In this document: positions 1 through 64,000 of the stretch, one piece after another
How positions within the stretch are numbered: the stretch's first letter is position 1
Layout of the letters: every line of letters starts with the position of its first letter
Origin: Dehalococcoidia bacterium
GTDB lineage: Bacteria > Chloroflexota > Dehalococcoidia > Plut-88900
Assembly (NCBI GenBank): GCA_965249275.1
Contig: CBDFLQ010000007.1
Span: forward strand, 576,001 to 640,000
DNA: 64,000 nucleotides
Reading direction: 5' to 3'
Position numbers and translations under genes: made by a program
Notes under the pieces: generated by a model
Told to the model about the DNA's origin: nothing
The model's database searches: none
Seen by the model: only the letters and a program-made list of their open reading frames with translations

Positions 1-2
1 CA

Positions 3-1217
3 GTACTCCGACCCGTCCACCCGTACCTTCTCCTCCCACAACACGTCCAACGGCTTCCCAAGGAAAGCCCGCCGGTACTCGACCCCCACCTCACCCGACA
101 GCGCAAGCATCCGGCCCATCCTGTCTCGCTTATCCCCATCGGACACTGCTGCATCGAAATCGTACGCCCGGGTCCCGGGCCTCCGTGAATACGGGAACAC
201 GTGGACTGCTGCGAAGGCCATCTCACGGCAGAACCGATAACTCTCTTCGAACTCCTCCCAAGTCTCTCCCGGAAACCCGACCATCACGTCAGTCGTGATA
301 GCGATTTGTGGGAGGGCCTCCCGGAATCGGCATACGGCCCTTCTATACCCATCTACCCTGTATCGTCGGCCCATGCGGCTCAGTACGGCGTCGCTGCCGC
401 TCTGCAGCGCTATGTGAACATGTCTGCACACCCGACTATTGCCGAACGCCCGCAGCAGCCTTGGCGTCACATCCTGCGGCTGTATGGAGGAGACCCTCAA
501 CCGCGGCAGGTCCGTCTCCTCCAGGACTCGTTCGATCAGCCCGTGCAGCCGACCATCGTACCCTTCCGGGTCCCGGCGAAACTCGGCGGTCGGGGGGTAC
601 TGGCCATAGGAGCCGATCTGGGGGCCGGTGATAACCACTTCCTTGAATCCCTCATCCACCCGTGCACGGATGTCGGCCAAGGCCTGCTCCAGGGGCACGT
701 TGAATTCCCGACCCCTCGTCATAGGTATTACGCAGAACGCGCAGAACTGGTTGCACCCGTCCTGAATCTTCACGAAAGCCCTGCTCCTCCCCACCCCCCT
801 CACATCCGCTATAGGAGACCGAGCGACCCCATCTTCCCAGTCCGCCATCAACTCCGACGCCACCTCTGCCAGCCGACCCTTGTCCTTGTTCAGGACCACC
901 GCATCTACACTTTTAAGTGCTTCAACTTCCCCCGTGGCCCGGGTCGCGTAGCATCCCGTCACGATCACTTTCGCCTGCGGGTTCCTTCTCCGCGCCCCCC
1001 CGAGCCACTGCCTGCCTTTCGCATCGGCCACGTGGGTCACGCTGCACGTGTTCAGCACGTACAGATCAGCCTCGGCGGACTGGTGCACAACTTCGAACCC
1101 GACCTCCGCCAATCGGCGGCTCATTGCGTCCGCCTCGGCCTGGTTCAGCTTGCACCCGTGCGCCGCTACCGCAACGCGAGGCTTATCTGATCGTCCTGTT
1201 GAAAGTTTGCTCGGCAT
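3..1217 (-). CDS. mtaB: tRNA methylthiotransferase MtaB/MiaB-family radical SAM enzyme (partial, runs off the left edge)
   Basis: Manual minus-strand translation from ATG 1217 gives MPSKLSTGRSDKPRVAVAAHGCKLNQAE...NTCSVTHVADAK (UPF0004 domain) and KIQDGCNQFCAFC (CxxxCxxC). Absent from the ORF track because it has no stop in the window. Confidence 0.88.
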   Translation of the reverse strand, partial: MPSKLSTGRSDKPRVAVAAHGCKLNQAEADAMSRRLAEVGFEVVHQSAEADLYVLNTCSVTHVADAKGRQWLGGARRRNPQAKVIVTGCYATRATGEVEALKSVDAVVLNKDKGRLAEVASELMADWEDGVARSPIADVRGVGRSRAFVKIQDGCNQFCAFCVIPMTRGREFNVPLEQALADIRARVDEGFKEVVITGPQIGSYGQYPPTAEFRRDPEGYDGRLHGLIERVLEETDLPRLRVSSIQPQDVTPRLLRAFGNSRVCRHVHIALQSGSDAVLSRMGRRYRVDGYRRAVCRFREALPQIAITTDVMVGFPGETWEEFEESYRFCREMAFAAVHVFPYSRRPGTRAYDFDAAVSDGDKRDRMGRMLALSGEVGVEYRRAFLGKPLDVLWEEKVRVDGSEY

Positions 1218-1468
1218 TGTTAGATAATTGCATAATGCTGGAAAGAAATTCTGTCCGGCCACGCACTTTTCACATACGCCATACATTATCCGGTATCCCG
1301 CGCCCTCAATGCCACCTGGTCGCCGCCTGCTCAGTCATCCCCAGATTTGACATTAGCCTGTTGTGTTATAATTCACATCCGAAAGAAGTCTGATGATTAC
1401 CTTGTTTTCACCCGAATCTTTTTTCACCCATACCCTGTATGACCTGCTAGGGCCGCACGGCCCAGGGA

Positions 1469-3013
1469 GTGCCCATGACTGTCCAGGCGACTAGGGGCGT
1501 AGGATCCCGAACGTACCAACGTCCCCGCAGAGTCCTTTTAACAGAGCCGCCCAACAGCCTCTTTGTCGGCTTTAACGCCACGGTGATTGTCGAACCCCTG
1601 GGCTTGGAATACTTGGCCGGAAACCTCCTCGACATCGCTGACGTCCGTATCTATGACATGCGCGTCGACAAGAAGCCTCTGGCCCAGGTCATCGAGGAGT
1701 TCAAGCCCGACGTAGTCGGTATACGAGAGGGCTACACGGTCGACGTCTCGTCCGTTAAGAACTTGGCCCGGGACATCAAGAAGATATCCTCGGACATAAT
1801 CATCATTGTAGGCGGTCATCACGTCTCCCTCGCACCCCAGGACGCATTCAGCCCGGACATCGATGCAATCGTCATCGGCGACGGTGAGAACACCTTCCGC
1901 CGCCTTGTCCTCAGCCTCCAGAATGACCGGGGACTCGACTCTATACCCGAGGTTATCTACCGCACCGCCAGCGGGGACTTCGACCAGTCCAACACCAAAG
2001 TAATAAAGAAGAGCTCCCTTAAGGAGTTCGACTCCCTATCCATGAACGAGCGCCCTCTGCCCGCCCGGCATCTCGTAGACCAGTACAGGGACGACTATTT
2101 CTTCCTATATCACACCAAGCCCTACTCCGTAGAAATGGCTCGCGGTTGCATCTACCGGTGCAACTTCTGCTCCGTCCACGAGTTCCACCGCGGCGAGTAC
2201 AAGGTCCAGGGCAACGATCGCACGCTCCTTGAGCTTTCCAAGCTTCCCCGCAATTCGTGGATCAACATTGTCGACGATTTGGCCATCCAGGAGCTTCCCG
2301 GCTCCCTCAAAATGGCCTACCCCCCGGGATTCGATCCCATGGACGACCTCGCCGACAAGATCATCGACATGGATCTCGGCCAACGTTACTGGATGCAGGT
2401 CCGCGCCGACAACGTGGTCCGAAACCCCAAGAAGTTCGAAAAATGGGCCAAGGCCGGGCTCGACACCGTGTTGGTCGGCCTTGAATCCTTTGAACAGAGC
2501 GACCTGAACTCCGTTGCCAAGGGCACCCGTGTCGGTGACAACGAGAAGTCCATCGACATCCTCCACAGCATGGGCATTCGGATTTGGGGCGCCGTTATGA
2601 TCTTCCAGCATTGGATGGATAGTAACTTCGAAAACCTCAAGGAGAAGGTCAACGAGACCAGGATCGAGTTTCCCAACTACACAATACTCACTCCCCTGCC
2701 CGGCACCGGTCAGTGGAAGGATATGCACAGCAAGCTGGTTACGAAGGAGCCCCACTTCTTCGACTTCCTCCACAGCGTATTGCCGACCAAGTTGGGGGGC
2801 GAAAAGTTCTATGAGCAGTACGCCTCCCTTTGGCGCACCGTGGGAGACGGAGGGATGGACAGGATCAGGAGAATGATCAACGAGGTTTCCACAACCCGGG
2901 AGAGCGTTATCAAGTTCCTCCGCCAGTACAGGACCCTCTCCGACATTGAGACCTACCGCCGAGGCATTGAACTCCTGGACCAAGGGCCCCCTGCAAAGCA
3001 GCCTTCCCCTTAG
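1469..3013 (+). CDS. Cobalamin-binding (class B) radical SAM protein, HpnR/BchE-like
   Basis: N-terminal B12-binding domain (EPLGLEYLA, VGGHH, GDGE), RGCIYRCNFC motif, VGLES and TPLPGT motifs. Start is GTG 1469 or ATG 1475. Confidence 0.85.
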   Translation: MPMTVQATRGVGSRTYQRPRRVLLTEPPNSLFVGFNATVIVEPLGLEYLAGNLLDIADVRIYDMRVDKKPLAQVIEEFKPDVVGIREGYTVDVSSVKNLARDIKKISSDIIIIVGGHHVSLAPQDAFSPDIDAIVIGDGENTFRRLVLSLQNDRGLDSIPEVIYRTASGDFDQSNTKVIKKSSLKEFDSLSMNERPLPARHLVDQYRDDYFFLYHTKPYSVEMARGCIYRCNFCSVHEFHRGEYKVQGNDRTLLELSKLPRNSWINIVDDLAIQELPGSLKMAYPPGFDPMDDLADKIIDMDLGQRYWMQVRADNVVRNPKKFEKWAKAGLDTVLVGLESFEQSDLNSVAKGTRVGDNEKSIDILHSMGIRIWGAVMIFQHWMDSNFENLKEKVNETRIEFPNYTILTPLPGTGQWKDMHSKLVTKEPHFFDFLHSVLPTKLGGEKFYEQYASLWRTVGDGGMDRIRRMINEVSTTRESVIKFLRQYRTLSDIETYRRGIELLDQGPPAKQPSP

Positions 3014-3038
3014 ATCCGTGTAAAGGCAGGACTTTCCA

Positions 3039-4283
3039 GTGCTTGACCACCGTGTAGTAGTCACAGGCGTTGGCTTGGTTACCCCTCTCGGAATGGACGT
3101 AGAGTCTACTTGGGGGAGCTTGATTTCCGGTCAGTCGGGCGTCGGATATATCACCGCCTTCGATTCCTCCGACTACGAGACCCACATCGCCGCCGAAGTC
3201 TCCGACTTCAACCCCAACGACCACCTGGACCGCAAGGCCGCACGGCGGATGGACCGTTTCGTCCAGTTCGCCGTAATCGCCGCCAGGGAGGCCGCCGCCC
3301 AATCAGGCCTTGAAATTACCGACGAAAACGCTGGCGACGTAGGAACGGTTATCGGGAGCGGCATCGGGGGACTTATCACGCTATCGGAGCAGTTCAACGT
3401 GCTCCGGGACAAGGGCCCCTCTCGTATCAGCCCTTTCCTGGTGCCCATGATGATCACCGACATGGCTTCCGGCCAAGTCTCGATTGACCTTGGTATCAAG
3501 GGGCCCAATTTCTGTACGACTTCCGCCTGCTCCAGCGGCAGCGATGCCATAGGCGCCGCTTACCAGCTCATTCAAGCCGGCAAGGCTAAGGCCATGATTA
3601 CCGGTGGCGCCGAGGCAAGCATCACGCCCATCGCCGTTGCCGGGTTCAATGCCGCCAGGGCACTGTCCACGAGAAACGACGAGCCCCAGAAGGCTTGCCG
3701 CCCCTTCGACGCTGGTCGGGACGGCTTCGTCATGGGCGAAGGCGCCGCTATGCTGATGATCGAGGATATGGAGCACGCTGTCGGGCGCGGCGCTACCATT
3801 CTCGCCGAACTCATTGGATACGGCACCTCCGGAGACGCCTTCCATCTCACCGCGCCCGCCGAGGGCGGTGAAGGCAGCATTCGAGCCATAAAGATGGCCT
3901 TGGGTGACGCCCAGGTCCAACCCGACGATATCGACTACATCAACGCCCACGGCACCTCCACACCCCTCAACGACAAGTTCGAGACCCTTGCCATCAAGAA
4001 AGTCTTCCAGGAAGAGGCCTACCGCATCCCAATCTCTTCTACCAAGTCCATGACCGGCCATCTCATTGGCGCCGCAGCCGCTCTTGAGGCCGCCATCACC
4101 GTACTGGCCATAGACCGAGGCGAAATTCCACCCACCATCAACCTCGAAGACCCCGACCCAGAATGTGACCTGGACTACACCCCCCACATCCCCCGCCGCG
4201 GCGAGGTAAAAGTCGCACTCTCCAACTCTCTCGGGTTCGGCGGCCACAACTCGGTGCTCGTCTTCCGCCAACCCCCCGCCTAG
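3039..4283 (+). CDS. fabF: 3-oxoacyl-ACP synthase II
   Basis: RVVVTGVGLVTPLG, TSACSSG catalytic Cys, INAHGTST, STKSMTGHL, SNSLGFGGHN. Confidence 0.97.
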   Translation: MLDHRVVVTGVGLVTPLGMDVESTWGSLISGQSGVGYITAFDSSDYETHIAAEVSDFNPNDHLDRKAARRMDRFVQFAVIAAREAAAQSGLEITDENAGDVGTVIGSGIGGLITLSEQFNVLRDKGPSRISPFLVPMMITDMASGQVSIDLGIKGPNFCTTSACSSGSDAIGAAYQLIQAGKAKAMITGGAEASITPIAVAGFNAARALSTRNDEPQKACRPFDAGRDGFVMGEGAAMLMIEDMEHAVGRGATILAELIGYGTSGDAFHLTAPAEGGEGSIRAIKMALGDAQVQPDDIDYINAHGTSTPLNDKFETLAIKKVFQEEAYRIPISSTKSMTGHLIGAAAALEAAITVLAIDRGEIPPTINLEDPDPECDLDYTPHIPRRGEVKVALSNSLGFGGHNSVLVFRQPPA

Positions 4284-4344
4284 CCAGCCCACCCCCTCCC
4301 CCCCACCAACGCCCGATTACGCGCCATTCCGATGCCTTTTTGTT

Positions 4345-4370
4345 GCCATTCCGAGGCTCCGCGAGGAATT
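4345..4370. repeat. REP-like short imperfect palindrome
   Basis: GCCATTCCGAGGCTCCGCGAGGAATT resembles CCATCCCGAGGCCTCGCGAGGGATCT at ~48008-48033. Confidence 0.45.
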
Positions 4371-4606
4371 TTAGGCATATCTCTCCCCAGCCGCCTAAAC
4401 GCCAATACCCATCAACCCTGTCCCTCTACATGCTCCTTTAGCCAATGGCCAACAAAAATGCAGGCCATTTGTGATGACCCATAATTCTTGTTCCTCTGAC
4501 GGGGATGTGAGGTGCTACTTCTCCCAAAAGGCCAACCCCCGGCGTATGCTATAATCAGGCTGCCCGACAGGGTCAAACCTACCCATAACTCACGAGGTGA
4601 GTTGCA

Positions 4607-4975
4607 TTGCAACCCGGCGAAATCAGCTCCTCCGAACGCATGTGGGCCGCCCTTGCCCACTCCATACTCCTGCTAAACGTCATCCCCGTTTTCCTGGGAC
4701 CATCAGTCGTGATTACGATGGGCATATGGGTCTTCAAGAGGAAGGGTTCCGACTACGTTGGCTTTCAGGCCCTGCAGGCCTTTATTTTCCAGGTCGCCGT
4801 AGCCTTCCTCGCAATTATCCTTGGCATGGTGATCGATCCAGCAGCAGCCTTGATCGTGCTGATTCTGCCAATCATCTACTCGATGTACGGCGCCTACCGA
4901 TGCAACCAGGGCCATGAGTTCCGATACGTGTTCATCGGCGATTTTCTCACGTCTATAATCACCAAAGACAAGTAG
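4607..4975 (+). CDS. DUF4870/Tic20-like small membrane protein
   Basis: ERMWAALAH...SDYVGFQALQAFIFQ...GAYRCNQGHEFRY pattern, three hydrophobic segments, GAGG SD before a TTG start. Confidence 0.75.
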   Translation: MQPGEISSSERMWAALAHSILLLNVIPVFLGPSVVITMGIWVFKRKGSDYVGFQALQAFIFQVAVAFLAIILGMVIDPAAALIVLILPIIYSMYGAYRCNQGHEFRYVFIGDFLTSIITKDK

Positions 4976-5159
4976 CCGGTTCAGTGCAACCCAGGGTGGG
5001 CCCCGACACCACTTGATCATACCGTTCGTATATATTTCGGCCAGGTAGTTGATGGGAGGGTCTTAATCGTGACCCGTGTGGCCTCGGAGTTAGTGCATCG
5101 GTCCGTCCCGACTTATAGTGCCTTTTGCCTTGGTCGGGATCTTTCGGAAGGCAAGCCCC

Positions 5160-5849
5160 ATGCCGTATAACCCGGTTGTAGACTCCAAGGTCTGCCGGCA
5201 CTGCTCGGTTATCGCCTCCGTCAGGGAAACCCAGTGCCGTGGCTGCGGCGGACGCTCCTGGGGCCCGATTCCCGACTCGCTCCTCCACAGCGTTGACCCT
5301 GATGTAATCAGAAACGGCCATGGCATCATCAGGCTGGACGGCTACCGGCCGCTGACCTGGCCCCCACCCGAAACAGAGCTCCGTGAACAAGACGTTGCCC
5401 CTGTTCCCCGCAAAGACCCGGACACCGCTGCCATGCTTGCCTCCCTCTGCAGCATGATCGGGATCTGGGGAGTCGGGCACATCTACGTCGGGAAGGTTAT
5501 CACCGGCCTATCGCTGATGATTGCGGGTTCCATCGTCTGGGGTATTTTTGTGCTCTTGACCTTCATCGGAGAAGGGCCGGTCTTCTACGCTCTCGGTGTG
5601 CCGGCCTGGGTTGCCCTCATCTTCCTTGCCTACCCAACCAACGAGTCCGACCCCCTCCGCGGCCGCAGATTCATCTTGCCCGGGATCGCCATTACGCTAA
5701 CCACGTATATGGTCTGGTCCAACCTACAATACACATACGTCTTCGTTACCATCGGGATTACCGCCTGGGTATACCTCACTATCCGCGCCTTCACCCTCGC
5801 CAACGAATACAACGACGAGCTGGACCGCAGCGGACTATCCCTCTGGTGA
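5160..5849 (+). CDS. Hypothetical membrane protein with an N-terminal zinc-ribbon and a TM2-like motif
   Basis: CRHC...CRGC Cys pairs, then KDPDTAAMLASL..GIWGVGHIYVGK and several TM segments. Start uncertain (5118 or 5160). Confidence 0.65.
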   Translation: MPYNPVVDSKVCRHCSVIASVRETQCRGCGGRSWGPIPDSLLHSVDPDVIRNGHGIIRLDGYRPLTWPPPETELREQDVAPVPRKDPDTAAMLASLCSMIGIWGVGHIYVGKVITGLSLMIAGSIVWGIFVLLTFIGEGPVFYALGVPAWVALIFLAYPTNESDPLRGRRFILPGIAITLTTYMVWSNLQYTYVFVTIGITAWVYLTIRAFTLANEYNDELDRSGLSLW

Positions 5850-5868
5850 TCCTTTCCTCCTGCCCGGA

Positions 5869-7587
5869 ATGACGAAATTCCGCTGGGCCATTTCGCCCCC
5901 CGTGCCCCGGGACGCGCTGTCACGGCTCAGAGGCATTCCCCTCTCGACCGCCCAGATTTCATACAATCGCGGCCTCACCGACCTTTCGCAAATCAAGAAA
6001 TTCCTCTCAATCGAGCATCGTCCCCTACCCGACCCCAACCTCCTCCCCGATATCGCACCGGCCATCGAGCGCATCGCCGCGGCCATCCAGAAGCGCGAGC
6101 TCATCGCAGTCTACGGTGACTTCGACGCCGACGGTGTAACCGCAACGGCCCTGCTGAATAACGGCTTGACCGGCCTCGGGGCGCGCACCACTCCCTATAT
6201 TCCTCATAGAACGGAGGAAGGACACGGGCTCAGCGTTCAGGGGCTCGAAAAGTTCGGAGGCCTGGGCGTCGGCCTGATCATTACAGCCGACTGCGGCGTC
6301 AGCTCTCTAGATGAGATAAATCTCGCCAACGAAATGGGCATCGACGTCGTCGTCACCGACCACCACACCCCCCCACCCGACCTTCCCCCCGCCCTCGCCG
6401 TAATCGACGCCAAGCGCCAGGACTCTGAATATCCGTTCCGGGAGCTGGCGGCTGTCGGGTTGGCCTACAGGATAATTCAAACTCTCCGGGGTCACCTGGG
6501 CTACGATGAGGACGAGAGCCTGCTGGACCTCGTCGCCTTAGGATCCGTCGCCGACATGGCGCCGCTGGTCGATGACAACCGCAACCTGGTCAAGCGCGGC
6601 CTTGAAGTCCTGAACAGGGCCGAGCGTCCCGGCCTCAGGGAACTCATGTCTCGGGCCGGCGTGGACCCCGGTAACCTGGACGCCGAGTCCATCTCGTTCA
6701 CATTAGCCCCGAGGATCAACGCTGCCGGCAGGGTAGACCACGCCATCACCAGTTACAGGCTTCTCACCGCCACCTCTGCCGCCGAGGCCCAGCCCCTGGC
6801 AGAGGAGTTGAACACCCGCAACCGACAGCGCCGCAGCCACACCGAGGACGCCTTCGCGAAAGCCCAGGCTCAGGTCGGCGATTCCCCCGTTTCTAGTCCC
6901 ATCATCATCGCCGGGGGCCCGGGTTTCGAGCCAGGCGTCGTGGGGCTGGTCGCCGGGAAGCTCAGCGAGGAGCATTACAAACCGGCGGTCGTGCTGTCCA
7001 CCGGGCCCGAAATCTCACGCGCTTCCTGCCGCTCCATCCCGGAGTTCGACATCACCGCAGCCCTCCAGCAGTGCGCCGACCTGTTCATCCGCCACGGCGG
7101 TCACTCCCAGGCCGCCGGTTTCGTCATAGCCAACGAGAACATCGAAGAGCTCAAGGGTCGCCTCACCGAGATTGCCGCCGAGAGGCTCGGCGCCCTCGAC
7201 CTTCAGCCCTCAATCAAGATCGACGTAGTCATGCCTCTCACCCAGATCGAGGCTCGGCTGCTCAAGTTCATCCAGCTCCTGGAGCCCGTGGGTCAGGGAA
7301 ACCCCCGGCCCATGTTTCTTTCCAGGAGGCTTACGCCACTCGGGGTCCGCACCATGGGCGCCGACGCGTCTCACTTGAGGATGTCCCTGCAGGATGGAGC
7401 GTCTGTCTGGAATGCGGTCGCCTTCAAAATGGGCCACCGGCTCGGCGAACTGACCGGCCCTATAGACGCGGTCTACCACATCAAGACCAACCGTTGGAAA
7501 GGTAGAGAGCGGCTAGAGCTTGAGCTGGTCGATTTCGCGCCTGCCGGGCAGTGCACACCTGCGTCCAGTCAGCAAAAACCGTACTAG
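5869..7587 (+). CDS. recJ: ssDNA-specific exonuclease RecJ
   Basis: YGDFDADG, TADCG, TDHH (DHH), APRINAAGR and GGHSQAAG motifs. Confidence 0.97.
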   Translation: MTKFRWAISPPVPRDALSRLRGIPLSTAQISYNRGLTDLSQIKKFLSIEHRPLPDPNLLPDIAPAIERIAAAIQKRELIAVYGDFDADGVTATALLNNGLTGLGARTTPYIPHRTEEGHGLSVQGLEKFGGLGVGLIITADCGVSSLDEINLANEMGIDVVVTDHHTPPPDLPPALAVIDAKRQDSEYPFRELAAVGLAYRIIQTLRGHLGYDEDESLLDLVALGSVADMAPLVDDNRNLVKRGLEVLNRAERPGLRELMSRAGVDPGNLDAESISFTLAPRINAAGRVDHAITSYRLLTATSAAEAQPLAEELNTRNRQRRSHTEDAFAKAQAQVGDSPVSSPIIIAGGPGFEPGVVGLVAGKLSEEHYKPAVVLSTGPEISRASCRSIPEFDITAALQQCADLFIRHGGHSQAAGFVIANENIEELKGRLTEIAAERLGALDLQPSIKIDVVMPLTQIEARLLKFIQLLEPVGQGNPRPMFLSRRLTPLGVRTMGADASHLRMSLQDGASVWNAVAFKMGHRLGELTGPIDAVYHIKTNRWKGRERLELELVDFAPAGQCTPASSQQKPY

Positions 7588-7603
7588 GACCCGTCAGCAG
7601 GCT

Positions 7604-8419
7604 TTAGGCAGCGGGAGCTGGCTGGATGCTCGGGGTCCGGCGGTCCAGCACCGAGCCTCCCATGTATCCCAGCCAAATCGGCACCAGTGGCAGGATACAC
7701 GGCGACAGGAACGACAGTATGCCGCCCGCAAACGCTATTATTATCGATGCCCCGCCCATCCCCGTGACTTCGCTGCTGCCCGTTACCTCGGGTATGAAGG
7801 TGAAGTAGGAATTCAGCTGCTGCAGGGAGCCGGTCACAATGAGCGCTCCAATCAACACCAACAGCAGTCCGCTTATCAGCTCAATGAACTCGAGGTACGG
7901 GTTGACCTTCTTCAGCCACCGCTTGGCAACGCCTATGAAGGCCCCGACCAACAGGAATGGCAACCCCAGGCCCAGGGAGTACGCGAACATCAGCACCGCA
8001 CCCTGCCCTATCGAACCCTCCAGTGTCAGGGACAGGATCCCCGCCAGGATCGGGCCCACGCACGGCGTCCATCCTATGGCAAACGCTGCCCCCACCACCG
8101 CCGACCGCATTAGGTTCGGCTTGTCACCCGCCCCAATCCCGATTCCTCTTTGCCGGTACAGAATGCTGGTTAGCGGGCCGAACCGCACAATCCCGCTCAG
8201 GTGAAATCCCAGGATAATCAGTAACGTCCCCGCCCCGATCTCTAGCCAGTCCCGCCAACTCCCCGTCCCGAGGGAACCCAACAGCGCCCCCAGCCCCGTG
8301 AACACCAGCGAGAACCCGGCCACGAACGCTACTGCATGAATGAACGGCGCCGGCGAGAACCCGAGTTTCGCTAGGCCACTCGGTGCGGTCTGCTGCGCTC
8401 CTGTTCCGGGATTCACCAT
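7604..8419 (-). CDS. ccdA: Cytochrome c biogenesis/disulfide transporter CcdA (circularly permuted)
   Basis: Both redox Cys motifs are present (GWTPCVGPIL and GILSFLSPCILPLVP), but in reversed order. Confidence 0.85.
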   Translation of the reverse strand: MVNPGTGAQQTAPSGLAKLGFSPAPFIHAVAFVAGFSLVFTGLGALLGSLGTGSWRDWLEIGAGTLLIILGFHLSGIVRFGPLTSILYRQRGIGIGAGDKPNLMRSAVVGAAFAIGWTPCVGPILAGILSLTLEGSIGQGAVLMFAYSLGLGLPFLLVGAFIGVAKRWLKKVNPYLEFIELISGLLLVLIGALIVTGSLQQLNSYFTFIPEVTGSSEVTGMGGASIIIAFAGGILSFLSPCILPLVPIWLGYMGGSVLDRRTPSIQPAPAA

Positions 8420-8542
8420 AGCGCTAGCGGCTCCTCTCTTGTCCTGTAACCGTTACTCTTAGTATGTCAACAAAAGACCGGCTCGGGCAACAAGTCCCTC
8501 ACACCATTTAACGAATTACTCTAGCAAAAGTTGCCCATTGCA

Positions 8543-9379
8543 TCACGTGCTCTTCAATGACGGACTCGGACCACGGGGCCCTTCAGAACGCTGGCGCACC
8601 AGCAGAAACGCCCCGACTGCGAAGACCGCTACCATCGTTAGCAGAGATATTACATGCGCCTGATGCAAAGACCCTATTCTCCCCGGATCGTCCCGCGTGA
8701 ACTGCACAGCGAACCTTATAGCCGCATACGTCCCGAGATAGATCAGCATCACCATACCGTCGGGCTTCACCCGGCCGATGAGCCGCATTATGACGAAGAA
8801 CAGCAGTACGTCGCCCACCATCTCGTACGCAACGGATGGGTGATACGCAAGCTCCGACCCGCTCTCGGATACGGGAATCGCCGGTCTGCCCGTATTCAGG
8901 CCCGGCCAGTTGGCGTGGGTGTGGACCCAGCCCCACGGCAGACTCGTCCGGGTGCTGAAGTGCTCTCCATTGATCACGTCCCCCACCCGGCCAATAGTCT
9001 GAGCGACCAGCATCATGGGGGCGCTAATGTCGGCGATCTTGCCCACGGACTGCTTATTCAAAATCGCCCAGGTGACACCGGTAATCGTCCCACCTAGCAA
9101 AGCACCCCACAGCCCCACACCGCCATTCCAGATGGTGAATATCTTTACCGGGTCGTTTATGTAATAGGACCAGTTATCAAATACGTGAACCAGCCGAGCC
9201 CCCACCACCCCTCCCGGCACCGCCCACGCTGCGCAGGAATAGATGACCTGGGGGTCCATGCCCCTGTCCCGCGCAAGCCTCGCCGTGCCGAATACCGCAA
9301 ATGCCACCCCCAGGGCCGTGAATATCCCGTGCCACGACAACCCCCCAATCAGAAAGGGGTCCATGTTGATTTCAAGCAT
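8543..9379 (-). CDS. lgt: Prolipoprotein diacylglyceryl transferase
   Basis: GVVGARLVHV, IWNGG, QTIGRVGDVINGE, HPSVAYE and RFAVQFTR motifs. Confidence 0.92.
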   Translation of the reverse strand: MLEINMDPFLIGGLSWHGIFTALGVAFAVFGTARLARDRGMDPQVIYSCAAWAVPGGVVGARLVHVFDNWSYYINDPVKIFTIWNGGVGLWGALLGGTITGVTWAILNKQSVGKIADISAPMMLVAQTIGRVGDVINGEHFSTRTSLPWGWVHTHANWPGLNTGRPAIPVSESGSELAYHPSVAYEMVGDVLLFFVIMRLIGRVKPDGMVMLIYLGTYAAIRFAVQFTRDDPGRIGSLHQAHVISLLTMVAVFAVGAFLLVRQRSEGPRGPSPSLKST

Positions 9380-9452
9380 CCTTGATCTCGGGCTCCGTCC
9401 TTATCGTATAAGTAGTCCGATCAGCTTCACTATCCGTTCACTTCACCCATCC

Positions 9453-9482
9453 AGTGTAGCCTCCCCGCCGAATGTCGGTCAA
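9453..9482 (-). promoter_or_regulatory. Putative sigma70 promoter for lgt; its -35 overlaps the 3' end of the large element
   Basis: Minus strand TTGACC (9482-9477), 18-bp spacer, TACACT (9458-9453). Confidence 0.5.
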
Positions 9483-10218
9483 TCCGCTGTACTTGTTCGG
9501 CAGGTTAGTGACACACCGGCCTTTTCTTCAGTCCTCCAGAGGCGGATGTTCCATCTTCGATTGTGGGGTTTCGGTTTCCGTTCTGTCTGTTGGGTTTTGG
9601 GAAGGCGATGGAAGACGCTTGCTGGACGCTACCCCCGTTCCTGTGCCTCGGGTGCTCCGACGCCCTGGGGCAAGGGCGTCCGGCCCGCTTTTGCCGCTGC
9701 TGCGGCCTCTGGGCCTGTATACGCTGGACATGGGCAGGGACCTTCAGGGCCACCGGGTCCGAGCCTGACTCCGGGGGGTTGGCTGCACCGCTTAAGGGCG
9801 GCTAGGAGGCTCGTCCAGCGTCCGGGTGGAGCCTCTTGCAGGCGTAATATGTCCAGGTTTGCCGGTGCGACCCGGAGCGCAGGGACCACCGGCTCCCGGC
9901 TTGATTGAGCGGACGGTGTACCGAGAGGACCTCGGCGCCGGGCCTATCCGACCGCTATTCCGCTTGAAGGAGCGGCATCTCCGTTAGGAGCCTCACATGG
10001 AACGATAGCGAACCAGGGCGTCTTTCCATCGCCTGGGGGTCAGGGAAGGGGGCACGGGACCCGGTGGGGATGAGGAGATGGCGACTTTCGCTTGTGCCGC
10101 GGGCCTGCGCGAGGGCCGTTGGGATGGGCTGAGGCGTTGAGTCCTCGGGGACCGGGGCTGGGCTTCCCCCTAGGTTGTGGTTCCTCCTTAAGGTAGTTGG
10201 GTTAGGTGGTCTAGACCT
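9478..10218 (-). ncRNA. Candidate large structured ncRNA, copy 1 (~740 nt, family not recognised)
   Basis: Homologous to 48578-49309: conserved 5' domain, 65-nt identical 3' block (9505-9569), 15-bp long-range helix (10018-10033 with 9604-9618), dense hairpins, own promoter, no reading frame conserved between copies. Confidence 0.75.
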
Positions 10219-10224
10219 GGCTAC

Positions 10225-10253
10225 AATATAGAACATACGTCTTATCATGTCAA
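10225..10253 (-). promoter_or_regulatory. Sigma70 promoter of ncRNA copy 1 with a LexA-like box in the spacer
   Basis: Minus strand TTGACA (10253-10248), 17 bp, TATATT (10230-10225). Plus strand AGAAC-ATAC-GTCTT at 10230-10243. Confidence 0.7.
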
Positions 10254-10374
10254 TAGGTTAATGTCACCACTCTATGTGAACGGGATCATCCGCCCGACCC
10301 TCCTTTACCATCCGTTATCGCGTTATGTTAAACTTGTTCGGTATTCATCCTCATATTTATAGGAGAGTGGCAAG

Positions 10375-11307
10375 GTGAAAATAGTAATCGATGCATTTTT
10401 AACTCATCTCACCGTGGAACGCGGCCTTTCCGCCAACACCCTATACGCCTACCGTAACGACCTCTACCAGTTCCTGGAGTTCATCGAAACGGGCCTCGGG
10501 CCCAGGAAGCGTGTCTCCAACTGGGGAGGCGTAGATCGCGACATGGTCGCCAAGTACGGCCTCGATCTCCGGGACCGCACCTTCAAGGACTCCACCATCG
10601 CCCGCAAGATCGCCGCCATCAAGTCTTTTTTCGCGTTCCTGGTCGACGAGGGTGACATCGAGACCGCCCCCACCGAGCATATGAACTCGCCGAAGGTTGG
10701 GCGGGCCCTGCCAAAAGCCCTCTCCGTCGAGGACATCAATAGGCTCTTAACTGCGACCAGGGAACGCAAGACCCCGGATGGCCGGCCTAAACCCGTCTCT
10801 CCCGACAGCCTCCGTGACTGCGCTATGTTGGACCTCTTGTACGCCAGCGGACTCCGAGTCACCGAGCTAGTTTCCCTCAACGTTGCCGACGTCGACATTC
10901 GCAACAACCATGTTCGATGTCTGGGCAAGGGCGGCAAGGAGAGGATCGTTCCCATCCACCAGGAGGCCTCCGAGGCCCTGCGGGAGTACGTCGAGCGAGC
11001 TAGGCCTCGCCTCCGAAAGAAGTTCGAAGAGCAGGCTCTGTTCCTGAACCGCCGCGGCGACCGTCTCACGCGGCAAGGCTTCTGGCTTATCTTGAAGGGT
11101 TACGCAAAAGAGGCCCAGATAAAGACCCCCATAACCCCCCACGTCCTCCGTCATAGCTTCGCCACCCACATGCTCAGAGGTGGCGCACCCCTCAGGCACG
11201 TCCAGGAGATGCTCGGCCACGCCAACATCTCTACGACCCAGGTCTACACCCACCTTGCAAGCGATCAGGTGCGTGACCAGTACGACAAAGCGCACCCCAG
11301 GGCCTGA
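10375..11307 (+). CDS. xerD: Site-specific tyrosine recombinase XerD
   Basis: LTVERGLSANT..AY, LLYASGLRVTEL, GKGGKER, TPHVLRHSFATH, LGHANISTTQVYTH; AGGAG SD. Confidence 0.95.
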   Translation: MKIVIDAFLTHLTVERGLSANTLYAYRNDLYQFLEFIETGLGPRKRVSNWGGVDRDMVAKYGLDLRDRTFKDSTIARKIAAIKSFFAFLVDEGDIETAPTEHMNSPKVGRALPKALSVEDINRLLTATRERKTPDGRPKPVSPDSLRDCAMLDLLYASGLRVTELVSLNVADVDIRNNHVRCLGKGGKERIVPIHQEASEALREYVERARPRLRKKFEEQALFLNRRGDRLTRQGFWLILKGYAKEAQIKTPITPHVLRHSFATHMLRGGAPLRHVQEMLGHANISTTQVYTHLASDQVRDQYDKAHPRA

Positions 11308-11376
11308 GTCTCGGCATTTGCGGCCCCGGTTTCGCGCCGACTATAATCAGACCATAGAAACGCATCAGGACTAAAC

Positions 11377-11745
11377 ATGGCAAAAAAGTCAAAGCGGTTC
11401 GCCGCCAAGCAATCCTCAAGTACCAAGCGAAAGAAGGGTAAGGCGGGACTGTCCCAGCGGCAGATCGAGCTTTCAGGAGTCTCTGCCCCCACTCCCACCC
11501 CTCCCCCCGCAGCCGACGCCGCGGATACAGGGGCCCCTGTCCTTGAGTCCACCGAAGCCCCTGAAACAGGCTCTCCCTCCGAGACCCCGGAGCAGGCTAC
11601 GCAACCTGGACCCCAGGTCGCCGCCCCCGCAGCTGTCGGTGCACCCTGGCGTTACGGCTACGTCCTCACTGACGTCAAGCGCATCGGCCTGATGACTGTG
11701 GTCGTAGCCCTTCTCCTCGGCGCCCTTACTTTCATCCTCAGATAG
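11377..11745 (+). CDS. Hypothetical protein (basic N-terminus, Pro/Ala-rich linker, C-terminal TM anchor)
   Basis: AGGA SD, coding-like codon usage, YGYVLTDVKRIG followed by a TM helix. Confidence 0.7.
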   Translation: MAKKSKRFAAKQSSSTKRKKGKAGLSQRQIELSGVSAPTPTPPPAADAADTGAPVLESTEAPETGSPSETPEQATQPGPQVAAPAAVGAPWRYGYVLTDVKRIGLMTVVVALLLGALTFILR

Positions 11746-12102
11746 CCCCCTCTCTCCATTCATTCCGGCCTGGGGCCGGGATCCAAGAGTGGGGGAATGG
11801 CCGCTTCCCCAGTGGGATTGTGACACCGCCCCGTTGACTAGCGCCGCATTGTTGTACTATCTTCCCCTCCCCACTTGCATCCATCACACACCATCAATTG
11901 CCGATTACAAAACAAGAAAAGCTAACGACACTTCTTCCACAACCTCTGACACCGAATTTTCTCCAGGATGATCAAACAATCAAACATCGTGCCTGATAGC
12001 TGCAAACAATCGTACGCAAAGCTGTTTCCACTTGATTGTCCGCTTTCCTTTTAATTGTCATATGTCAACTGTGCTCAGGCCGCATGCTAGAATTACCTGG
12101 TA

Positions 12103-13935
12103 ATGCCTACGCTCTCTATCGCAGACCAGGTAAAGGCCACGCCCACTAAACCCGGCGTCTACATCTTCCGGGACGCCTCCGGCAAGGTTATCTACGTCGG
12201 CAAGGCCGCGGGCCTGCGCAGCCGAGTCCGCTCCTACTTCGCCGACTCCTCTTCACTCACCCTCAAGGGTCGGCACCTCGCCGCGCGCATCGCCCAGTAC
12301 GAATACGTAGTCACCGATTCCGAGGGCGAGGCCCTCATCCTCGAAAACACCCTCATCAAGCGCTACAAGCCCAAGTACAACGTCCGCCTCAAGGACGACA
12401 AGACATATCCCTACATCAAGATAGACCTGGAAGAGGAGTTCCCCCGCGTCTACTTCACCAGGAGACTGGACGACGAGCGCGGCGCCCGATACTTCGGCCC
12501 CTTCGCATCCGCCAGCTCCGTCCGACGCACCCTGGACCTAATCAAGAAGCTCTTCCCTTACCGGTCCTGCACCAAGAACATCACCGGCACCGACCCGCGC
12601 CCCTGCCTCGACTTCTACATCCACCGTTGTGTCGGGCCGTGCATCGGGGCGGCGTCCAAGGACGAATACCGCCAGGTTATCGACCAGGTCATCCTGTTCC
12701 TCGAAGGGAAGCACGAGACCATAGTCAAAGACCTGAGCGCCAGTATGCACCAGGCCGCCGAGCGTCTCGAGTTCGAGCGCGCCGCCGCCCTCAGGGACCA
12801 GGTACGCGCCATCGACAGGGTATCGCAGACGCAGAAAGTCCACTCCCTACACCTCAAGGACGAGGACTACATAGCCCTGTCACGCGGCCAGGACGAGGCA
12901 TGGATCGAGATATTCTTTGTCCGTGCAGGCAAGACCGTAGGCCGAGACCACTTCATCATGGAAGGCACCCAGGACGAGGGTGACGCCGATATAATGGCCG
13001 GATTCATCAAGCAGTTTTACGACTCGGCATCCTACGTCCCGCCCCTCCTCCTTCTCCAGCACGCACCTGTTGACTCCACCTTGATTAACTCTTGGCTGGA
13101 GAGTAAACGAGGCCGCAGAGTCCATATGAAAGTCCCCCGCCGCGGCAACCGTAGAATGCTGCTGCAGATGGTCGCCGCCAACGCGGAGCAGGGGCTCGCG
13201 CAGCGCCACATCAAGTGGCTGGCCGACGCCGACGCCATCACCGGGGCCATGTCTGAGCTTCAGGAGCACCTCAACCTCCCCGAACTGCCCCAGCGTATGG
13301 AATGCTACGACATTTCCAACATTCAGGGCTCAAACCCCGTCGGCTCAATGGTCGTCTTCGAAAACGGAAAACCCAAGCCTGCCCACTACCGCAAGTTCAA
13401 GATCAAGACCGTCCAGGGCATCGACGACTATTCCATGATGCAGGAGATGCTCCGCCGACGCTTCCGCCGGCTCAAGGACGCCGTCAACGCCAAACCCGAC
13501 GGCTGGACCATCGTCCCTGACCTCGTCCTCATCGACGGAGGCAAGGGCCACCTTGGCGCCATACACCAGCTCTTCCTGGAACTCGGCATCGCCCATATCC
13601 CCCTGGCCAGTATCGCAAAGCGCTACGAGGAGGTGTTCCGCCCCGACAGCAAGGAGCCTATCATCCTGCCTCGCAGTTCGCAGGCCCTCTACCTTGTCCA
13701 GCGCATCAGAGATGAAGCCCACCGCTTCGCCATTACCTTCCACCGGCAACTGCGGAAGAAGAGCAGCGTGAGGTCGGCCATGGACTCTGTCCCGGGCATC
13801 GGGCCCAAACGAAAGAAGGCCCTCATCCGCAGGTTCGGCACGGTCAACGCGATACGCGAGGCCGACACCAGTGAAATCGCAGCCGTGGTCGGGATGACCC
13901 AAAAGCTCGCCGAAATTGTCAAAGAGCACCTCTAA
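12103..13935 (+). CDS. uvrC: Excinuclease ABC subunit C
   Basis: GIY-YIG domain (PGVYIF..IYVGKA), UVR domain, ECYDISN, LIDGGKG, RDEAHRFA and C-terminal HhH. Confidence 0.98.
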   Translation: MPTLSIADQVKATPTKPGVYIFRDASGKVIYVGKAAGLRSRVRSYFADSSSLTLKGRHLAARIAQYEYVVTDSEGEALILENTLIKRYKPKYNVRLKDDKTYPYIKIDLEEEFPRVYFTRRLDDERGARYFGPFASASSVRRTLDLIKKLFPYRSCTKNITGTDPRPCLDFYIHRCVGPCIGAASKDEYRQVIDQVILFLEGKHETIVKDLSASMHQAAERLEFERAAALRDQVRAIDRVSQTQKVHSLHLKDEDYIALSRGQDEAWIEIFFVRAGKTVGRDHFIMEGTQDEGDADIMAGFIKQFYDSASYVPPLLLLQHAPVDSTLINSWLESKRGRRVHMKVPRRGNRRMLLQMVAANAEQGLAQRHIKWLADADAITGAMSELQEHLNLPELPQRMECYDISNIQGSNPVGSMVVFENGKPKPAHYRKFKIKTVQGIDDYSMMQEMLRRRFRRLKDAVNAKPDGWTIVPDLVLIDGGKGHLGAIHQLFLELGIAHIPLASIAKRYEEVFRPDSKEPIILPRSSQALYLVQRIRDEAHRFAITFHRQLRKKSSVRSAMDSVPGIGPKRKKALIRRFGTVNAIREADTSEIAAVVGMTQKLAEIVKEHL

Positions 13936-13951
13936 CCCCGCTCCCCCAAAC

Positions 13952-14848
13952 ATGCCCGATCAAACGCAAAACGCGCTGACAAACCTACAGGAGGGAGTCC
14001 GACTCCTCGACCAAGGTCAGATCAATGAGGCAATCGGCTTATTCGATCTCGCTATCCGGCTCGACGGTACGTTGGTGGACGCTTACCTCCGCCGCTCCGA
14101 GGCCCACAATTTCAAGGGTCAGGCCGGCAAGGCAGTCACCGACGCAACCAAAGCCCTGATGCTCGACGCCCAAAACGCCGGGGCGTACGTCGACCGCGCC
14201 GCCGCATATGTCAACATGGGCAATTTCGAGCGCGCCCTCGCCGACTCCAATGAAGCCATCGCACTGAAGCCCACCGCCGCAGCCCACGTCAACCGGGGCG
14301 CCGCCCACAGGGGTTTGGGTAAAGTCGTCATGGCACTCGGTGATTTCAACAAAGCAGTCGGCCTCGACCCTCGGTATCCCCTCGCCTACAGCCACCGAGC
14401 CAGCGCCTTCCTAACAATAGGCGCTTTCGATAGAGCGATTCAGGACACCACCGCCGCCATTGACCTGGACCCGCACCTGCCCCAACCCTATATCGATCGC
14501 GGTGAAGCCTACAGACACAAAGGTGATTTCGATGCAGCCGTCAAGGACGCCTCCACTGTCCTGAGTCTGCAACCCAATCTCGTCATTGCGCTGGTAAACC
14601 GGGCCGCAGCCTACCTTGACCAGGATTATGCCCCCGACGCCCTCGCCGATTCCGAGGCCGCCCTTAACCTCGACCCGGACAACGTCCTCGCCATTAACAA
14701 CCAGGCCGTGGCACTGGCCAAGATGGGCCGTACGAAAGACGCCCTCGACTCCCTCGCCCGCGCCCTAACGCTCGCCCCGACCGACGAAGTTCGAGCCCAT
14801 ATAACCATGGTCATGGACCGGCTTACCGGCGATCAGTCGCCTTCTTAG
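13952..14848 (+). CDS. Tetratricopeptide repeat protein
   Basis: About eight 34-aa TPR units (AYxxRxxAY...A..D...AI.L.P). ATG 13952 chosen to avoid overlap with uvrC. Confidence 0.9.
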   Translation: MPDQTQNALTNLQEGVRLLDQGQINEAIGLFDLAIRLDGTLVDAYLRRSEAHNFKGQAGKAVTDATKALMLDAQNAGAYVDRAAAYVNMGNFERALADSNEAIALKPTAAAHVNRGAAHRGLGKVVMALGDFNKAVGLDPRYPLAYSHRASAFLTIGAFDRAIQDTTAAIDLDPHLPQPYIDRGEAYRHKGDFDAAVKDASTVLSLQPNLVIALVNRAAAYLDQDYAPDALADSEAALNLDPDNVLAINNQAVALAKMGRTKDALDSLARALTLAPTDEVRAHITMVMDRLTGDQSPS

Positions 14849-14945
14849 CAACATGTCGGTTGCTTGTTGAGGCACCGGATGAAAGTGTCGCCTCTCCACT
14901 TGGTGTAAAATTGACCTACGTCGTCTGATCCCTTTCAACTATCTA

Positions 14946-15614
14946 ATGCGATTCATAATCACCTTGACCCTAATCGTGGCCCTCCTGGGCTTTGCCGCAG
15001 CTTGCAGCTCGGGAGCAGCGCCTACGGCCACCCAGCCCGCGCCCACCCCACCCCCGACCACCCCCCCGGCGACCCCCACCCCAGTCCCTACCGCCCTGAT
15101 CGAATGGTCGGATGAAGACTGCATATTCCGACCCCACGGCGAGTTGGGAGAGCTAACCAGGGTCACGCGTACATATGTCGAGAACGAACCTAAGCGCAAC
15201 GTCGAGCGCCTATTCCTCAAATTCCACCAGTCTGAAGCCGAATCGACCATCCTTCGCTGCGACATGAACACAGCGGGACTCTTCTCGACCTGGTGGGTGC
15301 AGTCTTTCCCCACCGAACAGGACGCCCAACGTCTCTTCGAGTCCCTCATTCTTGTCACCCGCCCCGGAGTCGATAGGCTTAACCAAAACCCTCGGTCCTG
15401 CGCCCTCATCAGAGCCGGAAAGGACGGGCAAGACAGCTACAACCTGGATTTCGTAGACAAGGGCATCTGCGAAAGCAGCGTCTTCAACGGGCTCAGCGGG
15501 ATCGTAATCTATGGCAACACTGTCATAGGCATAGACTCCCAGTTCTACGAAGAGTTCTTTGAGGCTCTCCTGGTCCACGCCAAGGCCCTCGTAGACAAGA
15601 GGACCTCCTCCTAG
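14946..15614 (+). CDS. Hypothetical lipoprotein
   Basis: Signal peptide with lipobox-like FAAAC followed by a Pro/Thr-rich linker. Confidence 0.7.
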   Translation: MRFIITLTLIVALLGFAAACSSGAAPTATQPAPTPPPTTPPATPTPVPTALIEWSDEDCIFRPHGELGELTRVTRTYVENEPKRNVERLFLKFHQSEAESTILRCDMNTAGLFSTWWVQSFPTEQDAQRLFESLILVTRPGVDRLNQNPRSCALIRAGKDGQDSYNLDFVDKGICESSVFNGLSGIVIYGNTVIGIDSQFYEEFFEALLVHAKALVDKRTSS

Positions 15615-15615
15615 C

Positions 15616-16449
15616 TTGCGTGTCCCCGGCCTGTCCCCGACTTCACCTCTGCTTACCAGTGCCCCGACGCGTCCCATACTAACCCTCCGCGCTCTATTCG
15701 AAAACAGGTTCGTCAAGGAGGGTTCGCTCCTGGTCCTCGGGTACATCGTCTACATGTCCCTGCGCCACGTCTTCCTCGAAGAGGTTGAGGCAGTCGGCCG
15801 GACAAACGCCCTCAAAGTAATCGATATCGAGAAATTCCTGGGCATCTACTGGGAGCCCGCACTCCAGTCCCGCCTCCTCTCCGAGGCCTCGTGGATCGTG
15901 ACCTTCTTCAACTGGGCCTATTCTCTGGGTTTTCTACCTGTAATAGTGCCCGGGGCCGTGGCACTCCTCTGCCTCCGCTACGATTCATTCGTCTATTTCC
16001 GAAGGGTGTTCCTCATAAGCTACGTGATTACATGGGTGCTGTGGTTAACCCTTCCCGTCACCCCACCCAGGCTGATGTTAGAAGAGGGCTTCGTAGATTC
16101 CATAGAGGTCATGGGGCCGGCATTCTATAACAGCAAGCAGTCCATCGCGTACTATAACCAACACTCCGCCATGCCCAGCATGCACTTTGGGTGGACCCTG
16201 CTCTTCTCGATAATGCTCCTGAAGACCGGGAGCCGAGCCCTGCGCCTATTCGGTGTCATCCTCCCAATAGTGGCCTTCGCAGCGATAGTCGTGACCGCCA
16301 ACCATTTCTTCCTGGACGCGGTAGTCGGGGGTGGCATCATTGGTCTGGCCTTCGCTATATACCATCTGGCAGCCCGCTCCCCGAAACCACGTGCCTCCTC
16401 CACTCGATCATCGACAATGATAGCACGAAGTGATATCATTTCATCGTGA
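15616..16449 (+). CDS. PAP2-family (AUR1/IPC-synthase-like) membrane phosphatase/phosphotransferase
   Basis: PVTPPRL, AMPSMHFGW and TANHFFLDAVVG motifs. Start uncertain. Confidence 0.85.
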   Translation: MRVPGLSPTSPLLTSAPTRPILTLRALFENRFVKEGSLLVLGYIVYMSLRHVFLEEVEAVGRTNALKVIDIEKFLGIYWEPALQSRLLSEASWIVTFFNWAYSLGFLPVIVPGAVALLCLRYDSFVYFRRVFLISYVITWVLWLTLPVTPPRLMLEEGFVDSIEVMGPAFYNSKQSIAYYNQHSAMPSMHFGWTLLFSIMLLKTGSRALRLFGVILPIVAFAAIVVTANHFFLDAVVGGGIIGLAFAIYHLAARSPKPRASSTRSSTMIARSDIISS

Positions 16450-16709
16450 GGCGGAAGCACCGCAGGACTCTCGCCGCGATATTAGAAACCCCGACTCGGT
16501 CAGGAATTCGTTGGGAAGACATAGAATCGCTCCTCCTAGCCTTGGACGCCGAGATAGAGGAGCGGGCCGGATCCCGGATCGGTGTACGGCTAGAATTGCA
16601 TTTCGCAGTTTTCCATCGTCCTCACCCTCAACCGGAAGCCAGCAAAGATCTTGTAAAAGCCGTCAAACACCTTTTAAGAGAGGCAGGGATCACCAATGCT
16701 GACCTATAA
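16446..16709 (+). CDS. hicA: HicA-family toxin
   Basis: IRWEDIESLL..L...EERAGSR...FHRPHP; overlaps the downstream hicB. Confidence 0.88.
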   Translation: MRRKHRRTLAAILETPTRSGIRWEDIESLLLALDAEIEERAGSRIGVRLELHFAVFHRPHPQPEASKDLVKAVKHLLREAGITNADL

Positions 16710-17022
16710 GGGATACATAGCCAAAGTCGATATAGACTTGGAAGAGGGGATATTGTCGGGACGTGTGGTTAATATCCGAGACATAATCCATTTTCAAGCA
16801 GATACACCGGCACAACTTCAAAAGGAATTCGAGTTCTCTGTCGATGACTACATCGCCTTCTGCAAAGAGAAGGGAATGGAGGCCGAGAAACCGCGCTCTG
16901 GCAAAATCTCCCTTCGTGTTTCTCCAGAGCTCCATCGAGCCGCCGTATCGGCCGCCGCCCGCGAAGGCAAGAGCCTTAACGCTTGGCTCTCCAAAGCTAT
17001 TGAAAAGGCCGCTATCGGCTGA
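16696..17022 (+). CDS. hicB: HicB-family antitoxin
   Basis: MLTYKGY...SVDDYI..C...SGKISLRVSPELH...GKSLNAW. Confidence 0.92.
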   Translation: MLTYKGYIAKVDIDLEEGILSGRVVNIRDIIHFQADTPAQLQKEFEFSVDDYIAFCKEKGMEAEKPRSGKISLRVSPELHRAAVSAAAREGKSLNAWLSKAIEKAAIG

Positions 17023-17062
17023 CCTCCGTTTTCAATTGTCCCTTGTATATCCATAAAGATCA

Positions 17063-17096
17063 GAGGGGCTGGCAATGCCAGCCCCTCAGCCTTTTT
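17063..17096. terminator. Intrinsic terminator between convergent hicB and SDR genes
   Basis: GAGGGGCTGGC-AAT-GCCAGCCCCTC stem followed by a T run. Confidence 0.65.
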
Positions 17097-17110
17097 CACT
17101 CTTTGCTGTC

Positions 17111-17923
17111 CTAGTGCTCCATTATCAGACCACCGTCGATGTTTATGGATTGACCGTGGATCCACGATGCTGCGTTGGTGCACAGGTATGCTATGAACTC
17201 TCCCACCTCGTCATCTGTTCCGTTACGCCCTATCGGCGTTGTCTGGGCCATCTTCTCCCATGCATCCGAATAGACCAGATCGTCCATTCTGTGAGTGTCA
17301 ACTGCACCAGGGCACACGCAATTCACGTTCACGCCATACGGCCCGAGCTCCTCGGCCATAGTCTGAGTCATTGCCACCTGTGCGAAACACCCCGCGCAAT
17401 AGGCAAGAGCATCGGCAGTGCCCCGCTTACCGGCCCCCGACGACACGTTGATTATCTTGCCACCCTCGCCTCGGGCCAACATCACCTGTGCCGCCGCTTT
17501 GGAGCAGAGGTAAGTGCCCCAGACCTTGATATCCACCACTTTCTTGAAATAGTAGTCGTCTAACTCGACTGTCGGGACCCGGTCCGCCCCCCGGGCATAG
17601 GCAGCGTTGTTTACTACAATGTCGATCCGCCCGAACTCCCGCACCGTGTTTGCCGTCATCTCAGTCACGTCCTCGGGGTTTGACACGTCCACGACCTGCG
17701 GCAAAGCCCTCCGCCCGAGAGCCTGCACCTGCTCCGCCGTACTCTCGATGTCCTTCCAGCCTATTGCCTTCTCGTCATCCGGAAAGCTGGCCGGGTTTCG
17801 TCCTGTACCCGTCGGTACTACGTCCGCACCCAGTTTGGCCAGTGCCACGCACGCCGCCCTGCCGATGCCCCTCAATCTACCTGCACCGGTGACTATCGCT
17901 ACTTTTCCGTCCAGTTCACCCAT
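17111..17923 (-). CDS. SDR-family oxidoreductase (tandem paralog A)
   Basis: TGAGRLRGIG, VNNA, NVSS, PGAVDT, GQSINIDGG; atypical YCAGC active-site motif. Confidence 0.93.
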   Translation of the reverse strand: MGELDGKVAIVTGAGRLRGIGRAACVALAKLGADVVPTGTGRNPASFPDDEKAIGWKDIESTAEQVQALGRRALPQVVDVSNPEDVTEMTANTVREFGRIDIVVNNAAYARGADRVPTVELDDYYFKKVVDIKVWGTYLCSKAAAQVMLARGEGGKIINVSSGAGKRGTADALAYCAGCFAQVAMTQTMAEELGPYGVNVNCVCPGAVDTHRMDDLVYSDAWEKMAQTTPIGRNGTDDEVGEFIAYLCTNAASWIHGQSINIDGGLIMEH

Positions 17924-18027
17924 TGTGTTCTCCACTCAATTCTTATCCCGAAAACACGTTCACTCTAACTCTGATGAGTATTAAGCGTGCCCAGAAAATG
18001 CTCTGGCGCTCCAGTTCATGTTTCTCC

Positions 18028-18840
18028 CTAGTGCTCCATTATCAGGCCGCCGTCGATGTTTATGGACTGGCCGTGTATCCACGACGATGCCTTAGTGCAA
18101 AGGTAGGCTATAAACTCACCCACCTCCTCATCCGTCCCGTTCCGTCCTATCGGCGTTTCCTGGGCCATCTGGTCCCATGCGTCCGAGTAAACCAGATCGT
18201 CCATCCTATGGGTGTCGACTGCCCCCGGGCAGACGCAATTAACGTTCACCCCGTAAGGGCCCAACTCCTCGGCCAGCGTCTGTGTCATTGCCACCTGCGC
18301 AAAGCATCCGGCGCAATAGGCAAGGGTGTCAGCGTCTCCCTTCTTTCCCGCCCCCGACGACACGTTGACTATCTTTCCACCCTCCCCCCGAGCCAGCATC
18401 ACCTGCGCCGCCGCCTTAGAGCACAGGTACGTGCCCATTATCTTGATGTCGACAACCTTCTTGAATATGGCGTCATCCAGGACCACCGTAGGGACGCGGT
18501 CGGCGCCCCGGGCATAGGCAGCGTTGTTCACCATGATGTCGATTCGACCGAATTCCCGGACCGTTTGGGCGGCCATCTCAGCTACGTTCTCCGCGTTGGA
18601 CACGTCCACGACCAGCGGCAGCGCCCTCCGCCCGAGGGCCCGCACCTGCTCCGCCGTACTCTCGATGTCTTTCCAGCCTATTGCCTTCTCGTCATCCGGG
18701 AAGCTGGCCGGGTTTCGACCTGTTCCGGTCGGCACTATATCCGCTCCCAGCTGTGCCAGTGCGACGCACGCTGCCCTGCCGATCCCCCTCAATCTCCCCG
18801 CTCCCGTGACTATTGCTACTTTTCCATCCAGCTCACCCAT
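18028..18840 (-). CDS. SDR-family oxidoreductase (tandem paralog B)
   Basis: Same length as paralog A (270 aa), about 26 substitutions by manual count. Confidence 0.93.
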   Translation of the reverse strand: MGELDGKVAIVTGAGRLRGIGRAACVALAQLGADIVPTGTGRNPASFPDDEKAIGWKDIESTAEQVRALGRRALPLVVDVSNAENVAEMAAQTVREFGRIDIMVNNAAYARGADRVPTVVLDDAIFKKVVDIKIMGTYLCSKAAAQVMLARGEGGKIVNVSSGAGKKGDADTLAYCAGCFAQVAMTQTLAEELGPYGVNVNCVCPGAVDTHRMDDLVYSDAWDQMAQETPIGRNGTDEEVGEFIAYLCTKASSWIHGQSINIDGGLIMEH

Positions 18841-18981
18841 TTTGTTCTCCGTTCCGTTGTAGGCCGTCGAAATCCGGGTCCTTGAATGCCGAAAAGTCTA
18901 GAGACCGCTCACCCAATCCGTCAACGCTCTTACACTCTTACACCCTTGCACCTGACACTCAAACCCCATACTCTACCCGTC

Positions 18982-19851
18982 ATGCAGGACTTCAAGACGG
19001 GGACCATAACAGCAAATGCGGTCGACTTCAGCTACGTCGAGGCGGGGAGTGGGCCTCTTGTCCTGTGCTTCCACGGCTTCCCCGACAACGCCTACACCTA
19101 TCGCTATCTTCTCCCTCAACTCGCCGACGCCGGCTACCGAGCCGTTGCGCCCTTCATGCGGGGTTACGCTCCTACACCCGTTCCTGCCGACGGGAGATAT
19201 CAGTCGGCCGTGCTTGGCCGGGACGCCTTGGCCCTGATCCAGGCTCTGGGGGCCGAGTCCGCAATCCTCATCGGCCATGACTGGGGCGCCCTTGCCACTT
19301 ACGCAGCCGCGACTCTCGAGCCCGAAAAGGTTGTCAAGCTCGTTACCCTAGGCTCCGCTCATCCCGGCGCATCCCTTGATCACGACTTCGACTACCTGCG
19401 TGGCACCTGGCATTCCTACTACTTCCAGCTCCCCTCCGCCGAGGCCACTCTCCCTCATGACGACTTCCAATTTATCGTCGACTGGTGGAAGAACGCTTCT
19501 CCCAACTGGGACATCCCGCCCGAGTTGCTGGAGTCGGTGAAGAATACCTTCCGACAACCGGGAGTAGTGAAGGCCGCTCTCAATTACTACCGCCACGCCA
19601 TCAACGCGTCTCTGCGAGACCCTAGCCTCGAAGACACCGAGGCTAAACTCGCTGACGGCCCCGTCACCGTGTCCACTCTCGCTCTTCACGGCACCCATGA
19701 CCGTCCCAAGCGCCTCGAATCTTTCGAGCAGATGGACCGTTTATTCTCAGGCCCATTGACCAAGGTAGTCATCCCAGGTACGGGCCACTTCGTCCACCTC
19801 GAAGAACCCGAGCAAACAGCCCGGTTGGTCCTGGATTTCCTGGGTTCCTAG
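18982..19851 (+). CDS. Alpha/beta hydrolase, epoxide-hydrolase-like
   Basis: HGFP, MRGY, GHDWG nucleophile and GHFVHLE. Confidence 0.92.
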   Translation: MQDFKTGTITANAVDFSYVEAGSGPLVLCFHGFPDNAYTYRYLLPQLADAGYRAVAPFMRGYAPTPVPADGRYQSAVLGRDALALIQALGAESAILIGHDWGALATYAAATLEPEKVVKLVTLGSAHPGASLDHDFDYLRGTWHSYYFQLPSAEATLPHDDFQFIVDWWKNASPNWDIPPELLESVKNTFRQPGVVKAALNYYRHAINASLRDPSLEDTEAKLADGPVTVSTLALHGTHDRPKRLESFEQMDRLFSGPLTKVVIPGTGHFVHLEEPEQTARLVLDFLGS

Positions 19852-19871
19852 CGACAGCCAAAGGTTCCGGC

Positions 19872-20723
19872 CTAGGCCCAATCCGCGTCCAGGCCAGTCA
19901 TTTGGCAGCTCACGTCCCACAGGCGTCGGGTCGTTGCTTCGTCGTAAGACTCGAGAGACGACTCGACCGCACGCTCCCGGACGAAGTAACGTCCACTCAA
20001 TCCCTCAACTTCCTCCGATGATGCAAGATAGACCGACGTCCGGGCCCCGGCCTCCGCATCGACTGAAATTATCCTGGTCACGGCCTTTAGCTTACGCGGC
20101 AATCCTCCGGCGTCGGCCAGCAGGTTGGTAGCCACTATCCCCGGATGAAGGCAGTTGACAGTGACCCCAGTCCCTTTCAGCCGCCTGGCAAGCTCGTATG
20201 TGAAGAGGATGTTAGCCAGCTTCGTCCGACCATATACCTTGGTCCGGGTATAGCCTCGTTCGGAGTGAAGGTCCTCAAAATCAATAACCGCACCCGCGTG
20301 CACCTGCGATGAAACGTTCACTATTCGCCCCGGCGAGCTAGCTTTCAGAAGGTCAAGGAGCAGGCCGGTCAGAAGAAAGTAAGCAAGGTGATTCACGGCG
20401 AACTGCCTCTCAAATCCGTCACCGGTCACTTCCCGCCGACGCGGTATCACCGCCGCGTTGTTCAACAGCACGTGAAGTTCTCCGAAGCCTTCTTTCACCT
20501 CTCCTGCGAGCTTTCTTATCGAGTCTTGATCTGAAAGCTCCGCAATGAGCAGATGCACATTACCATTCCCTGACTTATCTTTGACCAATTGATGCGCTTT
20601 CCGGCCCCGCCCCTCGTCCCGGCTCACCATCAAGACTTGGGCTCCCAGCTTCGCCAGGCCCAGCGCCGTGGTTAGCCCGATACCCGCGTTCGCACCCGTG
20701 ATCAAGACCGTCTTATCTTTCAT
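19872..20723 (-). CDS. Retinol-dehydrogenase-like SDR
   Basis: TGANAGIG, NNA, VNHL, YGRTK and HPG motifs. Confidence 0.93.
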   Translation of the reverse strand: MKDKTVLITGANAGIGLTTALGLAKLGAQVLMVSRDEGRGRKAHQLVKDKSGNGNVHLLIAELSDQDSIRKLAGEVKEGFGELHVLLNNAAVIPRRREVTGDGFERQFAVNHLAYFLLTGLLLDLLKASSPGRIVNVSSQVHAGAVIDFEDLHSERGYTRTKVYGRTKLANILFTYELARRLKGTGVTVNCLHPGIVATNLLADAGGLPRKLKAVTRIISVDAEAGARTSVYLASSEEVEGLSGRYFVRERAVESSLESYDEATTRRLWDVSCQMTGLDADWA

Positions 20724-20819
20724 TAGTTCGCGATTGCCTCTCCTCAAATTTCACTTCGACGAGAATACCAGACTATGTGTGTCCCCCACCCATGTATAAT
20801 CCCCAACCGCGAGGCCAAT

Positions 20820-21698
20820 ATGAAGCTGCACCTGATAGACGGCACCTACGAGCTGTTCCGCGCCCATTTTGCGATGCCGCCCCTCTCCACCCCCGACGGT
20901 CGGCCCGTGGGAGCGGTCAGGGGCCTGGTCCAAACCCTTCTTTTGCTCCTGCGCCAGCCCGACGTCACACATGTCGCATGTGCCTTTGACCACGTTATCA
21001 CCTCCTTCCGTAACGACCTCTTCGAGGGGTACAAGGACGGGACGGGCATCCCGGAGGAACTTGCCTCCCAGTTTTCCCTTGCCGAGGACGCGGTGCGTGC
21101 GCTTGGTATAGTCGTTTGGCCCATGGTCGAGTTTGAAGCCGACGACGCCCTCGCAACAGCTGCCGTTAGATGGCAGAACGCCGAGGAAATTGAGCAGATA
21201 GTCATCTGCTCTCCCGACAAAGACCTATGCCAAGTCGTCTCCGGTGACAAGGTAGTCTGCCTGGACAGAAGACGGGAGATCGTCCTAGACGAGCCCAGTG
21301 TCATCGACAAGTTCGGAGTCGCCCCGCCCTCCATCCCCGACTTTCTAGCCTTGGTCGGAGACAATGCCGACGGCATCCCGGGCATTCCTCGCTGGGGCGC
21401 ATCCAGCACTGCAACCATCCTCGACTCCTACCGCCGCATCGAGGACATACCCCCGGACCCCGGCCAGTGGAACGTGAAAGTCCGTGGCGCGATGGCCCTT
21501 TCGCAAAACCTGGAAACCATGCGGAGCCAGGCCCTTCTCTACAAGAAGCTCGCGATCCTGAGAACAGACGTCCCGCTTGAGGAGGAACTGGAAGACCTGC
21601 GATGGAGCGGTCTCCCCAACCCAGGGTTCCACGACTTCTGCAGCAGTTTGGGTTTCACCCGTCTGGCAGAGTCCAATCTGCCTGTCGCGGGTAAGTAA
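20820..21698 (+). CDS. Stand-alone 5'-3' exonuclease/flap endonuclease (Pol I N-terminal-like)
   Basis: LIDGT, FRNDLFEGYK, EADD, SPDKDL and LVGDNADGIPG. Confidence 0.92.
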   Translation: MKLHLIDGTYELFRAHFAMPPLSTPDGRPVGAVRGLVQTLLLLLRQPDVTHVACAFDHVITSFRNDLFEGYKDGTGIPEELASQFSLAEDAVRALGIVVWPMVEFEADDALATAAVRWQNAEEIEQIVICSPDKDLCQVVSGDKVVCLDRRREIVLDEPSVIDKFGVAPPSIPDFLALVGDNADGIPGIPRWGASSTATILDSYRRIEDIPPDPGQWNVKVRGAMALSQNLETMRSQALLYKKLAILRTDVPLEEELEDLRWSGLPNPGFHDFCSSLGFTRLAESNLPVAGK

Positions 21699-21749
21699 GC
21701 ATCGAGAAATTCGCTGTATTCTTCGATGCTTACTTAACCCTTTGGAGAG

Positions 21750-22310
21750 TCATCCCTCCCGGGTAACCCAACTCCAGTCCCCTACACTACCGCGCTTGTT
21801 CAGTCCCCTTTGCTGGCCCCTCAGATACGAAATCTGCCCGACGTGCTGTGCAATCTCACAGATAAGATGGGTCCACACCCGGCCTATCGTGTAGCCCCGT
21901 CGCCTCGGGTGATCGCTCGGCGGGATGTGGTCATAGTCATAGGGCTTTAGGGAGCGATGGTAGGCCCTGCTTTCGGTGCGCACCTCACGCCTATACTGGA
22001 CAAGCTCCTCAATAGGCGGGTTGGGGAATGCCGCCAACTGCTCCCGTCCGTACCCAAATCCCGTGTCGCCCGCCGCTATACCCCACCGAGTCGTCCATCC
22101 TCCTCTCTCAAACACCTGGGGCTGCCTTAACGAATAGTCGCTGACAAATATGTCCTCGGCTCGACTCATGTGCCAAACGAGAAAGCATATCGAGTTGGAG
22201 TCCTCGTCAGGCCTCCACACCAGCTCCTCTCGGCTCAAGTCTTCCAATTGATGAACCAATTCCTTTTCCAATTCTTCAAAACTCTCTTCCACCATCTGCC
22301 TAACGTCCAT
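21750..22310 (-). CDS. DinB-family protein
   Basis: NSICFLVWH...ED and HLICEIAQHVGQISYLRG. Confidence 0.88.
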   Translation of the reverse strand: MDVRQMVEESFEELEKELVHQLEDLSREELVWRPDEDSNSICFLVWHMSRAEDIFVSDYSLRQPQVFERGGWTTRWGIAAGDTGFGYGREQLAAFPNPPIEELVQYRREVRTESRAYHRSLKPYDYDHIPPSDHPRRRGYTIGRVWTHLICEIAQHVGQISYLRGQQRGLNKRGSVGDWSWVTREG

Positions 22311-22418
22311 ATCGTGCCTCTCTATGAAAAGTCTAGTTGGGTGGGAGCGGGATGCACCCGGGCCTAATTATACCTGCCCCTTTGTGCCAAGCTGCAGGGT
22401 GACAGCCAGTATTCAACC

Positions 22419-22868
22419 TTAGTTGATCAGCAAGGAACCGCCCCATTCCCCTACTTCGGCAGGGGCCAGCCGGATTACGCCCGGCAAGTTGTCAAAGTCC
22501 GTGTCCGCTGAAATGATGCGGTCGACGCCCAGCCGTTTCATCACTGCTGCATGAACTAGGTCACGAGAACTCACCTCCGGGTAACGGTCCGCGAGATCGC
22601 CGGCCCACTCGACGTCTTCGAGGAATACAGGCTCCACTCTGTAGCGCATGGCCTCCGCGAAGGACTGAAAGATATCTCGGCCCAATGCCCATCTACCGGA
22701 AGAGCGGTATCGGTGCAAGAGTTCTTGCAGCACTTCGCCATCGGTAAAGAATGACCGCGGATGTAGAGCAACCACCCTCAATACTTGCAAGCAGGGTGCC
22801 TTGTAAGGATGCTCTCTCCCACCCGCATAGATCGGGATGTTTGCGTCAATAAAGGCCGCCGGGCTCAT
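22419..22868 (-). CDS. vapC: VapC-family PIN-domain toxin
   Basis: FIDANIP, EVLQE, RDLVHAA and ISADTDFD. Confidence 0.9.
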   Translation of the reverse strand: MSPAAFIDANIPIYAGGREHPYKAPCLQVLRVVALHPRSFFTDGEVLQELLHRYRSSGRWALGRDIFQSFAEAMRYRVEPVFLEDVEWAGDLADRYPEVSSRDLVHAAVMKRLGVDRIISADTDFDNLPGVIRLAPAEVGEWGGSLLIN

Positions 22869-23094
22869 GAGCCGCCTCCAGTTCTCGGGACAGCTGCTCG
22901 GGGTCGGGGACGTCTTCAACTTCCAGGCTTCCTATCCTTTCGACAGCCCGTATGCGACGCCCCAGCATTATTTCTTCGTATGCGTCGTCTATCAAACGCC
23001 TGACAACTTCGGAAATCGGCTCGCCCTTTTCTTCAACCAGTATTTCCAGCCTTCGGCGGTGCTCCGAATCAAGACGCACGTCCAACCTTGCCAT
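22846..23094 (-). CDS. Ribbon-helix-helix antitoxin (VapB/CopG-like)
   Basis: RLDVRLD...ISEVVRRLID; directly upstream of and overlapping the PIN gene. Confidence 0.8.
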   Translation of the reverse strand: MARLDVRLDSEHRRRLEILVEEKGEPISEVVRRLIDDAYEEIMLGRRIRAVERIGSLEVEDVPDPEQLSRELEAAHEPGGLY

Positions 23095-23239
23095 GTATTC
23101 CTCCCTGTACGTGCTCAAATGTACGGAAACAATTGTCCGTCAACAGCCATATCCTGTCAATGCTGACGTTAAATGGGCGCTCCTGAACTCCCCCCACCCG
23201 CTATACTATCCTCCGACACCCCTGCTAAAGGACAACTAC

Positions 23240-24091
23240 ATGCTTGTAACAGAACGCCGGATGCGGTTCAGGGACTACCTAGCACGGGAAGGCTGTGTAC
23301 GGCCCGCCTCCGTGTTCGACGCCATGTCCGCCCGGCTCGCCGAGGCCGCAGGCTTCGAGATCGGCATGCTTGCCGGGTCTATAGCGTCTGCCGTCGCCAT
23401 AGGCGCTCCCGACTGGACCCTGATCACCCTCACCGAGTTCGCCGACCAGGCCCGGCGCATCACCCGGGCATCCGACATCAGCCTTATGGTCGACGCCGAC
23501 CACGGCTACGGCAACGCCCTCAACGTCATGCGAACCGTTGAGGAGATGGAGAACGCCGGGGTTTCCGCCCTGACAATCGAGGACACCGTGCTCCCGGTTC
23601 CCTTCGCCTCGGGCCCCGATCTGCAGTTAATCTCCATCCCGGAAATGACCGGTAAGCTCAAAGCCGCCCTGCGGGCCCGACGCGACGAATCTCTCGTGAT
23701 TATCGGTAGAAGCATCGCTGGCCCCGACTCCGTTGTGGAGCGCGCTCGCGCCTATGCCAAGCTGGGTGTAGATGCGCTGTTCTTCACCGGTATCTCTACC
23801 ATCGCTCTTTTGGAAGAAGTGCGTAAGGCCGCACCCATACCTCTCCTCACGGGTTCAAGTTCACCTGAGCTTGACGATCTTGATCGCCTGGCATCCGTTG
23901 GAGTAAGAATCGCACAGAAGGGGCACCTGCCCATCCGGGCAGCGATAAATGCGCTCTTCGATACCTATAAGGCGCAGAAGTCGGGCCTGGGAGCCGCCGA
24001 CCTCAAAGGCACCCTCGCCCCCGAAGAAACGATGAGCATCGCTCTAGGCCAGGACGCCTATGACCAGTGGAAACAGGAGTTCCTAACCTAA
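23240..24091 (+). CDS. Isocitrate lyase/PEP mutase family enzyme, oxaloacetate-decarboxylase-like
   Basis: ASVFD..SAR, LAGS, DADHGYGNALNVMRTV and IEDT.LP. Confidence 0.88.
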   Translation: MLVTERRMRFRDYLAREGCVRPASVFDAMSARLAEAAGFEIGMLAGSIASAVAIGAPDWTLITLTEFADQARRITRASDISLMVDADHGYGNALNVMRTVEEMENAGVSALTIEDTVLPVPFASGPDLQLISIPEMTGKLKAALRARRDESLVIIGRSIAGPDSVVERARAYAKLGVDALFFTGISTIALLEEVRKAAPIPLLTGSSSPELDDLDRLASVGVRIAQKGHLPIRAAINALFDTYKAQKSGLGAADLKGTLAPEETMSIALGQDAYDQWKQEFLT

Positions 24092-24116
24092 CGAGCGCAG
24101 ACTCTCGGCTGCGGGG

Positions 24117-25769
24117 CTACGTCGCGTAGGCCTCTGCCCCGGGTCTCCGGTACACCTCCCGGCCCCCGAGAAACACGTAGTCCACTTTCACGTCCAGCAG
24201 TTCGTCACCCGTCATGCCCATCGGGTCACGGTTCAGGACTACGATGTCGGCCAACTTGCCCACTTCCAGGCTTCCCTTTGAATCTTGCTCGCCAAGGGCA
24301 GCCGCCGGATAGATGGTGTGCATCTTCAGCGCTTCGTCTACCGACACCCTCTGCTCCGGGTCGATTATCTGTCCGGTGAACGTCTGACGCTTCACGGCAC
24401 ACCAGATGCTGAAGAACGGGTTCAGGTGCCTGACCTCTGAGCCCGATCCGTCTGAGCTGCAGGGCAGCTCCCACCCATCGTCCAACATGGTGCGGAACGA
24501 AAACCTGCCCTTGCTGGCATAGTCGCCCATGTAGACCGGGAAGTAGTCCCCGAAGGTGTAGAGGAAAACGGCCTGGGGCGCCGGCATGATGCCCGCCCTG
24601 CGCCACAGCTCCCGGGTCCCGGGGTCCGACACGAAGTTCCCGGCGTGCTCCATCCGGTTCACCATATGGCCCGTCGGCGGGTCACCAAGTTCGATAGCCA
24701 CCTTGCACATCGACTCCTGGGCCCTCTCACCGTTGCAGTGGATGATCAGCTGCAGCCCCGCCTCCCGGGTCCCGACCATCGCATTGAGGATTTGGCGCCG
24801 GTTTAGGCCCAGCTTCCCCCTCGAACCATTCCGTCCGACGTAGGGCAGCTTCACCGCCGCCAGCGCCGCGGAGTACCCCCCGTCGGCGAACATCTTAACC
24901 CCTTGAATGCGCATGTACTTGTCATCGGAGTTGATGGTGAGGTGCTCCTGCCACCGGCACGCATCCTTGATCGACATGAGCCGCGGTGCCCATATGTACG
25001 TCCTGAACCGGACGTTTATCTCGCCGCTGCCGATCAGCCGGTCTGCCAGCTCGATACCCTCGGAGCTGTGGGATATGTCCCCGATTGTCGTCACGCCGTT
25101 GGTGGTCAAATGCTCACGGGTTATCGCCTTAAGGGCCTTCTCCTTGGTAGACAAGTCGGGGCGGGGTATGGGGAGCAGGTGCTCGAGGTCCCTGATGATT
25201 CCATTGGGGTGACCCGACTCATCGAGCTCCACCGTGGCGCCTGCCGGGACTCGGAAACCCGGGCCAATGCCCACCAGTTCCAGGGCCTTGGAGTTCAGTA
25301 TCAGGTTGTGGCCCCCGGCCATCATCGCCACAGGGATATCGGTGCTCACCTTGTCCAGGTCGTGTCGGTCGGGAAGGCGTTTATCCTTGAGTTTCTGGTC
25401 TTGGAACAGGCTCCCGTGGCCAAATAGCCAGCCCGTCTCCTCCGCCATGTCCATTCTCTCTCGGAATGCCTCTATAACGTCGTCTATCGTCTCCCGAGGA
25501 GGAGTGTGTACGTCGACCCGGTTGTACAGGGCCAAAGACGCCATCTCAGGGTGTACGTGGACGTCGACGAATCCCGGCATTATGGGCCGGTTCCCGAAAT
25601 TGTACGTGGTGTAGTTCTGACCCAAACCGCCCGTAACCGCATCTCGCGGGCCAACACCAGCGATCGTATCACCATTCACGGCCACCGCATCGTCGTCTCG
25701 GCCAGATTTTCCGGCCATCGTTATAAGCTGCCGAGATTTCAGCAGCAGCCTTTTATCCCCCGACGCCAC
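24117..25769 (-). CDS. Amidohydrolase_3 (YtcJ-like) metal-dependent hydrolase
   Basis: MPGFVDVHVH, KMFADG, HCNGE, RMEHA and GSLEVGKLADIVVL. Start is GTG 25769 or ATG 25808. Confidence 0.9.
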   Translation of the reverse strand: MASGDKRLLLKSRQLITMAGKSGRDDDAVAVNGDTIAGVGPRDAVTGGLGQNYTTYNFGNRPIMPGFVDVHVHPEMASLALYNRVDVHTPPRETIDDVIEAFRERMDMAEETGWLFGHGSLFQDQKLKDKRLPDRHDLDKVSTDIPVAMMAGGHNLILNSKALELVGIGPGFRVPAGATVELDESGHPNGIIRDLEHLLPIPRPDLSTKEKALKAITREHLTTNGVTTIGDISHSSEGIELADRLIGSGEINVRFRTYIWAPRLMSIKDACRWQEHLTINSDDKYMRIQGVKMFADGGYSAALAAVKLPYVGRNGSRGKLGLNRRQILNAMVGTREAGLQLIIHCNGERAQESMCKVAIELGDPPTGHMVNRMEHAGNFVSDPGTRELWRRAGIMPAPQAVFLYTFGDYFPVYMGDYASKGRFSFRTMLDDGWELPCSSDGSGSEVRHLNPFFSIWCAVKRQTFTGQIIDPEQRVSVDEALKMHTIYPAAALGEQDSKGSLEVGKLADIVVLNRDPMGMTGDELLDVKVDYVFLGGREVYRRPGAEAYAT

Positions 25770-26859
25770 AGGCCACCCCCTTCCCCGCCAGGACCGGTTC
25801 CCGTCCATTCGTAGCCGACTCCCGGGCCCTGTAGGGAGTCATAACTTCTTTGGCGAACAGCTTCAGAGACCGCATCATATCCTCGTGCCCTGGGCCGAAG
25901 TGTGTAAACAGTGAAAGGTGATCGAGACCCGCTCTATCGAAGGCGTATACCTTCTCCAGGACCTCGTCGGGAGTTCCCATGAGCAGGTTGTCATAGACCT
26001 CCTGCTGGGATGGGTCATCGTCGTTGGACTCGGGGGCCACATAGGCCCTGGGGTTGGAGTTCTGGGTGTAGTCGTGCAGCCGGGTCCCGATCCGGTGGTT
26101 AATCACTACGTCCCGCGTCTTGGCGAATGCCTCCTCCTTGGTCTCTGCCACATAATACATCCTCGACATCCCAACTCTCTGCTCCCCGCGCGCATGGCCA
26201 GACTCTTCCCTCCCCTGATGAAAAGCGTCACATATCCGCTGGATGTGGCTCATGGGACGCCGGAAGGGTGCATTGAATACGTTGTATCCCTTGCGGGCAT
26301 AGTGCAGCGCCGTGGATTCGTGCATGCACCCGACCCAAACCGGGGGGTGAGGGTCTTGCACGGGTCGGGGCCAGATATACGTGTTTTCGAAAGACCAGAA
26401 CTTGCCCTCGTGCGCTATCCCTTCGTCCTTGCTGTGCCAGACCTTTTCCAGGATTTCGAGAGACTCATCAAAGCGGGCCCGGCTGTCCCCGAACTCCTGC
26501 CCGAAGCGGTCAAACTCGTACTTGTAGGCGCCCCTTGCCACGCCCAGCTCAAACTTGCCGTTCAGCATGTTGTCAGTGGCGGCTATGTCGCCCGCTATCG
26601 CCAGGGGGTGGTGGAACGGCAGAAGGACTACCGCAGTCCCGACGGTCGCGTTCTTCACGTATTGCCCGACCTGGGTGGCGCCCAGCAGCGCGTTCGGCGC
26701 AGGGATGTAGTGGATCAGGTGGTGCTCCGGCACCCAAACGTTGTCGAACCCGAGGTCATCGGCGAGAATCGCTAGCTCCAGCATGTTCTTGTACATGTCC
26801 AGGCCGCGCTGCTCTTCGTAGATCTGCATAAAGGAGAGGAACAGGCCGAATGTCATCAT
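25753..26859 (-). CDS. LLM-class flavin-dependent monooxygenase
   Basis: LGFDNVWVPEHH, GTAVVLLPFHHP, LGVARG and PRPVQDPHPPVW. Confidence 0.93.
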   Translation of the reverse strand: MMTFGLFLSFMQIYEEQRGLDMYKNMLELAILADDLGFDNVWVPEHHLIHYIPAPNALLGATQVGQYVKNATVGTAVVLLPFHHPLAIAGDIAATDNMLNGKFELGVARGAYKYEFDRFGQEFGDSRARFDESLEILEKVWHSKDEGIAHEGKFWSFENTYIWPRPVQDPHPPVWVGCMHESTALHYARKGYNVFNAPFRRPMSHIQRICDAFHQGREESGHARGEQRVGMSRMYYVAETKEEAFAKTRDVVINHRIGTRLHDYTQNSNPRAYVAPESNDDDPSQQEVYDNLLMGTPDEVLEKVYAFDRAGLDHLSLFTHFGPGHEDMMRSLKLFAKEVMTPYRARESATNGREPVLAGKGVACGVGG

Positions 26860-26981
26860 GGTCTATCTGTCCTTCAGGTGTTGCCCGTTTAGAAATTGCG
26901 ATATCCGGCTATCGGACATTCGCCAGGCTCGGCAAACAATACCTTTGCCACGCCAAAACTGTCAATTCGCCTTGCGAAATC

Positions 26982-27932
26982 CTACGCCAGACACCTCAAA
27001 GGACTCCCTCCGTTATAATCCTCCATCTCTGCGATGATAGGCCTCATCTCCAGTTTTTCGCCCCACTTCTGTCCTTTGATCTCTGAAAAGGCACGGTGAA
27101 TGTTTCCCACCAGCCGTTCCGAGTCATGCCATTCTGAGAACTCGCCGAGGTCCGCGCTTCGGGCTATCTCCAACGGCCCCGCACCCGCGTCAAACCCCTC
27201 CCTGGCGATGTCCTGAACAAACCTGAGATATGCCTCGGTGGGGTCGAAAAGTTCTGGGCCGCACACGGGCCCGTGGCCCGGGACTATGGTCTCGGGACCG
27301 AGCGCTCTGAGCTTCTCGACGGCCTCCAAAGACCCGGCCACCGACCCCATGACGACAAACGGTGTCCCTTCATTGAATATCAGATCGCCTGAAAACAACA
27401 GCTTTAGGTCGGGGAGCCACACCACGGTGTCGTTGGTCGTGTGGGCGGGGCCCATGAAGATAAGCTCCAGCCTCAAGTCCTCGACGTGCAGAGTCATTTT
27501 GTCCTGATAGGTCACCGCCGGGGCGGCCAGTTCCAGGTTGCCCCAGTCCACGTTGGGGAACAGCATTCCTATGGGGTTGTCGGGCTGGGGAAGTCCCGCC
27601 TCCAGTATGGCTTCCCGGCATAGCTCGTGTGCAACAATGATCGAATCCGGGAACAGGTAGTTCCCGTGGGTGTGGTCGCCGTGGTGATGCGTATTGATCA
27701 GAGTTTGAAGCGGCAGCTTGGTTACTCCCCGTATCGAATCGATAAAGGTACGCGTCCTGCGCTCGGTGAAGCAGGTGTCAATGACCGTCGCCCCCCTCCT
27801 CCCGACCACGAAACCCGCGTTGTTCAATCCCCAGCTCCCGTCAGCTTGCAGATAGCAGAAGATGCGATCAGCCACTTCCTTCACCTCGGGCGGCGGGAGT
27901 TCACTGCTCTTTTCGAATTGGTCGATGCTCAT
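26982..27932 (-). CDS. Metallo-beta-lactamase-fold hydrolase (cyclase-like)
   Basis: NTHHHGDHTHGN, AHT, SGDL and VPGHG. Confidence 0.92.
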   Translation of the reverse strand: MSIDQFEKSSELPPPEVKEVADRIFCYLQADGSWGLNNAGFVVGRRGATVIDTCFTERRTRTFIDSIRGVTKLPLQTLINTHHHGDHTHGNYLFPDSIIVAHELCREAILEAGLPQPDNPIGMLFPNVDWGNLELAAPAVTYQDKMTLHVEDLRLELIFMGPAHTTNDTVVWLPDLKLLFSGDLIFNEGTPFVVMGSVAGSLEAVEKLRALGPETIVPGHGPVCGPELFDPTEAYLRFVQDIAREGFDAGAGPLEIARSADLGEFSEWHDSERLVGNIHRAFSEIKGQKWGEKLEMRPIIAEMEDYNGGSPLRCLA

Positions 27933-28072
27933 GGGATTTCCCTTCTTGCGCTATTCCGGAAATGGTCTCGCTTGCCGTACCGAGGTTCCATATTATATTG
28001 TCACGGCGAAACATCCCAATACCGCGCTCATCTAGCGCCCCGATACCAGGGCCCAAGACACGGGAGACCAAC

Positions 28073-29284
28073 ATGAGACCGCTGGAAGGCATCAAGGTAG
28101 TTGAGCTAGGCATCTGGTTCGCAGGGCCTGCCGCCGGTATGCTCCTCGCCGAGTGCGGCGCCGACGTCATCAAGATCGAGCCCCTCGACGGCGGAGACCC
28201 CATCCGGGGACTCGACCTGGAGGAACGCTGGGGAGCCAAGACCCCACCCTTCAACTACATGGCGGAAATGGTCAACCGCGGCAAACGCAGCGCAGGCATC
28301 GACCTCCGCAAGCCCGAGGGCCAACAGCTCGTCTACCGTCTCGTCCAGACCGCCGATGTCTTCGTCACCAATGTCCGTCCCCAGGCCCTTGATCACCTGG
28401 CAATGACTCCCGAGACCATCACCGCCCTCAACCCCAGACTTATCTACGGTCTCCTCACCGGATTCGGCCCCAAGGGCCCCGACAAGAACAAGCCCGCCTT
28501 CGACGAGGTAGGCTTCTGGGCCCGAGGGGGGTTCCTGTCCTTCATGGGAGAACCTGGTGGACCACCGACCCACCTCCACGGCGCTATGGGAGACCTGACT
28601 GCTGCCGTCTGCATGACCAATGCCATCTCCCTTGCCCTGTTTGCCAGGGAGCGCACCGGCAAAGGCCAGATAGTCGATGCTTCTCTTCTGTCCAGTGGAA
28701 TGTGGGTGGCAGGCTACGACCTTCACCGCACCCTGTTCTCCGGCGAAGACGTGCTTCGGGAGACCCGCACTTCCGCACCCAGCCCCCTATATAATACCTA
28801 CCAGTGCGGCGATGGCCGCTGGGTCCAGTTTTCCATGCCCCAAGGCGACCGCTACTGGGGCCCGACTTGCAGAGCCCTCGACATCCCGGACCTGGCCTCC
28901 GACACCCGGTTCAACACCCACGGCAAGATGATGAAGAACCATATCGATGCCATAAAGCTCCTAGACAAGGCCATAGCCCGTCGCCCTCTCGCCGAGTGGG
29001 CCCCCCGTTTCGATGAGTGCCAGCTGGTCTGGGCCCAGGACGCCCGACTCTCGGAGGTGGTAGCTGATCCGCAGGTCGAGGCAAACAATTTCCTCGCTAA
29101 TGTGGACCACCCGGGTCTCGGAGTCTTCCCAGAAATCGGTGTGCCCTTCGCCCTGCGGGGCACGCCCACGCATCCCTCGGGACCCGCGCCCGAGTGGGGT
29201 CAGCACACTGAGGAAGTGCTACGTGAACTCGACTATTCCTGGGAGCAAATCATCGAACTGAAAGACCGATCCGTCATAGCCTGA
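28073..29284 (+). CDS. CaiB/BaiF family III CoA-transferase
   Basis: PLEGIKVVE, GADVIKIEP..GGD, NRGKRS and GQHTEEVL. Confidence 0.93.
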   Translation: MRPLEGIKVVELGIWFAGPAAGMLLAECGADVIKIEPLDGGDPIRGLDLEERWGAKTPPFNYMAEMVNRGKRSAGIDLRKPEGQQLVYRLVQTADVFVTNVRPQALDHLAMTPETITALNPRLIYGLLTGFGPKGPDKNKPAFDEVGFWARGGFLSFMGEPGGPPTHLHGAMGDLTAAVCMTNAISLALFARERTGKGQIVDASLLSSGMWVAGYDLHRTLFSGEDVLRETRTSAPSPLYNTYQCGDGRWVQFSMPQGDRYWGPTCRALDIPDLASDTRFNTHGKMMKNHIDAIKLLDKAIARRPLAEWAPRFDECQLVWAQDARLSEVVADPQVEANNFLANVDHPGLGVFPEIGVPFALRGTPTHPSGPAPEWGQHTEEVLRELDYSWEQIIELKDRSVIA

Positions 29285-29314
29285 AACCGCAGTGAACTCA
29301 AGGGAGGAGCAGAA

Positions 29315-30094
29315 ATGAGCCAGGAAACGCTGATATATGAACTTAAGGAAGACGGAATCCTCTGGATCCGCTTCAATCGTCCCCGATCCCTCAACGCCGT
29401 TAACCGCACCTTTGCCAGGGAGCTCCGGGAGGCCGTGGAGCAGGCCGAGGCGGACCCCGACGTCAAGATTGTTATCCTCACCGGCGAGGGCCGGGCCTTC
29501 TGCGCGGGCGCCGACCTTAAAGAGGCCGCCGCGGGCATCCCTGCAGGCCAGGAAAAGCGCAGTACCCATAACCTGCAAACCGTGGCCCAGGTCCTGAGAG
29601 ACATGCGAAAAGTCGCCATTGCCGCAGTCAACGGATACGCTTTAGGCGCGGGCTGCGAGATTGCCCTCGACTGCGACCTGGTGGTTGCGTCCGAGGAGGC
29701 CAAGTTCGGATTCCCGGAAACGGGTGTCGGCGCTACGGTAACCGGTGCGGGCACATACCTGCTGCCGCAGGGTATCGGTCTGGCCCGGGCCAAGGAGCTT
29801 ATCTACCTGGGAGAGCATGTCCCTGCCGCCGAGGCCCAGAAACTCGGCATGGTCAACCGCGTCGTCCCCGCGGACAAGCTGGTAGAAGAGGCCACCGCCG
29901 TTGCCCACAAGGTGCTTGAAAAGTCACCCATGGCCATTGCTCTGGCCAAGGCTGCCCTCAACGTCGGCGCCGAGTCGAACTTCGGCGCCGCCCTGACTTA
30001 CGAGCGCGATTCCAGCATTGCCGCAGCTTCCACCGGCGACATGGTGAATGCAGGCCAAGCCTTCAAAGAGAAACGTCCGCCTAAGTTCCAGTAA
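29315..30094 (+). CDS. Enoyl-CoA hydratase/isomerase
   Basis: FCAGADL, AVNGYALGAGCEIALDCD and FPE. Confidence 0.94.
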   Translation: MSQETLIYELKEDGILWIRFNRPRSLNAVNRTFARELREAVEQAEADPDVKIVILTGEGRAFCAGADLKEAAAGIPAGQEKRSTHNLQTVAQVLRDMRKVAIAAVNGYALGAGCEIALDCDLVVASEEAKFGFPETGVGATVTGAGTYLLPQGIGLARAKELIYLGEHVPAAEAQKLGMVNRVVPADKLVEEATAVAHKVLEKSPMAIALAKAALNVGAESNFGAALTYERDSSIAAASTGDMVNAGQAFKEKRPPKFQ

Positions 30095-30106
30095 GGGAGC
30101 GAGTCG

Positions 30107-30901
30107 ATGGACATGGAGCTGGACGGCAAAGTGGCCGTCGTAACAGGGGGCAGCCTGGGAATCGGGAAGGCCGTGGCTCGGGAGCTGGCCAAGGAGGGTG
30201 CTCAGGTGGTTATCTGCGCCCGCCGACCCGGCCCGTTGCAAGATGCAGCCTCCGAGCGGGAGCGGGAGACTGGCAGCAAAGTTCTCGCCGTGACCGCCGA
30301 CACCACGAAAGCCGACCAGGTGACCAACCTGTTCGATGTCACGATGTCCGAGTTCGGGAAAGTAGACATACTTGTAAACAATGCCGCCGTAGTGGGTGGG
30401 CTACTGCAAGGGCCCCTGGAGGAAGCTACGGAAGAGCTCTTATCGGAAGACCTGGATACCAAGGTGGTGGGTTACTTTCGAACGGCCCAGGCAGTGGCGC
30501 CCCACATGAAACGGCAGGGTTGGGGTCGGATAGTAAACATCGGCGGGATGTCGGGGCGCTATGCCGGGGTGATCAGCGGAGTCCGCAACGCGGCCGTTGC
30601 CCACCTCACCAAGACCCTATCCGGTCAACTGGCTCCCTACGGTATCACGGTAAACACGATCCACCCAGGCACCGTTCGCACGGAACGGACCGACTCCGAC
30701 TACGAAGCAGAGGCCGCCGCCAAGGGCATCCCTAAGGCAGAAGTTGAACAACAAGCCGCCGAAGCCCAGTCAATAGGCCGGATCGTTGACGCCAGTGAGA
30801 TAGGTCACCTCGTTTGCTTCCTAGCCTCCCCCAGAGCGGCGGCGATCACCGGCGAGGTCATCGCTGTAGATGGGGGGCGCGGGTCTGCCGTGTTCTTCTA
30901 A
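30107..30901 (+). CDS. SDR-family oxidoreductase (atypical, no YxxxK)
   Basis: TGGSLGIG, VNNA, HPG and ITGEVIAVDGG. Confidence 0.92.
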   Translation: MDMELDGKVAVVTGGSLGIGKAVARELAKEGAQVVICARRPGPLQDAASERERETGSKVLAVTADTTKADQVTNLFDVTMSEFGKVDILVNNAAVVGGLLQGPLEEATEELLSEDLDTKVVGYFRTAQAVAPHMKRQGWGRIVNIGGMSGRYAGVISGVRNAAVAHLTKTLSGQLAPYGITVNTIHPGTVRTERTDSDYEAEAAAKGIPKAEVEQQAAEAQSIGRIVDASEIGHLVCFLASPRAAAITGEVIAVDGGRGSAVFF

Positions 30902-30980
30902 CGCCCGTCAGGGCGTTTAGCCATCGGGGCAAGTGGGGAAAAGGCTCCCCAAAGCTATAGTACGGCAGTCCATTTTCGGC

Positions 30981-32669
30981 TCAGGACGTGATAAGGCCCT
31001 CCTGGGGCTGGATCCAGGGTAGATTGTAGAGCGGTGCGAACTGAGGGGCCCGGGGTATCGGCATCTCCGCAAATGGCACGTCGATTATCACGGGCGCCCG
31101 GCGTTCAAGCGCAGCGGGAATCAGCGTCTCCAGCTCAAGGGGATCATCCGCTCTCATACCAATCGCGCCAAACGACTCGGCAAACTTCACAAAATCCGGG
31201 TTGTGCAAATCCGTCCCGTAAGTTCCGTTAAACACATCCTCCAGGTCTCGGGCGACATTGCCGTAAGAGTCGTTTCTGAAGACAATCGTAATAACGTTGA
31301 TGCCGTACTTGACCGCGGTCGAAAGCTCAGATGAATTAAACATGAAACCGCCGTTCCCGGCCATATATATAACGGCGCGGTCCGGCTTGGCCACCTTGAC
31401 TCCCAACGCTGTCGGAAACGCGTAGCCCAGGTTGAACGAATAGCCGGAATCTATGTATGTCTTCGGGTGATTCACCTTCCAGTGGGTGCGGGCGTAGTAC
31501 CCAAACTGCGTAACGTCCCAAACTATGAAGGCGTCTTCCGGGACGCCCTTCTGCATCGCCTCCAGGACCGGGTACTGCGGCTCCTTCAGCCCGATGTCGT
31601 AGTACGATATCAGGCTGCGCGCAGCTCTCACCGCTTCCGCGGGCGAAGGTCGATCTCCTGCACCGGCCTCCATCAGGTAAGGAAGCAGCGCCTCGATTGT
31701 GGCCCGTGCGTCGCCGTGCAAAGGTATCGTGTTGGCCTGGATCCTGGTAAGTTCCGTGTCGTCGATATTGACGTTTATCAATGTCGATGCCTCACCCGCC
31801 GGATTCCCGAGCGAAAAACGCGCCCCGATTCCTATAACCACGTCCGCCGACTGCATCACCTCGAACAGCTAGTTCATTTCCTGCCTTTCGCCCCTAGGAC
31901 TGAAGCAGGAACCGTACGACAGCAGATGGTTGTCCGGGATGGTCCCCTTGCCTCCGCTGGAAGTTACTACCGGTATGTTTGTCGCCTCCGCCAGCTTGAT
32001 CAGAGCTTCCTCCGCATCCGACCTCGCAACCCCGCCCCCGGCGAATATCATGGGTATGGATGAGCGAGCTATGACTCCTGCAGCCTCTTTCAGGTCATCC
32101 GGGCTAGGCACGATGCGAGAGATACGAGCAGGGTCGCGCAGCTTGATGTCTTCCCGTTCCACGCCCGCTTCCGGCGGCATCTCGATCAAGACGGGGCGGG
32201 GGCGACCCATACGCATCTGCCTGAATGCCTCGAAGACGGCATCCGGCACTTCCCGGGGCCTGCTCGCTTGCCGATGCCATTTGGTCACAGGGCGCACAGC
32301 GTCGGCCTGATTTGATATCTCGTGAACCGCCCCAAGCCCTTTGCCTATAGCGCCGCGCGGGATCTGACCCGCTATCAGGAGCACAGGCGCCGCGCGGGAA
32401 TACGCATTGGTCAGTCCGGATGCGGCGTTATAGAGTCCCGCCCCCGGCACCACCATAGCCACTCCCGGTTTCCCCGATGTGCGAGCGTAGCCGTCGGCCA
32501 TATACGTCGTTGCCTGCTCATGCCGAGTGGTGATCATCCGGATGTCCGGTTCGTCTCGCAGCCCGGCGACAATCCCGTACATCTGTATGCCCGGGATTCC
32601 GAATACAACCTCAACGCCTTCCTTAACCAGAGACTTGGCAAGGGCTTCACCCCCACTCATTTTGACCAT
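30981..32669 (-). pseudogene. ThDP-dependent enzyme (acetolactate-synthase-like) interrupted by an in-frame TAG
   Basis: ORFs 31869-32669 and 30981-31859 are in the same frame (..ATG AAC TAG CTG TTC GAG GTG..). RHEQ motif present. The ThDP motif reads GNG instead of GDG. Confidence 0.85.
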
Positions 32670-32770
32670 GATTCACCTACTCAATCCGGTTCTGGGTAAG
32701 TTCTCGCCGGCAGGCCCTCTGGCCCCAGGCGGACAACAATAGCGTATTGAAGGTCTTTCGGGCCTGGGGG

Positions 32771-33058
32771 CTATAAACCTTCTACGACAACAATGTTGAT
32801 GCTGGAAGACCTGGTTCGAATATCGTCGAGCGCAGTGTACTCGGGAGAGCTTAACCAAGCATTAGCCTGCTCGAAGCTGCCGAACTCGAGCAAGGCGATG
32901 CGCTTGGGAGTCCAGTCGCCAGATATCACGTCCAGCGCGCCGCCCCTTGCAATGAACTTGCCGCCGTGCCCCGCGACGGTAGCAGCCACCTTCTCCAGAA
33001 ACTATCCGTAGAGGTTTGCATCCGTTATCTCTATATCTGTTATTACGTACGCTGACAT
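32771..33058 (-). pseudogene. DUF1330-family protein interrupted by an in-frame TAG at codon 19
   Basis: GAGG SD and ATG 33058: MSAYVITDIEITDANLYG*FLEKVAATVAGHGGKFIARGG...WLSSPEY; 96 codons in total. Confidence 0.82.
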
Positions 33059-33266
33059 GCTTTCCTCACGGTTATGGGTACGGAGCTCGTATAGATGGTG
33101 TCGCCGGCTCATCTTACCACGCTGATACATTACTCAATGAATATGGTCGACCTGTGAAGCAGTAATACAAGCTAGTTAATTGTTTGACCTATCCAACCAC
33201 TCCAACCCGGTGACTTGCTGGGAATGGCCAACTCCCTGCTTTTGCTCCCATGCTATCATTGCCCCC

Positions 33267-33674
33267 ATGATTACCAAGCTCGCCCACGTCTCCATCCTCG
33301 TCCCCGACCTCGACGAAGCGCTTGACTGGTACACCAATGTTCTCGGCTTGGAGAAGCGCGAGGACGACTCCTCAGTAGTAGCCGGATTCCGGTGGCTCAC
33401 CGTGGCGCCCAAGGGCCAGACCGACCCTGAAATCGTCCTCTTCCTCCCCGGTCCCTTCCAGGCCGAGGAGGACCGAAAGATTCTCCTGAGCCGCGTCGGA
33501 GAGGGCACCATGTGGATGTTCCACACCGACGACTGCGCCGCGGAGTATGAAAGACTCTCGGGGCTGGGCGTCAAGTTTCACCAGACTCCCGAGACCGTGC
33601 CCTGGGGAGTCCAGGCCGTCTTCGAAGACCTCTACGGCAACCAATTCGGGATCCTGGAGCCCGCCAACCTTTAA
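33267..33674 (+). CDS. VOC/glyoxalase-family protein
   Basis: HVSILVPDLDEALDWY...PWG...FEDLYGN. Confidence 0.9.
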   Translation: MITKLAHVSILVPDLDEALDWYTNVLGLEKREDDSSVVAGFRWLTVAPKGQTDPEIVLFLPGPFQAEEDRKILLSRVGEGTMWMFHTDDCAAEYERLSGLGVKFHQTPETVPWGVQAVFEDLYGNQFGILEPANL

Positions 33675-33720
33675 TCGCAATACCACGCACTCAAGAGCAA
33701 TATAGCAGGAGGAAACCCAA

Positions 33721-34650
33721 ATGGCCCGACCCACTCAGATGAGCATCCTCGTGCCCACCCACTTCCTCGGTGACCTACCCGCTCCCGCCGACTTCATCAA
33801 ATGGTTCCAGGCTGCAGAAGAGCTCGGATTCTCCTCGATCTGGATTCTCGACCGCATCTACAGCCCATCCAAAGTCCCCGACGCCATGACCATGCTCGCC
33901 TGGGCCAGCGCCGTCACTTCGAGGGTCAGGCTGGGCACTGCGGTCCTTCTCCTTCCCCATCGACACCCCATCCTCCTCGCCAAGGAAGTCTCCACCCTCG
34001 ACTACATCTCCGGCGGGCGCTTGGACCTAGGCATCGGCCTCGGAGGCCGGGAGATCGAGTTCCACTCCCTGGGCATGAAGCTTGAAGAGAGACTTAGGCG
34101 CTTCCGCGACAATCTCGCCGCCATGCGAGCCATCTGGTCAGGCCCCGACGCTGCCTTCGAGGGCCGGTTTGTGAACTTTAGCAACGTGAACATCGAGCCT
34201 CGGCCTGTTCAGAAGGAAAACCTGCCCATCTGGATCGGCGGCGAGGCTGAAGGCGTACTGAAGCGCACCGCGGAGCTCGCCGACGGCTGGATCGGCGGCG
34301 CCCGCAACACCCCCGAAATCCTCGCCGAGAAGATAGGCAAGATAAAGGCCTTCGCGAAGGACAGAGGCCGGGACCCCGACTCCCTTGGCTACGCCAGCCT
34401 CGAATACATGACTATTGATGAAGACGTGGAAAAGGCTCGTGCGCGGAACCGAGGCTTGGCGACGTCCGTCTACGGCCCTGCCTTCGACTCCGACACCTAC
34501 ACCACCTTCGGAGACTTGAACACATGCGTCGCCCGCCTCCAAACCGTGGTAGACGCCGGCTGCAACGAGGTCATCATCTCACCCCCCGACCTGGACATCG
34601 CCCACCTCACCCGCTTAGCAAAGGAAGTCGTTCCTGCGGTCAAGGTGTAA
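33721..34650 (+). CDS. LLM-class (probably F420-dependent) oxidoreductase
   Basis: AEELGFSSIW, LGTAVL, TLDYISGGRLDLGIG and PIWIGG. Confidence 0.92.
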   Translation: MARPTQMSILVPTHFLGDLPAPADFIKWFQAAEELGFSSIWILDRIYSPSKVPDAMTMLAWASAVTSRVRLGTAVLLLPHRHPILLAKEVSTLDYISGGRLDLGIGLGGREIEFHSLGMKLEERLRRFRDNLAAMRAIWSGPDAAFEGRFVNFSNVNIEPRPVQKENLPIWIGGEAEGVLKRTAELADGWIGGARNTPEILAEKIGKIKAFAKDRGRDPDSLGYASLEYMTIDEDVEKARARNRGLATSVYGPAFDSDTYTTFGDLNTCVARLQTVVDAGCNEVIISPPDLDIAHLTRLAKEVVPAVKV

Positions 34651-34669
34651 ATCCCCCGAGCCGGTATGA

Positions 34670-35125
34670 TTGGGCCCACACGTTTTGAAGATATACACCA
34701 TAGGTTTCACCAAGATTGCCGCATCCGGGTTCTTTAATCTTCTGCGGAAGTCAGGGGCCAAACGTCTGGTTGACGTTCGGCTCAACAACGTCTCACAGCT
34801 GGCCGGTTTCGCCAAGAAGAATGACTTGGAATATTTCCTGAACAATATCTGCGACATGGACTACGTCCATCTCCCCGCACTCGCCCCGACCAAGGAAATG
34901 TTGGACGGCTACAGGAATCAGCACCATGACTGGGCCCGCTACGAGCGTGAGTTCCTAGCCCTGATGCAGGAGCGGCGCATTGAGAAGACGATCCCGAAAA
35001 GGACCATAGCCGACGCCTGCCTCCTCTGCAGCGAGGACAAGCCCGACCAATGTCACCGCCGCCTGGTCGCCGAATATCTCAATCGGCACTGGGGTAACCT
35101 CGAAATCGTACATCTTGGCCAATAG
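34670..35125 (+). CDS. DUF488-family protein
   Basis: IYTIGFT, LVDVR, SQLAGFAK and LLCSE...CHRRLVAEYL. Start may be TTG ~34685. Confidence 0.88.
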   Translation: MGPHVLKIYTIGFTKIAASGFFNLLRKSGAKRLVDVRLNNVSQLAGFAKKNDLEYFLNNICDMDYVHLPALAPTKEMLDGYRNQHHDWARYEREFLALMQERRIEKTIPKRTIADACLLCSEDKPDQCHRRLVAEYLNRHWGNLEIVHLGQ

Positions 35126-35144
35126 ACTAGCCCAACTCAATAAT

Positions 35145-35185
35145 AAAAAGGAGCGGCCCCGACAATGTCGTGGCCGCTCCTTTTT
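35145..35185. terminator. Bidirectional intrinsic terminator
   Basis: AAAAAGGAGCGGCC...GGCCGCTCCTTTTT between convergent genes. Confidence 0.85.
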
Positions 35186-35204
35186 GAGTCTATTTTCTAA
35201 CGGT

Positions 35205-36854
35205 CTAGTGATCGTAGGGCTGGAAGTTCTGGGTCGTCGAGGCGGCCCAGCGGTCCGTGATCACGTTGACAATGGCCGGCTTGCCGGAGTCGAAGGCCCG
35301 CTGCAGAGCAGGTTTCAGTTCTTCCGGCTTAGTGACGTATTCGCCGTGAGCGCCGAGGGCCTCGCCCAGCTTGTCGTATCGCTGTTCAAACCCGAGCTCA
35401 ATGCCCGTCTTAAGCACGTCGTCGCCCTTTCGACCCGAGGCCCAACCGCCGTTCACGTTCACCACGCACACCAGCGGGATGTTGTGTCTCACCGCCGTGT
35501 CTATGTTGATGGCGTTGATCCCGAAGGAGCCGTCACCGTGGATCACCAGCGTCTTCTTGTCCGGCTTGGCCAGTGCCGACGCCAGCCCGAACGGAAGCCC
35601 GACGCCCATGCAACCCGATGCGCCGGAATTGATCCTGTGTCCCGGGTAGTATGTAGGAATAGTCTGCCTACCGAAATTCAGGGTCTCGTGACCGTCGACT
35701 ACCAGCATGGCGTCCCGAGGCAGAAACTCCCTGATTTCCTTCATCATCCTCAGCGGGTGCATCGGCATCTGGTCAGAGTTCAGGATCGGCTGGCTGCGCT
35801 CGTTGTTCGCCGCATCCTTCGCCTGGAGACGGGAGATCCAGTCGGAGTCCTTCTTGTTGGCGAAGTTCTGCTCTTTGGCCTCCTCGGTGAGCTGCCGGAG
35901 CACCATCTTGGCATCCCCGACGATTCCCACTTCCGCCGCCTTGTTGTGCCCGATCTCTTCCCTGTCCGTGTTCACCTGGATAGTCTTCAGGTCCGCAGCA
36001 AACCGTGGGGCCTGCAGGTACTGCCATATCCAGTTGATCCTGGTGCCTACCACCAACGCGACGTCGGCTTCCCTGAACGCCATCGAGCGGGCGGCGGGGA
36101 AGGAGAGGTCGTTGTCTTCGGGGATCACGCCCCGGGACTGTGGTGTCGTGTAGAAGGGGATGCCTGTGGCTTCCACAAAGTCCTGTATCTCTTTCGAAGC
36201 CTTCGACCACATCACACCCGTTCCTGACAGGACCAAGGGCCTCTCGGCCTTCGACAGAAGCTCGATTGCTCGCTTAACTTCGTCCGGGTCACCGAGGATT
36301 CGGGCGTCGGTCCTGGAGTTGACCGGGAACTGTACGTTCGCCTCGTCCACCCGCTCGTGGAGCACGTCGCCGGGAAGGTCCAGGTACACGGGCCCCGGCC
36401 TGTTGCCCCAAGCCTTGCGGAACGCGAAGCTCACCAGCTCAGGCATTCTCTCTGCCTTGTTCACCTGTCCCGACCACTTGGTGATGGGCCGGAATATGCT
36501 CACCTGGTCGATCTCCTGGAAGTCCTCCCAGCCGGTCAGGCTGGAGTTGCTGGACCCGCCCAGTGCCACTATCGGGCAAGCGTCCGTGAATGCGGTGACC
36601 ACTCCGGTGACCAGGTTTGTGGCCCCCGGACCTGAGCAAGCTGCGCACACGCCCGTCTCTCCGGTTGCCCTGCTCCATGCGTGGGCCATCATCGCTGCGG
36701 CCTGCTCGTGCCGCGTGTCATATAGCTTGATACCCTCTTTCTCAGCGTCCAGATAGAAGTTATCCATCGGTCCGCCCGAAAGGAAGAAGAGGTGAGTTAC
36801 GCCTTCGTGCCTTAGTGACTTTGCCAGAAGCCTATTGCCTGTAATGTCGGCCAT
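35205..36854 (-). CDS. ThDP-dependent enzyme, oxalyl-CoA decarboxylase/2-hydroxyacyl-CoA lyase-like
   Basis: RHEQAAAMMA, GPGATN, PGPVYLDLP, GCMGVGLPF and GDGSFG; GGAGG SD. Confidence 0.9.
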   Translation of the reverse strand: MADITGNRLLAKSLRHEGVTHLFFLSGGPMDNFYLDAEKEGIKLYDTRHEQAAAMMAHAWSRATGETGVCAACSGPGATNLVTGVVTAFTDACPIVALGGSSNSSLTGWEDFQEIDQVSIFRPITKWSGQVNKAERMPELVSFAFRKAWGNRPGPVYLDLPGDVLHERVDEANVQFPVNSRTDARILGDPDEVKRAIELLSKAERPLVLSGTGVMWSKASKEIQDFVEATGIPFYTTPQSRGVIPEDNDLSFPAARSMAFREADVALVVGTRINWIWQYLQAPRFAADLKTIQVNTDREEIGHNKAAEVGIVGDAKMVLRQLTEEAKEQNFANKKDSDWISRLQAKDAANNERSQPILNSDQMPMHPLRMMKEIREFLPRDAMLVVDGHETLNFGRQTIPTYYPGHRINSGASGCMGVGLPFGLASALAKPDKKTLVIHGDGSFGINAINIDTAVRHNIPLVCVVNVNGGWASGRKGDDVLKTGIELGFEQRYDKLGEALGAHGEYVTKPEELKPALQRAFDSGKPAIVNVITDRWAASTTQNFQPYDH

Positions 36855-37032
36855 TGTTTCCTCCCTGGAATATACTGCCCGGTCACCGAGGCGCCTTACA
36901 CCCGATGCCATTAACGTCGAAACTGAAGGGCCAGCGCAGCAAGCTGCCTTGAAGACGGTTGCTCGAAATCTGGCCCCCCGCAAAGGTCGGCTGAATTATA
37001 GGCGCGACGATTACAAGCGTCAACGCGAACGC

Positions 37033-37692
37033 TTATAGCTCTATCTCCCTCAAGTCCGCCGACACCTTGAGTGGGGCATCCGTTACTGACTGAATCTCCT
37101 CAACACTGAGCCCAGGCGCGTGCTCCGTCAACGTAAGCCCATCCTCTCCAACTTCGATCACAGCCATGTCCGTTATGATCATGTTCACGCACCGTACTGC
37201 CGTGAGCGGAGAGGTACACTGCCTCACGATTTTCGGGGTGCCCTTCTTATCCGTGTGCTCCATCGCCGCTATCACACGTTTTGCCCCTGCCACGATGTCC
37301 ATTGCACCGCCAATGCCGCCTATGAGCCGGCCGGGCCTCAGCCAGTTCGCCAGGTCTCCCTTTTCCGACACCTGCATCGCCCCAAGCACCGTGATGTCCA
37401 GGTATCCTCCCCTCACTATCGTGAACGCCTCTACAGTGTCGAATACACTCATCCCCGGCATAGCCGTCACGAAGCCCCCACCCGCGTTGGTCATGTGAAT
37501 GTCTTCTTCCCCATCCGGCGGCGACCCCCCAAACCCGACCGCACCGTTTTCCGTGTGGAACCACACACTCCGGCCCTCCGGTATGTAGTTCGCCGCCAGC
37601 GTCGGAATCCCGATACCCAGATTAACCACATCACCGTCCCGGAACTCCTTGGCCACTCTGAGAGCTATGGCCTCGCGGTCTAGTCTGAACAT
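37033..37692 (-). CDS. 3-oxoacid CoA-transferase subunit B (pair 2)
   Basis: VNLGIGIPT, TENG catalytic Glu and GIGGAMD. Confidence 0.93.
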   Translation of the reverse strand: MFRLDREAIALRVAKEFRDGDVVNLGIGIPTLAANYIPEGRSVWFHTENGAVGFGGSPPDGEEDIHMTNAGGGFVTAMPGMSVFDTVEAFTIVRGGYLDITVLGAMQVSEKGDLANWLRPGRLIGGIGGAMDIVAGAKRVIAAMEHTDKKGTPKIVRQCTSPLTAVRCVNMIITDMAVIEVGEDGLTLTEHAPGLSVEEIQSVTDAPLKVSADLREIEL

Positions 37693-37696
37693 CCCC

Positions 37697-38443
37697 CTAC
37701 TTTCCCCTGAGGTCCCTGGGCCTGCGAACTATCCTGTCCACGTAGATTCCGGGTGTCACAATCCGATCGGGGTCCAGCTCACCTACTTCGACTATCTCGT
37801 CCACTTCGGCAATCGTGACCCGGGCAGCCGTCGCCGAGCTTACGTTGAAATGCCTCATATTGCCTCGGTAGACCAGGTTCCCTGTCTTGTCCGCCCTGTG
37901 CGCCCGGATCAGCGAGAAGTCTGCCTTGATGGCGTGTTCCAGGATGTATTGCACCCCGTCTATCGTCCTAGTCTCCTTACCTTCGGACACCACCGTCCCA
38001 ACACCCACCGGCGACCAGAACGCCGCAATGCCAGCGCCTCCGGCGCGGATCCGCTCCGCCAAGATCCCCTGCGGGTTCATCTCTATCTCTATTGTCCCCG
38101 CTTTCACTCCATCCTCCAGAGGGTTCGGCTGCGGCGCCCCCGGCGCTATTGGGTACGACACTATCGCCTTCGACACTTGTCCGTTCTCCACGAGTACACC
38201 AGGGTCTATCCGCAGCGCCTCCCGTTTAGCCCCGAACACCACCCCTATCCCCGCCGTGTTCCCTACAATGGTCAGGTCCCGCGCTCCGTGGTCCCTAAGT
38301 GCCCGCAGCAAGAGCATTGGCATCCCGCCAGGCCCACCAAAGTGCCCGATAATCACCATCGCCCCGTCGGGTATGTCGGCAACCGCCTCCGCAAATGTCA
38401 CGAAGACCTTGTCGGTTCGGGGCCTGCCCCGGAGCTTGGCCAT
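37697..38443 (-). CDS. 3-oxoacid CoA-transferase subunit A (pair 2)
   Basis: PQGILAERIRAGGAG, GNLVY and IVTPGIYVDRI. Confidence 0.93.
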   Translation of the reverse strand: MAKLRGRPRTDKVFVTFAEAVADIPDGAMVIIGHFGGPGGMPMLLLRALRDHGARDLTIVGNTAGIGVVFGAKREALRIDPGVLVENGQVSKAIVSYPIAPGAPQPNPLEDGVKAGTIEIEMNPQGILAERIRAGGAGIAAFWSPVGVGTVVSEGKETRTIDGVQYILEHAIKADFSLIRAHRADKTGNLVYRGNMRHFNVSSATAARVTIAEVDEIVEVGELDPDRIVTPGIYVDRIVRRPRDLRGK

Positions 38444-38445
38444 GG

Positions 38446-39108
38446 TCAAATCTGGACCTCTTTCAACTTTTCGCTGACATTCAGTCGGGCCCCGGTCACT
38501 GACTGCACCTCCTCGGCGCTGTAGCCCGGAGCCGTTTCCAGCAACAAGAATCCTTCCTCCGTGACCTCCACCACCGCGAGGTCGGTTACCACCAGGTTTA
38601 CGCATCCCACACCGGTCAGGAGGTATTCGCACTTTTCCACCAGCTTAGGCTCACCGTCGCGGGTTGTGTGCTCCATGGCGACTATCAACTTCTTGGCTCC
38701 CGTCACCAGCTCCATCGCGCCGCCTATGTTCCCCGAGCCCCGACCCGGCAGTATCCAGTTCGCCAGGTCTCCCTTTTCCGACACCTGGAATGCGCCCAGC
38801 ACCGTTATGTCTACGTGCCCGCCCCTGATCATGTTGAAGGCATCGGCTGAACTGAAGAAGGAGATACCCGGAGTAGCGGTTATGAACTGAGTCCCGGCGT
38901 TGATCAGGTTCGGGTCTCGCTCATCCGGCCCTGCCAGCGGACCGTACCCTAACACCCCGTTCTCCGAATGAAGCCACACCTTCCGGCCTTCCGGCAGGAA
39001 GTTGGAGCACAGAGTCGGGATGCCCGCGCCAAGGTTCACGACATCCCCGTCCTTGAACTCCCGCGCCACACGGAGCGCAATGGTCGTCCTATCGAGCTTC
39101 TGTTTCAT
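38446..39108 (-). CDS. 3-oxoacid CoA-transferase subunit B (pair 1)
   Basis: VNLGAGIPT, SENG and GGAME. Confidence 0.93.
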   Translation of the reverse strand: MKQKLDRTTIALRVAREFKDGDVVNLGAGIPTLCSNFLPEGRKVWLHSENGVLGYGPLAGPDERDPNLINAGTQFITATPGISFFSSADAFNMIRGGHVDITVLGAFQVSEKGDLANWILPGRGSGNIGGAMELVTGAKKLIVAMEHTTRDGEPKLVEKCEYLLTGVGCVNLVVTDLAVVEVTEEGFLLLETAPGYSAEEVQSVTGARLNVSEKLKEVQI

Positions 39109-39109
39109 C

Positions 39110-39841
39110 TCAGCCAATCCTGACTCTCGACTCCGGCACGTGCACAACTCTTTGCACGTACACTCCGGGTGTCACTATCTCCTCAGGATCAAGCTCCCCG
39201 ATCTCCACCACCTCCTCCGCCTCCACGATTGTGATGCGCGCGGCCGCGGCCATTATCGGGTTGAAGTTACGGGAGGTGCCCTTGTACACTAGGTTTCCCA
39301 TCCGGTCTGCCTTATGAGCGTGTATAAAGGCAAAGTCCCCACGTAATGGCGACTCCAGGATGTACTCTTCGCCGTCGAACACCCGCTTCTCCTTGCCTTC
39401 CTCCACCACCGTCCCAACCCCGACCCGCGTGTAGAATCCCCCCAGCCCCGCCGCTGCAATCCTCATCCTCTCGGTCATCGTACCCTGCGGCAGCACCTCC
39501 ACCTCGGTCTTCCCTTCCTTCAACAGTGTCTCGAACGGTGAGGGGCTTGAAGGCGATGGCGACACCGGAAATGAAGATATCCCCTTCGCCACCTGACCGT
39601 TACTCACCAACACCGACACGTCGGCGAAGCCCCTCGGCCTGTCCACCTTCGGTGAAGGAGGTCCCACTCCCATGCTGTTGCTCACGATGGTCAGGTTCTT
39701 GGCGCCATGATCCCTCAGTGCCACAAGCAGGTGGCCCGGGTGTCCACCTATACTGCTGAATCCGCCAATCAGCACGGTAACGCCGTCCGGAATGTCGGAG
39801 ACTGCGGATTTGGTGTCTGAATATACTTTGTCGACAGGCAT
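39110..39841 (-). CDS. 3-oxoacid CoA-transferase subunit A (pair 1)
   Basis: IGGF, PQGTMTERMR, NFNPIMA and VTPGVYVQRV. Confidence 0.93.
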   Translation of the reverse strand: MPVDKVYSDTKSAVSDIPDGVTVLIGGFSSIGGHPGHLLVALRDHGAKNLTIVSNSMGVGPPSPKVDRPRGFADVSVLVSNGQVAKGISSFPVSPSPSSPSPFETLLKEGKTEVEVLPQGTMTERMRIAAAGLGGFYTRVGVGTVVEEGKEKRVFDGEEYILESPLRGDFAFIHAHKADRMGNLVYKGTSRNFNPIMAAAARITIVEAEEVVEIGELDPEEIVTPGVYVQRVVHVPESRVRIG

Positions 39842-40076
39842 GGTGGCTCGCTAGTGAGAGATTTTAGCACGCCCAAACCACATCGTAACACCGATGTCCC
39901 GACACCTAATCAACCCGTTAATCCTGGGCCCGTCGAATAACAAACGGCCATATCAGACATGCCTGACTATATATCCACGCTCCCGTTGACATATCCCCCC
40001 ACCCCTCCCTACGATTACATCCGTACCGATCACAAAACCCCAGCACAAACACTCTCAAATCCGAAGGATTCCGCCA

Positions 40077-41213
40077 ATGACCACCAAGATCATAGACGCC
40101 GACAGCCACATTCTCGAACCTCCCGACCTTTGGCTCCAATACCTCGAACCCGAGCTCCAGGAACGCGCCATGCGCATAAAGACCGACTCCCAGGGACTGG
40201 AATACCTGGAAGTCGACGGCAAACCCGCCTCAGGGGTTCGAGGGGGAATGCTCGCCAACATAGCAGGAGCGGGACGCACCGACCTGGAGCATTTCCTCAC
40301 CCCCGGAGCTGTTCCGTATGAAGAGGCCCGCGCCGATGCCCCAGCCTCAGGCGACCCCGACGAGCGGGTCAAATGGTTGGACTCAGAAGGCTCCGACATG
40401 ACGCTCCTGTACCCCTCCCTTGGGCTGGACTGGCCCCAGGACTGCCGAGACCCCATCCTGTCTGCTGCCTATACCAGGGCCTACAACAACTGGCTGATCG
40501 ACTTCTGTTCCGGCCATTCAGACCGCCTCCTCCCGGTCGCCCATGTTTCCCTGTTGGACGTGGAGGAAGGCGTAAAGGAGCTTGTCAGGACCGAGGCCAA
40601 GGGCATGAAGGGCGCATATCCGCCCGTCGTACCGTTCAACGGCATCCCCTACGGCGAACCGCACTATGACCGTTTCTGGGGCACAGCCGAAGACCTGGGT
40701 GTACCCATAAGTCTTCACGTCACCGGCAACGTCCACGGTGTCGGTGGCGACCTCTATCCCAAGGCATACACTGCTCCCTTCTGGTGGTTCCTGGTCACGG
40801 ACATGGGCGACGTTCTAATCGCTTTCACCAGCCTCTTCCAGGGCGGCTTATTTGAAAGATTCCCTGAGCTGAAGATCGCTGTAGTCGAGACCGGCTCGGG
40901 CTGGCTCCCCTACTGGCTCGACAGGATGGACGGCTTCTACGACAAGATAGGTTTCACCACGCCTCTCAAGATGCGCCCCTCCGAGTATTTCAAGCGTCAA
41001 TGCTGGATCGTCGTAGATCCTGATGAAAGGACGGCTGCTTACACCATCAATTTCGTCGGGGCTGACCGATTCATGTGGGGCTCCGACTACCCCCACACCG
41101 AGGGTGAGGCCGGGGCCCTGGACGAGCTGAAGGAAAACATCGCCTCCCTGCCGGAGGATACCCAGGCCCGTGTCTTGGGCGATAATGCCGCCGAGCTATA
41201 CGGCCTGTCCTAG
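40077..41213 (+). CDS. Amidohydrolase_2-family protein
   Basis: IDADSH, ISLH, ETGSGW and WGSDYPH. Confidence 0.92.
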   Translation: MTTKIIDADSHILEPPDLWLQYLEPELQERAMRIKTDSQGLEYLEVDGKPASGVRGGMLANIAGAGRTDLEHFLTPGAVPYEEARADAPASGDPDERVKWLDSEGSDMTLLYPSLGLDWPQDCRDPILSAAYTRAYNNWLIDFCSGHSDRLLPVAHVSLLDVEEGVKELVRTEAKGMKGAYPPVVPFNGIPYGEPHYDRFWGTAEDLGVPISLHVTGNVHGVGGDLYPKAYTAPFWWFLVTDMGDVLIAFTSLFQGGLFERFPELKIAVVETGSGWLPYWLDRMDGFYDKIGFTTPLKMRPSEYFKRQCWIVVDPDERTAAYTINFVGADRFMWGSDYPHTEGEAGALDELKENIASLPEDTQARVLGDNAAELYGLS

Positions 41214-41231
41214 CACGGGACTAACCGATCC

Positions 41232-42194
41232 ATGGATATCCTCATCTGCAGCGACGGCTTCCCAGCAGTCGTCAGTTCCCTGCAAAAATACCTCCCGTCC
41301 GATAACATCATCCCCTCCGCCATCCCTGACCTTCCTCGCCATCTGCCCAACGCCGATGTCATCATCCCGGCAATGCACCGCGTCGGCCCTGAGGTCATGG
41401 ACGCCACTCGGGCTCGACTGATTAACCAGTTCGGCATAGGTCTGGAGGGTGTGGACATAGATGCAGCCACCGACAGGGGTATCTATGTCGCCAACGTTCC
41501 CGGCTCCCTGGCCACGGGCAACGCTATCTCGGTGGCAGAACTCGCCATCTTTCTAATGCTCGCCCTCGCCCGGAAATATCTCCAGGCACACGCTTCTCTT
41601 CAGGCCGGCGTCTGGGGCCAACCGCAAGGCATGAGTCTGCGAGGCAAGACCGTCGGCATCCTGGGGATGGGTACTATCGGCAAAGCCCTGGCCCGCCGCC
41701 TGCAACCATTCGAGGTTACCCTTTTGGGCATCAAGCGCGACCCCACCACCGGCATCGACGCTGATCTTGACCTGGCTTTCCTCGGCGGACCCTCCGACTT
41801 GCCCAGCGTCCTCTCCCGCTCCGACTTCCTCATCCTCGCCCTCCCCCTCACCCCCGAGACCCGTTCCATCATTGGCAAGAACGAATTTGAGCAGATGAAA
41901 AGCGGCTCCTACATCGTCAATGTCGGACGAGGGGCCGTCATTGACCACGACGCTCTGGTCAAAGCCCTGGCCTCGGGTCACATAGCCGGCGCGGGCCTCG
42001 ATGTCTTCTGGCAGGAACCTGTCGACCCCTCGGACGCCATCTTTGACTACAACGTAATTGCCACACCCCACGTCGCCGGTGTTACGGATACTTCTTACGA
42101 CGAGATCGCCAAGGGTCTCGCAGGCAACGTGGAGCGTATCCGCTCGGGGCTTCCGCCTCTCAACTGTGTCAACCTTTCCGGCATTTCCGGTTAA
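41232..42194 (+). CDS. D-isomer-specific 2-hydroxyacid dehydrogenase
   Basis: GMGTIG, NVGRG, GLDVFWQEP and TPHVAG. Confidence 0.93.
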   Translation: MDILICSDGFPAVVSSLQKYLPSDNIIPSAIPDLPRHLPNADVIIPAMHRVGPEVMDATRARLINQFGIGLEGVDIDAATDRGIYVANVPGSLATGNAISVAELAIFLMLALARKYLQAHASLQAGVWGQPQGMSLRGKTVGILGMGTIGKALARRLQPFEVTLLGIKRDPTTGIDADLDLAFLGGPSDLPSVLSRSDFLILALPLTPETRSIIGKNEFEQMKSGSYIVNVGRGAVIDHDALVKALASGHIAGAGLDVFWQEPVDPSDAIFDYNVIATPHVAGVTDTSYDEIAKGLAGNVERIRSGLPPLNCVNLSGISG

Positions 42195-42778
42195 GGCACC
42201 AACACCTCGTCCTTCCACCCATCTTTTGTCTTAGTGTAGCGGTGCCGGTCGTGAAGCCGCCCCTCCCCCGAGTGCCAAGTCTCGATCTGCTCCGGTACCA
42301 CGTACACTCCCTTCAGCGACTCAGGCAGGGGAATGTTGTCCTTGTCGGGATACCGCTTTTCCAACTCCTCAATTCCTGCGACCAAGTGGTCCCGAGACGG
42401 TACAACGGTGGTCTGCGGTTCAAAGGTCGGGTAGTACATCTCCAGCAACTTGGACCCGTGGCTCTTGTAGTTCCAGAACCGGCGCGCCTCCTCTTCTTCC
42501 ATCGACACCATCCGACCCCTGACCCGGTACTGCCGAGAAACCGTGGGCCAATATATCAGAAGCTCGAACCCCCGCCCCGACTCCAATTCTGCCCATTTCA
42601 CGCTCAGGCCGTTTAGCAGCAGCCCAAATCCTCGATGGTCGACGTCCCGGAGCGAAATCGCCCGCACCGCCCCGCCCCCGTCCTCCGACACCGTAGCCAA
42701 GAAGCAAACGTTCGCATTCAAATCCCCCCTCTCCCGGGCCTTCTCCCTCTCCGAAACTATCTCATCTATCGGGTCCAA
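42191..42778 (-). CDS. Pyridoxamine 5'-phosphate oxidase-like FMN-binding protein
   Basis: LATV....R, RQYRVRG and ETW....RLHDR.RY. Confidence 0.85.
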   Translation of the reverse strand: MDPIDEIVSEREKARERGDLNANVCFLATVSEDGGGAVRAISLRDVDHRGFGLLLNGLSVKWAELESGRGFELLIYWPTVSRQYRVRGRMVSMEEEEARRFWNYKSHGSKLLEMYYPTFEPQTTVVPSRDHLVAGIEELEKRYPDKDNIPLPESLKGVYVVPEQIETWHSGEGRLHDRHRYTKTKDGWKDEVLVP

Positions 42779-42911
42779 GGTTTTTCTCCTAGCTCATGTT
42801 CAATGTTCATGCATTTCCTAGTCGTCGTCATTCTAAAATTGGACACCACCCCTCCCCCCGTGTATCATATCTCTAGTAGAAATTAATATATCACCTCCAG
42901 GACATCGACCC

Positions 42912-44168
42912 ATCACCACAACCCGCAAGCGTTCCGGCCCCTCCGGTCGTCCCCGATATGACAGGAATCGCCCCCGTCCCCACTCCCCTCAGCCCAACGG
43001 GCGTGAGTTAAGCGGAGCCCCACCCCCCACCCCTCGAATTGAGGGCCCGTCCGGACTTTTCGGCAACATCCCCGTCTCCGCACCAATCCTACGCGCCCTA
43101 TCCGAGATGGGATACACTACTCCCACCCCCATCCAGGAACAGACCGCGCCGATTCTCTTCGAACGAAAGGACTTGGTCGGGCAGGCACAGACCGGAAGCG
43201 GCAAGACAACCGCCTTTGGCCTGCCCATGATCGAGGCCGTTGACCCTGACCTCAACCGTATACAGGGCCTCGTCCTGGTCCCCACCCGCGAGCTCGCCCT
43301 CCAGGTCACTGGAGAGGTCAACCGGCTTGCCGCCTACGCCGGTATTCACGTCGTTCCAATCTACGGCGGCGAACCCATTGCACGGCAGTTCCGAGCCCTC
43401 GATAGAGGCGCCCATATCATTGTCGGGACCCCGGGCCGGGTCATCGACCACCTGACTCGCGGCACCATCGACCTCTCTCAGGTCAGGTTCGCCGTCCTCG
43501 ACGAAGCCGACGAGATGCTTGACATTGGCTTCGCCCAGGACATGATCAAGATCCTCCGGCGCACTCCCAGGGCCCGACAGACCGCCCTATTCTCCGCCAC
43601 AGTTCCCACCTTTATCCGCCGCCTCATCTACTATCACCTAAAGGACCCCGTCTGGGTCCGTATCGGCGAGGCTATTGAGACCGTCCCAGAAACCGAGCAA
43701 CTCTATTGCGAAGTCGCCGAGCGGGACAAGCTCGCCGGTCTGTTAGAAGTCCTCGGAGACCCCGACACCCAGGACCACTCCATCATCTTCTGTAGAATGC
43801 AGACCCGTGTTGATCGCCTAGCCAACGAGCTCAACCGGCGCGGCTACGACTGCCGGGGCATCCACGGCGGGTTGCCACAAGGTGAGCGGGACTCGGTAAT
43901 GCGAGGCTTTCGCCAAGGTCGGCCCAAGCTTCTCGTCGCCACCAACGTGGCCGCCCGCGGCTTGGACGTTCCCTCCATCAAGTGCGTAATTAATTTTGAC
44001 ATGCCTGACAACGTCGAGGACTACGTCCACCGCATCGGCCGCACCAGCCGCATGGGTCGGCCCGGAACCGCAGTCACCCTGGTCAGCGAGTGGAACCTCG
44101 AGGCATTCGACCAGATCAAGGAGAAGATGGGCGACCATCTTACCGAACGTCAGTTAAGCCTCTACTAG
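42912..44168 (+). CDS. DEAD-box RNA helicase (probable non-canonical ATC start; first ATG is 43107)
   Basis: Q motif, AQTGSGKT, PTRELA, DEAD, SAT, ARGLD and HRIGRTSR. The frame is open upstream of the first ATG and contains the Q-motif Phe. Confidence 0.9.
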   Translation: MTTTRKRSGPSGRPRYDRNRPRPHSPQPNGRELSGAPPPTPRIEGPSGLFGNIPVSAPILRALSEMGYTTPTPIQEQTAPILFERKDLVGQAQTGSGKTTAFGLPMIEAVDPDLNRIQGLVLVPTRELALQVTGEVNRLAAYAGIHVVPIYGGEPIARQFRALDRGAHIIVGTPGRVIDHLTRGTIDLSQVRFAVLDEADEMLDIGFAQDMIKILRRTPRARQTALFSATVPTFIRRLIYYHLKDPVWVRIGEAIETVPETEQLYCEVAERDKLAGLLEVLGDPDTQDHSIIFCRMQTRVDRLANELNRRGYDCRGIHGGLPQGERDSVMRGFRQGRPKLLVATNVAARGLDVPSIKCVINFDMPDNVEDYVHRIGRTSRMGRPGTAVTLVSEWNLEAFDQIKEKMGDHLTERQLSLY

Positions 44169-44196
44169 CCCTTCTCACCGCTCCTGACCTCGTTTC

Positions 44197-44565
44197 TCAA
44201 CCCTCTTCCTTCTTAACTCGGCTCGCGCTTATCGTCGCCCCTGCTGTGGCTAGAATTGTTATGTAGAACACCCCACCCACCGCCGCCCCGATAACCAGGG
44301 CTCCCGTCCCTCCTGAAATCACGCTAGTCACAGATGCCAGTACTACAATGACTAACGCCGCGATGGCAGCCAGCAGTAGCCATAGCACAAACCCGAAAGC
44401 CATACCCGCCGCAAACGCCGATTCCGGCCTTTTCTCCCACCTTCCAATCCCGATGAAACCACCCACGAACGGTCCGATGGGCCCGCTTACAAAGTGCACC
44501 ACTGGAATTAGCAACAGCAGCACGGTCACCGCCAATGCCATTAGGGCTCCGCTGATCAGCTGCAT
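44197..44565 (-). CDS. Small hypothetical membrane protein
   Basis: Four Gly-rich hydrophobic helices; co-directional with the upstream operon. Confidence 0.7.
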   Translation of the reverse strand: MQLISGALMALAVTVLLLLIPVVHFVSGPIGPFVGGFIGIGRWEKRPESAFAAGMAFGFVLWLLLAAIAALVIVVLASVTSVISGGTGALVIGAAVGGVFYITILATAGATISASRVKKEEG

Positions 44566-44582
44566 AAGTTGATGTTCTTTCC

Positions 44583-45569
44583 TTAGTTACCGGGACCCGT
44601 GACAAGTGCCCCCACCGCTATCGAGTCAAGCCCCGCGTCGATCTGGTCCCAATGTTCTCCACTGTCTCCGCTCACGTAGAGCTTTCCGGAGTCGGTGCCG
44701 GCATAGACCCGGTTAGCATCGTGAGGGTCCCACTCATATGCGATTACCATGTCGTCATCTGCGCCAATGTTCAGCTGTGACCAGCTTTCCCCCGCGTCCG
44801 TCGACATATAAGCCCGTGCCCCCGATCTACGCCCCGCATTGTCCGATACCGACACCAGCACCCTCCGATGGTCCTCCGGCGCCGCCGACACGGGCACCGA
44901 GTACCGATTCGCCAGCCCCGAGTTGACTAGCCGCCACGAGTCGCCTCCATCGTCGCTTCTGTAGGGGCCGTTTGCGGTCGCGGTATAAATGGTTTCAGGC
45001 TGGCTCTCACTGATGTGGATCGTGTGGATGTCCGGGTCCGTACCCCCAAGCTGCTCCCAGGTCGCACCCCCATTCCGGCTCCTCACGATTCCACCCACCT
45101 CGATTCCAGCATATATCGAGTCATGGTCCCCAGGCCGGATTCTCAGTTCCCGCACATGGGACTTCCGAGACCCGTGGAACCCCCACTGCGCCGCTTCCGG
45201 CATACCGGCAAAGCCACGGCACTCCTCCCAAGACTCGCCGCCGTCGGTGGAGCGGTAGAGGGCCGCGGGCTCAGCGCCTGCGTATAACAAGTCTCCGTCC
45301 TTGGGGTCAACGGCCACGCTGTGTGCATACGCCTCGGGGTAAGACTTCAACTCGTGCCACGTGGCCCCGCCGTCATCGCTCCGCCACAACCCTGACTCAT
45401 ACGCCGCCAAATACACGCGCCCCGCCGAAGACCTTGATACTGATACCCGGGCCGCAGCATGGTCCAGCGTCAGCGCTCCAACCCTAGTCACTTCCCCGCC
45501 GTTACTGCCGACGTCCAGCACCCGGATCCCGTTGTGAGTCCCTATGTAAAGCCTTGTCGCTTCTTTCAT
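44583..45569 (-). CDS. BNR/Asp-box beta-propeller protein (Ycf48/VPS10-like)
   Basis: Repeated SxDGGxTW Asp boxes. Confidence 0.88.
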   Translation of the reverse strand: MKEATRLYIGTHNGIRVLDVGSNGGEVTRVGALTLDHAAARVSVSRSSAGRVYLAAYESGLWRSDDGGATWHELKSYPEAYAHSVAVDPKDGDLLYAGAEPAALYRSTDGGESWEECRGFAGMPEAAQWGFHGSRKSHVRELRIRPGDHDSIYAGIEVGGIVRSRNGGATWEQLGGTDPDIHTIHISESQPETIYTATANGPYRSDDGGDSWRLVNSGLANRYSVPVSAAPEDHRRVLVSVSDNAGRRSGARAYMSTDAGESWSQLNIGADDDMVIAYEWDPHDANRVYAGTDSGKLYVSGDSGEHWDQIDAGLDSIAVGALVTGPGN

Positions 45570-45593
45570 CGGTTGCCTTCCTCTCAAAGTTCC

Positions 45594-46880
45594 CTAGGGA
45601 CCACTCTCCATCTGCGAGGCCTGGGGCATGGGCCTCGCCGCCTGCAAAGACAATATCCCCACTGCATAGATCACAATCACTACAACGAACCCGATGGCAT
45701 AGCTGCCTCGCAGGTCGTACACCGACCCCATAAGCAGTGGCCCCAGCAACGATGAGGATACCGTAGCCATGGTCACGAATCCATATATCGTGCCGAAGTT
45801 TCGCATCCCCACCGTGTCCTGCACCAGGATCGGCAACGCCGACCCCATTCCCCCGAAACCCAACCCCAGTATCGGCGCGAACAACCACAGCGCCGAATAT
45901 CCCGGCAATGTGATGAGCGCCACCAGACAGATGCCCTGTACGAACAAGCTCAGGCTTAGCACTTTCCTGGACGCCAGCCGCTCCGTCAGGTACCCAAACG
46001 ACACCTTGCCCCCCATCCCGAATACCGCCATCAGGCTGAGAAATGCCGCTGCCTGCTCCTTCGGCAGACCCTCGGCCTCTAGGTGAGGAATGATCTGAGT
46101 CAGCATCGCCGAATAGGCAAAGCTGGCTGCCACCGTTCCGATGGTCATCGCATAGACTACGGGGCTGCGGAATGCCTCCCTCACCGTGGCCCCCTTGTCA
46201 GTGGCCAACAACGGAGCCCGAGACCCGGATACAGCAGGTTCCGGTCCGACCTTCCTCTCCCTCACGAACAGCAGCGCCAGCACCCCCACCAGCCCCGATA
46301 GCGCTCCCAACACCGTGAATCCCCACCTCCAGCTCGTTGCCGTAATCAGCGCTCCTATCGAAAACGGCAATATTATCCCCCCGAAGTTTGCCCCCATCGA
46401 CGACACCCCCATCATCCGCCCCCGAGTCCTTGGAAACCAGCTCCCCACCAGCTTCGGCCCAGCAAGCATCGTTGCCCCGGGAAACGCCACGAAATGCACT
46501 AAGCTCAGCAGGTACCAGTGCCACACGTTCTCCATCAGGGGGCGCAGCCCGAAGGTAAGTGCCAAGGTAAGGATTGACGCTGCCATCACCGGTCTCGCGC
46601 CGAACTTGTCCAGGGCCCGCCCTATCAGCGGCGCTACCAACGACGATACGGCGGCGAACGATAAGGACGCGTTCAACTGCGTCCGGTTCCACTCGAACTC
46701 CTTCTCCAGTGGTTCCACGAACAGTCCGAATGAGTAGTGCGTCCCGCCTATCCCGACAGCCATTCCCAGAAACACCACCCCGATAACCGCCCACCCATAG
46801 TCAGGCCTGATCAAGCGTACACCCGAGACCAGCCCTCTCATGTCGAATGAAGCTTGCGATAGACCCTGCTTGAGGTTCAC
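45594..46880 (-). CDS. MFS transporter
   Basis: About 12 TM segments, GRALDKFGAR motif A and WFPRTRG. Confidence 0.92.
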   Translation of the reverse strand: MNLKQGLSQASFDMRGLVSGVRLIRPDYGWAVIGVVFLGMAVGIGGTHYSFGLFVEPLEKEFEWNRTQLNASLSFAAVSSLVAPLIGRALDKFGARPVMAASILTLALTFGLRPLMENVWHWYLLSLVHFVAFPGATMLAGPKLVGSWFPRTRGRMMGVSSMGANFGGIILPFSIGALITATSWRWGFTVLGALSGLVGVLALLFVRERKVGPEPAVSGSRAPLLATDKGATVREAFRSPVVYAMTIGTVAASFAYSAMLTQIIPHLEAEGLPKEQAAAFLSLMAVFGMGGKVSFGYLTERLASRKVLSLSLFVQGICLVALITLPGYSALWLFAPILGLGFGGMGSALPILVQDTVGMRNFGTIYGFVTMATVSSSLLGPLLMGSVYDLRGSYAIGFVVVIVIYAVGILSLQAARPMPQASQMESGP

Positions 46881-46929
46881 GTTCCCCTTCGTAAGACCGC
46901 GTCGAGACCATGAAGCTCGAATGCGGCTA

Positions 46930-47880
46930 TCAATTCTGCGATGGGACCTTCATCAGATTTTCGCTCAGCAAACGGATGTGCTCCGGCCCTATTCCGCAGC
47001 ACCCGCCAATGAGCCGGGCCCCGGCTTCCACCCAGGTTTCCGCCTGCCGTAGATAGTCGCCCGGGGAGATCACCGCATCGAAATTCCAGTTTGGACGGCT
47101 CCAGTACCCCGAGTGCGCGTACGCCCCCATGGGCCCGTCCCAGTTCTCTTTCATAACTTCAAGCGATGGCACTATGTACTCCACCTCCGAGTGCATGACA
47201 ATTACCATGTCTCCACCCAGGGACTTCACGCCGTCCAAGACTTCCTCAAAGGTCAGCCCCTCCACAGTCGAATACTCGGACAGCGCCATTACGGGCTTCC
47301 CCGGCTCGACCATGCTGCTCAAGCCCGACCACACCGGTATCCCGGTTGCCAGTGCCGCTTCCACTATCACGCTGGCCCGCTCCACGTCCCTCAGCATCTC
47401 CAGAAGGAACAGATCGACACCCTCCTCCGCCAATATCTCCGCCTGTTCCCGGTAGCTTTCTTTGAGGAGGTCGAGCGGTGGCGACTCGTGCCCCAGAATC
47501 TCGGTGTAAGCCCCGAACGGTGATATCGATCCCGCCACAAGGACTGTCCTCCCCTCTGATGCCTCATCCACCGCTTGTTTGGCCAGCGACACGGCCATTG
47601 CGTTTATCTCCCGGGTCGCATCACCCTGTCCCGCAGCAGACAGGCTGTGTCTCGCCGAGGAGAACGTGTTTGTTGTAATCACGTCGGCCCCCGCACGAAT
47701 GTAATCCTTGTGCACTTCTAGCAGGGTTTCACTGCCAATCTTGCTCCCAAGCCCCGACCACACCAGCTGGTCCATCGGCACCCCCCGCTTTTCTATCTCC
47801 GTGCTGATCGCGCCGTCGAGGAGCACAACCTCTCCCCCGTCCAATCGTTCTTTCACGATGTCGTAAGCTGCGCTGGCCAT
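46930..47880 (-). CDS. Homocysteine S-methyltransferase-family protein
   Basis: LLDGA, HKDYIRAGADVITTNTF, AGSISP and IGGCCGIGPEHI. Confidence 0.9.
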   Translation of the reverse strand: MASAAYDIVKERLDGGEVVLLDGAISTEIEKRGVPMDQLVWSGLGSKIGSETLLEVHKDYIRAGADVITTNTFSSARHSLSAAGQGDATREINAMAVSLAKQAVDEASEGRTVLVAGSISPFGAYTEILGHESPPLDLLKESYREQAEILAEEGVDLFLLEMLRDVERASVIVEAALATGIPVWSGLSSMVEPGKPVMALSEYSTVEGLTFEEVLDGVKSLGGDMVIVMHSEVEYIVPSLEVMKENWDGPMGAYAHSGYWSRPNWNFDAVISPGDYLRQAETWVEAGARLIGGCCGIGPEHIRLLSENLMKVPSQN

Positions 47881-48007
47881 CTGGCAATTCCCTCCCTGCG
47901 TATGGATTCCACCTACGCACATACCCTTGGCCCCGACAGTATATCCCACCTTCTTAAACCGATGGTCTAGCCCACAAACAGGTGTGATATCACTCCGCAC
48001 CTTCCTC

Positions 48008-48530
48008 CCATCCCGAGGCCTCGCGAGGGATCTCAAACGCCTGCTTGCACAACACAAATGCCTATCCGACCATCCTTGTCCCCCTTCCACCCCCTCCCAT
48101 CATTCCCGACCCCTATCGGGCGGAACGTGCGCCTATGGCGTGAATCCATCCCTTACCTCTCTCGTCATTCTCGTGCCCCGACACGGGAATCCATCCCCGG
48201 TGCGGGGCCGCTCATCCTGAGCTAAGTCGAAGGGTCGAGCGATGGGTGGCCCACCTTAGCCAATTCGTTGCCCGTGCCACCCCCCACCCCCTCCCGTCAT
48301 TCCCGGCCCCTATCGGGAATCCATCCCCCTTCCCCCCCAGTACTGAACTAGAGGGAGACGTTGGCGCGTCTGCGCCAACGTCTCCCTCTGTTCTTATCTC
48401 CCCCTCTCTCTTGAAGGCCCTAAGGGTCGAAGATGTCGTAGATGCGCCTGGGCGTGCGCCCGTGGCGTGAGAGGGGGACAAAAGGGGTGAGGGTTCCCCG
48501 GTGGGGTTGGGGCGGCGTCCCCTAAAAGTG
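48008..48530. repeat. Cluster of REP/MITE-like palindromic repeats
   Basis: Three TCATTCYCG...GAATCCATCCC units (~48098-48152, 48164-48198, 48296-48329), a perfect 18-bp stem at 48350-48389, and a CCCCCTCTC...GAGAGGGGG pair. Confidence 0.7.
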
Positions 48531-48541
48531 ACACGAACCCC

Positions 48542-48571
48542 TTGACCTCACCTGAACATCCGTGCTATTCT
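48542..48571 (+). promoter_or_regulatory. Sigma70 promoter of ncRNA copy 2 with a LexA-like box
   Basis: TTGACC (48542-48547), 18 bp, TATTCT (48566-48571) with extended -10 TG. GAAC-ATCC-GTGC at 48554-48565. Confidence 0.65.
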
Positions 48572-48577
48572 CCCCAC

Positions 48578-49309
48578 CGTTCGAATACCAACCCAACTAT
48601 CTCAAGGAGGAACCAAAAACCCAGGGAAGCCCACCCGACCCACCAGAGGATTCAACGCCTCAGCCCATCCCAACGGCCTTCGCGCAGGCCCGCGGCACAA
48701 GTGACCGGCGCCATCTCCTTTTCCCATCGGGTCCCGTGCCCCTTTCCCTGGTAGTCAGGCGATGGAAGATGCCTGGACGGCGTCATAGTGGACCGGCCAT
48801 CCTCCGCCGAGACCCCGTCTCGGTGGTCGGTTAGCAGCGAGCTTACGCTTTATCAAGCATGGGGTGGCGGACCGGCTATCCCCGTCCGAGACTCCCTCTC
48901 GGAAGTTGGCCCGCCTGCGAGCTTACGCCATATCAAGCAAGGGGCCGTTGGGCCGCCTAGACCCTCGGGTGGCCCACGCAAATACGATATCTGAGGGGGC
49001 TACAGCCCGATCACTGGCCCCCATCATGCCTGTGGGCATTCAGAGGCGGGGTCACAGCCGGACTATCTCCCCGGAAAGTCCGTGTTTATCATCGAGCGTT
49101 AGGGGTGGCAGGGCTTCCATGCCTCGGAGCAGCCCAACATCCGCCAGCAAAACGGGGCAAAACCGACCAATCAGCGTCTTCCATCGTCAACCCTCCCAAC
49201 AGACAAAACCCCACCCCACCCCACAATCGAAGATGGAACATCCGCCTCTGGAGGACTGAAGAAAAGGCCGGTGTGTCACTAATCTACCGAACGAGTACAC
49301 CCGATTGAC
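48578..49309 (+). ncRNA. Candidate large structured ncRNA, copy 2 (~730 nt, family not recognised)
   Basis: Homologous to 9478-10218(-). Helix 48758-48772 with 49174-49188 is retained through two G-U pairs. Identical block at 49218-49282. Confidence 0.75.
48790..48944 (+). repeat. Degenerate ~80-nt tandem duplication inside ncRNA copy 2
   Basis: GGACCGGC..CCGAGAC..TCTCGG..GCGAGCTTACGC..TATCAAGCA.GGGG occurs twice (48790-48864 and 48869-48944). Confidence 0.85.
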
Positions 49310-49333
49310 AACCGACCAGTCCAAAAGCATACT
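49305..49333 (+). promoter_or_regulatory. Putative sigma70 promoter for the downstream LLM gene; its -35 overlaps the element's 3' end
   Basis: TTGACA (49305-49310), 17 bp, CATACT (49328-49333). Confidence 0.55.
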
Positions 49334-49383
49334 CGCCGGGTGTTCCGCCGAGCGCAACGTGCCCCGAGATAAAGGAGGGATTC

Positions 49384-50562
49384 ATGACACTGCCCGACCG
49401 CATGAAGTTCGGCATTTTCATGGCCCCCTTCCATTGGGCCGCCGAAAATCCTACCCTCTCCTTTGAGCGCGACATGGAACTCCTGGAGTGGCTCGACCAG
49501 CTGGGCTACGACGAAGCCTGGATCGGCGAGCATCACAGTGGAGGCTGGGAGACCATCGCTTCCCCGGAGATATTCATAGGCGCCGCCGCCCAGCGCACCA
49601 AGCACATCAAACTGGGCACGGGCGTCCTCAGCCTTCCCTACCATCATCCCCTCATGGTCGCCAACCGCATGATCCAACTAGACCACATGACCCGAGGCAG
49701 AGTGATGATGGGAGTCGGGCCCGGGGCCCTTGTCGGCGACGCCTTCATGCTCGGCATCGACCCTCCTCTCCAGCGCCAGCGCATGGACGAGGCCCTCAAC
49801 ATCATCCTCCGCCTCTGGACCGAGACCGACCCCATCACCTACGAAGCCGACTGGTTTACCCTCAAGGAGGCCACCGTCCACCTTCGCCCATATACTCTGC
49901 CCCACATCCCCGTCGCAGTTGCCGCCTCCTATTCCCCCGCTGGAATGGTCTGCGCCGGTAAATACGGCCTCGCCGTCCTCTCCCTGAACACCATCTCGGT
50001 CCCCGGCGCTGCAGCCCCCGACCTTGCCAAGTTCTGGGACATCGCCGAGGAGACCGCCGACAAGTACGGCAATACCGTCAGCCGAGACGACTGGGGCATC
50101 GTCATTCACGTCCACCTCGCCGAGAGCCGCAAGGAGGCCATAGAGCAGGCCCGAGAGGCCTCAGGCCGCTACCAGAAGGAGTATTTCGAAGACACCCTGG
50201 GCCTGCCAACCGCCTTCGAAGGGCCCCAGGACAAGATCATCGACCACATGGTGGCCACCAATAACTGGTGCGTCGGCACCCCCGACGACCTTGTCGAGAC
50301 CATTCACCGGCTTGAGGAGGAGTCGGGCGGATTTGGAAGACTCCTCATTCAGGCCACCGAGTGGGGAACACGTGAGCAGGTACTCCACAGCTACGAACTC
50401 CTTGCCCGCTACGTAATGCCTCGCTTCCAGGGCTCGGTAACCAGCCTCCACAACTCCCGAGAGTGGTCGGTCAAAAAACGCGAGGAGCTCGTCGCCCTCA
50501 ATATCAAGGCCATGGACAAGGCCAAAGCCGACTACGTCAAAAACGTAGCCGCAGGTCCCTAG
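49384..50562 (+). CDS. LLM-class flavin monooxygenase (limonene 1,2-monooxygenase-like)
   Basis: KFGIFMAPFH, LGYDEAWIGEHHS, LPYHHP and LDHMTRGR; AAGGAGG SD. Confidence 0.93.
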   Translation: MTLPDRMKFGIFMAPFHWAAENPTLSFERDMELLEWLDQLGYDEAWIGEHHSGGWETIASPEIFIGAAAQRTKHIKLGTGVLSLPYHHPLMVANRMIQLDHMTRGRVMMGVGPGALVGDAFMLGIDPPLQRQRMDEALNIILRLWTETDPITYEADWFTLKEATVHLRPYTLPHIPVAVAASYSPAGMVCAGKYGLAVLSLNTISVPGAAAPDLAKFWDIAEETADKYGNTVSRDDWGIVIHVHLAESRKEAIEQAREASGRYQKEYFEDTLGLPTAFEGPQDKIIDHMVATNNWCVGTPDDLVETIHRLEEESGGFGRLLIQATEWGTREQVLHSYELLARYVMPRFQGSVTSLHNSREWSVKKREELVALNIKAMDKAKADYVKNVAAGP

Positions 50563-50601
50563 CCCCGACCCCAAAACCTTAGATTCGGAGATTGCACCTA
50601 T

Positions 50602-51111
50602 ATGCCTAACTGGGCCGAGACCATAGTTGAAGAGCTGAAGAAGAAAGAAGTATCCCTGATAGTCTTCGTCCCCGACATCAGTATCGACAGAGTAACCTCC
50701 TTGCTGGAAAGCGATCCTTATTTCCACGTTGTCGCTGCCACCAGGGAAGAAGAGGCCATCGGTATCGCCTCCGGAGCCTTTGCAGCGGGGTGCAATGCCG
50801 CGGTCTTCATGCAGTCCAGTGGGTTCGGAAATTCCGTAAACGCCATCTGCAGCCTCTGCATCCCCTGCCGCTTCCCCATCCCCATATTCATTAACCTTCG
50901 CGGCGAGGTGGGAGAGTTCAACATCGCCCAGGTCCCTATGGGCAGAGCCACCCGACCTATCCTGGATGTCCTCAACATTCCCTTCTACACGCTCGACACA
51001 GACCGCAACCTTGACAAGACCGTCGGCGGAGGCCTAAAGCTCTGTTACAGCAGCCGAGAGCCCGTCGCCTTTTGCCTTACACCCTTGCTCCACGGAGGCA
51101 AGCTTGCTTAG
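50602..51111 (+). CDS. Sulfopyruvate/phosphonopyruvate decarboxylase alpha subunit (ComD-like)
   Basis: VPD, TREEEAIGIASGA, MQSSGFGNSVN and AQVPMG. Confidence 0.85.
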   Translation: MPNWAETIVEELKKKEVSLIVFVPDISIDRVTSLLESDPYFHVVAATREEEAIGIASGAFAAGCNAAVFMQSSGFGNSVNAICSLCIPCRFPIPIFINLRGEVGEFNIAQVPMGRATRPILDVLNIPFYTLDTDRNLDKTVGGGLKLCYSSREPVAFCLTPLLHGGKLA

Positions 51112-51700
51112 ATTAGACGCCACCAAGATGATCCTGTCCCATCTCAAAGATGAGGTTGTCGTCTCCAACCTCGGACCGACAACCGACGAGCTCTGGATAT
51201 CAGGACACCGGGACCGCAACTTCTACACTTACGGGTCCATGGGCCTCTGCTCCTCCATGGCCCTCGGCATGGCCCTCTCTACCGACGAGAAGATCGTCTC
51301 TCTCGACGGAGACGGCTCCCTCCTGATGAACATGGGCACGCTGGCCACCATAGCCCGCGAAAACCCCAAGAACCTTGTCGTCATCGCTTGGGACAACGAG
51401 GAGTGGTGCCAGACCGGCCACCAGAAAACTCACACCGCCTTCTCCACCGACCTTGAAAAGGTCGCGGCGGGTTGCGGCATCGAGAAAACCGCTACCGTCC
51501 GAGACATGGAGTCGCTGGAAGGCATCTTCGTACGCGCCCTCGCAGAAGACGGGCCCTGGTTTATCAACGCCAAGATCGACGAAGGTGAAGAATACCCCGT
51601 CATGCCAATCGAGCCGGAGGTCACCCTCTACAGGTTCCGCCGGACCTTCACCGACATCCCCACGGGACACCTCACCGCCGCACCCGAAGGCAGACCCTAG
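51104..51700 (+). CDS. Sulfopyruvate/phosphonopyruvate decarboxylase beta subunit (ComE-like)
   Basis: NFYTYGSMG and DGDGSLLMN...DN ThDP motif; overlaps the alpha gene. Confidence 0.85.
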   Translation: MLRLDATKMILSHLKDEVVVSNLGPTTDELWISGHRDRNFYTYGSMGLCSSMALGMALSTDEKIVSLDGDGSLLMNMGTLATIARENPKNLVVIAWDNEEWCQTGHQKTHTAFSTDLEKVAAGCGIEKTATVRDMESLEGIFVRALAEDGPWFINAKIDEGEEYPVMPIEPEVTLYRFRRTFTDIPTGHLTAAPEGRP

Positions 51701-52899
51701 ACCGGAACCACGTACAGGTCCCGATCCTCCTCGGTTAGCACCTCGCAGCCGTCTTCGGTGATGGCTATGGTCTCGCTCAACCCGACTCCAAACTGGCCCG
51801 GGACCCGGTAGGTGATGGGCATATGAAACGTCATCCCCGGCAATAAAGGCTCATCCACTCCCTCCGCAATCCAGGTCAGAGCTTCCGACCATGTCGGCGG
51901 AAAGCCGATACCCACGTTGTAACCGTAAGTCCCCCCAAAGTACGCTACATCCTCTACTTTGCCGTAACCCTTGCGGGCCGCCATCGCCACGTCGTGGCCC
52001 GTGCGTCCGGGCCTCGCCTCCTCGATTATCGTCGAGACCGTCTCTTTCACCGCCTCAGCCACGCGAAGCACCTCCGGTGACGGCTCTCCTATCACCGCCG
52101 TGCGCATCATCGGCGCCGTATACCTCTGATGCGCGCCACCAAACTCCAGGAACACATTGTCCCCGACTTCCAGCGGGACCCGACGGTAGGTCGTGTGCCC
52201 GTAGCTGGTCCTTTCGCCCGAGGATACGATAGGCTGCACCGACATAAACTCGCTTCCCGCCGCGATCATCGCATCGTACCCTACCCTCGCCACGTCGTTG
52301 TCCAGGACTCCGGGCCGTATCGCTTCCAAGGACGCATTTATGGCCACCCTCGTATACCCGGCGGCCTTGCGCAGAAAGTCCATCTCCAACGGGGACTTCA
52401 CCATCCGCACCCGTGCCACGAGGTCCGACGCGTCCATCAAAACCGCAGTGGGCAATGAGCTTCTTAGCGATTCCAGCACGGGCGGCAATAGCCCGTGCCT
52501 CGAGGGCTCGATGCCCAGTCTCCCCGACTCCAGCCCCATCTCCCGTATCATGTCCGCCAATTGCTCCCCGGCCCCTGCCTGACCCCTCCAGTCCGCACTG
52601 ACAATATTCTTCACCCAGGAATTCACCACACCCGCCGCAATTTCCATGGACGTCACCTGCAACGCAGCGTCGCCGTCCAGCGGGAGTATCAGGCAAGCGT
52701 GGTTTCCGACACCGAAAGTGTAGTACCCACTGACGTAGTACAGGTTGCATGGGTACGTGATCAGCAGGGCATCCAGCCCTTCCGCCTCCATCTCCTTCCT
52801 CACCTTACCCACCCGCGTGTGGTACTCCCCTTCCGGGAACGGGACCCCGCTCCTGTGAGAGCTTGCCATCAGGCCTTCTATATACTGCTTAGCATCCAT
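51697..52899 (-). CDS. M24-family Xaa-Pro peptidase/creatinase-like protein
   Basis: Creatinase_N domain (EY..R..KVR..M...GLDALL), RMVKSPLE and GLSETIAITEDGCEVLT. Confidence 0.88.
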   Translation of the reverse strand: MDAKQYIEGLMASSHRSGVPFPEGEYHTRVGKVRKEMEAEGLDALLITYPCNLYYVSGYYTFGVGNHACLILPLDGDAALQVTSMEIAAGVVNSWVKNIVSADWRGQAGAGEQLADMIREMGLESGRLGIEPSRHGLLPPVLESLRSSLPTAVLMDASDLVARVRMVKSPLEMDFLRKAAGYTRVAINASLEAIRPGVLDNDVARVGYDAMIAAGSEFMSVQPIVSSGERTSYGHTTYRRVPLEVGDNVFLEFGGAHQRYTAPMMRTAVIGEPSPEVLRVAEAVKETVSTIIEEARPGRTGHDVAMAARKGYGKVEDVAYFGGTYGYNVGIGFPPTWSEALTWIAEGVDEPLLPGMTFHMPITYRVPGQFGVGLSETIAITEDGCEVLTEEDRDLYVVPV

Positions 52900-52989
52900 A
52901 TGCCGCTCCTATTGGATTCCATCATTCCTGGTTCCGGCATTCTACCCCACCCCCGACACGAATCCCGCGTATGCCGCTATAATCAGCCC

Positions 52990-53732
52990 ATGACCGAGTT
53001 GGCAGACACCCTGGCCGGCCCAATGTGGGAAGAGGACGAATCCCAGGTCTTTCTCCGCTACGGCCCCCTCTTCGTTCCTCGGCGCGAGGAGCAAATCGAC
53101 ACGGTATGCCGACTCATCCCCGCAGACTTGGAGGACGAGTTCAACGCCGTGGAGCTCAGGGCGGGAGACGGAGCCCTTGCCTCGACAGTTATGTCATCCT
53201 TCCCTAACTGTCGATACCTGGCTCTGGACGGCTCCGAGATGATGCGGGCTCGGCTGCAGGCGTCGCTCCAATCCAATGAAGGCCGACTCCAAATCGCGCC
53301 TTTTGACCTTGCTGATACCACTTGGCGCACTCGCCTCCCCGAACCTTTGCGTTGCATGCTCGCCTCCCTCATCGTCCACCACCTGAACGCCGACGGTAAA
53401 CGGCAATTGTTCTCGGATCTCGCTTGGAGCCCGACGGGGCATTCATAATGATCGATCTGGTCGAACCTGCGTCTTCCCAAACCAGGAATACTTACGCCCG
53501 ACAGTGGGATGAAGACGCCCGCGCCCGAGTCCAGGCCTCAGGCGAAGACCCCGAGGCCTACGATATATTTCGAAATGACCGTTGGAATTTCTACGCAGAT
53601 CCCACCCCCGACCCCTATGACCAACCATCCCCGCTCGCCGATCAGCTAAACTGGCTCCGTGACGCAGGGTTCTCAAAGGTCGATTGTTTTTGGATGTACG
53701 CAGGCCACGCAATCTTTGGCGGATACAAGTAG
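52990..53732 (+). pseudogene. Class I SAM-dependent methyltransferase, frameshifted near 53424
   Basis: N-terminal half (VELRAGDG, LDGSEMM, SLIVHHL) and C-terminal half (LEPDGAFIMID...WLRDAGFSKVDCFW) are in different frames. Confidence 0.8.
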
Positions 53733-53800
53733 ACTAAAGGCCGGAAGAGTTCCGGAGCCGCCCCTAGGCATTCCTTACAAGCGGCCCGGCCAGGAGGAAC

Positions 53801-55000
53801 GTGATGATAACTAAATTCGGCACCCTTTTCGCAGGGCACGTGGACATGGAGACTGTCGGCTTGGCTGCTCCTGCAGTCAATGACCGCCTATACCCCAACG
53901 AGCACCTGATTACCGCCTTCGACCGGGCCGAGGACATGGCCAAGCTCATGGACGACCTCGGCTACCACACGCTATGGCTCGCCGAGCACCACTTCCAGCG
54001 TGAAGGCTACGAGTGCATCCCCAACATCCTGATGCTCGCCATGCACCTGACCAGCATCACCAAGAAGCTCAAAATAGGCTCCGGTTTCAACATCACCACC
54101 ATGTGGCACCCTCTCCGCCTCGCCGAGGACTACGCCACCGCCGACGTCCTCACAAAAGGCCGTGTCACCTTCGGCGTCGGCAGAGGTTACCACACCCGGG
54201 AGGTCGAAGTCTTCGACGCCCCTCTCCTTGACCAGGACGCCAACCGAGACCTCTTTGAAGAACAGCTCGACATCATCTTTAAAGCTTTCAACAACGAGTC
54301 TTTCACCCACCACGGAAAGTACTACGACATCCCCGCCAAGGTCCCCTACCGCGGCTATGAACTGGAAGAGCTTACTCTCGTCCCTCGGCCCGTCAACCTT
54401 CCCGTCGAGTGCTGGCAGCCCATCGTCAGCGGGAACCCCAGGGGCTTAAATTTCATGGCCAAACACGGCATTCAGGGCGTGATCGGCGGCGGAGTGGCCC
54501 AGGGTGGCGCGTCCAACAAGGTAGTAAGGACCTGGCAGGAGACTCTTGCCGCCCACGGCCGGGAGACCGAGCTAGGCGGCGATCTCCTCATGGGTTTCTC
54601 CTTCCACATCGCCGAGACTCCCGAAAGGGCGATCCAGGAGGCCCGCGACTATTACTACGAGGATATGAAGATGTTTGCCCCGCTCAACATGCGTCGGGGC
54701 ATTACCCCCGAGCAGATCGAGATCCTCGGCGACCCCGCGAAGGCCCCCTTCGCCGACCTGCCGAAGATCGAGGATGATGCTGCACGAGGAGGTTGGCTGT
54801 GCGGCCCACCCGACTTCATTATCGAGCAGCTTATGAAGGTCCAGGAGATGTACCCTGGTCTCGAACGCATCAACGCCGGCAACGCCATCGGCACCCCTCA
54901 CGCGGTCGTGATGGAGCAGCTGGAACGGTTCGGCAAGGAAGTCATGCCTGCCTTCACCAAGCAGGCCGAGGAGCCCGCAGAAAGGGCGGTGGCCTCATGA
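53801..55000 (+). CDS. LLM-class flavin-dependent oxidoreductase
   Basis: LGYHTLWLAEHHFQ, WHPLRLAED and GRVTFGVGRG; AGGAGG SD. Confidence 0.93.
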   Translation: MMITKFGTLFAGHVDMETVGLAAPAVNDRLYPNEHLITAFDRAEDMAKLMDDLGYHTLWLAEHHFQREGYECIPNILMLAMHLTSITKKLKIGSGFNITTMWHPLRLAEDYATADVLTKGRVTFGVGRGYHTREVEVFDAPLLDQDANRDLFEEQLDIIFKAFNNESFTHHGKYYDIPAKVPYRGYELEELTLVPRPVNLPVECWQPIVSGNPRGLNFMAKHGIQGVIGGGVAQGGASNKVVRTWQETLAAHGRETELGGDLLMGFSFHIAETPERAIQEARDYYYEDMKMFAPLNMRRGITPEQIEILGDPAKAPFADLPKIEDDAARGGWLCGPPDFIIEQLMKVQEMYPGLERINAGNAIGTPHAVVMEQLERFGKEVMPAFTKQAEEPAERAVAS

Positions 55001-56778
55001 TCGACCCCATCACTCTCGAAGTCATCCGTCATCGCCTCCAGTCCATCGCGGACGAGATGGAGATGACACTCCTGAAGAGCTCTTACTCCAGCGTGATCAA
55101 GGAGGGCCTCGACGCCTCCACCGCCATCTTCGACATCAACGGCGACACCATCGCTCAGGGCAACTCCATCCCCATACACCTCGGTAGCCTCATCCCTGCG
55201 GTCAAGTCCATCACAGCCACCTATCCCCCCGACACCATGCAGGAGGGCGATGCCTACATCCTCAATAACCCCTACCGCGGCGGCACCCACCTCCCCGACG
55301 TTACCATCATCACCCCCGTCTTCCACAACGGCAAGCCCATAGTTTTTGGCTGCACCATCGCCCATCACCAGGACCTCGGGGGCAAGACACCCGGCAGCAT
55401 CCCCCCCGACGCCACGGAGATATTCCAGGAAGGCCTGATAATACCTCCCCTCAAGCTCTACGAGGCCGGTGTACCCAACCACACCCTCCACGAGATTCTC
55501 CGCAACAATATCCGCATCCCCGACATGGTTATCGGAGACATGCGGGCTCAGCTTGCAGCTTGCCACGTCGCCAAGACCCAGATTGCCTCCCTCCTCACCG
55601 AGTATTCTGAAGAAACCCTGGTCGAGGCCATGGCCGCCTTACTCGACAACTCCGAAAAGGCCACCCGCAAAGTCCTGGAACAGATCCCCGACGGCACCTA
55701 CTCCTTCGAGGATTACCTCGACAACGATGGAATCGAGATGGATATTCGACGGCTGATCAAGGCCACCATTACTATCCGTGGCTCGAACATCACCGTCGAC
55801 TTCACCGGCTCCAGTCCCCAGGTGAAAGGGCCTTTCAACTCCCCTACCGCCTCCACCATGTCCACCGTCTTTTACATCGTCCGCGCAGTCACCGGCTCCG
55901 ACATCATGAGCAACTCCGGCTGCTTCCGACCTATCAACGTAGTCCTTCCCAAGGCCAGCATCGTCAACCCCGACCACCCTGCGCCCGTCAACTCTCGTAC
56001 CGCTACCGTCAAGCGCATAACCGACGTGCTGAACGGCGCTATGGTGCAGGCCGTCCCCGACAGGCTGCCCGCCGCATCCTCCGGCCAACTCCTCGTCCTG
56101 GCCCTCGGCGGCATCGATCCGGCAAATAACAAGCCCTATGTCGCCAGCGAGCTCGGGGCTGGGGGAATGGGTGCCCGGCCCAACGCCGACGGCATAGACG
56201 CAATCGAGACCGACGTTTCCAACTGCATGAACGTTCCCGCCGAAGCCCTTGAAATGGACCACCCTCTCCGTATTCTCAAGTCCAACCTATGGAATGATTC
56301 CGGCGGCGCAGGTGAGTTCCGGGGCGGTCTGGGCCTTGAAAAGGTCTTTGAAGTCGCGCGCGGCGAAGCCACTATCACCTACAGGGGAGAGCGGCACACC
56401 CTGCCGCCCTGGGGCCTGTTCGGCGGCCTTCCTGGCAGTAAGACCAACGCCATGATCATTCGCAAGGACGGCCGGGTGGAGATCGTGCCCCCCAAGGCAA
56501 TCCTCAGACTCAGCGCGGGAGACCAGCTTCACGCCTTCACCGCCGGCGGCGCGGGATTCGGAGACCCCCTGAACCGCCCTCCCGAGAAAGTCCTCCGAGA
56601 CTATCTGGACAGCCGCATTTCTCTAGAGTCCGCCCGCGCCGACTACGGCGTAGTCATTGACCCCTCGGCCAAGTCCGTAGACATCTCCACAACCGAATCT
56701 CTCAGAGAAGAGGTCCGCTCAGAGCGAGGCCCCATAGACTGGACTTATGATCTCGGTGTGGAGCTGGGGCGCGTCTAG
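54997..56778 (+). CDS. Hydantoinase B/oxoprolinase-family protein
   Basis: MIDPITLEVI, NNPYRGGTHLPD, HHQDLGG, DSGGAGEFRGG and GGAGFGDP; ATGA overlap with the LLM gene. Confidence 0.93.
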   Translation: MIDPITLEVIRHRLQSIADEMEMTLLKSSYSSVIKEGLDASTAIFDINGDTIAQGNSIPIHLGSLIPAVKSITATYPPDTMQEGDAYILNNPYRGGTHLPDVTIITPVFHNGKPIVFGCTIAHHQDLGGKTPGSIPPDATEIFQEGLIIPPLKLYEAGVPNHTLHEILRNNIRIPDMVIGDMRAQLAACHVAKTQIASLLTEYSEETLVEAMAALLDNSEKATRKVLEQIPDGTYSFEDYLDNDGIEMDIRRLIKATITIRGSNITVDFTGSSPQVKGPFNSPTASTMSTVFYIVRAVTGSDIMSNSGCFRPINVVLPKASIVNPDHPAPVNSRTATVKRITDVLNGAMVQAVPDRLPAASSGQLLVLALGGIDPANNKPYVASELGAGGMGARPNADGIDAIETDVSNCMNVPAEALEMDHPLRILKSNLWNDSGGAGEFRGGLGLEKVFEVARGEATITYRGERHTLPPWGLFGGLPGSKTNAMIIRKDGRVEIVPPKAILRLSAGDQLHAFTAGGAGFGDPLNRPPEKVLRDYLDSRISLESARADYGVVIDPSAKSVDISTTESLREEVRSERGPIDWTYDLGVELGRV

Positions 56779-56847
56779 TCGGCTGTTCCCTTAGGGAATC
56801 AAGAGGGGCGAAGCCACCATTGCTAGGGTTTGGGGATGTCCCCCAAA

Positions 56848-59800
56848 CTATTCGTATCGCAGGGCTTCCGCAGGCGCTATCCGGCCCGCACTTCTCGCCG
56901 GAAGGAACGTCGTGAGCAGGGACAGTACGTAGGCTACTACCACTATCAGCAGTACCTGTGCCCACGGCACTACCAGCCTGATGTCAGATTCCTCGTACCG
57001 GATAGAGCTGATCACGTTTATCGAAGTCAGCAGCCCCAGAACCAAGCCAAGCCCGATCCCCAGCAATGCGATAAACGATGACTCCAGGAGGAATGACAGC
57101 TGCACCATCCCTCTCGAATACCCGATGGCTCGCAGCACTCCTATCTGGTGCCGACGCTCTACCACTGCCCTCGCACTGACAACACCCAGCGCCGCAATTC
57201 CTACTACCAGACCCAGGGACATGAAAGCAAGCAACAAGTTTGTAAAGGCGCGGTTGGAACCCTGAAGCCCATCGATCACCTCTTTAATGTCAAGGGTCTC
57301 CATTCCGTTGGTGAAGAACTCCGCCTCGATCTTCTGCGCAGCATCCTCCGTTCCAGGTTCCACGTTGAAGAAGAACTGGTTGGGATCAACGTCCCTGGGC
57401 AACTGGGCATCCAGTAGTCTCGTCGATGTGTATACCGCTACCGGAAGCAGCCCCTGGGACGCAAAGTCGTCGAAAACACCTACAACCGTAAGCTCAACTG
57501 TGGTATTGCTCCTCAGGTCCCGGACCTCTATCTGCACGGGGTCAATGTAGTCGTTTTCCTGGAACAGGCCCTCCACTCCAGCCAGCGTAAACCTTTCCGC
57601 ATCCACGTCGAACTGGAAGTCGCTTCTGGATGGCACCAGGAAGGAATTGACAACCGCCAGCCCAGGTTTCTCTTTGACGTCTCTCCACAGCTTCCGGGTG
57701 TCTACATCTCCATCCTCCAGGTATTCAGGCGCTGACAACATGATCTGGTACAGGTTCGAATCGGCGAAATCGTCGTCAACCCCTGTAAGTATCGTGTCCG
57801 AAAAATCGTCTCCCACTCCATCCGTCAGCCTGGCTTCCGCCTCCCAGATATTTCTCAGTATCCCCACCGAGGGCTTCCCATCCACCCGACTCACGAAGTC
57901 CAGGTCCGGGTTGGCCTCGATGGCCGCGGTTAGGTCGGTGACGGGATTGGTCTCGTTCAGCGAAAACGCCATGACTTGATAGCCGCCGCCCAGCCTGTCC
58001 TCGTCTCCCAGCAGTTCGTTGAACCCCTCGATCACAACGCTCATCACGGTAACCGAATAGATCACCACAGCAAACATCGCTACGGATATCCCCGTCCGGA
58101 ACCCGAACCTGAGCGGGTAAGCAATCGACGACTTGATTATCGGGGCGAATCCCTTTATCCGGCCTACCGTCCGAGAAACTAGCCCCAGCACGAAATCTGT
58201 GTTGTTGACCGTAACCAGCACGGCCCCGAGAACCAGCATCGTACCCGTCACGAAAAACACCGTGAAGTCGCTGCTCCAGTCGTCTCTGATAGCCCTCCCT
58301 ACCGATGGCGGGAGCAGCCACCATATGACGAGCAGAATGCCCGCTCCGGACAACGCCCACCGGCGGGCCACGCCAAAGTATCGCAGGACTATCGCCGCAC
58401 CCAAGACGGCCAGGGAGGGACCCAGCCAGAACCATACCGCGTTTGCGGTGTTGTAACCTGACACCATTATCAATAGGCCGATTACGATTAAAGCTATACC
58501 GGCCGCCAGTGCTTTCTTTGTAGCCCGCGATTGTCGCGGCTCCGGTATATCCCTTATCGCTCTCACTATGTTGATCCGGCTTATCTGCCAGGACGCAAAT
58601 GCCACAGTGATCAGTGTCACCACTGTACCCAGGAAGAACGCAACCAAAACGCTGACCAGCTGAACGTGGGTGCTGAGGCTGAATTCGGATGTAACGTCCT
58701 GGCCGATTGCGCCTGCCGTGGCTTTCACCAAAATGTATCCCAGAACGATACCCACTAAAACCCCGACCACCGACGACCCCAACCCGTAGATCGCCCCCTC
58801 CGCAATGAACATCCTGATCAGATGCCCGCGCTTCATCCCTATGGCCCGGGACATTCCCAATTCCGCCTTCCGCTCCGCGGCCAGCATCGAAAAAATCAGG
58901 AATATCAGCAGCAACCCTACGCCTATGGAAAAGAGTCCGAACACGGTGAAGAAACTCAGGAACAGATTGCCCCACTCATTGGCAAAATCTATGCCCTCTT
59001 GCTTCACGTCGTGCATTTCAAGCCCGTTGTCCACCAAGGCCGGTAAATCACCGTGTCTCCCCACCACCGACTCCGTCAACTCCACTCCCTCTTCATCGTC
59101 CCCCGCGTTGGATACCAGGATGTAAGATAGCCGCCCTTCTTTGTCCAGCAGCTCCTGTGCGCGCCCAAGAGACACCGCCATCACCACCTGGTATTGGCCG
59201 CTATTGAAGAACCACCCGTCCATGACCGCCTTAATGGTCATCTCCCTGAAACTCTGAGGCCCGAGGAACAGCTGCAAAACATCTCCGGCCTCCGCGTCCA
59301 GCTCCTCCGCCCCCTCACTGTCCAGGTAAAGCTCATCATCACCCAGGCTGCCTATGTCCACAGGTGTACCGTCGATATCAAGCACCTCGTCAAAAGTCGA
59401 GGCTCGTGCCGGGTCCAGGCCGGTGATCAGGGCGTTTGCCTCAAACTGCTGCGACTCCAGGTTCACAACTGCCACAGTTTCAGTCACTACGGGCAGCAGC
59501 CCGTCCACATCCGGGTCAGGGTCCAACTCCGACGCTATCGCCGTGAATATCTCATCAGAAAAGTCGTCCGGCACCGCCTGGCTCTGCCACAGGTCTGAGT
59601 CCTCATCCACCCGTATCAGCTCATCCATAGTTCTAAGGCTCTGTATGACGCTGCTCTTGACGCTGTACGTCATCGAGTCCCCTGTGGTAAAGGCACTCAT
59701 TATGATCGCCGTAGCCAGCATCAGACCCACGACCACCAGAATGCCCCTGGCAGGGCGTCTGAACACCTGCCGAAATGCCATCTTCACCAGAATGGGATTA

Positions 59801-59898
59801 CGGAAAAGGATGAACAGCAGTACCGCCGCGAACACTATGAAGACTATGCCGAGCACTACGGCGTAGCGCTCTATTGGGACTCCAAACAGTTCGTCCAT
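56848..59898 (-). CDS. ABC transporter permease with two FtsX-like domains
   Basis: ERKAELGMSRAIG, ERRHQIGVLRAIG and C-terminal PAEALRYE. Confidence 0.92.
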   Translation of the reverse strand: MDELFGVPIERYAVVLGIVFIVFAAVLLFILFRNPILVKMAFRQVFRRPARGILVVVGLMLATAIIMSAFTTGDSMTYSVKSSVIQSLRTMDELIRVDEDSDLWQSQAVPDDFSDEIFTAIASELDPDPDVDGLLPVVTETVAVVNLESQQFEANALITGLDPARASTFDEVLDIDGTPVDIGSLGDDELYLDSEGAEELDAEAGDVLQLFLGPQSFREMTIKAVMDGWFFNSGQYQVVMAVSLGRAQELLDKEGRLSYILVSNAGDDEEGVELTESVVGRHGDLPALVDNGLEMHDVKQEGIDFANEWGNLFLSFFTVFGLFSIGVGLLLIFLIFSMLAAERKAELGMSRAIGMKRGHLIRMFIAEGAIYGLGSSVVGVLVGIVLGYILVKATAGAIGQDVTSEFSLSTHVQLVSVLVAFFLGTVVTLITVAFASWQISRINIVRAIRDIPEPRQSRATKKALAAGIALIVIGLLIMVSGYNTANAVWFWLGPSLAVLGAAIVLRYFGVARRWALSGAGILLVIWWLLPPSVGRAIRDDWSSDFTVFFVTGTMLVLGAVLVTVNNTDFVLGLVSRTVGRIKGFAPIIKSSIAYPLRFGFRTGISVAMFAVVIYSVTVMSVVIEGFNELLGDEDRLGGGYQVMAFSLNETNPVTDLTAAIEANPDLDFVSRVDGKPSVGILRNIWEAEARLTDGVGDDFSDTILTGVDDDFADSNLYQIMLSAPEYLEDGDVDTRKLWRDVKEKPGLAVVNSFLVPSRSDFQFDVDAERFTLAGVEGLFQENDYIDPVQIEVRDLRSNTTVELTVVGVFDDFASQGLLPVAVYTSTRLLDAQLPRDVDPNQFFFNVEPGTEDAAQKIEAEFFTNGMETLDIKEVIDGLQGSNRAFTNLLLAFMSLGLVVGIAALGVVSARAVVERRHQIGVLRAIGYSRGMVQLSFLLESSFIALLGIGLGLVLGLLTSINVISSIRYEESDIRLVVPWAQVLLIVVVAYVLSLLTTFLPARSAGRIAPAEALRYE

Positions 59899-59917
59899 CA
59901 GTTAGTTGGTATAGGAG

Positions 59918-60640
59918 CTATGCAGAAGCCCCGTTGCCGTCGTCCTCAATTCGCCCGTCCCTCATGCGGATGGTCCGGTGCGCCAATGCAGCTACCGCCT
60001 GCGAGTGGGTGACAAGAATAAAAGTCTGGTTGTTTTCTCTGTTAAGCGAGGTCAGAAGGTCCATGATTTCCTCGGAGTTCTCCGAGTCCAGGTTGCCCGT
60101 AGGCTCGTCTGCCCATACTATCTCAGGGCTATTCACCAGCGCCCGGGCTATGGTCACACGCTGCTGCTGCCCCCCGGAAAGTTCAGATGGATAGTGGCTT
60201 TCCCAGGCTTCCAGGTTGACTAGCTTCAGGGCCTCTCTGGCCTTATCTCGGGCCTCCCTGGACTTCACGCCCGACACCAGCAACGGCATCTCCACGTTCT
60301 CCAGGGCGGTTAGCACGGGCAGAAGGTTGTAGGACTGGAATACGTAGCCCATCTTGGTCGCTCGGTATCGGGTCTTTTCGTTGTCCGACATCCGCGCGAG
60401 GTCGTTACCCGCTATCTTGATAACACCGTCGTTGATCGCGTCCAGCCCCGAGAGACAGTTGAGGAGTGTAGTCTTGCCGCAACCGCTCGGTCCCATTATC
60501 GCCACCATCTCTCCCCGCACCACCTTCAGGTCGACGCCGTGCAACGCATTAACTTTTACGCGTCCGGTGTCGTAGACCTTGACTACACCCGTGGCGTCTA
60601 TGATTGCTTCAGTAGCGGAATTTCCATCAGCATTTTGCAT
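59918..60640 (-). CDS. ABC transporter ATP-binding protein (LolD/MacB-type)
   Basis: GPSGCGKTT, LSGGQQQRV and ADEPTGNLD. Confidence 0.95.
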   Translation of the reverse strand: MQNADGNSATEAIIDATGVVKVYDTGRVKVNALHGVDLKVVRGEMVAIMGPSGCGKTTLLNCLSGLDAINDGVIKIAGNDLARMSDNEKTRYRATKMGYVFQSYNLLPVLTALENVEMPLLVSGVKSREARDKAREALKLVNLEAWESHYPSELSGGQQQRVTIARALVNSPEIVWADEPTGNLDSENSEEIMDLLTSLNRENNQTFILVTHSQAVAALAHRTIRMRDGRIEDDGNGASA

Positions 60641-60845
60641 GGGTAATTGCGCCTTTTACCTTGCCAGTTTCTCTGGCAATAGTGTACTTTCTCTTTGGTG
60701 AATTATATCACTTGCCGGAATGATGGCCTAGAATCCAGCCGCCTCCCCCACTTGTGCTAAAGTCGGCTAAGTTTGAAAATCCACCATTCATCGGAACGTC
60801 CAGAGACCCTGAAACCTAGCTCTGTCGAGCAATTGAGGAGAAACA

Positions 60846-62060
60846 ATGGCAGGCCCGCTTACTGGAATCAAGGTTGTCGAGGTCGCTAATTTCCTTGCAG
60901 TTCCCTGCTGCGCCGCTTTGATGGCCGACATGGGCGCGGATGTCATTAAGGTCGAGCCCCTTGCCGGCGACCCCTACAGATGGTTGTCCTCCGACGGCAC
61001 CTATGGCGTCGAGTTCCCCATAAACTACGCCTTCGAGATGGACAATAGGGGAAAACGGGGAATATCCGTTGACCTCAATAAGCCGGAGGCGTCCAAAATT
61101 GTCCAACAGTTAACAAACGAGGCCGACGTTTTCGTCACCAATCTTCTTCCCAGGCGGATGGAGAAATTTGGCCTCACCTACGAACAGCTCAGCGCCGATA
61201 ATCCCCGACTCATATACCTTGCATTAAGCGGCTACGGGCCCGTCGGGCCCAAGAAAGACAAGCTCGGCTTCGACCACACCGCCTTTTGGGCTAGCTCCGG
61301 CCTCATGTCGCTGTACAGTGAGTTGGCGCCCGAGCCTATTGATATTCTCAATGGGATGGGCGACCACACCACCGCCCCGACCCTCCTGGCAGGCGTATTG
61401 GCCGCAATCCTGGAGCGTCAGCGCACGGGCAAAGGTCGGCTGGTCACTACTTCGCTCATGAACATGGGACTATGGGTTATAGGCGCCGACGTACAGGAAG
61501 CCTTGGCCTCGAACCGACCCCTTCACCGCCGGTCCCGAGTTGATGCCGTTGACCCCCTCATAAACACCTACAGCGCTTCCGACGGCAAATGGTTCCTCCT
61601 GGTCATGCCCGACAACGATGCCAATTGGGCTAAGCTCTGTAATGCAATCGGACACCCCGAACTCATCGCCGACCCCCGGTTCATTACCCTCGAAGACAGG
61701 AAAAACAGGTCTCCGGAGGCCGTAGCCATCCTCGACGGTATTTTCGGAGAAAAGTCCTTGGCAGAATGGGGGCCCATTCTCGACGACTATGACGTGATCT
61801 ACGCTCCCGTCCGCGAGATGCTCGACGCCCTGAGCGACCCCCAGGTGGAGCTCAACGACATGCTCCGCACAATCGAACACCCGGAGCATGGGCCCTACAA
61901 GATCCTGAATACACCCGTGCACCTGGAAGACACCGACATCGGGCCCAAGAGCGCCGCCCCGGAACTCGGCCAGCACACCGAAGAGGTCCTCCTGGAGCTC
62001 GGCTACTCCTGGGACGACATCACCGGCCTCCAGGACTCGGGTGCCATTACCGGGGGGTGA
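60846..62060 (+). CDS. CaiB/BaiF family III CoA-transferase
   Basis: PLTGIKVVE, GADVIKVEP, NRGKR and APELGQHTEEVL. Confidence 0.93.
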   Translation: MAGPLTGIKVVEVANFLAVPCCAALMADMGADVIKVEPLAGDPYRWLSSDGTYGVEFPINYAFEMDNRGKRGISVDLNKPEASKIVQQLTNEADVFVTNLLPRRMEKFGLTYEQLSADNPRLIYLALSGYGPVGPKKDKLGFDHTAFWASSGLMSLYSELAPEPIDILNGMGDHTTAPTLLAGVLAAILERQRTGKGRLVTTSLMNMGLWVIGADVQEALASNRPLHRRSRVDAVDPLINTYSASDGKWFLLVMPDNDANWAKLCNAIGHPELIADPRFITLEDRKNRSPEAVAILDGIFGEKSLAEWGPILDDYDVIYAPVREMLDALSDPQVELNDMLRTIEHPEHGPYKILNTPVHLEDTDIGPKSAAPELGQHTEEVLLELGYSWDDITGLQDSGAITGG

Positions 62061-62090
62061 GCCGAAGCCCACTAAGGCACAAACTGATTT

Positions 62091-62426
62091 CTATTCGATG
62101 ACAAGGGAGTCGATAGTCGTGTCGAATGCCCTTGCGATGCAGGCCAGCGTGGTAACGGAGCCCGCCTTGCGCCCTCGCTCAATCTCCGAAAGGTGGCTCG
62201 CCGATATACCCGTCTCTTGGGCAAGATCGCGAAGCGTGACTCCTAGGTGAGCTCGGAATGCGGCTATAGGACTTTCTCCGCGAATAATGGCTACGGCAAC
62301 TTTATGAGGGACTCGACTGCCGTCGTCTGCTTCGAATGCGACCAACCTGTCTTCAAGGTCGTTGTTTCGATTGATTAACGCATCGTAGTCAGCGCGGGAC
62401 AGGGTGACGGTTTCTTTGCTAGTCAT
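62091..62426 (-). CDS. XRE-HTH antitoxin-like protein (HigA-type)
   Basis: GESPIAAFR...LRDLAQETGISASHLSEIERG; GGAGG SD. Confidence 0.85.
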   Translation of the reverse strand: MTSKETVTLSRADYDALINRNNDLEDRLVAFEADDGSRVPHKVAVAIIRGESPIAAFRAHLGVTLRDLAQETGISASHLSEIERGRKAGSVTTLACIARAFDTTIDSLVIE

Positions 62427-62517
62427 ATGCTTCCCTCCTGTGCCTGACTCTCGAAACCGGCATGGTTACAGCTCCTTCGCGTTCGAAGTCGAAGATTACG
62501 CTGAAATTGCCAGCAAT
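62419..62517 (-). pseudogene. C-terminal remnant of a RelE/HigB-family toxin
   Basis: Manual translation IAGNFSVIFDFEREGAVTMPVSRVRHRREAYD*. It overlaps the HTH start and has no N-terminus. Confidence 0.6.
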
Positions 62518-64000
62518 CAAGTAGTAGCCGGGGCTCGATCTTCGGTGCCAACCTCCCCCCGCCCCACCCGTCCCTGCACTATCGACAACACAAACGCCAG
62601 CCCCAGGAGCGAACCTGAGACCAGGAACGCCGTTGATAGCCCTGATACGAACGCACTTTTCACTCCCTCTCCCCCTGACCCCGTCACCGCCGATAGGCTA
62701 GGCTCGTATCCCGCCGCTGCCATATAGACCGCAATTACCGTCGTTGATACCGCGATACCCGTCACGTTTCCCGTCGTCCTTGTCAGGTTCAATAGCGCGG
62801 CGGTGATCCCATGCGTACGCCCCGACCGTGAATTGAGGATGTCGCTCGTGTTAGGCGAATAGAACGTCCCCATCCCCGCCCCTGACAACGCCAACGCTAT
62901 CACGGCGTGAATCGGTGATGAGTCCACGTCCAGCGTCGAGAACGTGAACATCGCCGACGCAGCGATCATTATCCCCGCCAGCATCAGCCATCTCGGACCC
63001 AGCCGTTCCGACAACAAGCCACTCACCGCCCCAAACAAGGCCATGGATACCGACGCCGCTGCCGTGATCAAACCCGCCATGTGTGGCGCGTACCCCAATA
63101 CCTGGATCAGGTAGAAGGGCATCAGTATTACCCTTGGGGCACTGGCCAGGAACAGCAGAAACCGTATCCCCACTCCCAGGGAAAAGTAACGGCTGGCGAA
63201 ATACCTGAGGTCGATCATCGGGTGAGGGTTTCGAAGCTCCCACCAAACGAAGAAGCAGAACAGGCCCGCCGCCCCGGCCAGCCCCGCCACGATAGGTCCC
63301 GACCCCCACCCAAACCGGTGCGAGTTCGAAAGGGACAGCAGAAGAATCACTAATGTACTCGACGATGTTGCGGCCCCTACCCAGTCAAACCGTCCCCTCT
63401 CCTCCCCCGGCTCCGAATGCGATGGCCATCCCCTCAGTGCCCACACCGCTGCCCCGATCGCCACTATTCCCAAGGGTACGCTTGCATAGAACAACCACCG
63501 CCACCCGAGCTCTCCGACCAGCAGGCCACCCAGAAATGGCCCTGTCGCCGCCCCTGAGCCTACCGTAGTCGTGTACAACCCGATGGCACGGCCTCGCTCC
63601 CTTTTTGGAAACGCCTCCGTCACTATAGCCATCGCGTTGGCCTGTATACCCGCCGAGGCCAATCCCTGCGCCACCTTAGCCACAACAAGGACCCAAAATG
63701 CCGTTGAGAGTCCCGCCAATACCGCCGTTCCTATGAAACCCACGAAACCAATGGTGTACACCTTCGGCCGGCCCACTATGTCCGAAAGTCTCCCTACCGG
63801 CATAAAGGCCGCGCTGGTGCTCAGCACGTACCCCAGCGTCACCCACTGGACGGCGGGGATATTTACCTTGAATTCATCAGCAATCTCGGGAAGGGCAATC
63901 GCGACTGCCGTCTGCTCCGCGACGGTCAGGAATATCCCGACCGCTATGGCGATGAATGCCGGCCATTTTCGGAGACCGGAGGCGCATACGGGCGTAGTCT
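62517..64000 (-). CDS. MFS drug:H+ antiporter (DHA2/EmrB-like), 5' end beyond the window
   Basis: GRLSDIVGR, FPKRERGRAIG, GPFLGG..LGWRWLF and FDWVGA. The upstream frame continues (IALPEIADEF) to the edge. Confidence 0.9.
   Translation of the reverse strand, partial: TTPVCASGLRKWPAFIAIAVGIFLTVAEQTAVAIALPEIADEFKVNIPAVQWVTLGYVLSTSAAFMPVGRLSDIVGRPKVYTIGFVGFIGTAVLAGLSTAFWVLVVAKVAQGLASAGIQANAMAIVTEAFPKRERGRAIGLYTTTVGSGAATGPFLGGLLVGELGWRWLFYASVPLGIVAIGAAVWALRGWPSHSEPGEERGRFDWVGAATSSSTLVILLLSLSNSHRFGWGSGPIVAGLAGAAGLFCFFVWWELRNPHPMIDLRYFASRYFSLGVGIRFLLFLASAPRVILMPFYLIQVLGYAPHMAGLITAAASVSMALFGAVSGLLSERLGPRWLMLAGIMIAASAMFTFSTLDVDSSPIHAVIALALSGAGMGTFYSPNTSDILNSRSGRTHGITAALLNLTRTTGNVTGIAVSTTVIAVYMAAAGYEPSLSAVTGSGGEGVKSAFVSGLSTAFLVSGSLLGLAFVLSIVQGRVGRGEVGTEDRAPATT

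Follow-up and report, generated by a model that had tools for sequence, protein, structure and literature searches.

A genus-restricted family of non-coding DNA cassettes next to gene promoters in Dehalococcoidia

Two intergenic stretches in a 64,000-nucleotide window of the genome of a Dehalococcoidia bacterium (contig CBDFLQ010000007.1, positions 576,001 to 640,000; all coordinates below are those of this window) resemble each other although they lie 38 kb apart in unrelated gene contexts. The original prediction saw in them a new large structured RNA, either independently transcribed or mobile through RNA, and the question is what these stretches are and what they do next to the genes that follow them. 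Both are members of a genus-restricted family of non-coding DNA cassettes. "Present twice", as first described, is correct for the window but not for the genome, where iterative nhmmer searches returned 54 matches to the 5' domain and 51 to the 3' domain. This confirms the multicopy character that had been proposed and puts the similarity between copy 1 and copy 2 far above chance. Together the elements occupy 39,487 bases of the 2.9-Mb genome, or 1.36% of the assembly. In a BLAST-level search all 8 other genomes of the genus had the element and none of 22 other relatives did, and a covariance model of the 5' domain, run on 151 genomes of the class, gave matches in 5/5 genus genomes and 0/146 others. 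Among species-representative genomes, the exact-pattern matches listed, at least 80, all fell in six chromosomes named 'MAG: Dehalococcoidia bacterium'. Phage and plasmid collections contained no match to the element, and an origin from either was rejected on this ground. Literature searches, limited in reach and directed at main texts, found no such element in Dehalococcoidia or sponge symbionts.

Comparison of the two window copies upheld most of what had been described for them. The 65-nt core is shared letter for letter (9505-9569, reverse complement, and 49218-49282) and is their longest exact run in common; a 56-nt motif of the 5' part occurs once per copy, at 10146-10091 on the minus strand and 48646-48701 on the plus strand. 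Pairwise alignment gave 77% column identity overall, with conserved ends of about 220 nt (5') and 150 nt (3') around a diverged centre, and a CCTG-loop-CAGG stem that is kept while the loops differ. The promoter that each copy was said to carry is also reflected in the sequence: the promoter scan returned two promoter-like sites per copy on the element strand, against 0.3-0.4 expected from shuffles, and none on the opposite strand of either copy. The borders, in contrast, had to be moved from those first given (9478-10218 and 48578-49309). The inserted DNA starts further upstream, at about 10288 in copy 1 and about 48524 in copy 2, and ends at about 9487 and about 49300; the first range was thus too long at its 3' end, where its last bases are the -35 box of the neighbouring gene.

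All copies have the same order of parts, namely a promoter (P1), the sequence AAGGAGG, a 5' domain, a centre enclosed by a long-range helix, a C/A-rich linker, zero to three hairpins and often a tail, with a size of roughly 750 nt (about 650-900 bp). At 80 loci from six other genomes, 63 of 72 5' domains were accompanied by a 3' domain at a distance of 545-919 nt and none by one at a greater distance, the remaining nine being without a 3' domain within the locus. Copy 1 lies on the minus strand. It begins with a left-end module (10254-10288) that carries GTGACA (10267-10261) 8 nt upstream of the -35 box; the module also precedes P1 in other A-type copies, with unique DNA beginning upstream of it, and in most of the 109 copies examined the GTGACA 7-mer keeps to one spacing from the -35. 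P1 follows at 10225-10253 (TTGACA, 17 nt, TATATT; 11 of 12 matches in the promoter scan), and from its position transcription would start near 10218. The Shine-Dalgarno-like AAGGAGG, which no start codon follows, is found at 10183-10189, followed by the conserved 5' domain (10034-10182), in which alignments and a hairpin test revealed invariant blocks and a variable hairpin at about 10127-10102. The long-range helix had been anticipated and is present: its 5' strand (10033-10013) pairs with its 3' strand (9625-9604), as seen from inverted pairs and duplex energies. Between them lies the centre (9626-10012), assigned by clustering to type 2 of about ten, a type common to 10 copies in the genome with a within-type identity of 0.92. 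An 11-nt perfect complement between 5' domain and centre of copy 1 is absent from the type consensus and was taken as chance. The C/A-rich, G-poor linker (9563-9603), a small hairpin module (9532-9552) and the 3' tail (9487-9531) complete the copy. The tail ends 4 nt before the -35 box of lgt, a border placed by this spacing and by empty/filled comparisons from other loci. Outside the inserted DNA, the promoter scan found the resident promoter P2 of lgt (9453-9482; TTGACC, 18 nt, TACACT), and the co-oriented gene for the prolipoprotein diacylglyceryl transferase LGT lies downstream on the same strand (8543-9379; Pfam PF01790, E 1.3e-49).

Copy 2 repeats this arrangement on the plus strand. Its left end (48524-48571) comprises GTGACAC (48528-48534) and P1 (TTGACC at 48542, with the -10 ending at 48571), and is followed by AAGGAGG (48604-48610) and the 5' domain (48611-48757). 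The two strands of the long-range helix, found as an inverted pair at 48758-48773 and 49172-49188, enclose a centre (48774-49171) that is a singleton type in this genome and has an internal duplication of ~76 nt; with its orthologs in two other genomes of the genus, G002 and G005, it shares 96% identity. Linker, hairpin module (49235-49255) and 3' tail extend over 49189-49300. The promoter scan then placed the resident P2 of a luciferase-like monooxygenase gene at 49305-49333 (TTGACA, 17 nt, CATACT), and the gene itself is downstream and co-oriented (49384-50562; Pfam PF00296, E 2.5e-47).

The individual parts are conserved throughout the family. P1 follows the pattern TTGnnn-16..19-TnnnnT in 109/109 copies; 106 of these have TTGAC and 84 a spacer of 18 nt. 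An exact AAGGAGG lies 29-37 nt beyond the -10 in 108 of the 109, and in none of the 109 does an ATG, GTG or TTG occur 4-12 nt downstream of it. This is the configuration of a STAB-SD, a non-initiating SD-like sequence near the 5' end, with the 5' end here inferred from the promoter only; RNase J is encoded in the genome (571 bits versus a cut-off of 400). The first 60 nt after the helix, in 102 copies, are composed of 39% A, 40% C, 11% G and 9% T. Rho is present in 5/5 single-contig relatives and was not found in the genome's own assembly, which is 87% complete. Hairpin modules number zero in 60 copies, one in 33, two in 14 and three in 3; genome-wide there are 84, of which 52 lie outside the elements. 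The presence of GGA in every invariant block led us to consider a CsrA/RsmA sponge, an idea dropped when CsrA (PF02599) was not found in any of the five genomes searched, the genome under study among them.

The genes that follow the element have little in common. Downstream co-oriented ORFs encoded Pfam families of unrelated function in 36 of 40 cases tested, and they include housekeeping genes (leuS, uvrA, def, lgt, argC and ribF among them); tRNA genes follow two copies. Element and next gene are co-oriented in 37 of 54 cases (binomial p=0.0045); about 10 of the 54 lack a co-oriented gene close by, and some point towards a convergent gene. Where the spacing between tail and -35 box could be scored it was 4 nt in 18 and 3 nt in 2 of 20 copies. 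At leuS, argC and the monooxygenase locus, comparing sites with and without the element shows that the -35/-10 pair adjoining the element belongs to the gene. The monooxygenase P2 is identical in G001 and G003, both of which lack the element there, and the lgt P2 is kept in G001, G006 and G007, where the upstream element differs or is absent. Occupancy varies from locus to locus, with the element found at argC in 2/9, at leuS in 8/9, and at lgt and the monooxygenase gene each in 7/9 genomes.

We favour reading the element as a cassette of promoter and structured leader that spreads as DNA, and give this about an even chance of being correct. P1 would be a strong sigma-70-type promoter brought along by the cassette. 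Its transcript would start about 25 nt before AAGGAGG, which may act as a 30S-binding, STAB-SD-like 5' stabiliser, and would run through the 5' domain, the helix-closed centre, the single-stranded C/A-rich linker and zero to three hairpins. Extended into the gene, it would form a long structured leader and provide a second, stabilised transcript; alternatively, Rho may stop it at the C-rich linker. Spread and reshuffling would both take place at the level of DNA, with homologous recombination or gene conversion between copies swapping centres and upstream flanks. Several observations detailed elsewhere in this account count against the reading: whole-element folds that do not beat shuffles, 5'-domain pairs lacking compensatory changes in RNAalifold, a folding strand that leans antisense if anything, the copies with no co-oriented gene close by, the failure to find an enzyme for spread or to establish a target-site duplication, the non-syntenic upstream flanks, and Rho not being found in the genome's own assembly.

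How new copies arise bears directly on the RNA-based mobility that had been suggested, and here the evidence points the other way. At leuS, the comparison of filled with empty sites places P1 within the inserted DNA, so that the P1 transcript cannot be the copied unit. The reverse transcriptase domain RVT_1 was found neither in the 87% complete genome nor in any of the five single-contig relatives. With the copies also too short to hold the corresponding ORF, a group II intron or other retro-mobility was rejected. That no transposase or reverse transcriptase lies inside the element had been noted from the window and holds for all copies, including the 63 further ones of 545-919 nt. An IS110, IS200/IS605 or TnpB partner was likewise discarded, as the respective domains were not found in the genomes searched: the IS110 DEDD transposase (PF01548) and the TnpB zinc-ribbon domain each gave no hit in the own genome, and Y1_Tnp none in the five relatives. 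No autonomous partner with the same ends was seen among the 72 5' domains of the six other genomes. A tyrosine recombinase beside copy 1 (10375-11307) was judged coincidental, because none of the 54 copies has such a neighbour except copy 1 and its counterpart at the duplicate locus on contig C4. Inspection by eye showed the ends to share no more than a 5-mer and GTGACA, both short and located near the termini rather than at them.

These observations also weigh on the view that the element is a selfish, non-autonomous, MITE-like DNA repeat with no role as RNA, its helices being DNA hairpins, cruciforms or sites for a mobilisation protein, its promoter a passenger and its insertion upstream of promoters simply harmless. 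We consider this unlikely. A high copy number confined to one genus would fit it, as would presence and absence varying between close species, the mosaic build with other small repeats around, and the breaks in synteny at elements (the upstream flank is non-syntenic at two of three compared loci, argC and monooxygenase). Its expected hallmarks were not found, however. A repeat search on copy 1 detected no inverted repeat joining its two termini, no target-site duplication could be made out where empty and filled sites were compared (leuS, argC, monooxygenase; the leuS junctions fall within C-runs, where a duplication of 3-4 nt may be masked), none of the 63 further copies contains a long enzyme-coding insert, and the transposition domains named above were not found in the genomes in which each was searched. 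Conservation argues against it as well. Ten pairs of orthologous copies share their centre type. Across these, the part of the element predicted to be transcribed has an identity of 93.6% (6638/7094), against 86.8% (1294/1491) for the third codon positions of the neighbouring gene (Fisher p=5e-17), and it scores higher than they do in 9 of the 10 pairs. Such conservation is unexpected of decaying selfish copies, as is a promoter and AAGGAGG left intact in essentially all of them.

The helices were assessed by their energetics and base changes. The long-range helix covaries. Over 85 distinct strand pairs, cognate duplexes had a mean energy of −16.5 kcal/mol versus −12.5 kcal/mol for non-cognate ones, a difference reached in 0 of 5000 permutations; 332 of 364 helix cells are Watson-Crick, and positions 11-13 vary on both sides (A-T/G-C, C-G/T-A, G-C/C-G). 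The variable hairpin, with 67 distinct segments that form several different stems, was evaluated sequence by sequence since its register differs between variants and no shared columns are possible. Its minimum free energy averaged −9.7 versus −4.8 for shuffles, and it was the more stable in 60 of 67 segments. RNAalifold on a MAFFT alignment of the 5' domain yielded 22 pairs, none with a compensatory change. Folding of the whole element showed no gain over shuffles in either window copy (z = +0.46 and −1.04 for sense, +0.79 and +0.43 for antisense). Between the strands, helix duplexes are more stable as antisense (−18.8 versus −16.5 kcal/mol), with sense the better in only 16 of 85 pairs, and so is the variable hairpin (−12.1 versus −9.7). 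Helix cells contain 14 G.U versus 9 A.C; at predicted pairs between orthologs, 69 changes led to A.C versus 28 to G.U, an excess for which base-specific rates account in part, and 5 of 187 changed pairs were compensated. By these energies and pair counts the folding strand leans, if anything, to antisense, and the lack of preference for the sense strand is a further point for a DNA-only repeat.

The original prediction expected a discrete, independently transcribed RNA of ~740 nt. This gained no support: searches for intrinsic terminators in sense orientation came up empty in both window copies, and the element abuts a gene promoter of the same direction, which makes a leader role at least as likely. 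Metatranscriptome contigs of relatives cover parts of the element (four runs from two studies), although such contigs are blind to starts, ends, strand and level, DNA may be present in the libraries, and uncovered parts as well as the zero cover on lgt carry no evidential weight. Two of the RNA runs with element parts are labelled sponge metagenome, and hold only a small share of the element. An independent family of trans-acting large RNAs, each a discrete molecule of ~650-700 nt made from P1, probably ended by Rho and serving for example as a protein- or ribosome-binding scaffold, with promoters as mere landing sites, is in our judgement unlikely. The conserved promoter, which is built like a tRNA promoter of this genome, would suit such an RNA, and so would the centre, at 95.2% identity between orthologs conserved like coding sequence, and the copies that lack a co-oriented gene. 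The centre type is moreover independent of the downstream gene, the C-rich linker together with the Rho of relatives would permit a defined 3' end, and size and non-coding nature recall OLE, GOLLD and ROOL (PMC12286853). Against it, the contigs of relatives give no discrete transcript, whole-element folds carry no thermodynamic signal, and neither the orientation bias nor the fixed 4-nt distance to the -35 would be needed. We also know of no precedent for 50-100 copies of a trans-acting RNA in a 3-Mb genome.

The centres, of about ten types and 350-530 nt, allow the question of function to be approached from another side. At lgt, the window centre has an identity of 0.72-0.75 to those of G002 and G005, compared with 0.90-0.96 for the 5' and 3' parts, while on contig C4, which duplicates the locus, the centre is that of G002/G005 (0.93-0.95). 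Centres are thus swapped between copies. One gene with different centre types across strains or species argues against a gene-specific regulatory role. A link of centre type with gene function gave nothing convincing either: four of six Amidohydro_2 genes follow type-1 centres, and these paralogs may have been duplicated with their upstream region. We regard as unlikely a domesticated, genus-wide regulatory layer, in which some 50-100 resident promoters per genome would each be equipped, 4 nt ahead of the -35 box, with a strongly transcribed, structured RNA of ~650 nt. Its centre, of one of about ten types conserved like coding sequence, would bind a factor or signal and control the adjacent promoter or its mRNA in cis, and recombination would re-assign genes to other centre types, as the strains differ at lgt.

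The element is non-coding, as first proposed. It has no 3-periodicity, and of the gap runs in centres of types 0, 1 and 2, respectively 0 of 73, 4 of 31 and 8 of 37 are multiples of three. A protein-coding origin was rejected because variable columns show no preference among the three codon phases and most gap runs break the frame; the long open frames on the sense strand are no sign of coding, being consistent with a T-poor composition, and an 8-codon ORF (ATG...TGA) in the 65-nt core was discarded as many copies lack the ATG. The statement that no known RNA family is recognisable was likewise sustained. Rfam 15 gave no match at gathering score in the 64-kb window or, apart from one tRNA, at 18 further loci of many centre types, and with the limit relaxed to E<=10 the library, which includes OLE, GOLLD, ROOL, HEARO, raiA, group II intron domains, T-boxes and riboswitches, returned only noise (E at least 0.11) in both copies; known families were set aside accordingly. 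That the element belongs to an already described class (one of these families or a group II remnant) or is a degraded protein gene is very improbable, for all that its size and multi-helix build resemble the large ornate RNAs and its position upstream of genes, two aminoacyl-tRNA synthetase genes among them, recalls leaders, given the missing Rfam matches, reverse transcriptase and codon periodicity, the frame-breaking indels and the phage and plasmid collections without a match.

In summary, if the cassette reading is true, one genus has put the same large structured non-coding unit before dozens of unrelated promoters, and keeps these units above third-codon conservation while their middles shuffle. 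The family would then be a case for the movement of promoters and leaders from gene to gene where no transposase can be recognised, for whether large bacterial RNAs can form multicopy modular families, and for repeat-driven genome rearrangement in uncultured, symbiont-like Dehalococcoidia. If the regulatory-layer reading were true, large RNAs would make the wiring of a regulon programmable by recombination. Even a purely selfish element would be unusual in its length, its lack of inverted ends, its precise position at promoters and its high conservation. For structural work, the family offers about 100 natural variants of the long-range helix and hairpin.

Several known systems share single traits with the cassette. 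Insertion sequences can supply outward or hybrid promoters, and the cassette, too, lands by a gene promoter and is predicted to add co-directed transcription. Involvement of insertion sequences in promoter capture has been described (PMC3575422). Unlike them, the cassette contains no transposase, the transposase families searched were not found in these genomes, and the resident promoter is left intact.

Correia elements, ERIC and REPIN measure about 100-160 bp and have terminal inverted repeats or depend on RAYT. They are promoter-bearing intergenic repeats (PMC3575422) that can be co-transcribed with their neighbours, and the cassette is intergenic, multicopy and promoter-carrying as they are. 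It differs in being five times longer and orientation-biased, in its conservation above a synonymous-site proxy, and in having neither a terminal inverted repeat nor, in the five relatives, a Y1 transposase.

OLE, GOLLD and ROOL usually occur once per genome. They are large ornate bacterial RNAs of 600-800 nt (PMC12286853), and the cassette resembles them in being non-coding and multi-helix with long-range pairing. Their covariance models fail on it, however, and it is set apart by 54 copies, promoter adjacency and interchangeable centres. With the STAB-SD, the 5' mRNA stabiliser of cry3A (PMC4113751), it shares a non-initiating SD-like site near the predicted 5' end of a long untranslated leader, and the organism encodes RNase J. 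In contrast to that system, AAGGAGG is here one block of a much larger conserved element, and stabilisation would hold by analogy.

A parallel may also be drawn with putative mobile promoters (PMPs), defined by an identity of 80% or more across 50 nt or more within −150 to −50 of non-paralogous start codons (Matus-Garcia, Nijveen and van Passel 2012; PMC3575422). In both cases closely similar non-coding DNA stands upstream of unrelated genes in one genome. Read by eye from the pairwise alignment, identity between the window copies is ~90% over ~52 nt within −150 to −50 of the starts at 9379 and 49384, and LGT and the monooxygenase are non-paralogous. Most PMPs have no Rfam match, and their way of moving is not established (PMC3575422). 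PMPs are windows of 50-100 nt that occur mostly in pairs (PMC3575422), whereas the cassette is ~750 nt long, structured and present in 54 copies. Unlike PMPs, it brings along a full promoter and leaves 4 nt between its end and the -35 box already in place.

The element occurs in the window as copy 1 (9487-10288, minus strand) and copy 2 (48524-49300, plus strand). The homology between 9478-10218 (-) and 48578-49309 (+), on which the original prediction was built, was reproduced with 77% column identity in a pairwise alignment; the 65-nt identical core lies exactly at 9505-9569 and 49218-49282 and is the longest exact run common to both copies, each of which contains the 56-nt 5' motif a single time. 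Both copies carry two promoter-like sites on the strand of the element and none on the opposite strand, with 0.3-0.4 expected from shuffles, in line with the predicted promoter. As had been proposed, no known RNA family was recognized: the window gave no Rfam match at the gathering score, and searches with either copy at E ≤ 10 returned noise only. A repeat search on copy 1 likewise found no terminal inverted repeats. The statement that the element is present twice holds for the window, where these are the only copies, but not for the genome, in which the family is far larger.

In the organism's own assembly (G000, GCA_965249275.1; 2.9 Mb, seven contigs, 87% complete) a BLAST-type search returned 61 matching pieces. 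Iterative nhmmer found 54 5'-domain and 51 3'-domain matches, pairing into elements of ~645-895 nt with a total of 39,487 bases, or 1.36% of the assembly. At BLAST level the element was present in all eight other genomes of the genus (G001 to G008) and was detected in none of three other genera of the family and none of 19 other families. When 151 genomes of the class, from 111 genera, were searched with a covariance model for the 5' core (117 positions), all five genus genomes matched and none of the 146 others did. Scanning one genome per species with an exact pattern gave at least 80 loci, and among the matches listed all were on six chromosomes with the title 'MAG: Dehalococcoidia bacterium'; phage and plasmid collections held nothing similar. 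The related genomes compared are kin, not independent samples.

At the 5' end lies a short module whose GTGACA motif precedes the -35 box of the internal promoter P1 by 8 nt; P1 itself comes next (TTGAC in 106 of 109 copies, an 18-nt spacer in 84, and a -10 box that is mostly TATATT or TATTAT). Between P1 and an AAGGAGG located 29-37 nt after the -10 box lies a short, subfamily-specific stretch. The AAGGAGG is exact in 108 of 109 copies, and none of the 109 has a start codon (ATG, GTG or TTG) 4-12 nt downstream of it. The 5' domain then consists of invariant blocks broken by a variable hairpin, and leads to the two strands of a long-range helix, which enclose a centre of 345-531 nt. The helix is followed by a C/A-rich, G-poor linker of ~45-60 nt (over 102 copies, A 39%, C 40%, G 11% and T 9%), then by a brief conserved motif that can carry ~22-nt hairpin modules (none in 60 elements, one in 33, two in 14, three in 3) and, in 42 of 110 copies, a 3' tail of ~45 nt. 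Clustering divided the centres of the own genome into about ten types with 12, 12, 10, 5, 4, 3, 2, 1, 1 and 1 members, with 83-93% identity within one type. Since P1-side subfamilies, hairpin variants, centre types and 3' ends combine variously, the elements are mosaics.

Some further features were seen within this architecture. The ~22-nt hairpin module (TCCGCC-3 nt-GGAGGA) has 84 sites in the own genome, 32 inside the 54 elements and 52 elsewhere, and is sometimes inserted in the 5' domain (11 of 110 copies). The more distant species of the genus (G004, G007, G008; e.g. G004:C1:1019099-1019294 and G008:C1:1317899-1318100) have 5' domains with tandem partial duplications and also with ~40-nt insertions. 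The centre of copy 2 contains an internal direct duplication of ~76 nt with 78% identity (window 48907-49061) and a CCGAG...CTCGG hairpin in each unit.

The element is non-coding. Within the centre types, gap runs mostly have lengths not divisible by three, and variable columns show no preference for any of the codon phases; the long open frames seen on the sense strand agree with its base composition (C 38%, T 15%).

Evidence for base pairing comes from two places, the long-range helix and the variable hairpin. For the helix, 85 distinct strand pairs over 99 copies (own genome and six others) gave a cognate mean of −16.5 kcal/mol vs −12.5 for non-cognate duplexes, and none of 5000 permutations reached the cognate value. 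Strands of the two main helix classes form good duplexes only with strands of the same class; of 364 cells in a 14-bp register, 332 are Watson-Crick, with positions 11-13 varying on both sides. The hairpin has 67 distinct versions in 103 copies, including several unrelated stems at one place, and a mean MFE of −9.7 vs −4.8 for shuffled sequences (lower in 60 of 67). Whole-element MFE z-scores were insignificant for sense and antisense, and RNAalifold on a MAFFT alignment of the 5' domain gave 22 pairs with no compensatory change. Antisense helix and hairpin were more stable than the sense versions, and G.U cells in the helix (14) barely exceeded A.C cells (9). Between orthologs, where the MFE structures are approximate, predicted pairs showed 69 changes to A.C vs 28 to G.U, an excess that base-specific rates, in particular the fast T/C differences, account for in part; compensation was seen in only 5 of 187 changed pairs, and differences affected 5.3% of predicted paired vs 7.5% of unpaired positions. 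We therefore infer the sense strand as the folding strand from the promoters rather than from the pairs.

The best-supported reading is that the element is a DNA cassette bringing a promoter, together with a long structured untranslated RNA, to a site directly upstream of resident promoters. Downstream of 44 of the 54 copies (the duplicate on contig C4 left out), an ORF of 120 aa or more in the same orientation starts at most 400 nt from the 3' end. Pfam families were found in 36 of the 40 ORFs tested out of these 44, among them Glx- and Leu-tRNA synthetases, UvrA, ArgC, a ProA-kind aldehyde dehydrogenase, RibF, peptide deformylase, a succinate-dehydrogenase-like flavoprotein, six Amidohydro_2 proteins, amidase, aminotransferase, arginase, MetE-like proteins, transporters and one rve transposase, in addition to LGT (8543-9379, minus strand) behind copy 1 and a luciferase-like monooxygenase (49384-50562, plus strand) behind copy 2. 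tRNA genes stand directly behind two copies, at L018:2264-2337 (an extracted locus; G000:C5:615843-615916) and downstream of G000:C6:81765; both are driven by a promoter abutting the element's tail. About ten copies have no such co-oriented gene, some of them standing opposite a convergent gene. A family of trans-acting RNAs is a live alternative; the orientation bias (37 of 54 counted as co-oriented, binomial p = 0.0045) and the fixed distance between tail and -35 box (4 nt in 18 of 20 scorable copies, 3 nt in two) speak against a purely trans-acting one.

A purely selfish DNA repeat is likewise a live rival, against which conservation of the element argues. Ten orthologous pairs of the same centre type, with two own copies giving two pairs each, showed identities of 84.9% for the P1 region, 89.7% for the 5' domain, 95.2% for the centre, 93.7% for helix and 3' part, 92.6% for the spacer with P2 (the resident promoter of the downstream gene) and 94.4% for the first 450 nt of the gene. 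The transcribed element overall reached 93.6% (6638/7094) vs 86.8% (1294/1491) at third codon positions, thus exceeding that level, and was higher in nine of ten pairs (Fisher p = 5e-17). As all compared pairs had centre identities of at least 0.92 or at most 0.76, the cut of 0.9 separates types and truncates no distribution.

Orthologous loci were also compared across 12 genomes from the family, nine of them belonging to the genus. Within the genus, the element stood upstream of leuS in eight genomes (not detected in G001), of lgt in seven (not detected in G003 and G007), of the monooxygenase gene in seven (not detected in G001 and G003) and of argC in G000 and G003 only. At these loci it was never found in other genera (three for leuS and lgt, two for argC and the monooxygenase gene). 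The -35 box, spacer and -10 box are the same at empty and filled sites; P2 therefore belongs to the gene. The insert at leuS contains P1 and begins a few bases upstream of the GTGACA motif, so that a P1 transcript cannot be the copied unit, which speaks against the RNA-based mobile element of the original prediction. Comparison of empty and filled sites revealed no clear target-site duplication, although junctions in C-runs at leuS could hide one of 3-4 nt. At two of the three loci, synteny was lost in the upstream flank, as recombination between copies would lead one to expect.

Many orthologous loci carry unrelated centres, yet reach 0.85-0.96 in the alignment of their 5' and 3' parts. At lgt, the centre of the window copy is of type 2, and G002, G005 and contig C4 share another type (0.93-0.95 among themselves). 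C4 (9,145 bp) is a 9-kb duplicate of the recombinase-element-lgt region (window 8543-11307) with 95% identical LGT, and probably represents a second strain co-assembled in the MAG. The different centre at this locus points to exchange between very close strains. Concerning mobilizing enzymes, searches of the own genome for RVT_1, the IS110 DEDD domain and the TnpB zinc ribbon gave no match, and neither did searches of five single-contig relatives for RVT_1 and Y1 transposase. Tyrosine recombinase gave five matches in the own genome, one divergent from copy 1; the recombinase-beside-element arrangement was seen only there and in the C4 duplicate, and none of 63 further copies had an enlarged centre.

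Other repeats occur in the same genome. A second family of ~750-900 nt (12 copies, e.g. G000:C5:156945(+), C5:477201(+), C6:946494(+)) has a P1-type promoter module, its own long-range helix on the element's ATGGAAGG / CCTTCCAT theme, three tandem small hairpin modules in one copy, and a sense frame open over at least 250 codons that looks compositional (R/P/S-rich). A third group of look-alike upstream regions (about ten sites, e.g. C5:329503(-), C6:91444(+), C7:812461(+)) combines the GTGACA motif, a TTGCC -35 box, a C-rich spacer and TATAAT with a common AAACAATCAAAC-like stretch. GTGACAC 8 nt upstream of a TTGAC -35 box also stands alone, at window ~11820 (G000:C7:587820, +) and G000:C5:117381 (+), preceding ordinary genes (window ORF 12103-13935) and a tRNA gene, and hence looks like a general promoter-upstream motif of the organism. 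A G-rich REP-like module (GGGGTGAGGGTTCCCC...) at window 48460-48523 and 21 other places of the own genome is often directly upstream of elements; since the empty leuS site in G001 has it as well, it is an independent repeat.

Parts of the stretch were contained in 20 of 24 listed runs, five of those 20 recorded as RNA. In contigs of four RNA runs from two studies, pieces with 85% likeness fell on the 5' domain and parts of the centre, with a summed word depth of up to 80 vs 0-10 on flanking genes; these being assembled contigs of relatives, with DNA carry-over possible, they give neither start, end, strand nor level of a transcript and offer a weak hint of expression only. Transcripts from P1 would either continue into the gene or end ahead of it. 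On the sense strand, neither window copy showed an intrinsic terminator. Rho is encoded in all five single-contig relatives; a search of the own assembly for its RNA-binding domain gave no match, most likely because of an assembly gap. The C-rich linker together with Rho in the relatives would allow Rho-dependent stopping.

With regard to known systems, the invariant AAGGAGG near the presumed 5' end, lacking a start codon, together with RNase J, which the own genome encodes, fits a 5' stabilizer of the STAB-SD type, as described in PMC4113751 and in literature cited by PMC3997798. Large ornate RNAs (PMC12286853) are like the element in size only. Among published concepts, the putative mobile promoter (PMC3575422) comes closest.

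Follow-up and report, generated by a model that had tools for sequence, protein, structure and literature searches.

The 15-bp helix found at two intergenic loci of the 64,000-nt stretch of Dehalococcoidia DNA analysed here (the window) is probably the closing stem, or clamp, around a domain that resembles an expansion segment and belongs to a non-coding RNA carried by a transposon. In this model, a promoter-driven non-coding transcript of ~0.55-0.75 kb would be encoded by a protein-less transposable element of 0.74-0.9 kb, which sits 5 bp upstream of the -35 box of a host promoter, in the same orientation as the host gene. The stem links the end of a C-rich 5′ arm to the start of a C/A-rich 3′ tail; thus, the hairpin-rich middle would be folded as a self-contained unit. 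As in an expansion segment, the closing stem alone would be fixed, and the interior would be free to diverge, duplicate hairpins, gain nested repeats and lose pieces. Moreover, the whole centre could be replaced by recombination between dispersed copies via the conserved arms. It is likely, if unproven, that selection on the helix acts at the level of RNA rather than DNA. The promoter strand is presumably the functional strand, and the conserved arms, not the centre, appear to carry the function.

Anatomy, insertion sites and distribution of the element

Both loci belong to one repeat family, of which nhmmer searches with a 5′-arm profile detected 54 copies in the 2.9-Mb genome; a 3′-arm profile gave 35 matches, 31 of them paired with a 5′ arm. 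The parts of the two window copies are listed in Table 1. Complete copies measure 739-902 bp and have TG...CA ends, and a perfect 5-bp target duplication flanks 10 of the 16, with 4/5 bases duplicated in three more (e25, e40 and e48). The terminal inverted repeat is present but imperfect: when the left end (TGATCCCGTTCACATAGAGGGGTGACA) is aligned by eye with the reverse-complemented right end (TGTACTCGTTCGGTAGATTAGTGACA), TG, CGTTC, TAGA and GTGACA are found in both, in this order. This left end is kept in only 16/54 copies. In addition to these 16 copies, the left-end motif occurs at one orphan site in the genome, adjoining the groES promoter, and 26 right ends were located. The left end of copy 2 belongs to a different type, and no target duplication was discerned around this copy.

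Table 1. Features of the two element copies in the window (positions are those of the window)
Feature	Position	Strand	Details
Copy 1, left target-site duplication	10289..10293		GCGGA, identical to 9483-9487
Copy 1, element left end	10259..10288	-	TGATCCCGTTCACATAGAG...; imperfect terminal inverted repeat with right end
Copy 1, own promoter	10225..10253	-	TTGACA-17-TATATT, 11/12 matches
Copy 1, palindrome	10208..10217	-	GGTCTAGACC; at or just past predicted transcription start
Copy 1, conserved C-rich 5′ arm	10034..10194	-	invariant SD-like AAGGAGG at 10189-10183
Copy 1, clamp 5′ strand	10018..10033	-	GGCGATGGAAAGACGC at 10033-10018; 16 nt, one bulged A
Copy 1, variable central domain	9619..10017	-	subfamily A, 399 nt
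Copy 1, clamp 3′ strand	9604..9618	-	GCGTCTTCCATCGCC at 9618-9604
Copy 1, C/A-rich 3′ tail	9517..9603	-	optional small hairpin TCCGCCTCTGGAGGA
Copy 1, element right end	9488..9516	-	...GTGTCACTAACCTGCCGAACAAGTACA
Copy 1, right target-site duplication	9483..9487		GCGGA
Copy 1, downstream host promoter (lgt)	9453..9482	-	TTGACC-18-TACACT, begins 5 bp past element end
Copy 2, own promoter	48542..48571	+	TTGACC-18-TATTCT, upstream TG
Copy 2, conserved 5′ arm	48599..48757	+	AAGGAGG at 48604-48610
Copy 2, clamp 5′ strand	48758..48772	+	GGCGATGGAAGATGC
Copy 2, variable central domain	48773..49173	+	401 nt; 79-nt tandem duplication at 48790-48944
Copy 2, clamp 3′ strand	49174..49188	+	GCGTCTTCCATCGTC; two G-U pairs with 5′ strand
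Copy 2, 3′ tail and right end	49189..49299	+	...CCGAACGAGTACA
Copy 2, downstream host promoter	49305..49333	+	TTGACA-17-CATACT, 5 bp past right end

An own sigma-70-type promoter with at least 9/12 matches lies upstream of 53/53 readable copies, and the opposite strand of neither window copy yielded one. At the place of the copy 1 palindrome, the three leader types carry palindromes that differ from type to type. The elements are intergenic, point the same way as the host gene and adjoin housekeeping and metabolic genes, including lgt, leuS, uvrA, def, ribF, argC and metE. In particular, the ORF downstream of copy 1 (9379-8543) matches Pfam LGT, and the host promoter next to copy 2 is followed by a luciferase-like monooxygenase gene (49384-50562). 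At 16 of the 26 right ends, at least 4/6 matches to TTGACA occur at +6..+11. The element carries no transposase gene: 110 open frames with a length of 110 aa or more, taken from the 54 copies, contain no credible Pfam family, the three chance matches (E 0.06-0.4) lying far under the cut-offs. Within this genome, which is 87% complete, searches with the left- and right-end motifs revealed no autonomous partner.

Among 401 genomes of the class that were searched, the repeat is confined to one genus. Eight congeners contain 23-57 copies per genome, and a pattern search detected the repeat in none of the 392 other genomes, the reversed control pattern likewise giving 0 matches. Rfam gave no match at gathering score over the window, and at E <= 10 over both loci it returned chance-level matches alone. 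No description of the family was found in full-text searches of literature outside subscription journals. The enclosed centres fall into at least 16 subfamilies.

Conservation of the clamp and turnover of the centre

The initial annotation placed a 15-bp clamp at both loci, and its coordinates and sequences proved exact. The helix of copy 1 contains one bulged A and encloses 399 nt; that of copy 2 includes two G-U pairs and encloses 401 nt. An inverted-repeat search recovers the clamp in both copies and further yields GACGCCCT/AGGGCGTC and CTGGACAT/ATGTCCAG. Both enclosed domains fold better than their shuffled counterparts, with the clamp outermost (z = -3.09 for copy 1 and -3.34 for copy 2); the opposite strands fold nearly as well (z = -2.78 and -3.13, respectively).

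The clamp is present in 53/54 copies of the genome, the exception (e03) being devoid of the 3′ strand, and in 57/60 sampled congener copies; it spans 14-15 bp in 105 of these 110 copies. When the 3′ strands were dealt among copies in 500 rounds, 90.7 +/- 0.6% of cells paired, compared with 1606 of the 1650 observed cells (97.3%, 110 copies), a value reached in 0/500 shuffles. In particular, clamp positions 12-14 covary (AT in 61 copies and GC in 41; CG in 59 and TA in 37; GC in 58 and CG in 47). This covariation follows two deep centre lineages; the main signal splits just these two and could be explained by one block replacement rather than by stepwise compensation. In three congener copies (L130, L136 and L137), the 3′ strand lacks one base, and a single base bulges from the 5′ strand at the place of a U-U mismatch in relatives. 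The clamp also forms the outermost stem of every consensus fold (seven subfamilies) and of both single-sequence folds. The helix is thus conserved and covarying around a centre that evolves much faster than the flanking arms, which bears out its description as a clamp. Extra helices just inside the clamp appear in consensus folds; however, their duplex energies (-13.2, compared with -11.4 in cross-cluster controls) show no clear difference, and they were rejected.

Of the four hairpins named in the initial annotation, GAGGCUC/GAGCCUC is supported by a compensatory switch from U-A to C-G (6 versus 6 of 13 subfamily copies), and the consensus fold contains GACGCCCU/AGGGCGUC. In place of GCCGGUG/CACCGGC, this fold has only an overlapping helix, not the register named; CUGGACAU/AUGUCCAG is absent from it and carries an uncompensated mismatch in 8/13 copies. 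In the subfamily A centre, 4/133 pairs are compensatory, and 12 cells changed on both sides, versus 4.7 in shuffles (0/500); in the cluster of copy 2, 6/139 centre pairs are compensatory. Paired columns within a subfamily are mostly invariant, and covariation power is therefore low.

The G-U pairs had been described as working only on the promoter-predicted strand. As a strand argument, this holds for copy 2; family-wide it is weak, with 35 G-U and 20 A-C clamp cells. Pairs predicted for both strands are G-U in 51 cases and A-C in 36. The sense strand is C-rich (G 28.5%, C 35.0%), and its complement consequently folds more stably in 105/110 centres. Neither folding energy nor the balance of G-U and A-C pairs settles the strand or the RNA level.

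As the initial annotation observed, the two centres barely align pairwise. Profile searches, however, connect them collinearly via intermediate subfamilies; thus, their similar length is most simply explained by shared descent. Judged from sequence, the centres are diverged homologues rather than unrelated cargo. The interiors of the two deep centre lineages no longer align, even with profiles. The annotation had also proposed selection on size, naming widely variable lengths in other copies as what would speak against it. The enclosed length ranges from 326 to 512 nt in this genome and from 189 to 480 nt in the 57 sampled copies of eight congeners (189-512 nt over 110 copies), and conservation of length is thus not supported. 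The centre of copy 2 has no clustering partner in its own genome and groups with four copies of one congener (G007; 424-427 nt).

The centres change as hairpins are duplicated, small repeats become nested within them and copies recombine with one another. When 53 centres were compared with the genome by BLAST, non-family matches were obtained for 10 copies only and correspond to nested small repeats (for instance, 135 nt in e11 and 80-105 nt in e39). Such repeats or duplication explain the long-centre outliers. Exchange of centres was directly observed in a strain-variant contig (C4), which has the same insertion site and the same GCGGA duplication as copy 1 but a different centre, 99% identical to that of copy e36 and only 36% to that of copy 1 (480 versus 399 nt); the recombination joint lies near the 3′ clamp strand. 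Moreover, each of the three promoter/leader types combines with centre types A, C and D. The swapping of centre modules foreseen in the annotation is thereby supported.

Transcript evidence and alternative explanations

Contigs assembled from the RNA libraries of three runs, which stem from at least two studies, reach summed depths of 102, 16 and 42 over the 5′ arm (in 10016-10116); as these are assembled contigs, strand, ends and level are not readable from them, and DNA carry-over is possible. Coverage extends over 10016-10217 and is zero at 10218-10419, which comprises the left end and promoter (a 16-copy repeat). It is likewise zero over lgt and thin or absent outside the 5′ arm, gaps that are given no weight. 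In one run, perfect-match contigs span the 5′ clamp strand into the centre. Since no sense-strand intrinsic terminator follows the RNA in either copy, what is transcribed may be an extended leader of the host gene and not a free RNA. Our analysis found no function, partner or target.

The initial annotation regarded the centre as a swappable cargo, specificity or template domain selected for size and shape on a constant scaffold. Such a domain could, for instance, guide or template reactions with other nucleic acids that it addresses. Centres are indeed exchanged between copies and combine freely with the three leader types, the clamp is retained whatever the centre, and the window copies differ by just 2 nt in enclosed length. 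However, this reading is improbable in view of the family-wide length spread, the collinear homology of the centres and the origin of the long outliers. Moreover, the centres of copies 1 and 2 have no non-family match in the host genome (BLAST, E < 1e-3) or in 50,697 phage and 72,556 plasmid records, which counts against a specificity or template role. Pairing of a 5′-arm block (the GGGTCCCGTG region) with the centre was also considered and rejected: the 11-13-bp match in copy 1 is subfamily-specific, and complementarity is not general (mean z = -0.06, n = 79). Another possibility is a selfish repeat devoid of RNA function, whose hairpins and clamp are relics of a palindromic ancestry as mobile DNA and owe their conservation to recent spread and gene conversion, not to selection on an RNA. 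In its favour, the element is a transposon that has target duplications, gene conversion between its copies is directly seen, the two strands fold equally well with a small excess of G-U over A-C, and few paired columns vary within a subfamily. Nevertheless, we consider this explanation rather unlikely, since the clamp persists in nine genomes and in two lineages whose interiors are unalignable by profile, where an unselected 15-bp complementarity would decay. Furthermore, the promoter, 5′ arm and clamp are the best-conserved parts rather than the ends (promoter in 53/53 copies, left end in 16/54), and clamp pairing exceeds that in all 500 shuffles.

The clamp strands might also act in DNA, either as recombination sites of an inverton or as terminal repeats of a small nested transposon: perfect or near-perfect 15-bp inverted repeats flank a 190-510-bp intergenic segment just upstream of genes, and compensatory change preserves symmetry in DNA as it does in RNA. 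Against an inverton, BLAST gave 0 minus-strand matches among the 110 centres at E <= 1e-5, no centre being inverted, and no strand-changing joint was seen among the aligned contigs. A nested transposon is at odds with the finding that no centre-plus-clamp unit occurs outside the context of 5′ arm and tail in the genome and that no copy has its arms joined without a centre, the shortest enclosed length being 189 nt. A role of the inverted repeat in DNA is accordingly given little credence. Finally, the domain could be a degenerate protein-coding remnant, namely a fragment of a phage terminase large subunit, in which the helix is incidental. Some subfamily B copies do carry stop-free sense frames of 200-266 codons, and public assemblies contain gene-caller predictions of proteins over such copies (34 matches). 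However, neither terminase nor any other credible Pfam family was found in the 110 open frames, and no PHROGs family was found in the 16 frames scanned (the longest ones), apart from one chance match (E 0.26). In PDB, neither a single frame nor a 30-sequence profile found a sequence match, the best hits being unrelated (E 0.14 and 0.16); Pfam domains occur in 0/34 database homologues and 0/30 aligned members. In addition, the translations are rich in Pro, Ser, Arg and Gly and have no start codons, and a 1-nt indel separates the 5′ arms of copies 1 and 2, whose longest sense frames have 104 and 156 codons. A coding or terminase origin was thus rejected in seven sequence-level tests (Pfam, PHROGs, PDB, database homologues) and is exceedingly unlikely.

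Known systems and significance

The Correia element of Neisseria and QMITE1/2 of Coxiella are described as non-autonomous, protein-less, multi-copy, intergenic elements with sigma-70-like promoters, located mostly just upstream of genes and giving stably folding transcripts (PMC10969869). The present element resembles them in being non-autonomous, protein-less, multi-copy and intergenic, in its location mostly just ahead of genes and in having its own sigma-70-like promoter. Unlike them, it is far longer (739-902 bp), and its interior is not a simple fold-back of the ends but a clamp-closed 190-510-nt domain set between a conserved 5′ arm and a tail. It also differs from them in lying at a fixed 5-bp offset from a -35 box and in having no matching autonomous partner detected in its own genome. 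Its length exceeds that of MITEs (typically well under 0.5 kb) and is nearer to that of mobile insertion cassettes. The latter, such as MIC231 of Bacillus cereus, consist of terminal inverted repeats around ~1 kb of non-transposase cargo and are mobilised in trans. By analogy, the element may be viewed as carrying non-transposase cargo between terminal repeats, the cargo here being a promoter and non-coding RNA, not a protein gene.

The same genome contains at least 12 copies of a 1,056-bp element with a 329-codon transposase frame and 5-bp duplications, which, from its ends and size, we take to be a member of the IS481 family. As in that family, the RNA element has TG...CA termini and a 5-bp target duplication. 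However, the IS481-like ends (TGTAGATGTCAGGTAATTCGTTGACAGA) share only a short CGTT..A.A..AGA motif with those of the RNA element, at a different offset, and the targets differ as well: a REP-like hairpin for the former and a promoter for the latter.

Expansion segments of rRNA and RNase P RNA have a conserved closing helix at a fixed place of the scaffold, and their interior is free in sequence and length through gain and loss of helices. The likeness of the central domain to such segments would be a functional analogy only, not homology, and the variable domain here makes up more than half of the RNA. Among large structured RNAs, OLE, ROOL and GOLLD are described as forming RNA-only oligomers (PMC12286853). 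Like these as well as raiA and HEARO, the predicted element RNA is ~0.6 kb long, has many helices and is devoid of coding capacity. In contrast to them, it has no Rfam match, is carried by a transposon at 23-57 copies per genome, is confined to one genus, is C-rich on the sense strand and has weaker covariation support. Cis-regulatory leaders (T-box, riboswitches) gave no covariance-model match in the Rfam scan of the window either.

It is tentatively suggested that the family may represent a new class of large mobile RNA gene, in which a -35-homing transposon delivers a strongly transcribed, ornate RNA of ~0.6 kb. The clamp would unite the invariant arms, which include the 5′ SD-like AAGGAGG, C-rich single strands and a leader palindrome able to pair two molecules. 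The arms might target the neighbouring host gene or the machinery of transcription or translation, and the centre might diversify by cassette exchange, giving a repertoire of variants per genome. If the RNA is functional, the element would be a bacterial transposon with a large structured RNA as cargo instead of a protein, and it would place itself at a fixed distance from the promoters of dozens of host genes. Three usually separate topics would thereby meet: how mobile DNA targets promoters, what large ornate RNAs do, and how RNA domains evolve as modules. With 23-57 natural variants per genome that share one scaffold and closing helix and together have at least 16 interiors, the family offers a ready comparative set for studying the purpose of RNA expansion domains. 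Even as a selfish repeat, it would mean that ~1.4% of the genome (estimated from 54 copies of ~0.75 kb in 2.9 Mb) consists of strong promoters aimed into host genes, which is relevant to the annotation and interpretation of these uncultured Dehalococcoidia.

Anatomy and distribution of the repeat

A 15-bp helix (clamp) encloses the variable centre in copies 1 and 2. It most likely closes a domain resembling an expansion segment within a non-coding RNA expressed from its own promoter, and this predicted RNA most likely resides on a transposon that encodes no protein and inserts at the upstream edge of promoters. The two copies are members of one dispersed repeat. A sigma-70-type promoter scoring 9-11 of 12 is found 24-42 nt upstream of the 5' arm in all 53 readable copies; it is followed by a short leader with a palindrome, AAGGAGG, a C-rich 5' arm, one clamp strand, the centre, the other clamp strand and a C/A-rich tail. 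The 5' arm (approx. 160 nt) contains several invariant blocks, and AAGGAGG is itself invariant, with no start codon after it. Neither a sense-strand terminator nor an antisense promoter was found in copies 1 and 2. Since sequence constraint is tightest in the promoter, 5' arm, outer clamp and tail, we expect the function of the RNA to reside in these parts rather than in the centre. SD-like stabiliser elements occur at the 5' ends of Bacillus mRNAs; by analogy, the 5' AAGGAGG might, as one possibility, stabilise the transcript by recruiting 30S subunits. Relatives in kind are promoter-bearing MITEs, Correia among them, and MITE-derived small RNAs (PMC10969869), whereas large ornate RNAs (PMC12286853) resemble the element in size and complexity only.

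The leader palindrome lies at or just after the predicted transcription start, and each promoter/leader type has a distinct one: GGTCTAGACC in one, GTTCGAAC in another, and in the third a 12-mer (GATTGGCCAATC, GACTGGCCAGTC or GGCTGGCCAGCC, for example), among whose variants symmetry is maintained by paired changes. The palindrome could serve as the binding site of a dimeric regulator (an operator) or as a site of RNA-RNA pairing. The 3' tail contains a small hairpin unit (approx. 27-38 nt, ...CCGCCTCTGGAGGAC...), present once, twice or three times inside some elements and also found away from them, including a tandem pair on contig C5, 44 nt apart.

In the host genome (2.9 Mb, 7 contigs), an nhmmer search recovered the conserved 5' arm 54 times and a recognisable 3' arm 35 times. 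A 28-nt motif taken from the former, with up to three mismatches permitted, occurs at 54 sites in this genome and at 23-57 in each of eight other genomes of the genus, but at none in 392 other genomes of the class; a reversed control pattern gave no match. In some congener copies the motif is doubled at a spacing of 85-88 nt, which points to duplication of a segment within the 5' arm. Contig C4 (9,145 bp) is a second, 92-94% identical version of window positions ~7800-16600 around copy 1, and C3 stands in a similar relation to part of C6. Strain variants or duplications are therefore included in the assembly, a point to consider in reading the copy counts. Rfam returned zero matches, either for the window at gathering score or for the two loci at E <= 10, and full-text literature searches found no paper describing the family.

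Coordinates of clamp strands, elements and associated sites
Feature	Location	Position	Sequence	Remarks
Copy 1, 5' clamp strand	window, minus	10033-10018	GGCGATGGAAAGACGC	15 bp, one bulged A; 399 nt enclosed
Copy 1, 3' clamp strand	window, minus	9618-9604	GCGTCTTCCATCGCC	
Copy 2, 5' clamp strand	window, plus	48758-48772	GGCGATGGAAGATGC	15 bp, two G-U pairs; 401 nt enclosed
Copy 2, 3' clamp strand	window, plus	49174-49188	GCGTCTTCCATCGTC	
Copy 1, leader palindrome	window	10208-10217		
Copy 1, whole element	window, minus	10288-9488		801 bp, between two GCGGA
Stray 3'-tail hairpin units	C5; C6; C7	477289-478308; 223112; 657266		and others
Doubled 5'-arm motifs	congener G004, C1	50823/50908; 667285/667372; 1322394/1322480		examples
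Doubled 5'-arm motif	congener G008, C1	1317941/1318029		
Elements e13; e19	C5; C6	615138; 81085		apparent tRNA genes follow
Solitary left end	C6, minus	928830	TGATCCCGTTCACATAGAGGGGTGACATCAACCCC	
IS481-like element	C3	7843-8898		at least 11 other sites
IS481-like element	C7	509988-511067; 521098-522153		adjoining elements e43 and e44

The clamp and folding of the predicted RNA

Both helices lie where the initial annotation had placed them, and a repeat search of the window recovers the two inverted repeats as well as two of the hairpins it had named. The clamp is present in 53 of 54 copies of the host genome, the exception (e03) being cut short without a 3' strand, and in 57 of 60 copies from eight congeners, a non-random sample drawn from the best BLAST matches to the 5' arm of copy 1. 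In two of the three congener misses no 3' strand turned up in the sequence retrieved, and the third is a doubtful match. Across 110 copies there are 43 distinct helix variants, of 14-15 bp in 105 copies; 1606 of 1650 cells (97.3%) are paired, compared with 90.7 +/- 0.6% when 3' strands are dealt among copies, and none of 500 such shuffles scored as high. The outer 11 bp are nearly invariant, while positions 12-14 switch jointly between GACGC/GCGTC and GGTCC/GGACC (AT 61 and GC 41, CG 59 and TA 37, GC 58 and CG 47). Three congener copies (L130, L136 and L137) have a 3' strand shorter by one base, so that a single 5'-strand base bulges out where their relatives have a U-U mismatch. The earlier argument that G-U wobbles mark the promoter-predicted strand holds for copy 2 but is weaker family-wide, with 35 G-U against 20 A-C cells.

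The enclosed domains of copies 1 and 2 fold better than dinucleotide shuffles (z = -3.09 and -3.34), though the reverse complements score almost as strongly (z = -2.78 and -3.13). In both folds, and in each of the seven subfamily consensus folds computed, the outermost stem is the clamp. Paired columns are mostly invariant within a subfamily. In subfamily A, the type of copy 1, 4 of 133 pairs covary, and cells changed on both sides number 12 versus 4.7 in shuffles (0/500 as high); in the cluster of copy 2, 6 of 139 pairs covary. In particular, the GAGGCUC/GAGCCUC hairpin proposed from copy 1 contains a covarying pair in subfamily A (UA 6, CG 6), whereas the CUGGACAU/AUGUCCAG helix proposed alongside it is absent from the consensus fold and has an uncompensated mismatch in 8 of 13 copies. 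Because of its C-richness, the sense strand folds less stably than its complement in 105 of the 110 centres; among pairs predicted for both strands, G-U occurs in 51 and A-C in 36. Contigs from RNA libraries, which carry no strand or end information and could include DNA carry-over, pile up on the 5' arm in three runs (summed depth 102, 16 and 42), with none over the left end and the promoter just upstream (repeated in 16 copies) and none over lgt. In one run, perfect-match contigs span the 5' clamp strand into the centre of copy 1. Selection of the fold at the RNA level is favoured by the clamp data, by the outermost place of the clamp in the consensus folds, by the compensatory pairs and by the library contigs; the scarcity of variable paired columns, the greater stability of the opposite strand, the G-U to A-C balance and the limits of the contigs speak against it or do not discriminate.

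Descent and exchange of the centres

The initial annotation regarded the centre as a length-conserved, swappable cargo. Conservation of length was not borne out, the enclosed sequence ranging over 326-512 nt in the host genome and 189-480 nt in the sampled congener copies. The 110 centres form 16 clusters, whose typical lengths run from 189 to some 480 nt; that of copy 1 has 13 members (398-454 nt), and that of copy 2 comprises copy 2 and four copies of one congener (401-427 nt). Length has changed by a 79-nt tandem duplication of a hairpin module in copy 2, by other small repeats nested within the longest centres (e.g., 135 nt in copy e11), and by deletion down to 189 nt in one congener. Nor are the centres unrelated to each other: in profile searches the subfamilies are collinear within two super-groups that coincide with the two clamp types, with links from type A to C, F and D and from D to copy 2 (E about 1e-10, within a small set). 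No link was found between the super-groups. As copies 1 and 2 are thus connected through intermediate subfamilies, shared descent best explains their near-equal 399 and 401 nt. The exchange of modules, by contrast, proved real. In the 93%-identical variant of the copy 1 region on C4, an element sits at the corresponding insertion site, likewise flanked by duplicated GCGGA. Set against copy 1, its flanks show 97% and 91% identity, its promoter/leader 70% and its centre 36%; against another host copy, e36, the promoter/leader reaches 91% and the centre 99%. The C4 centre is 480 nt long, compared with 399 nt in copy 1, and the 3' tail resembles copy 1 (76%) more than e36 (67%). The C4 element is thus a recombinant whose joint lies near the 3' clamp strand. 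Moreover, each of the three promoter/leader types of the host genome occurs with centre types A, C and D.

Other accounts of the centre were tested. An invertible segment would be expected in both orientations, and reverse-orientation matches among the 110 centres number zero. A small transposon nested in the scaffold is opposed by the lack of any centre-plus-clamp unit outside the scaffold in the host genome and of any scaffold without a centre. A guide or template role finds no counterpart, as the centres of copies 1 and 2 are unmatched outside the family in the host genome, phages and plasmids. A protein-coding or terminase remnant is unsupported at the sequence level: Pfam gave no credible family for 110 frames (three chance-level matches, E 0.06-0.4) and no domain in 34 database homologues or 30 aligned members, a PHROGs scan of 16 frames gave no family (one match at chance level, E 0.26), and a PDB sequence search with one frame and a 30-sequence profile gave no match.

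Insertion sites and mobility

The element bears the signatures of mobile DNA. Sixteen copies have both ends, TGATCCCGTTCACATAGAG... on the left and ...CCGAACGAGTACA on the right, 739-902 bp apart. A perfect 5-bp direct repeat flanks 10 of them, and four of five bases match in three more; the remaining 38 copies have other left modules and no recognised target duplication. Exactly 5 bp past the right end, 16 of 26 right ends show at least four of six matches to TTGACA, and 17 of 26 have TTG at that offset, in most cases followed by an appropriately spaced -10-like hexamer. In the window, the promoters so adjoined are those of lgt and a luciferase-like monooxygenase gene. For at least 35 of the 54 copies, the gene immediately downstream is co-oriented and has a Pfam hit at E <= 1e-5; these genes are diverse in function. 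By eye, apparent tRNA genes rather than protein genes follow elements e13 and e19, with promoter-like sequence just after the element as elsewhere. A solitary left end on C6, possibly what a deletion has left of an element, lies immediately against the -35 box of groES-groEL, whose promoter contains a CIRCE-like inverted repeat (TTAGCACTC-N9-GAGTGCTAA).

A search of the host genome for a transposase bounded by the ends of the RNA element found none. An IS481-like element of 1,056 bp is present there in at least 12 copies, mostly 97-99% identical, with a 329-codon transposase frame and the ends TGTAGATGTCAGG...CCTAACACTTACA. It differs from the RNA element in both its ends and its target, which is a REP-like hairpin, GTCATTCCGAGGCNCCGCGAGGAATCT, with a 5-bp duplication, ATTCC. 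This REP-like unit is often found directly next to RNA elements without the usual ends.

Follow-up and report, generated by a model that had tools for sequence, protein, structure and literature searches.

Correia elements of Neisseria are small non-autonomous repeats of about 100-150 bp that lie beside genes, can supply promoters and are transcribed into RNA structured mainly by the folding of their inverted repeats. OLE, GOLLD, ROOL and HEARO (omega RNA) are large bacterial non-coding RNAs, all of them Rfam families, among which HEARO is multicopy and tied to a mobile element. Insertion sequences (ISs) of the IS481/IS3 type have TG...CA tips and generate short target duplications. Finally, bacterial MITEs and mobile insertion cassettes are non-autonomous IS derivatives (reviewed in PMC3184786).

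The ~0.8-kb unit reported here is present in 54 copies in a 2.9-Mb Dehalococcoidia genome (G000), two of which, at 9478-10218 (minus strand, copy A) and 48578-49309 (plus strand, copy B), lie in the window, that is, the whole 64,000-nt stretch of DNA that was analysed. It resembles MITEs and mobile insertion cassettes in its inverted repeats, short duplications, lack of a transposase, tens of intergenic copies and presence or absence among relatives. It departs from typical MITEs in its much larger size and in its content, a promoter that is complete and conserved together with a ~700-nt RNA whose helices covary. It differs further in that every insertion faces the same way, with a -35 box exactly 5 bp downstream, and in that promoter and RNA outlast the ends. 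Like Correia elements it is non-autonomous, gene-adjacent and promoter-bearing, but it has a large internal RNA domain and inserts next to a -35 box; we know of no Correia-like MITE with a large conserved internal RNA domain or with -35-adjacent targeting. Its RNA shares with OLE, GOLLD, ROOL and HEARO a length of several hundred nucleotides, a multi-domain organization, covariation and a narrow phylogenetic range. Unlike them, it is found 24-67 times per genome, every copy being equipped with a promoter, within an element that has terminal inverted repeats and target-site duplications and lacks an associated protein gene. The TG...CA ends, an inner GT(G/A)ACA ~21 bp from the tip and the 5-bp duplication recall IS481/IS3-type ISs (rve DDE), whereas the missing transposase gene, the left tip TGA instead of TGT, and a -35 target instead of REP sequences set it apart.

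We propose, with a probability of about 70%, that the locus belongs to a family of ~0.8-kb non-autonomous DNA transposons, specific to the genus and of the MITE or mobile-insertion-cassette kind, that carry a structured RNA.

Copies, ends and empty sites

A search of the genome with nhmmer returned 54 full-length 5' domains, all with E<1e-34, and 35 3' domains, and a covariance model gave 42, 58, 24, 67, 53, 44, 42 and 44 matches in the congeners G001 to G008, respectively. The original prediction had regarded the two window copies as homologous and had expected more of them elsewhere in the genome; the size of the nhmmer family excludes chance as the source of their similarity, and the counts in this genome and its eight congeners bear out the expectation. 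Outside the genus, two other genera of the family gave no covariance-model matches and a third gave one marginal match (E 0.007). In a sample of the class comprising 121 genomes from 94 genera, the unit was present in five of the five genomes of its own genus and was not found in the 116 genomes of the 93 other genera, except for one partial match of 22.8 bits. Viral contigs searched for the unit yielded no matches.

Copies A and B share a ~190-nt 5' block and a ~130-nt 3' block that are nearly identical, with a poorly alignable middle (mean column identity, 78%). Across the family, 620-840 nt separate the 5'-domain anchor from the point where the 3' domain stops, the unit reaching ~0.7-0.9 kb once promoter and left end are included, and the RNA bodies differ by 5-25%. 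Solo and nested left ends also occur. The most similar copies at different loci are 95.6% identical, as compared with 99-100% for IS copies, which makes present-day activity of the element doubtful.

The terminal inverted repeats are imperfect, with TGATCCCGTTCAC...GTGACA on the left and TGTCAC...GAACGAGTACA on the right; the left end TGATCCCGTTCACATAGAGGGGTGACA aligns with the reverse complement of the right end, TGTACTCGTTCGGTAGATTAGTGACA. The left end TGATCCCGTTCAC is sharp, homology running ~35 bp further in the subfamily of copy A, and the outer left tip of copy B is unrecognisable. On the right, the element ends with ...GAGTACA (at 49299 in copy B and 9488 in copy A), and the target-site duplication occupies the 5 nt that follow. 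Both ends, with the left one adjacent, were recognisable in 15 of the 54 copies, or in 17 when the distal left ends of copies n27 and n31 are counted. Among these 17 two-ended copies the 5-bp duplication was perfect in ten, matched at four of five positions in two, and at two or fewer in five. The features of both window copies are listed in Table 1.

Table 1. Positions of the parts of copies A and B and of their neighbours in the window.
Feature	Position	Strand	Remarks
Copy A, complete element (801 bp)	9488..10288	-	left tip TGATCCCGTTCAC... to ...CCGAACAAGTACA
Copy A, own promoter	10225-10253	-	
Copy A, left target-site duplication GCGGA	10289..10293	-	empty site in G003 is GGGCGGA/TTGACCG
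Copy A, right target-site duplication GCGGA	9483..9487	-	
lgt host promoter	9453..9482	-	TTGACC, 18 nt, TACACT; directly abuts the duplication
lgt CDS	8543-9379	-	PF01790, E 1.3e-49
REP-like short-repeat cluster	47956..48523	.	between the divergent upstream gene and copy B; from empty-site alignment
Copy B, inner remnant of left end, AAAAGTGACACGAACCCC	48524..48541	+	GTGWCA motif 7 nt upstream of -35
Copy B, own sigma-70-type promoter	48542..48571	+	TTGACC, 18 nt, TATTCT; TG before -10
Copy B, predicted non-coding RNA body	48578..49266	+	5' end predicted from promoter; no conserved ORF
Copy B, conserved 5' domain	48597..48757	+	AAGGAGG (48604-48610), invariant GAGGAYUCAACG..AGCCCAUCC, covarying hairpin, CGCCAUCUCCU
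Copy B, long-range closing helix, 5' strand, GGCGAUGGAAGAUGC	48758..48772	+	
Copy B, middle domain	48773..49173	+	sole member of its class in G000
Copy B, closing helix, 3' strand, GCGUCUUCCAUCGUC	49174..49188	+	one G·U pair
Copy B, C/A-rich tail, then hairpin module	49189..49266	+	GGAACAUCCGCCUCUGGAGGA and CUGAAGAAAAGG
Copy B, right terminal inverted repeat, GCCGGTGTGTCACTAATCTACCGAACGAGTACA	49267..49299	+	
Copy B, pentamer CCCGA at target-site-duplication position	49300..49304	+	left partner not preserved
LLM gene host promoter	49305..49333	+	TTGACA, 17 nt, CATACT; present in empty sites of G003 and G001
Luciferase-like monooxygenase (LLM) gene	49384..50562	+	PF00296, E 2.5e-47; host neighbour, outside the element

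At the orthologous loci of sister species, the site of copy A is empty in G003 and that of copy B is empty in G003 and G001. The GCGGA pentamer of copy A is present once in the G003 empty site. As the LLM promoter is found in both empty sites of copy B, it lies outside the element. The REP-like cluster belongs to ~1.35 kb missing from these same two sites; many type b/c copies are preceded by comparable blocks of repeats. The surroundings first described for the window were correct: a REP cluster precedes copy B, and the copies are followed by the LLM and lgt genes (empty-site alignment; PF00296 and PF01790). TTGAC itself was considered as the duplicated target and ruled out by an empty site without the left end.

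These data change the reading of the boundaries. Homology had been thought to begin 12-15 nt past the transcription start and to stop at GATTGAC as the end of a transcription unit, so that the boundaries would match a transcription unit and not a DNA duplication. Instead, the promoter itself is conserved across copies (e.g., TTGAC in 51 of 53), GATTGAC consists of target duplication plus host -35 sequence already present in empty sites, and the boundaries are transposon ends and a host -35 box. Of the proposed self-propagating RNA, the self-propagation survives, but inverted repeats, 5-bp duplications and empty sites place it at the level of DNA. The check suggested at that time, a look for empty sites and target duplications in relatives, revealed both, at the window loci or in the family.

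No protein is encoded by the element, which has no conserved ORF, the rve and DDE_Tnp_1 genes being located elsewhere. In G000, no autonomous element or transposase with matching ends was found; the eight congener genomes were screened for rve genes, and the one extra IS type inspected there has different ends. The tips TGA... and ...ACA, together with the 5-bp duplication, amount to an IS481/IS3-type end architecture, and the inverted-repeat ends align with each other and with the ends of an IS481-like IS. The nearest resident IS is IS481-like and codes for 320 aa (NF033577, E 7.8e-56, under the curated cut-off); it shares ~17 of 27 end positions with the element, as judged by eye on the alignment, makes 5-bp duplications (GGAAT/ATTCC) and targets REP sequences, not promoters. 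We propose that an IS481/IS3-type DDE transposase may move the element in trans, given that the element ends resemble those of this resident IS, which also makes 5-bp duplications. Other IS481-like ISs of G000 (394 and 376 aa) and an IS5-like IS were rejected as mobilisers, since their ends or targets differ. So was a 438-codon rve gene located 630-634 nt from the RNA in G001, G002 and G005: its junctions identify it as part of a separate 1.31-kb IS that has unrelated ends and was inserted, generating a 5-bp duplication of its own, immediately upstream of the RNA promoter's -35 box.

Insertion upstream of host promoters

Insertion of the element is oriented, with the right end 5 bp upstream of the host -35 hexamer and pointing towards the host gene. 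Among 25 right flanks, the bases following the 5-nt duplication were T in 22, T in 20, G in 21, A in 17 and C in 18, and in 22 of the flanks a -10 box (at least four of six matches) followed at a distance of 16-18 nt. The start of a co-oriented ORF lies 34-133 nt downstream. The genes concerned are unrelated, encoding Lgt, LLM, UvrA, RibF, Def, an ArgC-like protein and an aldehyde-dehydrogenase protein, and two copies are followed by tRNA genes. Because these genes are functionally unrelated, a metabolite-sensing leader is disfavoured, in agreement with what had been argued from LLM and lgt alone. Nor did the copies show the organization of a riboswitch or cis-leader, as, in addition, a host promoter lies between element and gene and pre-exists in the empty sites.

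The target might be read as N5^TTGAC, in which case selection would spare only the insertions placed before real promoters. The unrelated 1.31-kb IS of the genus uses the same kind of target, its 5-bp duplication lying just upstream of TTGAC in the seven of seven copies examined, and it carries none of this RNA. In full-text searches of the literature, we found no description of a bacterial transposon that inserts precisely and in one orientation upstream of -35 hexamers. Such oriented insertion, close to base-pair precision, corresponds to a safe-haven strategy known from eukaryotic elements. Homing to promoters could represent a new mechanism, in which TTGAC is, for instance, read in a sigma-like manner or the target is captured via promoter-bound RNA polymerase, and the family would be a clean example of promoter-targeted transposition even if the RNA were a mere relic.

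Promoter, structure and transcripts of the RNA

The element's promoter, predicted to be strong, is located just inside the left end. Besides the TTGAC mentioned above, a -10 box with at least four of six matches was present in 52 of 53 copies and an upstream GTGWCA in 47, one copy having been dropped from these counts because it lies at a contig edge. In copy B, transcription is predicted to start near 48578-48580. The resulting RNA would be ~650-720 nt long and comprises a conserved 5' domain, a 15-bp long-range helix around a middle domain, and a C/A-rich tail that bears between one and three small hairpin modules. The middle domain, of ~300-500 nt, comes in about ten exchangeable classes; in that of copy B, a 79-nt unit is present in 1.9 tandem copies at 48790-48944.

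The long-range helix is present in 54 of 54 copies, with extensions of the types ACGC/GCGU, GUCC/GGAC and AGGCCC, and its complementarity was reached by one of 10,000 permutations. Twelve copies have a G·U pair in this helix, where the other strand would have A·C. After CCCAUCC, 35 distinct sequences fold into a hairpin at the same place, with stems that include GGCC, GGGCGGC, GGGCAGC, GGUCGC, GAGCGGC and GGCUCUGC. RNAalifold detected double changes at four of 17 pairs; the consensus that it derived from a sequence-based MAFFT alignment was weak (-10 kcal/mol, 17 pairs) and corresponded partly to a different fold. For CAUCUCCUC, two alternative pairing partners were proposed. A column-pair scan returned mostly subfamily correlations, and single-sequence folding was unexceptional (z -1.56; two of 20 shuffles fold as well). 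As read from these alignments, the compensatory and G·U changes support the predicted RNA structure.

The family is mosaic. Leader types and middle classes are shuffled, and at one locus the middle domain has been swapped between G000, G002/G005 and contig C4, which shows that gene conversion occurs.

A protein-coding reading was rejected, since ORFs on the RNA strand vary in place and frame among copies; a single frame recurs, in middle class 1, and there frameshifts interrupt it from one member to another. When the whole window was scanned with the 4227 Rfam models, no match reached the gathering score, and for the two copies a limit of E<=10 gave only chance-level matches to unrelated families. 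Full-text searches of the literature found no matching element or RNA; a Chloroflexota tandem-repeat cluster named in a preprint does not fit the element.

RNA-library contigs cover 48583-49032 in three libraries from two studies. All three have zero depth over 48409-48582; over 47800-48234, depth is zero in X16 and X17, and X20 has a trace, of 2.9 in one bin. By comparison, X1, a run of unrecorded kind and probably DNA, has a depth of 85-4006 there. These data are low-depth assembled contigs that carry no information on strand, ends or level, and gaps in their cover, which in X16 fall at 49105-49191 and in X17 take up most of the middle, were given no weight. No terminator-like site was detected on the RNA strand of either window copy, and one X16 contig with a depth of 2.2 crosses the right end (49241-49365), 125 of its 207 bases fitting the window; together these two observations make read-through into the downstream gene possible. 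The libraries in which this RNA appears are labelled sponge metagenome.

Possible selection on the RNA and its possible roles

Between G000 and G002, the orthologous copies B are 92.0% identical in the 5' domain, 96.6% in the middle and 93.9% in the 3' part. The two flanking CDSs reach 86.7% and 93.8%, and the host promoter together with the UTR 86.9%; this comparison is of one orthologous pair. Promoter and RNA are also intact in copies that have lost the transposon ends. That promoter and RNA outlast the ends, and that between species the orthologous copy matches the coding genes beside it in conservation, led us to propose that the RNA may be a cargo kept by selection and not a decaying relic. 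Gene conversion could also keep copies alike without selection on each one.

As to what such a cargo would do, an abundant RNA acting in trans through the common 5' domain, probably by binding a shared protein partner, has in our judgement a little less than an even chance. A less probable option is an effect mainly in cis, in which a strong upstream promoter and a structured spacer would read into the host promoter and gene; less probable still is that the RNA has no cellular function beyond the persistence of the element itself. In its widest form, the proposal is that of a new class of large structured RNA required at high dosage by the host or by the element, with a shared 5' protein-binding domain and about ten interchangeable 'specificity' domains, made from about fifty strong promoters and spread by a promoter-homing transposon. 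This we put forward tentatively, and it is more likely to be wrong than right.

The element may instead be a purely selfish MITE, its promoter being a relic of a lost transposase gene and its structure and conservation products of young copies and gene conversion. The unit lies behind a promoter and an AAGGAGG, near the left end, in the place expected of a transposase gene; this speaks for such a view, as do the shuffling of leader types and middle classes, the swapped middle at a single locus (G000, G002/G005 and contig C4), a folding z of only -1.56 and the lack of a known partner protein. We nevertheless regard it as unlikely, because 51-52 of 53 copies retain the promoter hexamers despite the 5-25% divergence of the RNA bodies and the loss of recognisable ends in many copies, the changes in stems are compensatory, of the G·U type and strand-specific, and conservation of orthologous copy B exceeds that of one flanking CDS and of the region of the host promoter.

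Somewhat less likely again is a long cis-acting leader or portable promoter cassette that alters host gene expression. The constant co-orientation with the host gene, 5 bp from its -35 box, would suit such a device, and so would an RNA strand free of terminator-like sites and the X16 contig across the right end, although the limited fit of that contig to the window (125/207 bases) lessens its value. The host genes, however, retain their own promoters, which are present in empty sites, they are functionally unrelated and in two cases are tRNA genes, and a conserved structure of 700 nt with exchangeable middles exceeds the needs of a spacer.

A structured RNA with a variable middle domain, inside a mobile element with precise, oriented targeting, also brings to mind a transposition guide or scaffold that would steer insertion to promoters, in the manner of the IS110 bridge RNA, the IS605 omega RNA or CRISPR-associated transposons. 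Such a role is very improbable: the flanks share only TTGAC, yet there are just ~10 middle classes; a recombinase, nuclease or transposase gene is neither inside nor consistently beside the element; the 1.31-kb IS uses the same kind of site in 7/7 copies without this RNA; and Rfam models gave no match. An ORF-less group II intron, or another retroelement or ribozyme spreading via an RNA intermediate, agrees with ~700 nt of structured RNA in many copies, but it can practically be dismissed, as the inverted repeats and 5-bp duplications lie outside the transcribed part, the promoter is copied along, and Rfam intron, ribozyme and retron families were unmatched even at E<=10.

Under the preferred reading, a DNA transposon of the MITE kind with an RNA cargo, the conserved promoter and ~700-nt RNA would link MITE biology to the large orphan non-coding RNAs, and, with fifty strong promoters aimed at housekeeping genes, these uncultured Dehalococcoidia must have a transcriptome shaped by the element. 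The ~430 natural variants from nine genomes are a resource for solving the RNA structure. Six metagenome contigs, all short and from one project, also gave matches.

Copy number and distribution

Copy A, upstream of lgt, and copy B, upstream of a luciferase-like monooxygenase (LLM) gene, were related as the original prediction described: a 5' block of about 190 nt and a 3' block of about 130 nt were nearly identical, and the middle between them was poorly alignable. Rfam had no family for either copy, at the gathering score or at E≤10. The expectation of further copies was borne out by iterated nhmmer, which found 54 full-length 5' domains (all E<1e-34) and 35 3' domains in G000, the 2.9-Mb assembly (59% G+C) holding the window, which lies on contig C7.

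By BLAST, the 5' domain had matches in all eight other genomes of the genus (G001 to G008) and in none of the 32 genomes from other genera. A covariance model trained on 79 distinct 5' domains gave 54 matches in G000 and 42, 58, 24, 67, 53, 44, 42 and 44 in G001 to G008, respectively; of three other genera in the family, two had none and the third a single marginal match (E 0.007). In a sample of the class (121 genomes, 94 genera) it matched all five genomes of this genus; outside it, the sole match was partial, at 22.8 bits. Scanning the species collection for an exact motif gave at least 78 stretches; the matches listed came from seven records, six named "MAG: Dehalococcoidia bacterium" and one labelled delta proteobacterium. 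The element motif was found in six short metagenome contigs and in no viral contig.

The 9.1-kb G000 contig C4 is an alternative version of the copy A region at 92-94% identity, sharing its insertion site and GCGGA duplication and differing in middle-domain class. As C4 represents either a co-assembled strain or a duplication, the independent loci may number 53.

Element mobility and targeting of promoter -35 boxes

Alignment of the upstream flanks revealed a sharp left edge, TGATCCCGTTCAC, which homology reaches in one subfamily (17 copies, including copy A); the right edge is ...CCGAACGAGTACA. Both edges form imperfect inverted repeats, with a GTGACA motif about 21 bp from each tip. In the same alignment the promoter was conserved in every copy; the earlier view that homology begins after the transcription start site is thus revised.

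Orthologous empty sites and target duplications, proposed as a check on the two copies, were both found. At the copy A locus, G003 is empty, GGGCGGA being followed directly by TTGACCG, and the filled G000 site reads GGGCGGA, element, GCGGA, TTGACCG. The copy B locus of G003 and G001 lacks about 1.35 kb, comprising the element and a cluster of other repeats, and homology resumes at the LLM gene's -35 box. Seventeen two-ended copies showed a perfect 5-bp direct repeat in 10 cases, a 4/5 match in two and a mismatch in five; a left flank shared by two of the last five points to recombination between copies. The element is mobile, and since the two most similar copies from separate loci share 95.6% identity, its movement is not very recent.

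After five variable bases, the flanks of 25 right ends (one poor match excluded) read T (22), T (20), G (21), A (17) and C (18), and 22 of them had a -10-like hexamer (at least 4/6 matches) 16-18 nt further on. A co-oriented ORF started 34-133 nt past the element end; seven downstream ORFs encode an ArgC-like dehydrogenase, UvrA, an aldehyde dehydrogenase, RibF, peptide deformylase, LLM and Lgt, and tRNA genes lie downstream of two copies. The TTGAC, the hexamer and the co-oriented ORF together imply that insertion is oriented and occurs exactly before the -35 of real promoters, which the element targets. The GATTGAC initially taken for the homology end therefore comprises the last duplication bases and then the -35 box of the host. 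The -35 within the element serves as a target as well: some copies have left ends stacked upstream of them.

This inverted-repeat transposon is non-autonomous, homes to promoter -35 boxes at their upstream edge, and has as cargo a large structured RNA together with a conserved promoter. The literature searched yielded no account of an element of this kind.

One isolated left end of 35 bp (TGATCCCGTTCACATAGAGGGGTGACATCAACCCC), possibly what a deletion left behind, lies outside the window and abuts the -35 of the promoter of groES-groEL; that promoter also contains an inverted repeat resembling CIRCE.

Features of the element, its RNA and neighbouring repeats
Feature	Position	Description
Copy A	window 9478-10218 (-)	upstream of lgt
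Copy B	window 48578-49309 (+)	upstream of LLM gene
Region with second version on C4	window 7783-16576	around copy A
Middle domain, copy A	window 9615-10013	G000 version
Solo left end	G000:C6:928796-928830	before groES-groEL
RNA part 1, short leader		three types, small palindrome in each
RNA part 2, 5' domain		carries invariant runs
RNA part 3, long-range helix		GGCGAUGGAAG and four more bases paired with a complementary run 300-540 nt downstream
RNA part 4, C/A-rich tail		one to three hairpin modules
Hairpin module	window 49233-49258	about 22 nt, GGAACAUCCGCCNNNGGAGGA
Repeat in copy B middle domain	window 48790-48944	79-nt unit x1.9 (79% matches)
Doubled 5'-domain core	e.g. G004 C1:1274824-1275150, 1689044-1689349; L057, L088, L100, L108	core twice, about 85-120 nt apart
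RNA contig cover	window 48583-49032, 49241-49365	three RNA libraries, two studies
Upstream of copy B	window 48409-48582	zero depth in RNA libraries X16, X17, X20
Upstream of copy B	window 47800-48234	zero depth in X16 and X17, trace in X20
REP-like clusters	window 47956-48523	several families; also upstream of many copies
1.31-kb IS	L120:4439-5749 (G005); also L161-L166	437-aa distant IS481/IS3-like transposase (NF033577, E 2.5e-13)

A conserved, probably transcribed RNA

The element's -35 is TTGAC(C/T/A) in 51/53 copies, with a 17-18-nt spacer, and its -10 boxes are of the TATATT/TATTAT type in 52/53. No ORF is conserved in the transcribed part, and indels break the reading frames within one class of middle domain. 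The long-range helix was found in 54/54 copies; its extension co-varies between ACGC/GCGU, GUCC/GGAC and AGGCCC types, and the observed complementarity was reached by only 1 in 10,000 permutations when scored without gaps, which underestimates the helix. The hairpin 3' of CCCAUCC is represented by 35 distinct sequences whose differing stems fold at the same place, including single compensatory steps and U·G pairs sensible on the RNA strand only. The evidence for structure was weaker in other respects: the minimum free energy of copy B was unremarkable (z -1.56), RNAalifold on sequence-based alignments gave only 17 pairs, with two alternative partners for CAUCUCCUC, and column correlation in the RNA alignment is partly subfamily signal.

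Hairpin-module variants such as UCCGCC-UUG-GGCGGA regain perfect pairing, and the module is also inserted, once or twice, within the 5' domain of G000 copies n18, n20 and n50. The doubled core in some copies of other genomes is a tandem duplication within the 5' domain.

About ten classes of middle domain are shuffled against three leader types, and G000, G002/G005 and the 93%-identical C4 have different middle domains at the copy A locus; recombination among copies is therefore frequent. The element is present at the orthologous copy A locus of G002 (L125/L130) and G005 (L126) with a middle domain unalignable with that of G000, a domain swap at a fixed locus. For copy B, at this one locus, G000 and G002 were 92.0% identical in the 5' domain, 96.6% in the middle and 93.9% in the 3' part, vs. 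86.7% and 93.8% in the flanking coding regions and 86.9% in the host promoter and UTR. Many copies have lost recognisable ends, and none is without promoter or 5' domain. Both observations are signs of selection.

Two of the three RNA libraries with contigs over copy B are labelled sponge metagenome. These contigs, which give neither strand, ends nor level, have zero depth, or in X20 a trace, on the upstream repeats, which reach very high depth in a run of unrecorded kind, probably DNA; this argues for transcription over DNA carry-over.

We favour, and infer, a trans-acting role for this RNA, kept by selection. A role in cis, by read-through, is a live rival; on the element strand of each window copy a simple scan gave exactly two promoter sites, the element's own and the host gene's, and no terminator-like site was found there in either. 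That the RNA is a selfish relic is likewise a live rival.

Resident insertion sequences

G000 contains three IS481-like families and one IS5-like family. The ends of a 320-aa IS481-like IS, present in 12 copies, are similar to the element's right end; this IS likewise generates duplications of 5 bp, but its target is REP sequences. An autonomous element with the same ends plus a transposase was not found in G000, and we infer the transposase that moves the element.

The REP-like clusters are dense, with families such as CCCTCTCCC...GGGAGAGGG and GTCATTCC...GGAATC hairpins. The resident IS481-like ISs use these clusters as targets, and the 320-aa IS has left GGAAT/ATTCC duplications inside them.

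An unrelated 1.31-kb IS of G005 makes a 5-bp duplication and lies directly upstream of a TTGAC -35 in 7/7 copies examined, four of which stand before this RNA family. Its ends, CGTGCGACCTCAAAATT...GGTTACCG, are unrelated to those of the RNA element, and in G001, G002 and G005 the distance between its rve domain and the RNA is constant at 630-634 nt. At L162, L163 and L164 (G005), promoters of the same style (TTGAC, 17-18 nt, TGTGCTATATT or TAGTTCTATACT) follow the 1.31-kb IS with leaders outside this RNA family, so a second promoter-bearing repeat family may exist. L164 bears an 11-nt footprint of the left end of this IS ahead of the -35.
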